Source of the DNA: Opitutales bacterium
GTDB lineage: Bacteria > Verrucomicrobiota > Verrucomicrobiia > Opitutales > Intestinicryptomonadaceae
Direction: 5' to 3'
Assembly: GCA_044433115.1 (NCBI GenBank)
Contig: JAWXTY010000019.1
Coordinates: 5,695-37,694 of the forward strand
Length of the DNA: 32,000 nucleotides
Shown here: piece by piece, positions 1-32,000 of the stretch
Layout: every line of letters begins with the position of its first letter
Numbering within the stretch: position 1 is the first letter of the stretch
Notes under the pieces: model-generated
What the model saw: only the letters and a program-made list of their open reading frames with translations
Told to the model about the DNA's origin: nothing
Database searches by the model: none
Made by a program: the position numbers and the translations under genes

Positions 1-1647
1 AGTATTATAGAAAAATCAAGGAACAGAACTGAGACTATTCCTGCTAGAAGAGGCGATATTTACGACTCGAGAAATAATCTTTTAGCAACTACTACCCCTT
101 ATGTAGAAATAGGCGTAGACCCTACCCAAGTTTCTGAAAAAGATATGCTTTTTGCAGGCGAATTTGCAGATATAGTAGGTTTAAGCAAAGAAGAAATTTT
201 AGAGAGCTACAAAAAAGAGACTATGATGCGTGAAGATGGTTCTTTTGTAGAAAAGCAATGGCGTAGAGTTTGCGATATAGATATGCAAGCCTATGAGAAG
301 CTCAAGGAACTAAAGCTAGATTGCCTCTGCCCTGCTATAAGATATAAGAGAATTTACCCAAGTGGTGCTTTAACTTCACACGTAATTGGTTATGTAAACA
401 AGAGCTTTAATGCTGTTTGTGGGATAGAGCTTATGTTGGATTTTTATTTGCGTGGGCAAGATGGCTGGCGTGAAATAGTTCTAAATGGCAAAAGACGTGA
501 GATAATGCAATTTAGGCAACGTGAGCAAGATAGTGTAGATGGAATGAATGTTGTCTCTAGCATAGATATAGTTATGCAAGAGGCTGCTAACCAAGAGCTA
601 ACTAAGATTGTTTCTCAGCACAATCCAAAGGGGGCATCTATAATAATTAGCGATACTTCAGGCTTTATTTTGGCGATGGCAAACTACCCTAATTTTGACC
701 CAAATGCTTCCAAGACAGACCTTGACGCTTTGCGTAATAGAGCAATTACTGACAGAATTGAACCCGGTTCTACATTTAAGATTATTCCTGTTAGTGCAGC
801 TCTAAATGAACAGTATATCAGCCCTAATGATGTATTCGATTGCAAAAGCCCAACTGTGAGCTATAAAGGTAGAATTTTAAAATTGCCTAGCGATACTCAC
901 TTATACGAAAACTTGAGCGTAAAGGAAATTATTCAAAAAAGTAGCAACAGAGGTTCAGCTCACATAGCAATGATTTTAGGCGAAGATAAGCTCTACTCTT
1001 ATGCTAAGGATTTTGGTTTTGGACAAAGCACTCACCTTGGTTTAAATGGCGAAACTTCTGGAACTTTACATAGCGTAAATAAGTGGGACGGACTAACTAT
1101 AACAAGGCTACCTATGGGACACGCAGTCGATGCAACTCCCCTACAAATACACTGTGCTATGAGCGTTATTGCCTGTGGAGGTGTGTATATGAAGCCTCAG
1201 CTTATCAAGGAAATTAAGCCTGCAAATGGCGATGAGACTATGGTATTTAATGCAAAGCCTCTAAGGCGTGTAGTTAGCCAAAAGACAGCTTCTTTAATGA
1301 GTGATATGCTCTCTGAAGTTACTCAAAGTGGAGGAACTGCAACAAGGGCTGCTGTAGATGGATTTAAGGTTGCAGGTAAAACTGGAACAACACAAAAAAT
1401 CATAAATGGAGCTTATTCTTCTAAGCATCACGTGGCGTCGTTTTCAGGATTTTTCCCTGCAGATAGACCAAGAATAATCATAACTGTAATCATAGACGAC
1501 CCTAATTCTAGCACGCTAAGTGCTGGATATGGTGGCGTTTCTGCTGCCCCAGTATTTAGTTCATTAGCTAGAACTGCAGCAAGTTATTATGGTATACAAC
1601 GTGATGGAACAGACGGTAAAGCAATGGTTTGGACTTCTTCTCGATGA
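1..1647 (+). CDS. ftsI: Class B penicillin-binding protein / FtsI-type transpeptidase (5' end cut by window edge)
   Basis: Frame 1 is open from nt 1 (SIIEKSRNRTETIPARRGDIYDSRNNLLATT...), so the ORF-track Met at 145 is internal. Transpeptidase motifs STFK, SSN and KTGT are all present. First gene of a syntenic dcw cluster. Confidence 0.9.
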   Translation, partial: SIIEKSRNRTETIPARRGDIYDSRNNLLATTTPYVEIGVDPTQVSEKDMLFAGEFADIVGLSKEEILESYKKETMMREDGSFVEKQWRRVCDIDMQAYEKLKELKLDCLCPAIRYKRIYPSGALTSHVIGYVNKSFNAVCGIELMLDFYLRGQDGWREIVLNGKRREIMQFRQREQDSVDGMNVVSSIDIVMQEAANQELTKIVSQHNPKGASIIISDTSGFILAMANYPNFDPNASKTDLDALRNRAITDRIEPGSTFKIIPVSAALNEQYISPNDVFDCKSPTVSYKGRILKLPSDTHLYENLSVKEIIQKSSNRGSAHIAMILGEDKLYSYAKDFGFGQSTHLGLNGETSGTLHSVNKWDGLTITRLPMGHAVDATPLQIHCAMSVIACGGVYMKPQLIKEIKPANGDETMVFNAKPLRRVVSQKTASLMSDMLSEVTQSGGTATRAAVDGFKVAGKTGTTQKIINGAYSSKHHVASFSGFFPADRPRIIITVIIDDPNSSTLSAGYGGVSAAPVFSSLARTAASYYGIQRDGTDGKAMVWTSSR

Positions 1648-3212
1648 ACAATATTTTCAATAATTTAACAGATATAATTTGCCTAAAGGGGAAAGCTCTG
1701 CACTTTGCTGACTCCAAGGGGGCGTATAGGGTATTTAATACTACAAGTTTGGCAAAGGTACTAAAGGCTAAAAAGGTATCTAACGATAAGTCTATGCCAG
1801 TAAGGTCGCTTTTGGCAGATAGTAGGAGACTAACTCAAGGGGCTGTGTTTTTTGCTGTAAAGGGCTTTAATTGCGATGGTAATTCTTATATAGAAGAGGC
1901 AATACATAGAGGGGCTGTTGCTATAGTTTCCGAAAACCCTGCTCCAAAGATTTGCCCTACAACTTGGATACAAGTGGAAAATATCGCTATAGCAAAGGCA
2001 ATGGCTGCAAAAGTTTTCTATGAAAACCCAGATGAAACGCTAGATACTTACGCAATTACAGGCACAAATGGCAAAACTAGCGTATCTTGGATTATAAAGC
2101 ATATATTAAACTCTCTCGACAACAAGTGTGGCTTAATTGGAACTATACTCTACGACTTGGGAAATAGGTGCTTACCTTCTGGTAGGACTACTCCTGATGC
2201 CTTGGAATTATATGCCCTAATGTATCAAATGAAGGCTAATCAGTGCAAGAGCGTAGTGCTTGAAGCAAGTTCGCACGCATTAGAGCAAATGCGTATTAAG
2301 GACTTAGCCCTTGACTGTGCGATATTTACAAACCTAACTCAAGACCACATAGACTATCATAAGACTATGCAAGAGTACTTCAAGTGTAAGGAAATGCTAT
2401 TTCACGGAAGTGTTTGCAAAATGCCTAAGACTGCTGTTATTAATATAGACGACCCAAAGGGCTTAGAGTTGATTAATACTATAGATAAATCTATAAAAAC
2501 AACAACTTATGCCATTGATAATGCAGATGCTACGCTAGTTGCAAAAAACCTAAAACTAAGCTCTCAAAGCTCTACTTTCGATTTAACATACGAAGGAAAA
2601 ACTATAGAAAATATCACTATACAAATGGCTGGTAGATACAATGTTATGAATACTCTTTGTGCCTTAAGTGCTATTTATGCAAGGGGCTTTAACTTAGAGA
2701 AAGCTACAAGGTGCTTAAGTGAATTTAAGGGAGTGCCAGGGCGTATGCAAAGGGTAAAGAGCAAGGCTAATTTCGATGTATTTATAGACTATGCCCACAC
2801 TGACGACGCTTTGAAAAACGGCTTATCTATGCTAAGAGAAGTTACTAAGGGAAAGCTACTTGTGGTATTTGGCTGTGGTGGCAAAAGAGATAGGACAAAG
2901 AGACCTAAAATGCTAAGAGTCGTTCAAGAATATGCAGATATTGCTTGGGCTACTTCTGATAACCCTCGTGGCGAAGACATAAATCAAATTTTCGATGATA
3001 TGAGAGAAGGGATAATCTATCCAGATAAAATATCTTTCATAGAAAATAGAAGGCGTGCAATAAATTTAGCCTTGTCAGAAGCCCAAGAAGGCGATTGTAT
3101 ACTTATTGCAGGTAAAGGACACGAAACTTTCCAAGAACTAAAAGATACCATAATTCCTTTCGACGACACTAAAGTTACTGAAGAATTATTGGAACTAAAA
3201 GAACTAAGATAA
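1644..3212 (+). CDS. murE: UDP-N-acetylmuramoyl-L-alanyl-D-glutamate--2,6-diaminopimelate ligase
   Basis: Mur ligase P-loop ITGTNGKTS; DNPR motif (TSDNPRGED) typical of meso-DAP-adding MurE. Position after ftsI. The ORF track starts at a TTG (1629), but the ATG at 1644 forms an ATGA overlap with the ftsI stop and is the likelier start. Confidence 0.9.
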   Translation: MNNIFNNLTDIICLKGKALHFADSKGAYRVFNTTSLAKVLKAKKVSNDKSMPVRSLLADSRRLTQGAVFFAVKGFNCDGNSYIEEAIHRGAVAIVSENPAPKICPTTWIQVENIAIAKAMAAKVFYENPDETLDTYAITGTNGKTSVSWIIKHILNSLDNKCGLIGTILYDLGNRCLPSGRTTPDALELYALMYQMKANQCKSVVLEASSHALEQMRIKDLALDCAIFTNLTQDHIDYHKTMQEYFKCKEMLFHGSVCKMPKTAVINIDDPKGLELINTIDKSIKTTTYAIDNADATLVAKNLKLSSQSSTFDLTYEGKTIENITIQMAGRYNVMNTLCALSAIYARGFNLEKATRCLSEFKGVPGRMQRVKSKANFDVFIDYAHTDDALKNGLSMLREVTKGKLLVVFGCGGKRDRTKRPKMLRVVQEYADIAWATSDNPRGEDINQIFDDMREGIIYPDKISFIENRRRAINLALSEAQEGDCILIAGKGHETFQELKDTIIPFDDTKVTEELLELKELR

Positions 3213-3245
3213 AAAAATTTAATACAAGAATTTAATATAAAAAAT

Positions 3246-4841
3246 ATGCCTTTCTTTAAAACACAAGATATAAAAATATGGACAAACGGCACTTGGCTAA
3301 ACTTAGCTAAGGACTTTAACCTAAAAAGCTTTAGCACAGACACTAGAAGCCTCAACAAAGGCGATACTTTTGTATGTATAAACGCCCAAAGAGATGGACA
3401 CGATTTCGCTAAAGATGCAGAAAGTGCAGGAGCAAATGCGATTATAACTCAAAGAGAATTAGAGGGTATAACTATACCTCAACTAGTTGTAGCAGATACA
3501 TTGCTTGCCCTACAAAATATAGCAAAATTCCATAGGCTACGCTTTGAATTTCCAGTCTTAGCTGTAACTGGCTCTTGTGGCAAAAGCACTACAAAGGAAA
3601 GCTTAGCTAAAATTTTGTCTTGGAAAAATCCATCTTATACTGAGAAGAATTACAATAACGAAATTGGTGTTGCCCTAAGTATACTTAAGAGCGATTTGAA
3701 GTTCAACAAGCTTGCAATCATTGAAGCAGGAGTCGCTGCCCAAGGGCAAATGTCTGAGCTTGCAACTATGATTGAACCTGACTTAGTTGTAGTTACAAAT
3801 ATTGCACCTGCTCACCTAGATGGCTTTGTAGACATTGCCTCTGTAGCAAAAGAAAAGGCTCTTTTAGCCGAGAATTGTGCTATAGGTGGCTTTTGCGTTA
3901 TGCACTCTAACTTGTTGTCTTGGAAGGCTTTTGATGAGCTTAAATGTAAGAAGGCAGTGGCAATACCTATGGACGCTCCAGACGTTAAGGCAGACTTAGC
4001 TTTTAGGTATAAAATAAACTATAACGAGAGCGATATTAACATTGAGCTTTGCCTAGAAGGTGGTAATGAATACTATTTTGAGATGCCTATTACAAGTAAG
4101 GGTAACGCTGAAAATATGGTATTGGTAATTATCGCAAGCCTTATGCTTGGGGCAAAGGAAGAGTTGATTTTAAGTGGATTGCAACGTTTGCAAAACTTGG
4201 GTATGCGTAACTTATTCATAGAAAAAGATGACGTTAAATTATTTGTAGATTGCTACAATGCAAACCCAGCTTCTATGAAAGACTCTCTCGACTTTTTTGA
4301 AGTGAAATCGGCTCAGGCAACTAATAGACATTTCCTAATAGGACCTATGGCTGACTTAGGTATTGCTTCAATACGCCTACACAAGGATATTGCCTCTTAT
4401 ATCAAAAGAAAAGAAGGCGATAAAGTTGTAATTATTGGAGACACCCAAGATTTATATAAGTCTAGCCTACTAGAAGCTGGTTGGGCAGAAGAAGACATAA
4501 GTATCTTTAATACTTCCGAAGAAGCCCAAGGCTATTTAAGCGAAGCTAAAGGACATATATTTTTAAAAGCAAGTAGGAAATACGAGCTTGAAAAGGCTAT
4601 TCCTCAAGAGTTCTTTATGAGCCAAGAAGAGCTTGAAAAGCTCGCTAAAGAAAAGGCTCAAGAAGAAGTCGAAGAGCCTCAAGAGGAATATAAAGAAGAA
4701 AAGCCTAAGAAGAAAAACAAAAAAGGCAAAAAAGCAAAGATAGAAGAAGATGAAGGTGAAGAATTTCCAGAAGATTTCGACGACGAAGACTTCATTGAGC
4801 GTATAGATGTAGATAGAGAAGAACATTCAAGATTTGAATAA
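3246..4841 (+). CDS. murF: UDP-N-acetylmuramoyl-tripeptide--D-alanyl-D-alanine ligase with a ~73-aa highly charged C-terminal extension
   Basis: Mur ligase P-loop VTGSCGKSTTKE. The C-terminal LKASRKYELEKAI matches the usual MurF end (xxKGSRxxxxExxx). Position between murE and mraY. Residues 459-531 are an extra E/K/D-rich tail. Confidence 0.88.
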   Translation: MPFFKTQDIKIWTNGTWLNLAKDFNLKSFSTDTRSLNKGDTFVCINAQRDGHDFAKDAESAGANAIITQRELEGITIPQLVVADTLLALQNIAKFHRLRFEFPVLAVTGSCGKSTTKESLAKILSWKNPSYTEKNYNNEIGVALSILKSDLKFNKLAIIEAGVAAQGQMSELATMIEPDLVVVTNIAPAHLDGFVDIASVAKEKALLAENCAIGGFCVMHSNLLSWKAFDELKCKKAVAIPMDAPDVKADLAFRYKINYNESDINIELCLEGGNEYYFEMPITSKGNAENMVLVIIASLMLGAKEELILSGLQRLQNLGMRNLFIEKDDVKLFVDCYNANPASMKDSLDFFEVKSAQATNRHFLIGPMADLGIASIRLHKDIASYIKRKEGDKVVIIGDTQDLYKSSLLEAGWAEEDISIFNTSEEAQGYLSEAKGHIFLKASRKYELEKAIPQEFFMSQEELEKLAKEKAQEEVEEPQEEYKEEKPKKKNKKGKKAKIEEDEGEEFPEDFDDEDFIERIDVDREEHSRFE

Positions 4842-4843
4842 AA

Positions 4844-5941
4844 ATGCTAGAATATCTATCAACTTACGAAGATATATTTGGTCCTTTTAGACTCTTTGGC
4901 TCATTGACATTTAGATGTATAATGGCAGGGGCTTTTGCTGCGATAATTGCATTTATGATAGCCCCTCGCTTAATTAGCTACTTAAAGGAACTTAAGTTTA
5001 ATCAATTTTTAAGAACCCAAGAAGAAGTTGGCGAACTCGCTATTTTGCATAAGGATAAAGTGGGAACTCCTACTATGGGAGGCTTGATGATTTTTGCGTC
5101 CTTGACTATATCCACCCTCCTTTGGGCTAAGCTAAATACTCTAATTGTCGTTTCGCTTTTTGTATATATAAGCTTAACGATTTTAGGCTTTTTAGACGAC
5201 TACTTAAAGATAGCGAAAAACAATAGTGCAGGAGTTAGTGGCAAAATCAAAATGCTAGTTCAGCTACTTGTGGCTATTGGGGCAGTTTGCATATTAAAAT
5301 TCAGCGACTATGCTTATATAGTTGAGTCTTTGTATTTGCCATTTTTCAAAAGTCCAGTTTTAACTTCCATTCCATTTTGGGCTTTGATTATAGGCTTTTT
5401 CTTTGTGATTGCAGGCTCTAGCAATGCAGTAAATTTGACAGATGGAGTAGATGGCTTGGCTATAGGTTGCACAATCAGCGTGGCTTTAACTTATGGCGTA
5501 TTTGCCTACATAACAGGGCATATGGTAGCAGCTCAATACTTGCTTTTACCTTATATTGCAGGCAGTGGCGAGCTTTGCGTTTTGTTATCTGCTCTTCTTG
5601 GGGCAAGCTTTGCCTTTTTGTGGTATAATGCTCACCCTGCTTCTATATTTATGGGAGATACTGGCTCATTGGCTATAGGGGGTTTAATAGGGGTAGTTGC
5701 AATACTTGTAGCTCAACCTGCGACTCTAGTTATAGTTGGAGGCATCTTCGTATTAGAGACTATTTCTGTAATCATTCAAAGGTATTATTACAAGGCTACA
5801 AAGAAGAGATTTTTTAAATGTGCTCCTGTTCATCATCACTTTGAAAGAAGTGGCTGGAAAGAGACACAAGTTGTAATTAGATTTTGGCTATTATCATTAA
5901 TATTTGCCCTACTTGGGCTTGCGACACTAAAGTTAAGATAA
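4844..5941 (+). CDS. mraY: Phospho-N-acetylmuramoyl-pentapeptide transferase
   Basis: Polytopic membrane protein with the MraY motifs NAVNLTDGVDGLA and PVHHHFE. dcw synteny. Confidence 0.93.
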   Translation: MLEYLSTYEDIFGPFRLFGSLTFRCIMAGAFAAIIAFMIAPRLISYLKELKFNQFLRTQEEVGELAILHKDKVGTPTMGGLMIFASLTISTLLWAKLNTLIVVSLFVYISLTILGFLDDYLKIAKNNSAGVSGKIKMLVQLLVAIGAVCILKFSDYAYIVESLYLPFFKSPVLTSIPFWALIIGFFFVIAGSSNAVNLTDGVDGLAIGCTISVALTYGVFAYITGHMVAAQYLLLPYIAGSGELCVLLSALLGASFAFLWYNAHPASIFMGDTGSLAIGGLIGVVAILVAQPATLVIVGGIFVLETISVIIQRYYYKATKKRFFKCAPVHHHFERSGWKETQVVIRFWLLSLIFALLGLATLKLR

Positions 5942-7173
5942 TGAAAGATAAAGTTTTAGAGTTATCAAAAAATAAGAAAGTAGCTCTCTTTGGCAAGGGA
6001 GTTAGTACTCTTAGTGCAAAAAAGCTCTTGGACTTTTTAGAAATCGACTCAGTTTTTTATAGCCCAGACGACGAAGAATTTAATCAAGACAAAGCTCAAA
6101 ATCACGCCCTAGTTATATATTCACCCTCATTTAAGCAAAGTCATACTTACTTAGAAATTGCTAGAGAAAATGGGACAACTTGCCTATGCGAGTCAGACTT
6201 TTCTGCCCTACTTTGGCAAGGCGAGATTATTGCAATTAGTGGCACAAATGGCAAAACCACAAGCACAAGTTTCTTATGTCATTGCTTAAACAATCTTGGG
6301 CAAAAGGCTGTTGAAGCTGGCAATATTGGAACTCCACTTTCTGAACATTGTGTTAATTTAGAGAATTTTGGCAAGGGCGTTACTGCTGTATACGAGCTTA
6401 GCTCCTTTCAGCTAATGGACACAAAATATATAGAGCCTAAGGCGTATATTTGGACAAATTTCGATGAGGATCACCTTGACTGGCATAGCTCTATGTTGGA
6501 GTATTTTGAGGCGAAGCTAAAATTGGCAAAGCACACAGATATATTTTTAGTTGGGCGTTCTGTGGAGGAATACGCAAAGTTATATTCAAAGGACTTGCCT
6601 GCTTATACGCAAATTATAGATAGGCAAAACGCCCCTGCCCCTTTTGATAATAATATACAAAACGAGAATTACTCACTTGTTAAAGCTCTCTTAAAGAAGC
6701 TTGGATTTGATATAGAAAAACTTAGCAAAATAGCAAGCACTTTCAAATTTGCTAAATACAGATTTTCAAAGAGCCTTGAGCTAAATGGAATAAGTTTTTA
6801 TAACGACTCGAAAGCTACGAACACTCACGCAACTATAGCTGCACTAAATAGCTTCGAAAACGAGCTAATTTGGATAGGTGGAGGCAAAAATAAGCACTGC
6901 GATTTAGGCAAATTAGCCGATTTATTAGCAAAGAAGGCAAAACTATCTATTTTAATGGGAGAAAGTGCAAAAAATCTTAAAGATTTGCTCGACAAAAGAG
7001 GGGCAAAAGCTAAGATAGTATATAATTTAAATGAAGCTGTAAAAATTGCTTACGAAAATGCTAAAAATGGGGATAATATTCTATTTAGCCCAAGTTTTTC
7101 TAGCTTTGGAATGTTCGCTAATTACATAGATAGAGGAAATTGCTTTGAAAGAGAAATCCTTAGCTTAAAATAA
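5941..7173 (+). CDS. murD: UDP-N-acetylmuramoylalanine--D-glutamate ligase
   Basis: P-loop ISGTNGKTTSTS; synteny after mraY. The ATG at 5941 (MKDKVLEL) overlaps the mraY stop as TAATG. The ORF-track start at 5884 lies inside mraY and is unlikely. Confidence 0.88.
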   Translation: MKDKVLELSKNKKVALFGKGVSTLSAKKLLDFLEIDSVFYSPDDEEFNQDKAQNHALVIYSPSFKQSHTYLEIARENGTTCLCESDFSALLWQGEIIAISGTNGKTTSTSFLCHCLNNLGQKAVEAGNIGTPLSEHCVNLENFGKGVTAVYELSSFQLMDTKYIEPKAYIWTNFDEDHLDWHSSMLEYFEAKLKLAKHTDIFLVGRSVEEYAKLYSKDLPAYTQIIDRQNAPAPFDNNIQNENYSLVKALLKKLGFDIEKLSKIASTFKFAKYRFSKSLELNGISFYNDSKATNTHATIAALNSFENELIWIGGGKNKHCDLGKLADLLAKKAKLSILMGESAKNLKDLLDKRGAKAKIVYNLNEAVKIAYENAKNGDNILFSPSFSSFGMFANYIDRGNCFEREILSLK

Positions 7174-7215
7174 ATAATTTAAACAAAATTTAAAACTTAA
7201 AAAAGAGATATAGAT

Positions 7216-8325
7216 ATGAAAAACATAATGACATTTAGTACTATAATTGCAGTTCACGTGGTAGCTTTTATTATGATAGCTGTACAACCTGCTTGCACTT
7301 CAACTAAGGATAGCCCTAATAAAGCTCCTAGCAAAAAGAATGCTCCTCAAGCCAAGCAAGCAAACAATACTGAAGTTTTAAGCATAGAAGAACTCCCAGA
7401 AGGTAGCCCTGCTTTGAGAGCTGCTCCTTCAAGACCTGCTTGGACGCTCGATGCCAACAAGAAAAGCCAAGGCGAAGTTCTTGTAAACGAAGAAAACCAA
7501 GCCCCAACTTCTGGTCTATTAATGCCAACTGAGCTAGACTCTAAAGTTGAAGTTGATAGTCTTGTTAAAGACTCTGCTATGACTGAAACTTATGTAGTTA
7601 AAGCAGGCGATAATCTAACTAAAATCGCTAAGGCTAACAAGACTACTCTAAGTGCAATCAAAGATTTAAACAATCTAAAGAATAACAATATTTATGTTGG
7701 TCAAAAATTGAAAATTCCTGCTCCTAGCGAAAGCTCTAGCATAGTTCCTCAAAAGCCATTGACAACAAAAGCTGTTGACTCTAAAAATGTATATGTAGTT
7801 AAGTCTGGCGACTCTCTATCTAAGGTTGCAGCACAAAACAAAACTACAATTTCTGCTATCAAAGAATTAAATGCTTTGAAAAACGACGTGATTTTTGTTG
7901 GTCAAAAATTAAAATTGCCTGAGGCTTCTAAGGTAGTATCTGCCCCTGCACAAGCTCCAAAGAGTAGCGATAATTACGAAACTTACACTATCAAGCGTGG
8001 CGACACTCTTGGTGCGATTGCTCTAGCAAATAAAATTAGCTTAGCTAAGATACAAAAACTTAACCCTTCTGTAAACCCTAATAAGTTGCAAGTTGGTCAA
8101 GTTATAGTAATTAATGAAAAGCCTCTAGCTCCTACAGTTTCTCAAGACAAAGCTCCAGTAGTTAATCTAACTCCAGCAAGCACTCCTGCTCCTGTGGTTG
8201 AGCCAACTCCTGTAGTAGTTCCAACTCCTGCTCCAGACTTGACTCCAAAAGTTGAAGAAAAAGCACCTGTAGTTGAGCCTGCACCAGAGCCTACTGTAGA
8301 AGAAATCAATATTTTAACTATATAA
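7216..8325 (+). CDS. Membrane-anchored or lipoprotein-like protein with three LysM peptidoglycan-binding repeats and a Pro-rich C-terminus; no recognisable catalytic domain
   Basis: N-terminal hydrophobic segment FSTIIAVHVVAFIMIAVQPAC. Three ~43-aa LysM repeats (YVVKAGDNLTKIAKANKTTLSAIKDLNNL...VGQKLKIP; YVVKSGDSLSKVAAQNKTTISAIKELNAL...VGQKLKLP; YTIKRGDTLGAIALANKISLAKIQKLNP...VGQVIVI) at nt 7591-7719, 7792-7920 and 7984-8112. PxP-rich tail. Confidence 0.85.
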   Translation: MKNIMTFSTIIAVHVVAFIMIAVQPACTSTKDSPNKAPSKKNAPQAKQANNTEVLSIEELPEGSPALRAAPSRPAWTLDANKKSQGEVLVNEENQAPTSGLLMPTELDSKVEVDSLVKDSAMTETYVVKAGDNLTKIAKANKTTLSAIKDLNNLKNNNIYVGQKLKIPAPSESSSIVPQKPLTTKAVDSKNVYVVKSGDSLSKVAAQNKTTISAIKELNALKNDVIFVGQKLKLPEASKVVSAPAQAPKSSDNYETYTIKRGDTLGAIALANKISLAKIQKLNPSVNPNKLQVGQVIVINEKPLAPTVSQDKAPVVNLTPASTPAPVVEPTPVVVPTPAPDLTPKVEEKAPVVEPAPEPTVEEINILTI

Positions 8326-8335
8326 TTTAGAGATA

Positions 8336-9466
8336 ATGGCTAAAAAAAAAGCTGAGCACTTTGGGTTTTTTAGCTCTTGGATTACAGTTTTAATACCTGT
8401 CATTTTCCTAACAGGCTTAGGGCTTTTAACCCTAATTAGTGCAGCATCTTATGCAGAGAATACTTTGATGTTTTTCGACAAACAAGCAAAGTGGCTCGTC
8501 CTTGCTGTGCTAATGTCTATAGGGGCAGCGTTTATAAATTTAGAAATACTCAAAAAGTGCTTTTGGGTATTTTTACTTTTATCTATACCCCTGCTCATAG
8601 TAGTTTTAATACCTCAACTAGTAGAGCCTATCAATGGAGCAAGACGCTGGATAAAAATAGGCTCATACACTATTCAGCCTAGCGAATTTTCAAAAATTGC
8701 CCTAGTTATTACTATGGCGTTTTACCTACAAAAAAACCAACGCTATATAAAGACTTTCTGGCGTGGGCTAATTTTCCCATTGTGCATATTTGGAATGTTT
8801 TCTGCTTTAATTATCTTAGAACCAGACTATGGAACTTCGGTACTTTGTGCTATAGTTGGGCTTTCTCTATTATTTTTAGCAGGCACAAAATTTATATATC
8901 TAGTAGGAACGTGCATATTGGGATTTTTGGGCTTGGCTGTTATGATATTTTTAAACCCAGTTCGCTGGGCAAGGCTAATTAGTTTTACAGACGTAGAAGC
9001 GAATAAACTTGAGGGGACTTATCAGCTAAACCAAGCCCTAACTGGCTTTGGAGCTGGTGGAATTAGTGGTGCAGGTCTTGGACAAGGTAGCCAACAGCAA
9101 TACTTTTTACCTGAGGCACACACAGACTTTATCTTTGCAATAGTGGGCGAAGAGCTTGGACTATTAATGACACTATCTGTGGTTTTCGCCTTCTTTTTCC
9201 TATTTGTATACGTATGCACAAAGCTAAAATATGCACAAAATCTCTTTGAATTATACCTTGCTATAGGGGCGATGTTGATGATTGTTATGCAGTCTATATT
9301 CAATATGGGAGTTGTTACTGGCTTGTTCCCAACGAAGGGTATATCGCTACCTTTTGTCAGCTATGGGGGGTCGAACTTGGTTGTGATGTTTGTCTTTGTG
9401 GGACTAATTTTAAATTGTCTACGAAGTTGGCGTAACCCTCAACAAATAAAGGCTAAAGAACTATGA
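8336..9466 (+). CDS. ftsW: SEDS-family peptidoglycan polymerase FtsW
   Basis: Polytopic membrane protein with SEDS motifs PEAHTDFIFA and LPFVSYGGSN. Located between murD and murG. Confidence 0.9.
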   Translation: MAKKKAEHFGFFSSWITVLIPVIFLTGLGLLTLISAASYAENTLMFFDKQAKWLVLAVLMSIGAAFINLEILKKCFWVFLLLSIPLLIVVLIPQLVEPINGARRWIKIGSYTIQPSEFSKIALVITMAFYLQKNQRYIKTFWRGLIFPLCIFGMFSALIILEPDYGTSVLCAIVGLSLLFLAGTKFIYLVGTCILGFLGLAVMIFLNPVRWARLISFTDVEANKLEGTYQLNQALTGFGAGGISGAGLGQGSQQQYFLPEAHTDFIFAIVGEELGLLMTLSVVFAFFFLFVYVCTKLKYAQNLFELYLAIGAMLMIVMQSIFNMGVVTGLFPTKGISLPFVSYGGSNLVVMFVFVGLILNCLRSWRNPQQIKAKEL

Positions 9467-10554
9467 GTAATTTTGTAATTTCCTGTGGAGGAACTGGAGG
9501 GCATTTAGTGCCAGGTATAGCTATAGGAGAGGCTCTTATAGCTAAGGGGCATAATGTAATTTTTGTAATTAGCAAAAAGGATATAGATTCCAAGATTGCA
9601 GAAAAATACCCACGCTTAGAGTTTGTAAAAGTAAATAGTAGCCCCTTTTCGCTAAATCCAATTAAGGCACTAAAATTTTTATACAACTTATACTTGGGAT
9701 TTTTGGACGCAAAAACTTTGATAAAATTTAGAGATTGCAAAGTCGCTATAGCATTTGGAGGCTTTAATTCTTTGCCAATTTCGCTCGCTTCAAAATTCTT
9801 AAAGCGACACTTAGTTCTGCACGAGTCTAATATGAAAGTTGGCAAATCTATAAGGGTCTTAGGGCATATTGCAGATAAAATTTACATACCCCATGGGGCG
9901 AATATCAATAGAAAAAAGAATAGCATTGTAAAGCACGCAGGCTATCCTATACGTAAGGAAATTAAACGCTTAGACAAGACGACATCTAAGGAAAAATTTG
10001 GCTTTGCTTCTTATGAAAAAGTACTCTTAGTTGTAGGTGGAAGTCAAGGAGCTGTTGCCCTAAATAAGTTTGTAGATAGCAATATAGAAAAATTCAAGAC
10101 AGACGATATTTCAGTTTTATGCGTATGTGGGGCTAATTATAGCAACACAGATAGCATTGAATATCTAGGATCAGATGGCAAAACTCGACATATCAAAAAA
10201 ATGGTCTTTTGTTCAGATATGGCAAGTGCCTTGTCTTGCTGTGAGGTGGTTATAGCAAGGTCTGGAGCTGGCTCTATAGCAGAGTTTGCAAAGTGCAAAG
10301 TGCCTTCGATTTTAGTGCCTCTACCTACTTCTGCAGACGACCATCAAAAGGCAAATGCCCTAAAGGTAGAACGTTTGGGAGCTTGCATAATGCTAGAGCA
10401 AAAAAATATATCAAAGCTCTACGATGAGACATTCAATTTATTCTTCAACAAGAACTTAAAGCATATTATGAAAGATAATCTAACTCGTATAGATGAAATG
10501 AATAATATCAATGATATGCTCAAAGAAATTGAAGCAATAGCACAAGGTAAATAA
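9463..10554 (+). CDS. murG: UDP-N-acetylglucosamine--N-acetylmuramyl-(pentapeptide) pyrophosphoryl-undecaprenol GlcNAc transferase
   Basis: N-terminal GGTGGH motif (SCGGTGGHLVPGIAIGEAL); central GGSQGA. 4-nt overlap with ftsW. Synteny. Confidence 0.9.
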   Translation: MSNFVISCGGTGGHLVPGIAIGEALIAKGHNVIFVISKKDIDSKIAEKYPRLEFVKVNSSPFSLNPIKALKFLYNLYLGFLDAKTLIKFRDCKVAIAFGGFNSLPISLASKFLKRHLVLHESNMKVGKSIRVLGHIADKIYIPHGANINRKKNSIVKHAGYPIRKEIKRLDKTTSKEKFGFASYEKVLLVVGGSQGAVALNKFVDSNIEKFKTDDISVLCVCGANYSNTDSIEYLGSDGKTRHIKKMVFCSDMASALSCCEVVIARSGAGSIAEFAKCKVPSILVPLPTSADDHQKANALKVERLGACIMLEQKNISKLYDETFNLFFNKNLKHIMKDNLTRIDEMNNINDMLKEIEAIAQGK

Positions 10555-10555
10555 A

Positions 10556-11767
10556 GTGAAAAGTTATTATCTTGGAGGTATATGTGGTATGGGAATGACG
10601 CCCCTTGCCCTATTGTTGAAAAACGAAAACACAAAGGTTTTTGGTTTTGATAACTGCCCAAATCCTGAGATTGTGAGTATGCTTAAAGCTAATGATATTG
10701 AGGTATTTGCAGATTACGACCCCTCGCTAAATTTCGATAGCTTCATCATAACTACTGCTATGCTAAATAGGGATTTTAAAGGGCAAGCTTTCACGCAAAG
10801 AGGGCAAGCTTTTGCAGAGTTTTGTGCTACAAGAAAGCTTGTAGCTATAGTTGGCAGCCACGGCAAAACTAGCGTTACAAATATGTGCAGTTACCTTATA
10901 AATTCTAAAGAGGACTGCGATATTGGCTATATGCTTGGGGCTATGCCTTGCGGGGATTATTTGCCTGCTAAAACTTGCACGCAAGGCTCGTATATATTAG
11001 CTGAAATCGACGAAAGCGACGCTACTATAGAGAACTTTTCGCCTGAAATCTGCTGTGCTTTAAACTTTGATTTAGACCACACTAATACTTATGCAAACAA
11101 GGCTGATTTGCTGGCTATGTTCGAGCGTCTTTTTGATAGAACTAAGGGCAAAATCCTAGTTCCTAAAAACTCTAAAGAGCTATGCCTCTTGGCTGAAAAT
11201 TCTGCCAAAGACTACCTTATTGTAGAGACAGATAACACTGATTTTGACAGCTTTAATAAGTCTATTGCAAGTGCCTTAATGGGGGTAGTTTTCGATGAAG
11301 AGCTAAGCGTAAATTCGCTTAAAAATTTTAAAGGCACAAAGCGTAGACAAGAAATTCTTTTAGAAAATGACAAGCTCATTGCCCTTGCAGACTATGCTCA
11401 TCACCCAAGCGAAGTTGAAGCATTTTTCAAGTGGCTTAACGCAAAGCAAAGTGCAAAAAAGATTATATTTTTCCAGCCTCATAGATACACGAGAACTAAG
11501 CAATTTCACGAGACCTTTAAGAATATTTTGCTCAAGCAATGCAAAAATAATTCTAAAATTTACCTACTGCCTGTGTATGCTGCAAGCGAAACTTTCGATG
11601 CAAACGCAAGCTCTGAGCTAATCACTCAAGGCACTTGCCTCGAGCTAATTGCTTTAGAGGACATGAAAGATACTATAAATAAAGAACTAAAAGAGGCTAA
11701 TGAGAAAGTTTGCCTTGCATTTGTAGGGGCTGGAGATGTATATTTTAAGGCGAAAGATTTATTATGA
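10556..11767 (+). CDS. murC: UDP-N-acetylmuramate--L-alanine ligase (short, 403 aa; GTG start)
   Basis: GICGMGM Rossmann motif, GSHGKTSVT P-loop, AEIDESD, DYAHHPSE and FQPHRYTRT. The last two favour MurC over Mpl. Synteny. Confidence 0.85.
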   Translation: MKSYYLGGICGMGMTPLALLLKNENTKVFGFDNCPNPEIVSMLKANDIEVFADYDPSLNFDSFIITTAMLNRDFKGQAFTQRGQAFAEFCATRKLVAIVGSHGKTSVTNMCSYLINSKEDCDIGYMLGAMPCGDYLPAKTCTQGSYILAEIDESDATIENFSPEICCALNFDLDHTNTYANKADLLAMFERLFDRTKGKILVPKNSKELCLLAENSAKDYLIVETDNTDFDSFNKSIASALMGVVFDEELSVNSLKNFKGTKRRQEILLENDKLIALADYAHHPSEVEAFFKWLNAKQSAKKIIFFQPHRYTRTKQFHETFKNILLKQCKNNSKIYLLPVYAASETFDANASSELITQGTCLELIALEDMKDTINKELKEANEKVCLAFVGAGDVYFKAKDLL

Positions 11768-12678
11768 AAGATTTAAAAATTATAGTTTTATGTGGAGGAA
11801 TTTCTCCTGAACGAGATGTGTCTCTTGTCAGTGGCGACTACCTTGCTAAAGCTTTGTCGAAGTTCTACTCTGTAGAAAAAATTATCCTAGAAGAGAATAA
11901 AATACCAGCAAATTTAGACCCAAAAACTTGCATAGTTCACCCTGTGCTACACGGCGAATACGGCGAAAATGGCGACTTGCAAAAAGACCTTGAAGACGCT
12001 GGAATTACTTATGTAGGCTCTAATTCTTTGTCGAGCAAGTTGTGTATGTTAAAGCCTGCGACTAAAGCTTTTATAAGAAATGTTGGGGTAAAAACTGCAA
12101 AGGAATTTATTTTTGATAAAAGCGACAAAATCTCTGCAAAAGCCCTAAGAGAAAGCCTTGGCGATAGAATAATTATCAAGCCTGCAGACAAAGGCTCTAG
12201 CGTTGGGCTAAGCTTTTGCGACTCTTTAGAAAAGCTAGAAATTGCATTACAAAACTTGCCAGAAGGCGAGTGCTTAGCTGAGAGCTATTTTGAAGGTAGA
12301 GAGCTATCTGTGGGCGTACTCGGTGGCGAAGTTACTGGTATTGTGGAAATTGCACCAGCTGAGGGCTTGTATGATTACGAGACAAAATACAATGCAACTG
12401 ACACAAAATATACCTGCCCTGCTCTATTAGATAAGGAAATTGAAAGCCAAATTAAAGAGGCTGCACTCAAGATTTTTAATATTTGCCAATGTAGAGACTT
12501 TGCCCGAATTGACTTTATTGTAAAGGGAAAGGACTTCATTTGCCTTGAAGTGAACACTCTACCTGGAATGACACCTTCAAGTTTATTGCCAAAAACTGCA
12601 ACTTGTGTAGGTTTAGACTTTGACAATCTCTGTAAAAAAATGCTATCTTATGCTATAGAAAGACATAAGAATAAATAA
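11764..12678 (+). CDS. ddl: D-alanine--D-alanine ligase
   Basis: HGEYGENG and EVNTLPGMT ATP-grasp motifs. 4-nt overlap with murC. Precedes ftsQ. Confidence 0.9.
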   Translation: MKDLKIIVLCGGISPERDVSLVSGDYLAKALSKFYSVEKIILEENKIPANLDPKTCIVHPVLHGEYGENGDLQKDLEDAGITYVGSNSLSSKLCMLKPATKAFIRNVGVKTAKEFIFDKSDKISAKALRESLGDRIIIKPADKGSSVGLSFCDSLEKLEIALQNLPEGECLAESYFEGRELSVGVLGGEVTGIVEIAPAEGLYDYETKYNATDTKYTCPALLDKEIESQIKEAALKIFNICQCRDFARIDFIVKGKDFICLEVNTLPGMTPSSLLPKTATCVGLDFDNLCKKMLSYAIERHKNK

Positions 12679-12681
12679 ACA

Positions 12682-13548
12682 ATGCCAAAAGAAGTCCAAA
12701 AGCCAAAGACTTGGAAAGACTTAAAAGTATCAAGCAAAATAGAAAAACCTAGATTGAGTTTTTACGCTAGGTTAAAGATTTTCTTTGTGTATATAAAATA
12801 CTCTATTGTCTTTGCACTCCTTGTCTGCATAGCTCTTGGGCTTTATGTTTTGTATAAGACTGAAACTATAGATAAGTACATACAAAACGACTCGCAAAAA
12901 ATTAAGAATTTTCTCTTTGAAGAAGATAAAAATATCACAGGAAAGTGGCTCTGGGACTTCACTCAACTAAGGGCAAATACGCCCCTTGATGCCATTGATA
13001 TATTTGAGATAAAGCAACGTATCGAGCGACTCAATCAAATTGATAGCGTAAAAATAGAAAAGATTTATCCTGACACCCTCAAGGTTTCTATAGAGGAAAA
13101 AGACTGTATTGCAAAGACTTACAGCAATGACAAGCTACTTATAATGTCGAGCAAAGGCGAGTTTTACGAACCTATATGCCTGAGCCAAGAGCTTCTTTCG
13201 ACTCTAATTGAGCTATCCGACTTAAAAATAGAAACTAAGGGCGAAAAGTATCTTCCTTTCGACAAAGCACCTATGCTTAAAGAGCTTTTATTTATCGCCA
13301 CAAATGCCGATGGGGTTGATTTTAGTTCTTGGCAAAAAATAAATATGAAAAAAGCAAATTATCTAGTTGAACCTCTTATGGAAATTCATACTATAGATGA
13401 TATGAAAATTATATTTTCATTTGGCAACTACAAAGAACAACTTTTAAAACTAAAGGCTACTTTGGAATTTAGCAAAAAAAATGCAGTGCGATTTGAGCAA
13501 ATAGACTTGTCGCTAAAGGATAGAGCAGACGTAAAACTTAAAGAATAA
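12682..13548 (+). CDS. ftsQ: Cell division protein FtsQ/DivIB-like (single TM plus POTRA)
   Basis: Basic N-terminus and one TM (IVFALLVCIALGLYVLY). POTRA-like IKQRIERLNQIDSVKIEKIYPDTLKVSIEEKDCIA. Position between ddl and ftsA. The sequence is otherwise divergent. Confidence 0.75.
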   Translation: MPKEVQKPKTWKDLKVSSKIEKPRLSFYARLKIFFVYIKYSIVFALLVCIALGLYVLYKTETIDKYIQNDSQKIKNFLFEEDKNITGKWLWDFTQLRANTPLDAIDIFEIKQRIERLNQIDSVKIEKIYPDTLKVSIEEKDCIAKTYSNDKLLIMSSKGEFYEPICLSQELLSTLIELSDLKIETKGEKYLPFDKAPMLKELLFIATNADGVDFSSWQKINMKKANYLVEPLMEIHTIDDMKIIFSFGNYKEQLLKLKATLEFSKKNAVRFEQIDLSLKDRADVKLKE

Positions 13549-13550
13549 TT

Positions 13551-14744
13551 ATGAACGAAAGCAAGATTGTTACAGCGATTGACATAGCAAATTCAAAAGT
13601 GCAAGTTTTTGTAGGTGAGATAGTTGACAGAAGAGAGCTAAGAATTATATCTGCTGGCAATACGCATAGTTTTGGTATAAAAAAATCGAATATTTTGGAT
13701 ATTCAAGCCTTGTCGAAATCTGTAGAAGAAGCAATTTTAAAGGCTGAAAAGCGTATAAAAATAGACAATTCTAAGGTGTATATATCTATGAGTGGCTCGC
13801 ACTTAGAGGGTATGAAAAGCCTTGGCTCTGCAAATATAAGAAGTGCAGATAATGTTGTTTCTCAAGAAGATATAAAAAGAGCAAACGCTGACGCAATGTC
13901 GAAAACTCTCCCTGAGGATAGAACTTTTATCAATATGATTAATTGTGGATATTACCTCGATGGCGAATTTTGCCAAGAGCCACTAGGCAAGATTGCAAAC
14001 AGAATTGACGCAGAATATTGGCTAGTTCACGGCGATTGCGACGAGATTGCTAAAATCGTTTCTGTTTTGAAAAATTTAGATATAGAAGCTGACGAGCTTG
14101 TGTTGTCGTCCATTGCGTCGGCTCTTGCAGTGAGTACTAAAAACGACAGAAATGAGGGCGTACTTGTCATAGATATAGGGGCAGGAACGACTGATTATGT
14201 GATATATAAGAACTCAAAAGTCTCAATTACAGGCTCTATAAGCGTTGGAGGCGAGCATATCACAAACGACTTAGCTCACGGAATTAGGCTTTGCCAAAAG
14301 AATGCCGAAAAGCTTAAAAAAGTGTCGAAGGCGACTATGCAAGAAGACGAGCGTAAGGGGACAACTTGGGCTTTAGGCGATAAGCAAATTGGTGATAGGA
14401 AAGTGCCTCTAAAGGCTATAAATACTATAATTAAAGCACGCCTTGAAGAGACTTTCTTGCTAGTAAGAGATGAGCTGGCAAATAACTTAAATGCTGATAT
14501 ACAATGCGTTATACTCACAGGTGGCACTGCGAATATGCTGGGGATAACTGAAGTAGCCCAAGGTGTTTTCAACAAAAAGTGCATTGCTGATAAGTTTAAT
14601 TCAAACGTACACGAAACTTTTAGACGCAACGAACACGCAACTTGTATAGGCTTATTAAACTATGCCTTTGAAAGCGAAATACACGAAGCTCAAAGCATTG
14701 ATGGCGACAATCTATTCTCTAAAATCTTTAAGGTGTTTAAATAA
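13551..14744 (+). CDS. ftsA: Cell division protein FtsA (actin-like ATPase)
   Basis: Actin-fold phosphate motif VIDIGAGTTD and LTGGTANM. C-terminal amphipathic LFSKIFKVFK resembles a membrane-targeting helix. Synteny. Confidence 0.88.
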   Translation: MNESKIVTAIDIANSKVQVFVGEIVDRRELRIISAGNTHSFGIKKSNILDIQALSKSVEEAILKAEKRIKIDNSKVYISMSGSHLEGMKSLGSANIRSADNVVSQEDIKRANADAMSKTLPEDRTFINMINCGYYLDGEFCQEPLGKIANRIDAEYWLVHGDCDEIAKIVSVLKNLDIEADELVLSSIASALAVSTKNDRNEGVLVIDIGAGTTDYVIYKNSKVSITGSISVGGEHITNDLAHGIRLCQKNAEKLKKVSKATMQEDERKGTTWALGDKQIGDRKVPLKAINTIIKARLEETFLLVRDELANNLNADIQCVILTGGTANMLGITEVAQGVFNKKCIADKFNSNVHETFRRNEHATCIGLLNYAFESEIHEAQSIDGDNLFSKIFKVFK

Positions 14745-15490
14745 TGAGTGCGATATTTAAAAATATAAAAATGGTAGGCGTAGGCAAAGGCGGCACAAAG
14801 CTTGTTGAAAGGCTCACTGGCACTGTATTTAGTTCTATGCCAGCATTGGCTATATCTACAAATCAAGCAGACTTAGAGGAGTTGAAAATAAGAGAAAAAA
14901 TCTTAATTCCAAGAGAGGCAAAAAGCACTAAAGAGCAAGTAATTAAAATACGCAAAAGCATTCACTCTTATACTTGCGTGCTAATTTTCGCTCAATTTGG
15001 CGATGACAATTCTGCCCATCTCGCCCCTGCAATGGCGAATATTGCAAGCGATATGAACATAGAAAGCCTTGCGATTTGTTCTATAAGCAAGAAGCTTGAC
15101 AAATACGCAAGTGTTTCTGTACAAAAGCTTAAGCAACATTGCAAACATATTTTATGGCTTAGTAGCGATATGACTATAAGCGAAATTTTCAGCCAAAATG
15201 AGATACTAAGCTCCTTGGCTTTCCTTAGTGATATAGAAAAGCAAAACGCACTGCCAGCCCAAGAAGAAAGCCCTGCCGAACATAGGTCTTTCATAGATAA
15301 AATCATTGGCAGAAAGCCTAAAAAGCCTGAAGTTTTGAACGCCCAAGAAGTCTTAACCCAAGACGAGTTTGGCTTTAATACTCTATCTGAGCAACGTGGC
15401 TTTTTCCAGCATACGCCTCGAAATATGTATAATGGTATAGACTTAGATGTGCCAACTTATTTGCGTAAAAATTTAAAAATCCATTTATAA
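14744..15490 (+). CDS. Truncated, motif-degenerate FtsZ-like protein (N-terminal domain relic, linker and FtsZ-type C-terminal peptide)
   Basis: Occupies the ftsZ slot; its start overlaps the ftsA stop as TAATG. IKMVGVGKGGTKLVERL aligns with the FtsZ IKVIGVGGGGGNAVNRM. VLIFAQFGDDNSAHLAPAMANIA aligns with the VFITAGMGGGTGTGAAPVIA region, but the tubulin signature is lost. No T7/NxDxxD loop or C-terminal domain. C-terminal DLDVPTYLRKNL resembles the FtsZ conserved tail D(I/L)PxFLR(K/R). Confidence 0.65.
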   Translation: MSAIFKNIKMVGVGKGGTKLVERLTGTVFSSMPALAISTNQADLEELKIREKILIPREAKSTKEQVIKIRKSIHSYTCVLIFAQFGDDNSAHLAPAMANIASDMNIESLAICSISKKLDKYASVSVQKLKQHCKHILWLSSDMTISEIFSQNEILSSLAFLSDIEKQNALPAQEESPAEHRSFIDKIIGRKPKKPEVLNAQEVLTQDEFGFNTLSEQRGFFQHTPRNMYNGIDLDVPTYLRKNLKIHL

Positions 15491-15504
15491 GAGAAAGAAA
15501 AAAT

Positions 15505-15798
15505 ATGATAACACACTTTGTAGTAATGAGAACGCCTATGGGCAAAAATCAAAAAGAACTCTTAGAGGGGCTAAATACGCTTAAGGAAATTAAGGGCAAT
15601 TATAGCCTACACTTTGGTTGCCCTCTTGCTAGTGCAAGACCTGTAGTTGACGACACTTTTACTGTTGCTCTATCTCTAACTTGCGATAGCCAAGAGGCTC
15701 TAAGTGCTTATTTGGTAGACCCTATTCACGTGAAATTTGGCGAAAACTACCTCAAGAAATACGACGTAAAAATAACTGTATATGATGTTCAATCCTAA
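15505..15798 (+). CDS. Dabb (stress-responsive alpha/beta barrel) domain protein
   Basis: 97 aa. N-terminal MITHFVVMR and C-terminal DPIHVKFGENYLKKY fit the Dabb-family pattern (hydrophobic H-V-V start, HxxF late). Confidence 0.65.
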   Translation: MITHFVVMRTPMGKNQKELLEGLNTLKEIKGNYSLHFGCPLASARPVVDDTFTVALSLTCDSQEALSAYLVDPIHVKFGENYLKKYDVKITVYDVQS

Positions 15799-17158
15799 AG
15801 CTCAAAAAGCTGCTTTATATATAGCAGAACAAGTCGCAGCCTTAGGGGGCAAAGCTTACTATGTTGGTGGTTGCGTAAGAGACTCCATTCTCAACAAGGA
15901 AGCAAAAGATATTGATATTGAGATATTTGGGCTAGAAGCGAAAGATATTGAAAAGATTTTATCTAAGCGATTTAAGATAGAAAGCGTTGGCAAAAGCTTT
16001 GGAGTTTGGATACTTAAAGGCTATCAAATTGATGTATCTATGCCTCGCAAAGAGACAAAATCTGGCTTAGGGCATAAGTCTTTTGAGATAATTGGCGACC
16101 CATTTTTACCTGTAGAAGAAGCTTGTGCAAGGCGTGATTTCACTATAAATGCTATGCTTTGCGATATATTAACAGGCGAGATTATAGACTGTTATAATGG
16201 CAGGCAAGATATTCAAAATAAGGTACTTAGACATACTACAGACAAGTTTGTAGAAGACCCGCTTCGTGTGCTAAGAGCTATGCAGTTCGCTGCACGCTTC
16301 GACTTAGACGTCGCCCCTGAGACTGTAGAAATTTCTAAAACAATATCTATAGAAAACCTCCCAAAAGAACGCATATTCCAAGAGTGGAAAAAGCTTTTAT
16401 TAAAAGGCAACAAAATTTCTAAGGGGCTATTTTTCCTAAGAGACTGCAACTGGGTGAGATACTTCCCTGAATTGGCAGAACTAGTTGACTGCCCTCAAGA
16501 TGCAATCTGGCACCCCGAAGGCGATGTATACAGACACACTGCCTTTTGCTTAGACTCTTTTGCCAAAGACAGAATTGGCGACGAAAGAGAGGACTTGATT
16601 GTGGGGCTATCTATCCTTTGCCACGACTTGGGAAAGCCTAAGTGTACTGTAATTGAAGCAGATGGCAGGATACGCTCGCACGGACACGATATGGTAGGGG
16701 GTAAAGTTGCGAAGAAATTCCTCAAAAGCATAACTGACGAAAGAGCTATCATTGAAGAAGTTACACCTCTTGTTGAAAGACATATGGCTATACTTGACTT
16801 GTGGCGTAACAAGGCAGGCGATAGTGCAATAAGAAGACTTGCGAACAAAGTTAAGAGAATAGACAGGCTAATTCGTGTAGACAAGGCAGATAGAGAGGGT
16901 CGCCCTCCTATAATTGCCGAAGAGTCGCCTCAAGGGCAATGGATACTCGAAAGAGCAAACGAGCTTAAAATCAAAGACTCTGCTCCAAAGCCTATACTTA
17001 TGGGTAGGCACTTAATGGAGCTTGGGATTAAACCTAGTTTTCACTTTGGCAAGTACTTAGAAGAGTGCTATGAGGCTCAGCTAGATGGAAAGTTTTTCGA
17101 CCTAGAAGGGGCTATAAAGTACTTTAAGGAAAACGTAAAACTAGTAGAAATTCCTTAA
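15782..17158 (+). CDS. cca: CCA-adding tRNA nucleotidyltransferase / poly(A) polymerase family with HD domain
   Basis: YVGGCVRDSILNKEAKDIDIE (GGxVRD...DxD nucleotidyltransferase head), RRDFTINA, and the HD motif LCHDLGKP. Confidence 0.85.
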   Translation: MMFNPKAQKAALYIAEQVAALGGKAYYVGGCVRDSILNKEAKDIDIEIFGLEAKDIEKILSKRFKIESVGKSFGVWILKGYQIDVSMPRKETKSGLGHKSFEIIGDPFLPVEEACARRDFTINAMLCDILTGEIIDCYNGRQDIQNKVLRHTTDKFVEDPLRVLRAMQFAARFDLDVAPETVEISKTISIENLPKERIFQEWKKLLLKGNKISKGLFFLRDCNWVRYFPELAELVDCPQDAIWHPEGDVYRHTAFCLDSFAKDRIGDEREDLIVGLSILCHDLGKPKCTVIEADGRIRSHGHDMVGGKVAKKFLKSITDERAIIEEVTPLVERHMAILDLWRNKAGDSAIRRLANKVKRIDRLIRVDKADREGRPPIIAEESPQGQWILERANELKIKDSAPKPILMGRHLMELGIKPSFHFGKYLEECYEAQLDGKFFDLEGAIKYFKENVKLVEIP

Positions 17159-18102
17159 AAGCGAAGGACTTCTTCGTTTTTTGCTGACGCTAAAATATCG
17201 CCATTTTTAAAGACAAATCCCTTAAGGAAGTCTTTGATAGACATAGATTTAGCACAAGGCTTTTGTAGTTCGAGTATATTCAACAAAGAGTCTTTGCAGG
17301 CTATCTTTAAAGATGAGCCATCGCAAAGAATTTCGCCAACTTGCATAGACTTATTCAAAGGCTCAAAACTTGTTTTAAGCACCTTTATATCCAAGTTTTC
17401 ATAAGTAAAAATACCTGAAGAAAAGCCACGTATTCTATTGAACAACTCCCTTGCAGTCTTGTTGAAATCAAGGTATAAATCGCCCTTATTTAGCTTTCGA
17501 ACATAAGTTGCCTTAGCTTCATCTTGGGGGGTAAATTGCAGTTGCTGATTAGAAATTTTCTCTAAATTTTCTGCAAGAACTTCACTTGCCAAAATGCCAA
17601 TTTTTTCTCTTAGACTTTGGGCTGTGTCGCTATCTTCTATGGATATTTCCTTGCAATCTGCAACATCGCCTGCGTCCATTCTCTTGCCTATTTTCATTAG
17701 GCAAACTCCCGTTTTAGCCTTGCCTGTAGCAATCGCACATTCCACAGGGGAAGCCCCTCTAAATTCTGGCAATATAGAGCCGTGCAAGTTCAAGCAGTAG
17801 TTGCCATAATTTAAAATGCCATCTCTGAGTATAGAGCCGTATGCCATTACAAAAATGACATCAATTCCAAGAGCATAGAAATCCTCAACAAGTAAATCTT
17901 CCTCGTTTTTGTTTGGTCTAAATAGCTTAATATCATTATCTAATGCAAAAGCACTAACATCATTTGGGCTAAGTTTTTTGCCCCTACCCTTTTCTCGGTC
18001 GGGGTTACTAACTACGCAAGCAAGCTCGCAAATACTAGAGTGCATAAGTACTTTTATGCTCTCTATTGCGATTTTATCTGAGGCAAAAAACGCTACTTTC
18101 AT
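17155..18102 (-). CDS. fmt: Methionyl-tRNA formyltransferase
   Basis: HGSILPEFRGASPVECAI (formyltransferase HxSLLPxxRG motif), 315 aa, C-terminal Fmt domain. Its stop overlaps the cca stop (TTAA). Confidence 0.88.
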   Translation of the reverse strand: MKVAFFASDKIAIESIKVLMHSSICELACVVSNPDREKGRGKKLSPNDVSAFALDNDIKLFRPNKNEEDLLVEDFYALGIDVIFVMAYGSILRDGILNYGNYCLNLHGSILPEFRGASPVECAIATGKAKTGVCLMKIGKRMDAGDVADCKEISIEDSDTAQSLREKIGILASEVLAENLEKISNQQLQFTPQDEAKATYVRKLNKGDLYLDFNKTARELFNRIRGFSSGIFTYENLDIKVLKTSFEPLNKSMQVGEILCDGSSLKIACKDSLLNILELQKPCAKSMSIKDFLKGFVFKNGDILASAKNEEVLRF

Positions 18103-18111
18103 TTAAGAAAA

Positions 18112-19728
18112 TTACTCCTTTGAGCCTGTCTTAAGCTTATTAGCCTTTGCAGTATTCTTCTTAGGTTTTTTGTCTGTGAACCTATTTTGCTCACGTCTTG
18201 AGTATTTATTAAACCTATTCTTATCCTTAAGTTCTCTCTTAGATAATTTTGCTGGCTTGTAAGCTGGCTTATCCTTTTTGTCCTCAGTGTTATCTGAAGT
18301 TCTAGTTGCCAATCTATTTTGCAAGCTTTGCTTAGGTTTTCCAACAAATTCCAACTTCAAAGAAACGCCACCAAGTGTAAATACCTTACGCAAGTTCTTC
18401 TCCATATACTTTTGATAAGTGCCATCTAAACGTTGCTTAGAATTACAATACATTCTGATAGTGATAGGTCTCTTTGCTGTTTGCAAGCAGTAATAAACCT
18501 TAAATCTCTTTTTATCAACAATTTTAGGAGCTACATTTTCAATTAATTCACGTACAGTATTGTTCAACTTTGCAGTAGGCAATTCCTTATATGTACGCTT
18601 AAACATAGTGTAGGCTGAGTCTAAAATAGTGTCTAGGCTCTTGTCTTTAAGTGCTGACAAGAAGGCAATTGGAGCGTCTTCTAAGAAGAATAATTCTTCA
18701 CGAACAGCTTCTTCGAACTTCTTTTTAAAGTCTCTTAAACTTTCGTAGCCTTGCAAAACTTCTCTACGGAACAAATCCACAGCTAAGTCCCACTTATTCA
18801 CTACAATCATTATACTTGCTCCACTTGCAAGAATTTCGCCAGCAAGTTTTTTGTCGAGTTCGCTAACGCCATTTAGTGCGTCAATAACCAAGAACACAAC
18901 GTCGCAACTTTCTATAGCTGACTTAGTTCTGATAGTAGACAAGTAGTCTAAAGATGTATTTATCTTACGTTTAGCTCTCAAGCCTGCTGTGTCAAAAAAT
19001 CTATATTTAATTTCCTTGCCCCTGCCAGTAACATAGTCAATATCGCACTTTACGCTATCACGAGTCGTACCTGCAACATCGCTAACTATCAATCTTTGTG
19101 AGCCTAAGAGCTTATTGCCTATAGAGCTTTTGCCTACATTTGGTCTGCCTGCTACGCAAATTTTAATACGCTCTTCTTCAGCCTCTTGTGCATTTTCGTC
19201 TACTTCCAATGAGCCGAACCTATCTTCAATAAGCCCAAAAAGCTCGTCCATACCAAGCCCGTGTTCTGCCGATACTTCTATAGTGTCCTTAAAGCCCAAG
19301 TCGAAGAAATCGCTATTTCTGTCTTTATGACTATCTAAGTCTGTTTTATTTACAATTAGGCAAACAGGAGTGTCGCACTTTCTCAAAGTTTGAGCTATGT
19401 GATTATCTGCACTAGTTAAGCCCTCTTGAGAGTCTACCACAAAGAAAATCAAGTCAGCGGCATCTACAGCAAAGAAAACTTGCGTGTCAGTAGCGTCAGC
19501 AATGACCTTTTCTGTAGTTTCTTGAGTTGCCCCTAAGCCACCTGTATCCATCAAAATCACGTCATTTGGCAATTTTTCTGCAACTATATCTCTAGTTACC
19601 CCTGGTCTATCGTGTACAATAGAGACCCTCTTTTTCAATATTCTATTAAAAAGCCTGCTCTTACCTACATTTGGTCTGCCTACAATAGCTATACTTTTAC
19701 CTATATTTTTTCCTATATCTTCACTCAT
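18112..19728 (-). CDS. der: Ribosome-biogenesis GTPase Der/EngA with ~71-aa basic C-terminal tail
   Basis: Two tandem GTPase domains (GRPNVGKS twice, DTGG/DTAG, NKTD/NKWD) plus a KH-like domain. K/R-rich extension after ...LKLEFVGKPKQ. Confidence 0.9.
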   Translation of the reverse strand: MSEDIGKNIGKSIAIVGRPNVGKSRLFNRILKKRVSIVHDRPGVTRDIVAEKLPNDVILMDTGGLGATQETTEKVIADATDTQVFFAVDAADLIFFVVDSQEGLTSADNHIAQTLRKCDTPVCLIVNKTDLDSHKDRNSDFFDLGFKDTIEVSAEHGLGMDELFGLIEDRFGSLEVDENAQEAEEERIKICVAGRPNVGKSSIGNKLLGSQRLIVSDVAGTTRDSVKCDIDYVTGRGKEIKYRFFDTAGLRAKRKINTSLDYLSTIRTKSAIESCDVVFLVIDALNGVSELDKKLAGEILASGASIMIVVNKWDLAVDLFRREVLQGYESLRDFKKKFEEAVREELFFLEDAPIAFLSALKDKSLDTILDSAYTMFKRTYKELPTAKLNNTVRELIENVAPKIVDKKRFKVYYCLQTAKRPITIRMYCNSKQRLDGTYQKYMEKNLRKVFTLGGVSLKLEFVGKPKQSLQNRLATRTSDNTEDKKDKPAYKPAKLSKRELKDKNRFNKYSRREQNRFTDKKPKKNTAKANKLKTGSKE

Positions 19729-19729
19729 A

Positions 19730-20890
19730 CTATATATCTTTCAATACCTTTTCTAATCTATCGCAAGCCTCAATTATATTGTCGTAACTAGTTGCAAAAC
19801 TCGCCCTAAAGAAGCCTTCACCAGACTCCCCAAAAGCACAACCAGGGACTATCGCCACCTTTGATTTCTCTAAAACTTTTTTACAAAACTCCAAGGAGCT
19901 CATATCCCTATCGCCAATACTGGCAAAAGCATAGAAAGTTCCCTTAGGCTTTTTGCAAACTAAACCCATATCATTAAATCGCTTAATGATGTAATCTCTA
20001 CGCTTTTGGTATTGTTCTACCATTTTAAGCATAGCATCTTTTGAATGTTTAAGTGCCTCAATCGCTGCTTCTTGAGCAATTATTGACGCACACATAATGC
20101 CATATTGATGAATTTTCATCATAGCATCTAAAATATCTGCAGGGGCACACACATAACCCATTCTAAAACCAGTCATAGCAAAGGCCTTAGAAAATCCGTG
20201 TACATAAATTGTACGCTCCTTCATCTTTGGCAAGCTTGCTATAGATATAGTTTTGCCCTCATAACATAAATCAGAATAAATTTCATCGCTAATAATTAGC
20301 ATATCCTTTTCTATAGCAAAATCGGCAAGCTCTTGTAGAGTTTTCATATCCAAAGTTGCCCCAGTAGGATTAGCTGGGAAATTAATCATCAAAGCCTTAC
20401 AACCCTCTTGCCAAGAGTCTCTAAGCTCTTGAATATTCAAAGAGAAATTATCCTTAGCATACGTCTTTACAGGAACTGGCACGCCATGGGCAAGCAATAT
20501 ACTTGGCATATACGACACAAAGCAAGGCTCGTGATACATAATTTTATCCCCAGGGTTAATGATAGCTCTCAAGGCAACATCTAAAGCTTCAGAAGCTCCA
20601 ACTGTAACCATTATTTCCTTAGTGTAGTCGTAAGAAATATTGTAATTTTTTTCAACGTGCTTTGAAATTTCCATTCTCAACTGAGCCAAGCCCAAGTTGT
20701 CTGTATAAGAAGTTTTGCCCTTTTCTAAGGCACGAATAGTTGCTTCTCTTATATTCCAAGGGGTAACAAAGTCAGGTTCGCCAACCCCCAAAGAGACACA
20801 ATCTTTCATAGTCGACGCTATAGAAAAAAAGTCTCTTATACCAGATTTTGGCAACACCTCTACGTGTTTTGCTATAAAATTCCTACTCAT
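19730..20890 (-). CDS. PLP-dependent class I/II aminotransferase (AlaT/AspC-like)
   Basis: SKAFAMTGFRMGY PLP-lysine motif; NPTG motif (PANPTGATL); 386 aa. Immediately downstream of an Lrp/AsnC regulator, an arrangement I recall for Bacillus alaR-alaT. Substrate not determinable here. Confidence 0.8.
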   Translation of the reverse strand: MSRNFIAKHVEVLPKSGIRDFFSIASTMKDCVSLGVGEPDFVTPWNIREATIRALEKGKTSYTDNLGLAQLRMEISKHVEKNYNISYDYTKEIMVTVGASEALDVALRAIINPGDKIMYHEPCFVSYMPSILLAHGVPVPVKTYAKDNFSLNIQELRDSWQEGCKALMINFPANPTGATLDMKTLQELADFAIEKDMLIISDEIYSDLCYEGKTISIASLPKMKERTIYVHGFSKAFAMTGFRMGYVCAPADILDAMMKIHQYGIMCASIIAQEAAIEALKHSKDAMLKMVEQYQKRRDYIIKRFNDMGLVCKKPKGTFYAFASIGDRDMSSLEFCKKVLEKSKVAIVPGCAFGESGEGFFRASFATSYDNIIEACDRLEKVLKDI

Positions 20891-20891
20891 A

Positions 20892-21368
20892 TTATGCTGA
20901 TATTATTGGTCTATCTGTATTTACAGCACTTTCAATCAAAAAGCCGTGGCTCTTATAAGTCTTTAAAAAGAAGTGTGTTGCAGTTGCGTTTACCCCATTA
21001 ATAATCGCTAAATGTTCATATACAAAACTTGCAATTTCCCTCAAATTCTTAGCCTTTACAAAGAGTAATAAGTCATAAGCACCACTCATCAAAAAGCAAG
21101 AGTCAACTTGCTCAAAAGCACTAATTCTTTGAGCTAATTTATCAAAACCTGCGTCTGTTGCTGGATTTATTTTAAGCTCTATTGCAGCTGAAACTAAACC
21201 ACTTTCATAATCTGGGTGCAGTACAGGTATCCAACCTAAGAATGTTTTTTCTGCCTTTAGCTGTGCAATAGCAGATATAACTTCTTCTCTTGTCATATTC
21301 AAAATTTGCCCCATTTGCTGAGTGTCGCAAACTTCACCTTCTAGTATCAACTTTAAAATTTTGTCCAT
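20892..21368 (-). CDS. Lrp/AsnC-family transcriptional regulator
   Basis: N-terminal HTH (ILKLILEGEVCDTQQMGQILNMTREEVISAIAQL) and C-terminal RAM/AsnC-type ligand domain. The ORF track starts at a TTG (21386), but the ATG at 21368 is preceded by AAAGGAA. Confidence 0.75.
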   Translation of the reverse strand: MDKILKLILEGEVCDTQQMGQILNMTREEVISAIAQLKAEKTFLGWIPVLHPDYESGLVSAAIELKINPATDAGFDKLAQRISAFEQVDSCFLMSGAYDLLLFVKAKNLREIASFVYEHLAIINGVNATATHFFLKTYKSHGFLIESAVNTDRPIISA

Positions 21369-21446
21369 TTCTATTCCTTTTATCAATTTAGCTTTTTAAT
21401 GGCTTTTATTTATTTAGCCTATACTCTTGCACATATTTAAAAAGAT

Positions 21447-22025
21447 TTAAACATTTTTTTTAAGATTTTTGACATCTCCTACTAATAATATAGGCGATTT
21501 TGCATTATTTTCGTCTCTAAAGCTTAAATATGAAGTAAAATTCTCCTCGAAAAATGCTTTTATGACTTCATATTCAGCATAGGCGTTCTCGTGGGCGATA
21601 TAGCACAATACACTCAATATAAAGCGATTTTCGTCTGCTAAGGCAAGGCAGTCTTGCATAGATTTCAATGAAGAGCTTGGAAGAGTCGCTATACTTTTGT
21701 CAGGCGATGAGGGCAAATATCCCAAATTAAATATTGCAGACGAAATCTTTTCTACATTCACTTTCTTTAATTCTTCGTATATAAATTCGTGGCTCTTTAA
21801 TATGAGATTAGCATTGCTTGGCTCTTTTGCATATTTATCTAAACGAGCCTTTGTGCTTTGTAGAGCTAATTCTTGTATGTCAAAGGCAAAGACTTTCCCA
21901 CTAAGTCCAACTGCGTCGCTCAAAAATAGAGTGTCAAAGCCATTGCCCATTGTTCCATCTACAACTACATCGCCCTCTTGGAGGCTTTCCCTTAATATAC
22001 TATGTGCTTTTTGTGTAAAATTCAT
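21447..22025 (-). CDS. SAM-dependent methyltransferase, YtqB/MnmM-like (putative tRNA/rRNA methylase family)
   Basis: GDVVVDGTMGNGFDTLFLSDAVGLSGKVFAFDIQELAL closely resembles, from memory, the B. subtilis YtqB N-terminus (DATMGNGHDTxFLA...VYAFDIQ). Confidence 0.7.
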   Translation of the reverse strand: MNFTQKAHSILRESLQEGDVVVDGTMGNGFDTLFLSDAVGLSGKVFAFDIQELALQSTKARLDKYAKEPSNANLILKSHEFIYEELKKVNVEKISSAIFNLGYLPSSPDKSIATLPSSSLKSMQDCLALADENRFILSVLCYIAHENAYAEYEVIKAFFEENFTSYLSFRDENNAKSPILLVGDVKNLKKNV

Positions 22026-22158
22026 AAAAGCATCATATACTTATTATATCTCAAAAAAAGTCAAAGATATAAACTTAAAAAAAAGCTCAATGAAGCGATA
22101 AAGAAAATAGTTAAACAACTTCTCTAAGTTAATAAATAAAAATCAAAAAAGGAAATAT

Positions 22159-22440
22159 ATGAAAAATTCATTAGCAATATTCGCAATCAGCTCTATATTA
22201 TTTGCAGGGCAAGCCTTCGCTCAAGGCTCTACTGTTACAACGCATAAAACGATTGTAACTACAACTACTACTATACCTCACAATGCAAATGCTGTGCCTA
22301 TGACTAGTACTACTACTAAAACTACTCCTCAAAAAGCTACGCAAAAAATGACTACAAAAACTTGCCCTGCTGGCACAAATTGCGATACACCTGCACCTAA
22401 GAAAAAGGCAAAGAAGAACACTCAAAATAACAATATGTAA
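22159..22440 (+). CDS. Small secreted Thr-rich protein (93 aa)
   Basis: Sec-type signal peptide MKNSLAIFAISSILFAGQAFA/QG. AGGAAA 7 nt upstream of the ATG. Mature part is Thr-rich, with TKTCPAGTNC and a basic tail. Confidence 0.6.
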   Translation: MKNSLAIFAISSILFAGQAFAQGSTVTTHKTIVTTTTTIPHNANAVPMTSTTTKTTPQKATQKMTTKTCPAGTNCDTPAPKKKAKKNTQNNNM

Positions 22441-22457
22441 TTAAGAAAGGATTTATA

Positions 22458-22820
22458 ATGAAAAAATTTTTAGCAATACTAAGCATTAGCACTGTGATGT
22501 TCGGAGCGTGGGCAAATAACCTTTTCGCACAAGACGCAGTAGAAGAAGGCTCTGTAGTAATAACTGCACAAGACGAAGAATTTTGCCCATTTTGTAACGC
22601 AATAGCAGCAGCCCAAGCAAATGGGTCAAGTTGTCTAATAGTAATACAAGCCCCTGATGGCTCTATGCAAACGACAAACTGCCCTGCCCCAAAAGATGGC
22701 AAAGATGGCAAAGCTTGCCCAACTAAAACTTGCCCAAAGTGCAAGGCAAAAATGCCAGTACAAAAAACAGCTCAACTATCTCCAGAAGAATTGAGAACAG
22801 ATAAAGCTTTGCATAATTAA
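22458..22820 (+). CDS. Small secreted Cys-rich protein (120 aa)
   Basis: Signal peptide MKKFLAILSISTVMFGAWANNLFA/QD. AAAGGA upstream. Seven Cys in the mature part, including CPFC and CPTKTCPKC. Shares a TKTCP/NCPAP motif with the preceding ORF. Confidence 0.6.
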   Translation: MKKFLAILSISTVMFGAWANNLFAQDAVEEGSVVITAQDEEFCPFCNAIAAAQANGSSCLIVIQAPDGSMQTTNCPAPKDGKDGKACPTKTCPKCKAKMPVQKTAQLSPEELRTDKALHN

Positions 22821-22881
22821 TATTTTAGCAAATCTGCTCTATAAAATATAAAGATAATAAAGTAATAAGATAATTCTATTC

Positions 22882-22921
22882 AAAGGAGGGCTTGCAATAA
22901 AAACTAGTCCTCCTTTTTTTA
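22882..22921 (+). terminator. Rho-independent terminator after the small secreted-protein pair
   Basis: AAAGGAGGGCT (22882-22892) pairs with AGTCCTCCTTT (22906-22916): 11 bp with one G-U. A T-run follows through 22920. Confidence 0.7.
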
Positions 22922-23056
22922 GCCACAGATAAGCACAGATGTTATTTAAAATAAAAGCAACAGATAACTCCTTTGCACCCTCAAGTGCAAAGCCCCAAGT
23001 CTAAAGACTGCCCCTAACCTAAAAACTTCCCCTATTACAAGAGCGACAAAAAGCTC

Positions 23057-23680
23057 CTATACTATATATTTTACGATAAGAAAGCCTAATATAAGTAGAG
23101 CAAGGAATGCAAAGCTTAGTATGTTGAAGTATTTTTCAATAAAGCCTTTTGCTTTTTCGCCAACTAGGCGTATTATTAAAGATACTAAAAAGAAGCGTCC
23201 GCCTCTGCCTAAAAGCGAAGCTATAATTAAGTCGAGCAATGAAACTTTGCAAATGCCAGCAGTTATAGTGAATATTTTGAAAGGTATGGGAGTAAAGGCT
23301 GCAGAAAATACTGCAAGAAGAGCGTTGTCCTTATACATATTTTCTACTATAGCAAAGTTTTCTGGTGTAAAGCCTACTACGTATTTATAAAATATATCGC
23401 TTAGAGTATCCCACGCAAAGTAGCCTATAATATAAGCTAGTACAGCCCCCAATACCGAAAATATCGTGCAGATAAAAGCGTAGTAATACCATTTTTTAGG
23501 CTTTGCTAAAGCTAATGGTATTAACAAAACATCAGGGGGGATAGGGAAAAAAGAACTCTCGCTAAAAGATAAAGCCCCTAAGGCAACAGTAGCTTGAGGC
23601 TTTTCTGCCCAAGATATAGTCCAATCATAAAGACGCCTTAGAATATTCTTCTTTTCTGTTTTATCTTCCCCATTCATCAA
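23057..23680 (-). CDS. YqaA/DedA-type (VTT domain) inner-membrane protein
   Basis: Multi-TM protein. ESSFFPIPPDVLLIPLAL, FTPIPFKIFTITAG and GRGGRFF motifs resemble the COG1238/YqaA family. Confidence 0.65.
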   Translation of the reverse strand: MMNGEDKTEKKNILRRLYDWTISWAEKPQATVALGALSFSESSFFPIPPDVLLIPLALAKPKKWYYYAFICTIFSVLGAVLAYIIGYFAWDTLSDIFYKYVVGFTPENFAIVENMYKDNALLAVFSAAFTPIPFKIFTITAGICKVSLLDLIIASLLGRGGRFFLVSLIIRLVGEKAKGFIEKYFNILSFAFLALLILGFLIVKYIV

Positions 23681-23802
23681 AGAAAACTACAACAAAATAA
23701 AATCAAAAAAGCAACTTTATTTAACAAAAATAAAAAAAAGCTTGCTTTAAGTGGAACATAAACCATTTTTAAGAGTCAGAATAACTGAATTATAGTAAAT
23801 AT

Positions 23803-24018
23803 ATGACTTCCGCTAATAAAAACATAGAAAAAAGAAGCTTTCGCTTAGAGAAATCTACGCTCTTTAGAGAGTGCGAAGCAGAAAGACAAGAGATTTTAAA
23901 GCATAAGTGGTTAGAATCCGAAAAACTAGGTAAAGATATTGGCTTTGAATTTGCTCTAATCGATTGGGTGCTAAACCATAGAGATAAATGGCGTAACTCT
24001 CGCATTAGAGTAAAATAA
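23803..24018 (+). CDS. Small hypothetical protein (71 aa) with KHKWLESEKLGKDIGFEFALIDW motif
   Basis: Intact ORF in an otherwise non-coding gap. The KWxESEKxGxDxG...DW motif is one I recall recurring in small conserved bacterial proteins, but I cannot name the family. Confidence 0.5.
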   Translation: MTSANKNIEKRSFRLEKSTLFRECEAERQEILKHKWLESEKLGKDIGFEFALIDWVLNHRDKWRNSRIRVK

Positions 24019-24027
24019 TTTCAGTAT

Positions 24028-24230
24028 GAGGACTTCTGAAAATTGTCAATTAGCTATTTTTAAGATTATTTTTAGTGTATTTTTTTTGTTTTTTAAGGAT
24101 AGCAACAGCGTTGCGTGACGTAAAAACAAGAAAATTCAAGCAAAAATAGGCTAAAAGAGCAATTGTAGCTTATCTTAGTGCAAAAATAAAATTTTTGCTT
24201 TCTATTAAAACCCAATTTTTAGAAATCTCC
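24028..24230. repeat. Structured intergenic inverted-repeat element, copy A (long form)
   Basis: Arms GAGGACTTCTGAAAATTG (24028-24045) and CAATTTTTAGAAATCTCC (24213-24230) are complementary (about 14 WC and 2 GU of 18). The core 24161-24230 is about 87% identical to 28753-28822. Inner hairpin GCAAAAA-TAAAA-TTTTTGC at 24180-24198. Confidence 0.7.
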
Positions 24231-24251
24231 AGTATACCTTATAACTCAATT

Positions 24252-24277
24252 GACCAATAACACTATTGGTCTTTTTT
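24252..24277 (+). terminator. Rho-independent terminator
   Basis: GACCAATA-acac-TATTGGTC perfect 8-bp stem followed by TTTTTT. Lies between convergent genes; only the + strand has a U-tract. Confidence 0.7.
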
Positions 24278-24302
24278 ATTGAGCAAAACTAAACTACTTA
24301 GA

Positions 24303-25211
24303 CTACTTTGTCAGGCTACTCGCCCCGACAGGATTTTCGAGGATTTCTTTTAGCATATCCACGTTGGTTTTTTCTTCGCCAGTGAGGAGGAAGATTAGCA
24401 TACCAGAGTCGGAGGCGTCGAAGCTTGGTTTAGTCCAGTTGCGTTTTTTGTTTATGCCACGTTTGCAACTTTCGAGTCTTGAGTAGAGCCAATCCCAGCT
24501 ACCTGCTTTATATGGAGCTTTATCTTTTGCTGGGGAGGTTTTGAGCCAATCGAAGCGTTCGACGTCAGCGAAAATGCCTTCGTATTTTTCTGCTTTGGTG
24601 GTGTATCTGTTGCCATTTTGGTCTAAAATTCTAAATATAGTTAAGCCATATTGAGTAAATTCTTTTTCAATCATATCGAGAGTCCAGCCTCCATGTTCTT
24701 TGCCGTGATTATCATTCCATTTGGAGTGGCTAGTTAGGCTGACGTATTGTAATTTGTCTTTATCGGATAGTTTTATAGCCTCGCCTATGACTTGCATAGG
24801 ACCTGCACCTATGATAAATAGGGGGTTATGCTCGCTTGAGTCGTTGATAGCTTTAGCCATTGCTTCGTATGCTTTTTGAGGGTCGTCTACAGCACAGATG
24901 AAGCGAGATTTATCGAAAGAAAAGTATTCTGCACCTTTTAAGGCACTTTCTTGCATTTCGCCATAGCCATCTAGTTTTGTGTTATTGCCCCAAATGTGGT
25001 CGCTATAAGTGTATACAGCGAGTTTGTCTTGCAGCCCTTTTGCACAGAGTATGGCAAGGCTAACAGGGGTTGCAGCCCAATCGTCGTCATCGTGGTCATT
25101 GCCATCGGAGCTTATTGCAATACGTCCTTCGCCATGCCAAGGAGCTTCGCTCGCAGATAGAAAGTTAAAACTAAGAAGTGCTAAAGCCAATATAAAAATC
25201 TTTTTTCTCAT
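24303..25211 (-). CDS. Secreted hypothetical protein with N-terminal Asp cluster (possibly a nucleoside-hydrolase-like fold)
   Basis: Likely start is the Met at 25211 (MRKKIFILALALLSFNFLSA/SEA signal peptide). The ORF-track start at 25277 runs into the upstream terminator repeat. SSDGNDHDDDDWAATPVSLAIL and LFIIGAGPMQVIGEAI loosely recall IUNH-type hydrolases; function is not established. Confidence 0.6.
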   Translation of the reverse strand: MRKKIFILALALLSFNFLSASEAPWHGEGRIAISSDGNDHDDDDWAATPVSLAILCAKGLQDKLAVYTYSDHIWGNNTKLDGYGEMQESALKGAEYFSFDKSRFICAVDDPQKAYEAMAKAINDSSEHNPLFIIGAGPMQVIGEAIKLSDKDKLQYVSLTSHSKWNDNHGKEHGGWTLDMIEKEFTQYGLTIFRILDQNGNRYTTKAEKYEGIFADVERFDWLKTSPAKDKAPYKAGSWDWLYSRLESCKRGINKKRNWTKPSFDASDSGMLIFLLTGEEKTNVDMLKEILENPVGASSLTK

Positions 25212-25245
25212 AAAATCCATTAAAGCAAAGCATAAACAAAAGAGC

Positions 25246-25303
25246 AAGCATATTTTTACACTAAAAAAGCGTCCCAAAAAAAAGAGACGCTTAAGTTAAG
25301 TTG
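25246..25303. repeat. Left copy of ~56-bp direct repeat bracketing the TA cassette (contains a terminator hairpin)
   Basis: AAGCATATTTTTACACTAAAAAAGCGTCCCAAAAAAAAGAGACGCTTAAGTTAAGTTG, versus 25988-26043 AAGCATATTTTTTATACTAAAAAAGCGTCCCAAAAAGAGACGCTTAAATTACGTTG. The copies differ by a few substitutions and indels. Confidence 0.8.
25263..25292 (-). terminator. Rho-independent terminator (minus strand) after the antitoxin gene
   Basis: On the minus strand: AAGCGTC-tcttttttttgg-GACGCTT followed by TTTT. Confidence 0.65.
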
Positions 25304-25317
25304 AGAGTTTTGAAGTA

Positions 25318-25599
25318 TTAAACTAATTGCACTTTGAATTTCAAGCCTAATGCAGAAGAGGCTTTTGTCGCTGTCTTAAAGGTGAGGCTCGTATTGTTTG
25401 GGTTTAGAACTCTTGTTGCCACGGCTCTTGTTGTACCCATTCTTCTAGCAAGTTCTGATATACTAACCCCCTTAGACTTCATTTCTTCGCTAAGTTTTAG
25501 GGCAAGAAACTTACAAGAAGCTAATTCCTCTACCTCAGCAAGCATTTCGTTTTCTTCGAGAAAACTATCTAGTGAACTACCTATATTCTTAGTCTTCAT
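25318..25599 (-). CDS. XRE/HigA-like helix-turn-helix antitoxin
   Basis: 93 aa. HTH VSISELARRMGTTRAVATRVLNP. 11-nt overlap with the upstream toxin reading frame (toxin-then-antitoxin order, as in HigBA-type modules). Confidence 0.75.
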   Translation of the reverse strand: MKTKNIGSSLDSFLEENEMLAEVEELASCKFLALKLSEEMKSKGVSISELARRMGTTRAVATRVLNPNNTSLTFKTATKASSALGLKFKVQLV

Positions 25600-25939
25600 T
25601 TTTTATCTCCTTTAATCTTTTAATTGCTAAATCTATATCTTTATTATCGGTTTTTTGAGTCTTTTTTATAAATGCGTGCAAGAGAACTAAAACATCGCCA
25701 ACTTGAGAAAATAAAATCCTTGCTATTCTATTTTTTAATGTAGTGCGTAATTCATAAATAGATTTACCAAGGTTTTTCACTAAAGGTTATCCAGTGGGCC
25801 ATTTCCATTGAACAACTTTTAAATCTGTGCCTATAATTTTCTTTTCCTCGTCAGATAGCTCTTGAAGAAATTCTCGCACTGGCTCTTTGCCTGAGTTTGT
25901 GCAATAAAAATTAACTTCAATACGTTTTGCTCTCTTCAT
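25589..25939 (-). pseudogene. HigB/Gp49-like (RelE/ParE superfamily) toxin gene interrupted by one in-frame TAA
   Basis: My hand translation from the ATG at 25939 gives MKRAKRIEVNFYCTNSGKEPVREFLQELSDEEKKIIGTDLKVVQWKWPTG*PLVKNLGKSIYELRTTLKNRIARILFSQVGDVLVLLHAFIKKTQKTDNKDIDLAIKRLKEIKNED. The stop is at 25787-25789 in the same frame. The ORF track shows only the 63-aa C-terminal piece (GTG at 25780). FY..G..PV.EFL...YELR...RILF...VLLHAFIKKTQKT is the Gp49/DUF891 toxin pattern. Confidence 0.75.
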
Positions 25940-25949
25940 TGCCTATATC

Positions 25950-25967
25950 TGTATCAAAATTGATACA
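25950..25967. promoter_or_regulatory. Palindrome TGTATCAA-AA-TTGATACA just upstream of the toxin start; candidate TA operator
   Basis: Perfect 8-bp inverted arms, 11 nt upstream of the ATG at 25939. A TTGACT -35-like hexamer (minus strand, 25977-25972) sits just upstream. Confidence 0.4.
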
Positions 25968-25987
25968 TAAAAGTCAAGCTTTTTGCT

Positions 25988-26043
25988 AAGCATATTTTTT
26001 ATACTAAAAAAGCGTCCCAAAAAGAGACGCTTAAATTACGTTG
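25988..26043. repeat. Right copy of ~56-bp direct repeat bracketing the TA cassette
   Basis: See 25246-25303. Contains the hairpin AAGCGTC...GACGCTT (26010-26032), which on the minus strand is followed by a T-run and would terminate the OMP gene. Confidence 0.8.
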
Positions 26044-26052
26044 TATTAGATA

Positions 26053-27051
26053 TTATTTCCAGCCCAAAGGAACTTCTATGCCGAGCAAGAAACGAGTTTC
26101 GTTCTTTAGAGAGTCGCTAGAGTTGATGCCGTCGTATTGATAGCTATATCTTAGAACGATGTCGAATACAGGGCTTGGAGATACTGCAAGACCTACCATA
26201 AAGTAGAAGAAGTATTGGTCAGTATTTTCCAAGTTTAATTGGAAGTCCATCTTATGCTCTAAACGCATATAGTCGTGGAATTTCCATTTAACTTCTTCGC
26301 CTACAGAAAGGATAGCAACCCAAGGAGTGTCGTAACCTGTAGCGTCTATATACTTAATACCAGGACCGCCATATAGGTTAATAACCAAGTCGTCTTCGAA
26401 ATATTTTAAAGTGTAGCCAATCGCAACAATTTCGTTAACTTCATTTTGAATTTCCTTAATTTCATCTCTACGATAGTTAAGTTCATTAGAGATATACCAA
26501 TTTGTATCCTTGCTAAAATCGTAGCGATATAAAGAGCCTAAGCCGTACTTGTCCGTAGAAGTATAAGAGTCGCCATCTACAGGAGTTTCAGTTGTGTAGT
26601 CGTAATATGCGTTAAGCTTGATAGATGACAAGTCTGTGATTTGCTTAAAAGCTTCGCCTGATATATTGTAGGCAGTGTAGCTAGAATTAGTCTTTTTATG
26701 CTCAAAAGCAGCCTTTAGCTTAACTTCCCAACCACCCATATATGGATTTATACTGTCTTTATACTCTTGAATCCAATCTGGAGTATTGTCTTTTTTCTCT
26801 TCTTTCTTAGGAGCAGGAGCAGGAGCTTGGGCAACTTCTTCCTTAGCGGGAGTAGCCTCGTCAATAATCTCTTTAACTTTAGATTTTTCTACAGTTAAAG
26901 AAGCGTAAGGAGTTTCGAGGACTATAGATTTGTCGTCTTGGCTCTTGATAATTCCACTTAGTTTATCGCCATTAGCCATTTCTAGGGTAGCAGCGTTTAG
27001 GGAAAGTCCTAATGAAAGTAGGGCTATAGTGTATAAGTATGTTTTCTTCAT
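26053..27051 (-). CDS. Outer-membrane beta-barrel protein, DUF481/YdiY-like
   Basis: Signal peptide MKKTYLYTIALLSLGLSLNA/AT. N-terminal LEMANGDKLSGIIKSQDDKSIVLETPYASLTV motif, typical from memory of DUF481. The C-terminal two-thirds has an alternating hydrophobic/aromatic strand pattern. Confidence 0.6.
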   Translation of the reverse strand: MKKTYLYTIALLSLGLSLNAATLEMANGDKLSGIIKSQDDKSIVLETPYASLTVEKSKVKEIIDEATPAKEEVAQAPAPAPKKEEKKDNTPDWIQEYKDSINPYMGGWEVKLKAAFEHKKTNSSYTAYNISGEAFKQITDLSSIKLNAYYDYTTETPVDGDSYTSTDKYGLGSLYRYDFSKDTNWYISNELNYRRDEIKEIQNEVNEIVAIGYTLKYFEDDLVINLYGGPGIKYIDATGYDTPWVAILSVGEEVKWKFHDYMRLEHKMDFQLNLENTDQYFFYFMVGLAVSPSPVFDIVLRYSYQYDGINSSDSLKNETRFLLGIEVPLGWK

Positions 27052-27113
27052 ATTTTATGTTTATGTATTCTTTTATATAGTGTAAATTTTCTTAAATAGA
27101 GCAAGAGTATTTT

Positions 27114-28373
27114 TTATTTTGTCTTTAAAAATTTAATAGCAGGAACGAGGCTTGCAAAGGATACTAGAGTTGAAAGCATAATCCACAAGAAGAAATCCTT
27201 ATATCCAAGAGCCTCTTGGATAAAGCCAGTAAAAAAGCCTCCGAGCATTAGAGATAGAGCCATTAGTGAGCTTAGTATAGCATATTGAGAAGTCTTGCTC
27301 TTGCCCTGCACTGCCCTTAGCATAAACGCCATATAGGCAGAAAAGCCAAGCCCATAGCCAAATTGTTCTATAGATACTAAACTCGAAATCAATGCAAAGT
27401 TATCTGTAGGGAAATATGCCATTATTAAATATACTAAATTAGGCACATTTATAGCCAAGGCAAAAGGTATCAAGCATTTGAGCAATCCCCATCTCGAAAT
27501 TAGCACACCACCTAATATACCTCCAAGAAACAAGCATATCGTGCCTGCTGTTCCATATATAAAGCCTTGATTAGTCAAGCTTAGCCCTAAGCCTCCATCA
27601 GCTCTATCTGCAAGTAAAAAGGCTGGGGCAACTTTGCTTAGCTGAGCTTCTGCAAATCTATAAAAAAGCAAAAATATCAATATATTTACAAAGCCCTTAG
27701 AGCTGAAAAAATCTATATAAACCTTAAAGAAATTTCCAGAGACACTAGAAGTAGCCTCTTGCCTTGTTGGAATGTCGGTAGATTTTCTTGGCAAAAATAC
27801 CTTAAAAAACAAAGTAAAGCTCAAGAATATCAATGCACAAAGGGCAAATACAAAGCCCCAAGCAAGTTTTTCTGAACTAAATCTAATAGATAAAATACCA
27901 GCTAAGGCAACTAAAAAGCCCTGCACAAATAATAAGGATAGCCTATAAAAAGCACTGCGTATTCCAACAAAGAAAGCTTGGTCTTTTTTGTCGAGAGCTA
28001 AGATATAATAGCCATCTGCCGAGATGTCGTAAGTTGCACTTAAAAATGCTAAAGCCCAAAAGAATATTGCAGAAATTAAAACCCAAGAACTTGAAAAGCT
28101 ACAAATCCCAAGCAACAAAGCTACTCCAGACATAAAAAAGCCAGACAATATCAAAGCCCTACGCTTCGTTGAATACATATCTACTAAAGGTGCCCAAAGA
28201 GCTTTTAACGCCCAAGGCAAATAGATAAAAGAAGTTATCAGCGTTGCAGTGGATAAGGCGACTCCCTGAGATATATAATAAATTTGAGCGAGAGCAGCAC
28301 AAAGTGCATTAGGCAAACCTTGAATAAAGTATACAGAGGCAATCCAAAGCCAATTTTTTTGATTTTCTTTCAT
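27114..28373 (-). CDS. ampG: AmpG-family MFS permease (muropeptide/PAT family)
   Basis: Matches E. coli AmpG landmarks by eye: YFIQGLPNAL (GFASGLPLAL), KALWAPLVDMYSTKRR (KFLWSPLMDRY..RRR), SATYDISADG (SASQDIVFDA), QYAILSSLMAL (QFALLSALSAV). The ORF track starts at a TTG (28379); an ATG lies two codons later at 28373. Confidence 0.8.
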   Translation of the reverse strand: MKENQKNWLWIASVYFIQGLPNALCAALAQIYYISQGVALSTATLITSFIYLPWALKALWAPLVDMYSTKRRALILSGFFMSGVALLLGICSFSSSWVLISAIFFWALAFLSATYDISADGYYILALDKKDQAFFVGIRSAFYRLSLLFVQGFLVALAGILSIRFSSEKLAWGFVFALCALIFLSFTLFFKVFLPRKSTDIPTRQEATSSVSGNFFKVYIDFFSSKGFVNILIFLLFYRFAEAQLSKVAPAFLLADRADGGLGLSLTNQGFIYGTAGTICLFLGGILGGVLISRWGLLKCLIPFALAINVPNLVYLIMAYFPTDNFALISSLVSIEQFGYGLGFSAYMAFMLRAVQGKSKTSQYAILSSLMALSLMLGGFFTGFIQEALGYKDFFLWIMLSTLVSFASLVPAIKFLKTK

Positions 28374-28739
28374 TTTCAAGGGGGGCAGGAAATTGCCTGA
28401 GGCAAGTCATAAAAAACTCTGCATTGATGGCGTCTTATTAGGTTGCTTTGTCTCTACCTTCTTTGTTAAGGTGGGTGCTTCAATAATAACTTTTGTCTTC
28501 CATCTAAAAAAGGCATGACAGCCACTATCATTGTTCGAGCTCCCTTTATATTATCATTAAGGTGGGAAAGCTTTTAAACAGTTTCGCTCATCGCAGATTA
28601 GATATAATCTCTAAGATTTTTTGCGTAATTACAAGATATTTTTTACATTTTTTGCATTTTTGCTTAAATTGCCCACAAAATTGTCGCATAGACACAAAAA
28701 AGCTGAACTCACCTACGCAAATCCAGCCTTTTAAATTAT

Positions 28740-28822
28740 GGGGGCTTCTAAAAATTGTAAGTTATCTTAGTGCAAAAAGAGAATTTTTGCTTTCTAATCA
28801 AACCCAATTTTGAGAAGTCCCC
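28740..28822. repeat. Structured intergenic inverted-repeat element, copy B (short form), abutting the hisG 3' end
   Basis: Arms GGGGGCTTCTAAAAATTG (28740-28757) and CAATTTTGAGAAGTCCCC (28805-28822) pair at about 16 of 18 positions plus one G-U. Inner hairpin GCAAAAA-GAGAA-TTTTTGC at 28772-28790. The core is about 87% identical to 24161-24230. Confidence 0.75.
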
Positions 28823-28840
28823 TTATATAAAGTTTGCCTA

Positions 28841-29719
28841 TTAAGGGATAACTTTATTCAAAGGATATTCAACTATACCTTCAGCATCGTGTGCTTTTAA
28901 GACAGGAATTATGTCTCTAACAACAGCTTCGTTTACTATAGTTTCGATTGCAACCCAAGCAGGGTCTGACAACTGAGATACTGTAGGGCGACGCAAAGCA
29001 GGTAATGTATTGATAATTTTTGCTACATTAGCCTTAGGCAAGTTCATCTTCAAGCCAACCTTATCGCCAGCTTCTAATGCACCTGTCAAGAGCATAGCAA
29101 TAGTTTCAATCTTAGCTCTTTTTTCTGGGTTTTCCCAAGCTTGCTTATTAGCAATAAACTTAGTGTTTGTATACATCATAGTTTCGATGATACGCAAGTT
29201 ATTTGCTCTAATAGAAGAACCTGTTTCAGTAATATCAGCAATAGCGTCAACTAAGTCAGGAACTTTAACTTCAGTAGCACCCCAAGAAAATTCGACATGA
29301 GCATTTACGCCAGCGTCCTCAATAAATTTCTTAGTTACATTAACTAATTCAGTTGCAACACGTTTGCCTTCTAAATCTTTAACGCTTTTAATGTCTGAGT
29401 CTTCTTTAACGCAAATTACCCATTTAGATTTTAGAGTAGTAGCTCTGCTATAAACTAAATCGCAAACTTCAACAACATCGCTAGAGTTTTCTAAAATCCA
29501 GTCATGACCAGTCAATCCACAATCGAAGAAGCCATGTTCTACATATCTACTAATTTCTTGTGCTCTAACAAACCTGCCATCTAACTCTTTATCGTTAATT
29601 GAAGGCTTATATGAGCGACTACTTTTTGTTATACTCCAACCAGCTTTTTTGAACAATGCTATAGTTGAGTCTTCTAAACTGCCCTTTGGCAATCCTATCA
29701 TTACAAGAGGTGTATCCAC
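28841..29719 (-). CDS. hisG: ATP phosphoribosyltransferase, long form with C-terminal regulatory domain
   Basis: [20 protein letters not shown]-terminus, signature [22 protein letters not shown], and a HisG_C-like tail (...[13 protein letters not shown]). GTG start at 29719; alternative ATG at 29701 (MIGLPKG). Confidence 0.88.
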
Positions 29720-29968
29720 TTTTTAACTTTCTCGATTATTTTATGTTTTTCCCATTATAAAAGAAGTTAGAAAAACTCCTTTTACATTTTTATATTAAAT
29801 TAGAGAAATTTATAGATTAGATTTAATCAGTCAATCTTTTTTATTGAATTTCTCATTTTTTTTGAGGCGTGAAGAATTTGTTAACACCCTCTCTGTTGTA
29901 ACAGAATTGAGAAATTGTTCAAAAAAAGGGGCGATATTCCAAAAAATCCCTAAAATAGACACGTTGTG

Positions 29969-30013
29969 AAAAATGACTAAAAATGGCAATTTTATGCCTT
30001 TTTAGTCATTTTT
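29969..30013. other. Orphan long hairpin (terminator-like) in the divergent hisG / 30200 intergenic region
   Basis: AAAAATGACTAAAAA (29969-29983) is perfectly complementary to TTTTTAGTCATTTTT (29999-30013). An inner GGCA/TGCC pair extends this to 19 bp with a 6-nt loop. T-tracts follow on both strands. Confidence 0.6.
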
Positions 30014-30199
30014 TTGTGCTAAGACCTCTGTCTAAATTTTGAGCTTTTATATATCTCTAAATGCTGTATTTTGCTTGGTTTATAGTTGCTTTATAGTTGC
30101 TTATATCTAAAATTTAGACACTTTTTGTATCTTAAAGAGATTTTATCTTTAGGCTCTTATATTATAAAGCTTGAAAAATTTATCTGCATAGGCGATAAT

Positions 30200-31447
30200 A
30201 TGTATATGTTTAAGAAGATTTTAGTTTGCTTTGCTTTTGTGATTTGCTCAACTTTGTGGGGAGATGAGAGCATTGCGACGAAAGCGGAGCTTGAAGCTTT
30301 TGAGGAGCTTGCATTGACAGACGCAAACAGAGCCTTGGAGTTATCTATGTATTATCAAGGCTGGAGTAAAGACGAGTGCTTTTATGTCTTTGACAACCCA
30401 AAATCCGACTCGCCTATCACTCGTGATTATGTAAAAGATTCCGAACTTAGCCGACAACTAAAAATGCGAGATTTCGACAAAGCCCTCCATTTTGCCGAAA
30501 TTGCTTTTGAAATTCTTCCTGTAGATGAAAAGCTCAAAGGCATTAAAAAAAAGACAGATTTGAATTTAATGAAGCTATATATACTTCGTGGAGAAGATTT
30601 TGCCGAAGAAACTTTTAATTTTTTTGTAGAAAAAGTAGCCTCGCATAATTTTGAAAAAGAGGGAAAGCTTTATGGCACTGATTTATACAGAAAATTCGAT
30701 GGACCACCAAGCTGGGCTTTTAAATATAAAGAACTACACGTATATTTTTACGCTAAAGGCTTTGGAGTAAAGCAAGATATGGCTTTTGCAAAAGACCTCT
30801 TGCACCAAGTAACAGGAAACGAAAATTGGCGAGCCTTTTACCTTCCTAAGTATTACATAAAAGACCTTGAATTTATGGAATTTTTAATGGAAGAAAGCGA
30901 AGGCAATATTAGAAGAAATTATTATTTACATTTAATATACGCTGGCAGATTTAACGAAGAAGAAAAAGATGAAGCTCGTTCTGATAAATATTTCGACTTA
31001 TATGAAGAAGCTGTAAATAACATTACGGATAGTCAAATTAAGCGCATAGAAGAAAGCCTTGAAAAGAATAAACAGGCAGATAATTTCTGGTTTTTATCCT
31101 TTAATTATGCTGAGAAATATTTATCGAGAATAGTTATCTATGATAAATGTTTAATAATTTATAATCCTTATTATAACATAGAGTTTCTAATAAAATATAT
31201 AAACAAGACCGACAATACTGCATATAAAAAACATCTTTTGATAGCTTTTCGTTTGCTTAACGCTGAAAGCGTAGTTGATGCTAAAAAATATTTAAACAAG
31301 GCTCTAGAAAGTGACAACATAAGTTATGCAGAAAAAAATATGCTAAAAGAAGAGTTTTACAAGCAGTACGAAAGAAGGAAAAATACTTTTTATTCAATAA
31401 AAGACTATGGCTTTGATATGCTAAATCATGATTACGATAGTTTCTAA
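30200..31447 (+). CDS. Secreted alpha-helical repeat protein (one Sel1/TPR-like motif), function unknown
   Basis: Likely start is the ATG at 30200 (MYMFKKILVCFAFVICSTLWG signal peptide). The ORF-track start at 30086 is upstream non-coding-looking sequence. YFYAKGFGVKQDMAFAKDLL resembles a Sel1 repeat. Confidence 0.6.
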   Translation: MYMFKKILVCFAFVICSTLWGDESIATKAELEAFEELALTDANRALELSMYYQGWSKDECFYVFDNPKSDSPITRDYVKDSELSRQLKMRDFDKALHFAEIAFEILPVDEKLKGIKKKTDLNLMKLYILRGEDFAEETFNFFVEKVASHNFEKEGKLYGTDLYRKFDGPPSWAFKYKELHVYFYAKGFGVKQDMAFAKDLLHQVTGNENWRAFYLPKYYIKDLEFMEFLMEESEGNIRRNYYLHLIYAGRFNEEEKDEARSDKYFDLYEEAVNNITDSQIKRIEESLEKNKQADNFWFLSFNYAEKYLSRIVIYDKCLIIYNPYYNIEFLIKYINKTDNTAYKKHLLIAFRLLNAESVVDAKKYLNKALESDNISYAEKNMLKEEFYKQYERRKNTFYSIKDYGFDMLNHDYDSF

Positions 31448-31476
31448 AAAAAGAGAACCTCATTAGAGAGGTTCTC
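31445..31476 (-). terminator. Terminator hairpin between convergent genes (U-tract on the minus strand)
   Basis: GAGAACCTC-attaga-GAGGTTCTC perfect 9-bp stem (31453-31476). AAAAAAA on the + side gives a T-run on the minus strand. Confidence 0.7.
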
Positions 31477-31505
31477 GGTAATTATCTATAAAGCAGATCG
31501 ATAGC

Positions 31506-32000
31506 TTATCTTTTTGCCTTTATTCTTAGAGAAGCTAAAGTTGTATAGTTTTCACATTCAATGGATACACTGGTCTCGTTTATGGCACAAGCCTGATTAT
31601 CTGCTTGAATATTACCATTGTCGTCATATTTGCCGCTTTTTGCATGAGAAATCAACGAATGAGCAGCACTCTTATTATTGGAGTCGTTTAGATTTGATGC
31701 ATCACCATTTGGGTTTTTAACATATGGCGATGATGTGTCGTAATTATCGCTAACACGTCCTTCAAGGGAGTAGAAGTTTAGAGTTACTTCGGCTTCGTTT
31801 ATAGATATATTTTCATCGTTGCAGGCCAAGGCAGCGACTCTTTCTGCAATTATTGTGCCATCTTTGTCAGATTTCATATCGTAGAAAACTAAGACGTTTT
31901 CTGTCTGTGTTTTGCCATCTTTATCTGTATATTTATATTCTGCTTCGATTGCTATGGTATAATCTTTATTAGGCTCAAAGCCATCAAAACGAACTGTAGT
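31506..32000 (-). CDS. Hypothetical protein, C-terminal part (ORF continues past the window end)
   Basis: The frame stays open upstream of the ORF-track Met at 31877, all the way to nt 32000 (TTVRFDGFEPNKDYTIAIEAEYKYTDKDGKTQTENVLVFYDMKSDKDG...). Asn/Asp/Ser-rich; no recognisable family. Confidence 0.5.
   Translation of the reverse strand, partial: TTVRFDGFEPNKDYTIAIEAEYKYTDKDGKTQTENVLVFYDMKSDKDGTIIAERVAALACNDENISINEAEVTLNFYSLEGRVSDNYDTSSPYVKNPNGDASNLNDSNNKSAAHSLISHAKSGKYDDNGNIQADNQACAINETSVSIECENYTTLASLRIKAKR

Follow-up and report, generated by a model that had tools for sequence, protein, structure and literature searches.

The dcw locus

The window, by which we mean the whole stretch of 32,000 nucleotides that was analysed, carries a co-oriented block of dcw genes in which the place of ftsZ is taken by a gene for a protein of 248 aa, here called short FtsZ. 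The genes of the upstream part of the block (145..12678) were assigned from NCBIfam/Pfam matches, with a weak score for murC, and are also supported by gene calls on identical Logan contigs. The block is made up as follows.

145-1647, + strand: ftsI-like PBP (upstream dcw block)
1629-3212, + strand: murE (upstream dcw block)
3246-4841, + strand: murF (upstream dcw block)
4844-5941, + strand: mraY (upstream dcw block)
5884-7173, + strand: murD (upstream dcw block)
7216-8325, + strand: LysM-repeat protein (upstream dcw block)
8336-9466, + strand: ftsW (upstream dcw block)
9463-10554, + strand: murG (upstream dcw block)
10556-11767, + strand: murC (upstream dcw block; weak score)
11764-12678, + strand: ddl (upstream dcw block)
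12682-13548, + strand: ftsQ, 288 aa, POTRA domain (PF08478, E=1.8e-7)
13551-14744, + strand: ftsA, 397 aa (TIGR01174, PF14450, PF02491)
14730-14735, + strand: Shine-Dalgarno-like site AAGGTG within the 3' end of ftsA, 8 nt before the short-ftsZ ATG (read from the sequence)
14744-15490, + strand: short ftsZ, 248 aa, with a degenerate FtsZ N-terminal domain, a short linker and a conserved C-terminal module
15505-15798, + strand: Dabb (stress-responsive A/B-barrel) gene (PF07876, E=2e-9)
15782-17158, + strand: CCA-adding / poly(A) polymerase family gene (PF01743, E=1e-20)

These assignments bear out the initial annotation, which had described an otherwise complete dcw cluster around the ftsZ slot. 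FtsA matches TIGR01174 over its full length (254 bits, cutoff 176), its actin-fold motifs are largely intact in alignment (DIGAGTTD, LTGGTANMLG) and it ends in an amphipathic helix, LFSKIFKVFK, in agreement with the earlier description of an intact ATPase motif and membrane helix. The stop codon of ftsA and the ATG of the short ftsZ overlap by one base (TAATG, 14742-14746), as had been reported for the gene at the usual ftsZ position. Downstream, the Dabb ATG at 15505 follows the short-ftsZ stop after 14 nt, and no terminator was found between the two genes; the initial annotation had given this spacing as 15 nt. The Dabb gene lies 3' of the short ftsZ in all five short-Z loci with a readable downstream gene and is absent directly 3' of full-length ftsZ in the relatives examined. 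Its end is overlapped by the CCA-adding / poly(A) polymerase family gene, which closes the block. As far as the contigs could be read, the short lineages share the order ftsA-Z-Dabb-CCA. The short ftsZ itself is annotated merely as 'hypothetical protein'.

Descent of the short protein from FtsZ

The short protein descends from FtsZ. The NCBIfam model TIGR00065 (ftsZ) matches residues 7-141 to model positions 19-172 (E=7e-7), and BLASTP against the FtsZ of Cerasicoccus aligns residues 8-159 with FtsZ 20-190 (E=2e-9) and the last 45 aa with the FtsZ tail (25/45 identical, 56 %, E=1e-14). Scores are far under the curated thresholds (28.8 vs 295.2 bits for TIGR00065, 15.2 vs 33 for PF00091), and there is no match to FtsZ_C (PF12327). 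Alignment of the short family with full-length relatives by hhalign gives 99.7 % probability (E=7e-27). The relatives recovered with HMMER from 1.84 billion representatives are exclusively canonical FtsZ or members of the short family, and sequence matches in the PDB are to FtsZ in 35 of 35 cases.

Two AF2 models were built, one of them from an alignment that held only short-family sequences and no canonical FtsZ. With this alignment, pLDDT is ~85-93 at residues 11-140. For both models FtsZ makes up all of the top 50 Foldseek matches in the PDB (E=3.8e-10 and 1.6e-8, the latter without canonical FtsZ). The fold predicted in this way, which comprises strands S1-S6, helices H1-H6 and a stub of helix H7, occupies the following interval.

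14765-15247, + strand: FtsZ N-terminal nucleotide-binding-type fold, residues 8-168 (AF2, Foldseek, hhalign)

The N-domain homology, proposed at first from alignments made by eye, thus held in the profile, hhalign and AF2/Foldseek tests, and those alignments are above chance.

Remodelling of the nucleotide-binding loops

Within the N-terminal domain, the loops that form the nucleotide pocket of canonical FtsZ are altered or missing in the alignments.

14777-14797, + strand: T1-loop remnant GVGKGGT (canonical GVGGAG-N)
14915-14920, + strand: junction of a 14-residue deletion that removes T3
14996-15016, + strand: former tubulin signature (T4), FGDDNSA instead of GGGTGSG
15080-15106, + strand: T5 remnant SISKKLDKY (canonical LPFxFEGxxR), 5 residues shorter
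15158-15175, + strand: T6 remnant LSSDMT (canonical LPNDLL)

T1 (GVGKGGTK) is partly preserved in the window protein, with four glycines but without the conserved Asn; the alignment of this region with FtsZ, with glycines replaced, had been noticed before, as had the exchange of GGGTG(T/S)G for FGDDNSA. The suspected lack of a T3 equivalent is explained by the 14-residue deletion, which removes the gamma-phosphate sensor (canonical TRGLGAGGDPE-G) and is common to 6/6 short lineages. At the former T4, Q84, F85, D88 and S90 are invariant across the short family, the five other lineages reading FGDDFSA, FGSDTSA, FGGDKSA, FDDDKSV and FDNDKTV. At T6, the PND form persists in other lineages, in full in P0003 and P0011 and as PNN in P0175, and P0012 has PNS. 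The shortening of T5 is an addition to the initial annotation.

Loss of the C-terminal domain and conservation of the tail

Beyond the stub of H7, ~220 residues are missing from the short FtsZ: the remainder of H7, the T7 loop, the whole of the C-terminal domain and the larger part of the linker. The deletion maps to residues 169-203, and two segments make up the rest of the protein.

15248-15352, + strand: short linker, residues 169-203, predicted disordered (pLDDT <50; HMMER; alignment)
15353-15487, + strand: conserved Verrucomicrobial FtsZ C-terminal module, residues 204-248 (BLASTP, invariant columns, dN/dS)

The absence of the T7 loop and of the C-terminal domain was confirmed in two ways. 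There is no FtsZ_C (PF12327) match in the short FtsZ in a Pfam search, and in tblastn with five full-length FtsZs against the window and every short-Z locus, residues ~190-350 are unmatched in any frame, with matches limited to residues ~5-190 and ~350-462. Since no + strand ORF of at least 40 aa in another frame crosses the short-ftsZ region either, the earlier conclusion that this is not a simple frameshift stands.

The linker carries a basic motif, RSFIDKIIGRKPKK (nt 15284-15325), that is equivalent to RSFFGFGRRKK at the end of the sister-clade linker, and HMMER aligns residues 180-248 with 395-462 of the full-length protein P0013. The C-terminal module follows the pattern QDEFGF..EQRGFF..RN.YNG.DLDVPTYLRKNLKI, and the invariant columns of the short family are concentrated in it. 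Its end holds a core peptide of the FtsA/ZipA type, IDLDVPTYLRKNLKI (nt 15437-15481), which includes DLDVPTYLRK. The initial annotation had recognised this peptide correctly, but the conserved stretch is the whole 45-aa module and thus larger than the terminal peptide. As judged from sequence and models, the protein retains a folded N-terminal domain, which a short basic linker joins to a 45-aa module that ends in a putative FtsA-docking peptide.

Orthology and single origin

The short gene is the ftsZ orthologue of one monophyletic Opitutales clade. It lies directly 3' of ftsA in the window and in all six lineages, and the five short-Z loci on sufficiently long contigs share the order murC-ddl-ftsQ-ftsA-Z; on the sixth contig (L007, 1.3 kb) just the end of ftsA is seen upstream. 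In the sister clade and in Cerasicoccus, the slot that follows ftsA carries a full-length ftsZ. A neighbor-joining tree of FtsA places the short-Z lineages in one clade (94 % bootstrap), next to a sister clade (100 %) with an ftsZ of 455-462 aa in the same slot. The comparison with dcw clusters of relatives therefore finds one slot with two forms, short in the clade and full-length in its sister. The full-length FtsZs closest to the short form sit in the sister clade's dcw slot, which makes them orthologues and not hidden paralogues; the P0013 group, which gives the best tail match, was rejected on this ground as a candidate second copy. The pattern is that of one ancestral remodelling in which T3 was removed, T5 shortened, GGGTGSG changed to QFGDD-S and ~220 residues deleted.

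Authenticity and selection

The short-ftsZ sequence was found on 11 contigs and read in 5 independent SRA assemblies; its DNA is identical in four of the five, and one base differs in the fifth. The family consists of six clusters at 90 % identity, which we treat as lineages, with lengths of 243-249 aa, identities down to 35-39 % and GC contents of 36-49 %, and these share the architecture and the indels. To assess selection on the gene we compared dN/dS, which is 0.10-0.12 overall (~0.11) for the short ftsZ and 0.10 for ftsA, with synonymous sites saturated in the short-ftsZ comparison. Within the short ftsZ the values are 0.03-0.04 for the tail and 0.11-0.23 for the N-domain. Purifying selection on the short FtsZ thus matches that on FtsA in strength. 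The word 'relic' used in the initial annotation is misleading for a stable protein under selection (dN/dS ~0.11) that six lineages of the clade have kept and whose QF-D-S motif is invariant. An assembly error hiding a full-length gene, which had been named as a possible cause, is excluded by the same sequence in independent assemblies and by the lack of any remnant in tblastn. What had been described from the window, an FtsZ-derived protein in the ftsZ slot with decayed GTP motifs, no C-terminal domain and an FtsA-type tail, is upheld by profile, fold, synteny and tail homology together.

Search for a second canonical ftsZ

Whether these cells divide without an FtsZ polymer depends on the absence of a canonical ftsZ elsewhere in their genomes. 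None of the window ORFs of at least 120 aa is tubulin-like apart from the short ftsZ, and tblastn for canonical ftsZ in the window and ~130 kb of related loci found none. Among the FtsZ relatives listed as matches (111, and 120 of 560), there was no candidate second copy. A composition screen of 355 proteins yielded 10 AT-rich FtsZs, none of which is linked by source or accession to the R3Y46 or SPI34 MAGs. The odds slightly favour the short protein as the sole FtsZ-family member of these cells, because it is the short gene that occupies the ancestral slot.

Proposed function and alternative explanations

We consider the best reading to be that of a pseudo-GTPase that is under selection, does not polymerise and works by way of FtsA, including the case of FtsA-organised division without an FtsZ polymer; taken in this wide sense, it is slightly likelier to hold than to fail. 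The short FtsZ would no longer bind or hydrolyse GTP, and it would form no head-to-tail protofilaments because its lower interface is missing entirely and its upper interface in part. Translational coupling would have it produced together with FtsA, and its tail may dock on membrane-bound FtsA, so that the remodelled N-domain would be displayed at the divisome of FtsA, FtsQ, FtsW and FtsI and act there as an adaptor or a regulatory subunit. If the short gene encodes the sole FtsZ-family protein, division would proceed with no polymer of FtsZ, and FtsA would serve as the scaffold that organises it. This stronger form, a whole clade of peptidoglycan-walled Opitutales without any polymerising FtsZ whose only tubulin-family protein is a GTPase-dead half-FtsZ serving as an FtsA-bound adaptor, in which FtsA and FtsQ/W/I organise cytokinesis without a treadmilling Z-ring as a living intermediate of the FtsZ loss seen in Chlamydiota and Planctomycetota, has in our view an even chance of being right. 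In other lineages of the PVC superphylum, at least two losses of FtsZ have occurred (PMC12283558).

A possible but rather unlikely alternative is that a canonical ftsZ lies outside the dcw cluster and that the short protein is an accessory or regulatory paralogue that modulates the Z-ring, either by competing for the tail-binding site on FtsA or other partners or by binding FtsZ subunits, in a manner similar to chloroplast ARC3 or Agrobacterium FtsZ1. The strong selection on FtsA speaks in its favour and counts against a sole copy, because PVC lineages without FtsZ lost FtsA too (PMC12283558); FtsA may have been retained here because the cells still have an FtsZ polymer. Regulators derived from FtsZ do exist, as in chloroplast ARC3, whose FtsZ-like domain directly inhibits Z-ring assembly, and over-expression of truncated FtsZ1 blocks division. 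However, the short gene sits in the ancestral slot and its nearest full-length relatives sit in the sister clade's own slot, whereas the known truncated duplicates are those outside the dcw cluster, with the canonical copy inside (bioRxiv 10.1101/2025.09.29.679267), and the FtsZ relatives listed include no second copy. Capping of FtsZ filaments is also doubtful, because in the upper polymer interface loop T3 is deleted and loop T5 cut down.

It is improbable that the short FtsZ still binds nucleotide or self-assembles through N-domain contacts into an unusual, FtsA-tethered polymer. The N-domain has a confidently predicted fold and is constrained (dN/dS 0.11-0.23), T1 keeps four glycines, T6 is of the PND/PNN type in 3/6 lineages and the invariant QF-D-S motif lies in the old pocket, all of which would fit such an activity. 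On the other hand, the glycines of the phosphate-binding signature are replaced by acidic or bulky residues, the gamma-phosphate sensor T3 is deleted, and there is neither a T7 loop nor a C-terminal domain for an active site or a longitudinal contact. The constraint on the N-domain and the new invariant motif in its old pocket nevertheless indicate that this domain has a function beyond the model that we propose.

Still less credible is a split FtsZ, in which the C-terminal domain would be encoded as a separate gene elsewhere and re-associate into an active enzyme. The two domains of FtsZ reportedly fold independently in work by Oliva, Cordell and Löwe (2004), which would make such a split feasible, but an N-terminal half of this kind should retain its GTP-binding loops, which are destroyed here, and the tail is joined to the N-terminal half. 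No ORF resembling FtsZ_C was found in the window, nor in the related loci within 10 kb. The neighbouring Dabb protein, considered as a split-off C-terminal domain, was rejected in that role because it is a genuine PF07876 protein.

The least likely explanation, that the gene is a pseudogene in decay or that a full-length gene is hidden by a misassembly or an artefactual frameshift, is suggested by the half-length ORF, the broken motifs and the 'hypothetical protein' label, but is refuted by the same sequence on 11 contigs and in 5 independent SRA assemblies, by the identical architecture and common indels of six lineages (36-49 % GC), by dN/dS ~0.11 with saturated synonymous sites and by the lack in tblastn of any remnant of the missing domain in any frame.

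Comparison with known systems

Similar to the canonical FtsZs of Opitutales and Verrucomicrobiota, such as those of Cerasicoccus arenae (432 aa) and of the sister-clade members P0013, P0272 and P0034 (450-462 aa), the short form lies in the slot after ftsA in the dcw cluster, has a homologous N-terminal domain fold and carries the 45-aa module QDEFxF..RGFF..RN..G.DLDVPTYLR, and it has the basic linker motif in common with the sister clade. Unlike them, it is without T3, GGGTGSG, a full T5, the second half of H7, T7, the C-terminal domain and ~100 linker residues. It resembles the truncated paralogues of Hyphomicrobiales (Agrobacterium FtsZ1/FtsZ3) in being shortened, derived from FtsZ and stably retained. 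Those proteins keep the GTPase domain and have lost the C-terminal linker and peptide, are encoded outside the dcw cluster, coexist with an essential canonical FtsZ and are thought to tune division (bioRxiv 10.1101/2025.09.29.679267). The short FtsZ is their inverse, with the GTPase motifs and C-terminal domain lost, the peptide kept and the gene in the dcw slot.

Plant chloroplast ARC3 (an FtsZ-like domain with a MORN domain) likewise uses an FtsZ-derived domain as a division factor that is not a polymer, but it is eukaryotic and multi-domain, has no FtsA-binding tail, works on canonical FtsZ1/FtsZ2 rings and shares no recent common descent with the short FtsZ. FtsZl1 (Makarova & Koonin 2010, PMC2875224) is similar in combining an FtsZ-type N-terminal domain with the lack of the canonical T6-H7 region and C-terminal domain, and its formation of filaments is doubtful (PMC2875224). 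It is an old, separate family found in other operons, with a coiled coil and an alpha-helical C-terminal domain (PMC2875224); in contrast to that description, the short FtsZ is predicted to be disordered past residue 168 up to the FtsZ tail, and its nearest relatives in HMMER are all bona fide Verrucomicrobial FtsZ. We found no description of a half-size, GTPase-dead FtsZ in the literature.

By analogy, the clade may be likened to the Chlamydiota and Planctomycetota of the same superphylum, in which the ancestral function of FtsZ was abandoned while peptidoglycan and the rest of the dcw genes were for the most part retained. In those FtsZ-free groups ftsZ and ftsA are completely lost (PMC12283558), unlike in the present clade, which has intact ftsA, ftsQ, ftsW and ftsI and keeps a remodelled FtsZ fragment under selection.

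Implications

FtsZ is otherwise a near-universal organiser of bacterial division, and nowhere is the question of how it can be given up more pressing than in the PVC superphylum, whose Chlamydiota and Planctomycetota lack it. To our knowledge, every case of FtsZ loss described so far is an end state, with both ftsZ and ftsA gone. The clade described here is a possible in-between state, with the dcw cluster and FtsA intact and an ftsZ orthologue that has lost the parts for GTP-driven polymerisation and is strongly selected in its tail and remodelled N-domain. Annotation pipelines label such genes 'hypothetical', so that surveys of FtsZ presence and absence will score these genomes as being without ftsZ. 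If these cells have no FtsZ homologue besides the short protein, division centred on FtsA and lacking a Z-ring would exist in nature and could be studied; if a canonical copy lies elsewhere, the short FtsZ would be a new type of FtsZ-derived division regulator, with an architecture inverse to that of the known truncated paralogues. In either case, the clade offers a natural experiment that separates the function of the FtsZ tail from that of the polymer.

Genomic context of the short ftsZ gene

The first 17 kb of the window hold, on the + strand, a single co-oriented division and cell wall (dcw) cluster with the gene order ftsI-like PBP, murE, murF, mraY, murD, LysM-repeat protein, ftsW, murG, murC (weak score), ddl, ftsQ and ftsA, followed in the ftsZ position by an ORF of 248 aa, which we call short ftsZ. 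Its ATG overlaps the ftsA stop codon (TAATG) and lies 8 nt downstream of an AAGGTG site, in agreement with the initial annotation, which had placed the gene in the ftsZ slot with this overlap; the dcw cluster is otherwise intact. The next gene does follow closely and leaves no room for the missing parts of FtsZ, although the spacing is 14 nt and not the 15 nt first given. It encodes a 97-aa Dabb-domain protein and precedes a CCA-adding/poly(A)-polymerase gene, and no terminator-like site was found between short ftsZ and these downstream genes. The claim that no alternative-frame ORF covers the region holds for + strand ORFs of at least 40 aa. The GC content of the window is 37 %, and the identical protein in GenBank is MFI3291383.1, 'MAG: hypothetical protein R3Y46_05820 [Opitutales bacterium]'.

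Genes in and directly behind the dcw cluster (window positions)
7216-8325, + strand, LysM-repeat protein, 369 aa
10556-11767, + strand, murC, 403 aa
12682-13548, + strand, ftsQ
13551-14744, + strand, ftsA
14744-15490, + strand, short ftsZ, 248 aa
15505-17158, + strand, Dabb (PF07876) gene and overlapping CCA-adding/poly(A) polymerase gene

The LysM-repeat gene keeps its place between murD and ftsW wherever a short-form locus extends that far; its product has 308-400 aa in L011 and L015. MurC is short and matches TIGR01082 in two stretches, with 177 bits against a cutoff of 335 (loci L016, L017, L020 and L019 were also compared); it is likewise weak, at 407-413 aa, in the sister clade with full-length FtsZ, and Cerasicoccus has a MurC-MurB fusion of >723 aa in its stead. 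No murB was found in the window's dcw cluster. Elsewhere in the window, a 6S RNA lies at 28412-28602 on the - strand (Rfam RF00013, 52 bits, above the gathering score, full-length match), and the ORFs at 24303-25277 (-, 324 aa), 30086-31447 (+, 453 aa) and 31506-31877 (-, 123 aa) have no Pfam match at E <=1e-3.

Derivation from FtsZ

The short protein is derived from FtsZ. Searches with the single sequence give a weak but consistent signal: the NCBIfam ftsZ model TIGR00065 matches residues 7-141 at model positions 19-172 (E=7e-7) with a score of 28.8, far below the family cutoff of 295 bits, Pfam Tubulin remains sub-threshold (15 bits vs a gathering score of 33), and the PDB sequence matches are FtsZ in 35 of 35 cases. 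With BLASTP, residues 8-159 align to positions 20-190 of the full-length FtsZ of Cerasicoccus arenae (21 % identity, E=2e-9), and residues 204-248 align to its last 45 residues (56 % identity, E=1e-14). The FtsZ-type C-terminal tail reported initially is thus present, but its conserved part comprises 45 aa, more than the terminal peptide. When the profile of the short family is compared with that of full-length relatives, the match probability is 99.7 % (E=7e-27).

The AlphaFold2 model shows a complete FtsZ N-terminal domain (strands S1-S6, helices H1-H6 and an H7 stub), followed by disorder as far as the tail, and the top 50 Foldseek matches of this first model in the PDB are all FtsZ, with E down to 3.8e-10. 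Because the alignment behind it included canonical FtsZs, the prediction was repeated with short-family sequences only; confidence was higher (pLDDT 85-93 at residues 11-140), and FtsZ again accounted for all top 50 PDB matches (E=1.6e-8). The N-domain homology proposed in the initial annotation is therefore recovered by profile comparison, BLASTP, PDB matches and Foldseek alike.

Lost and altered elements

The loops T1-T6 of the FtsZ N-domain hold GTP. Alignments with full-length Opitutales FtsZs confirm that T1 is altered, that the T4 signature is replaced and that T3 is absent, as had been described.

FtsZ elements: canonical form; short FtsZ
T1: GVGGAG-N; GVGKGGTK
T3: TRGLGAGGDPE-G; lost through a deletion of 14 residues
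T4 signature: GGGTGSG; FGDDNSA
T5: PFxFEGxxR; SISKKLD-K, 5 residues shorter
T6: LPND; LSSD in the window protein (among other short-form lineages, P0003 and P0011 keep PND, P0175 has PNN)
H7 onward: full H7, T7 loop, C-terminal domain, linker of ~100 residues; homology ends in the first half of H7, remainder absent

Homology restarts at a basic motif, RSFIDKIIGRKPKK, which corresponds to RSFFGFGRRKK at the linker end of the closest full-length FtsZs. When five full-length FtsZs were compared by tblastn with the window and every related locus, matches were limited to the N-domain and the linker-end and tail segments, with nothing in any frame for residues ~190-350, and the T7 loop and C-terminal domain are missing as first stated. 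Short FtsZ scores below the curated thresholds and lacks the signature motif, T3, T7 and the C-terminal domain, all of which define the FtsZ family. From this make-up of loops and domains, we infer that it would neither bind GTP nor form protofilaments.

Altered tubulin signatures also occur in full-length proteins, namely GGNTGV, GGGIGS, GGETGG and GGATGS in P0126, P0132, P0023 and P0059, which represent Verrucomicrobia-type FtsZs with a DLDVPTYLR-type tail. Three FtsZ-like proteins of ~200 aa consist of the N-domain only and lack the Verrucomicrobial tail: P0127 (207 aa, intact GGGTG-type signature), P0139 (210 aa, GGRTG) and P0069 (199 aa, Selenomonadaceae MAG, GGKAASG). They may represent true stand-alone paralogues, or their genes may have been called too short.

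Copy number

We lean towards short FtsZ being the sole FtsZ homologue in these genomes. The short gene occupies the ancestral ftsZ slot, whereas truncated FtsZ duplicates described so far lie outside the dcw cluster with the canonical copy inside it (bioRxiv 10.1101/2025.09.29.679267), and no candidate for a second copy was seen among the FtsZ matches listed or the AT-rich candidates checked. The same observations speak against an accessory regulator acting beside a canonical FtsZ encoded elsewhere in the genome, which we regard as less likely, even though FtsA is retained here and FtsZ-less PVC lineages have lost FtsA too (PMC12283558).

Orthology and history

The order murC-ddl-ftsQ-ftsA-shortZ-Dabb-CCA is found in each of the five lineages with a long enough contig; on the sixth contig (L007), which is 1.3 kb long, only the end of ftsA is visible upstream, and a partial ORF lies downstream. 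The full-length FtsZs closest in tail and linker form the P0013/P0272/P0034 group (455-462 aa). These are not hidden paralogues: in other genomes, their genes occupy the dcw position immediately downstream of ftsA, as does the FtsZ gene of Cerasicoccus. Comparison of relatives, suggested at the outset, thus finds the short form in the same slot in five lineages and a full-length protein there in the sister clade. In a neighbour-joining tree of FtsA (391 columns, 200 bootstraps), the short-form lineages form one clade (94 %) with the P0013/P0034 clade as its sister (100 %) and Cerasicoccus outside. In the simplest history, the resident ftsZ was remodelled once, in the ancestor of a family-level clade whose members are as little as 47 % identical in FtsA and have 36-49 % GC.

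Sister-clade FtsZ is already divergent: Pfam sees its Tubulin domain and mostly misses FtsZ_C. For the P0013/P0272 group (450-462 aa; L016 6001-7389, L017 6001-7368), Pfam detects the Tubulin domain alone; these proteins have a shorter T3 region (ENGEGTGGD), and their linker terminates with a conserved FFGFGRKKK motif, which the short family keeps as FIDKIIGRKPKK.

Along with the ftsZ truncation, the cluster acquired a different 3' boundary. The Dabb and CCA pair, also present in L006, L011, L015 and L021, follows short ftsZ without a terminator in every locus with a readable downstream gene; in the sister clade and Cerasicoccus, convergent, unrelated genes lie behind full-length ftsZ. A functional link between Dabb and short FtsZ is possible.

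Conservation and selection

The exact protein is present on 11 contigs, and the 747-nt gene occurs in five independent SRA assemblies, identical in four and with one base different in the fifth. Together with the absence of any trace of the missing domain in any frame, this agrees with the earlier view that no simple frameshift is involved. Six clusters of the short form, every one 243-249 aa long, emerged when 5.8 billion proteins were searched with a word index and 1.84 billion cluster representatives exhaustively with HMMER, and the other five (79, 66, 45, 39 and ~35 % identical to the window protein) have its deletions in common. Short clusters score at E <=3e-93 and the next matches, ordinary FtsZs aligned via tail and N-domain, at E >=6e-28, with no intermediate forms among the matches listed. 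By the Nei-Gojobori method, with synonymous sites saturated, dN/dS is 0.10-0.12 for the whole gene, 0.11-0.23 for the N-domain and 0.03-0.04 for the tail, compared with 0.10 for ftsA. An artefact or pseudogene is ruled out by the contigs, the assemblies, the common deletions of the six clusters and the low dN/dS.

The signature replacement is invariant across the short family at Q84, F85, D88 and S90. This invariance and the dN/dS values suggest that the old nucleotide pocket has taken on a new function under constraint instead of drifting, so that the initial reading of the gene as a relic is not upheld.

Possible function and relation to known systems

FtsA looks intact (TIGR01174, 254 bits), with the phosphate and adenosine motifs and an amphipathic C-terminus, consistent with the intact ATPase motif and membrane helix first noted. 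Its phosphate-1 motif (residues 9-16) reads AIDIANSK, where relatives have ALEIGT(S/G)K; the canonical DxG Asp is Glu in most of this Opitutales group. The short FtsZ tail is extremely constrained, and its gene adjoins ftsA with a start/stop overlap. Verrucomicrobial FtsZs share the conserved 45-aa module, and in V. spinosum TraDIS identified the C-terminal extension of FtsZ as essential (PMC12283558); we therefore infer that the tail is functionally important in this phylum. By analogy with other FtsZ tails, that of short FtsZ may dock on membrane-bound FtsA, which would place the folded, GTP-blind N-domain at the divisome as an adaptor or regulator rather than a subunit of a polymer.

The truncated FtsZ paralogues known from Hyphomicrobiales are the inverse: they retain the GTPase domain but no C-terminal peptide, and their genes are located away from the dcw cluster. 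FtsZl1 differs in its coiled-coil and helical C-terminal domain and in its context (PMC2875224), and chloroplast ARC3, in which an FtsZ-like domain is reused as a regulator, is similar in principle only. Recent surveys report that Verrucomicrobiota keep all dcw genes including ftsZ (PMC12283558), and no account of a comparable form, in this phylum or elsewhere, came up in full-text literature searches. Judging from the sequences compared here, FtsZ appears unusually free to vary in Verrucomicrobiota, and the short form seems to be the most extreme case of a trend in the divergence of Verrucomicrobial FtsZ.
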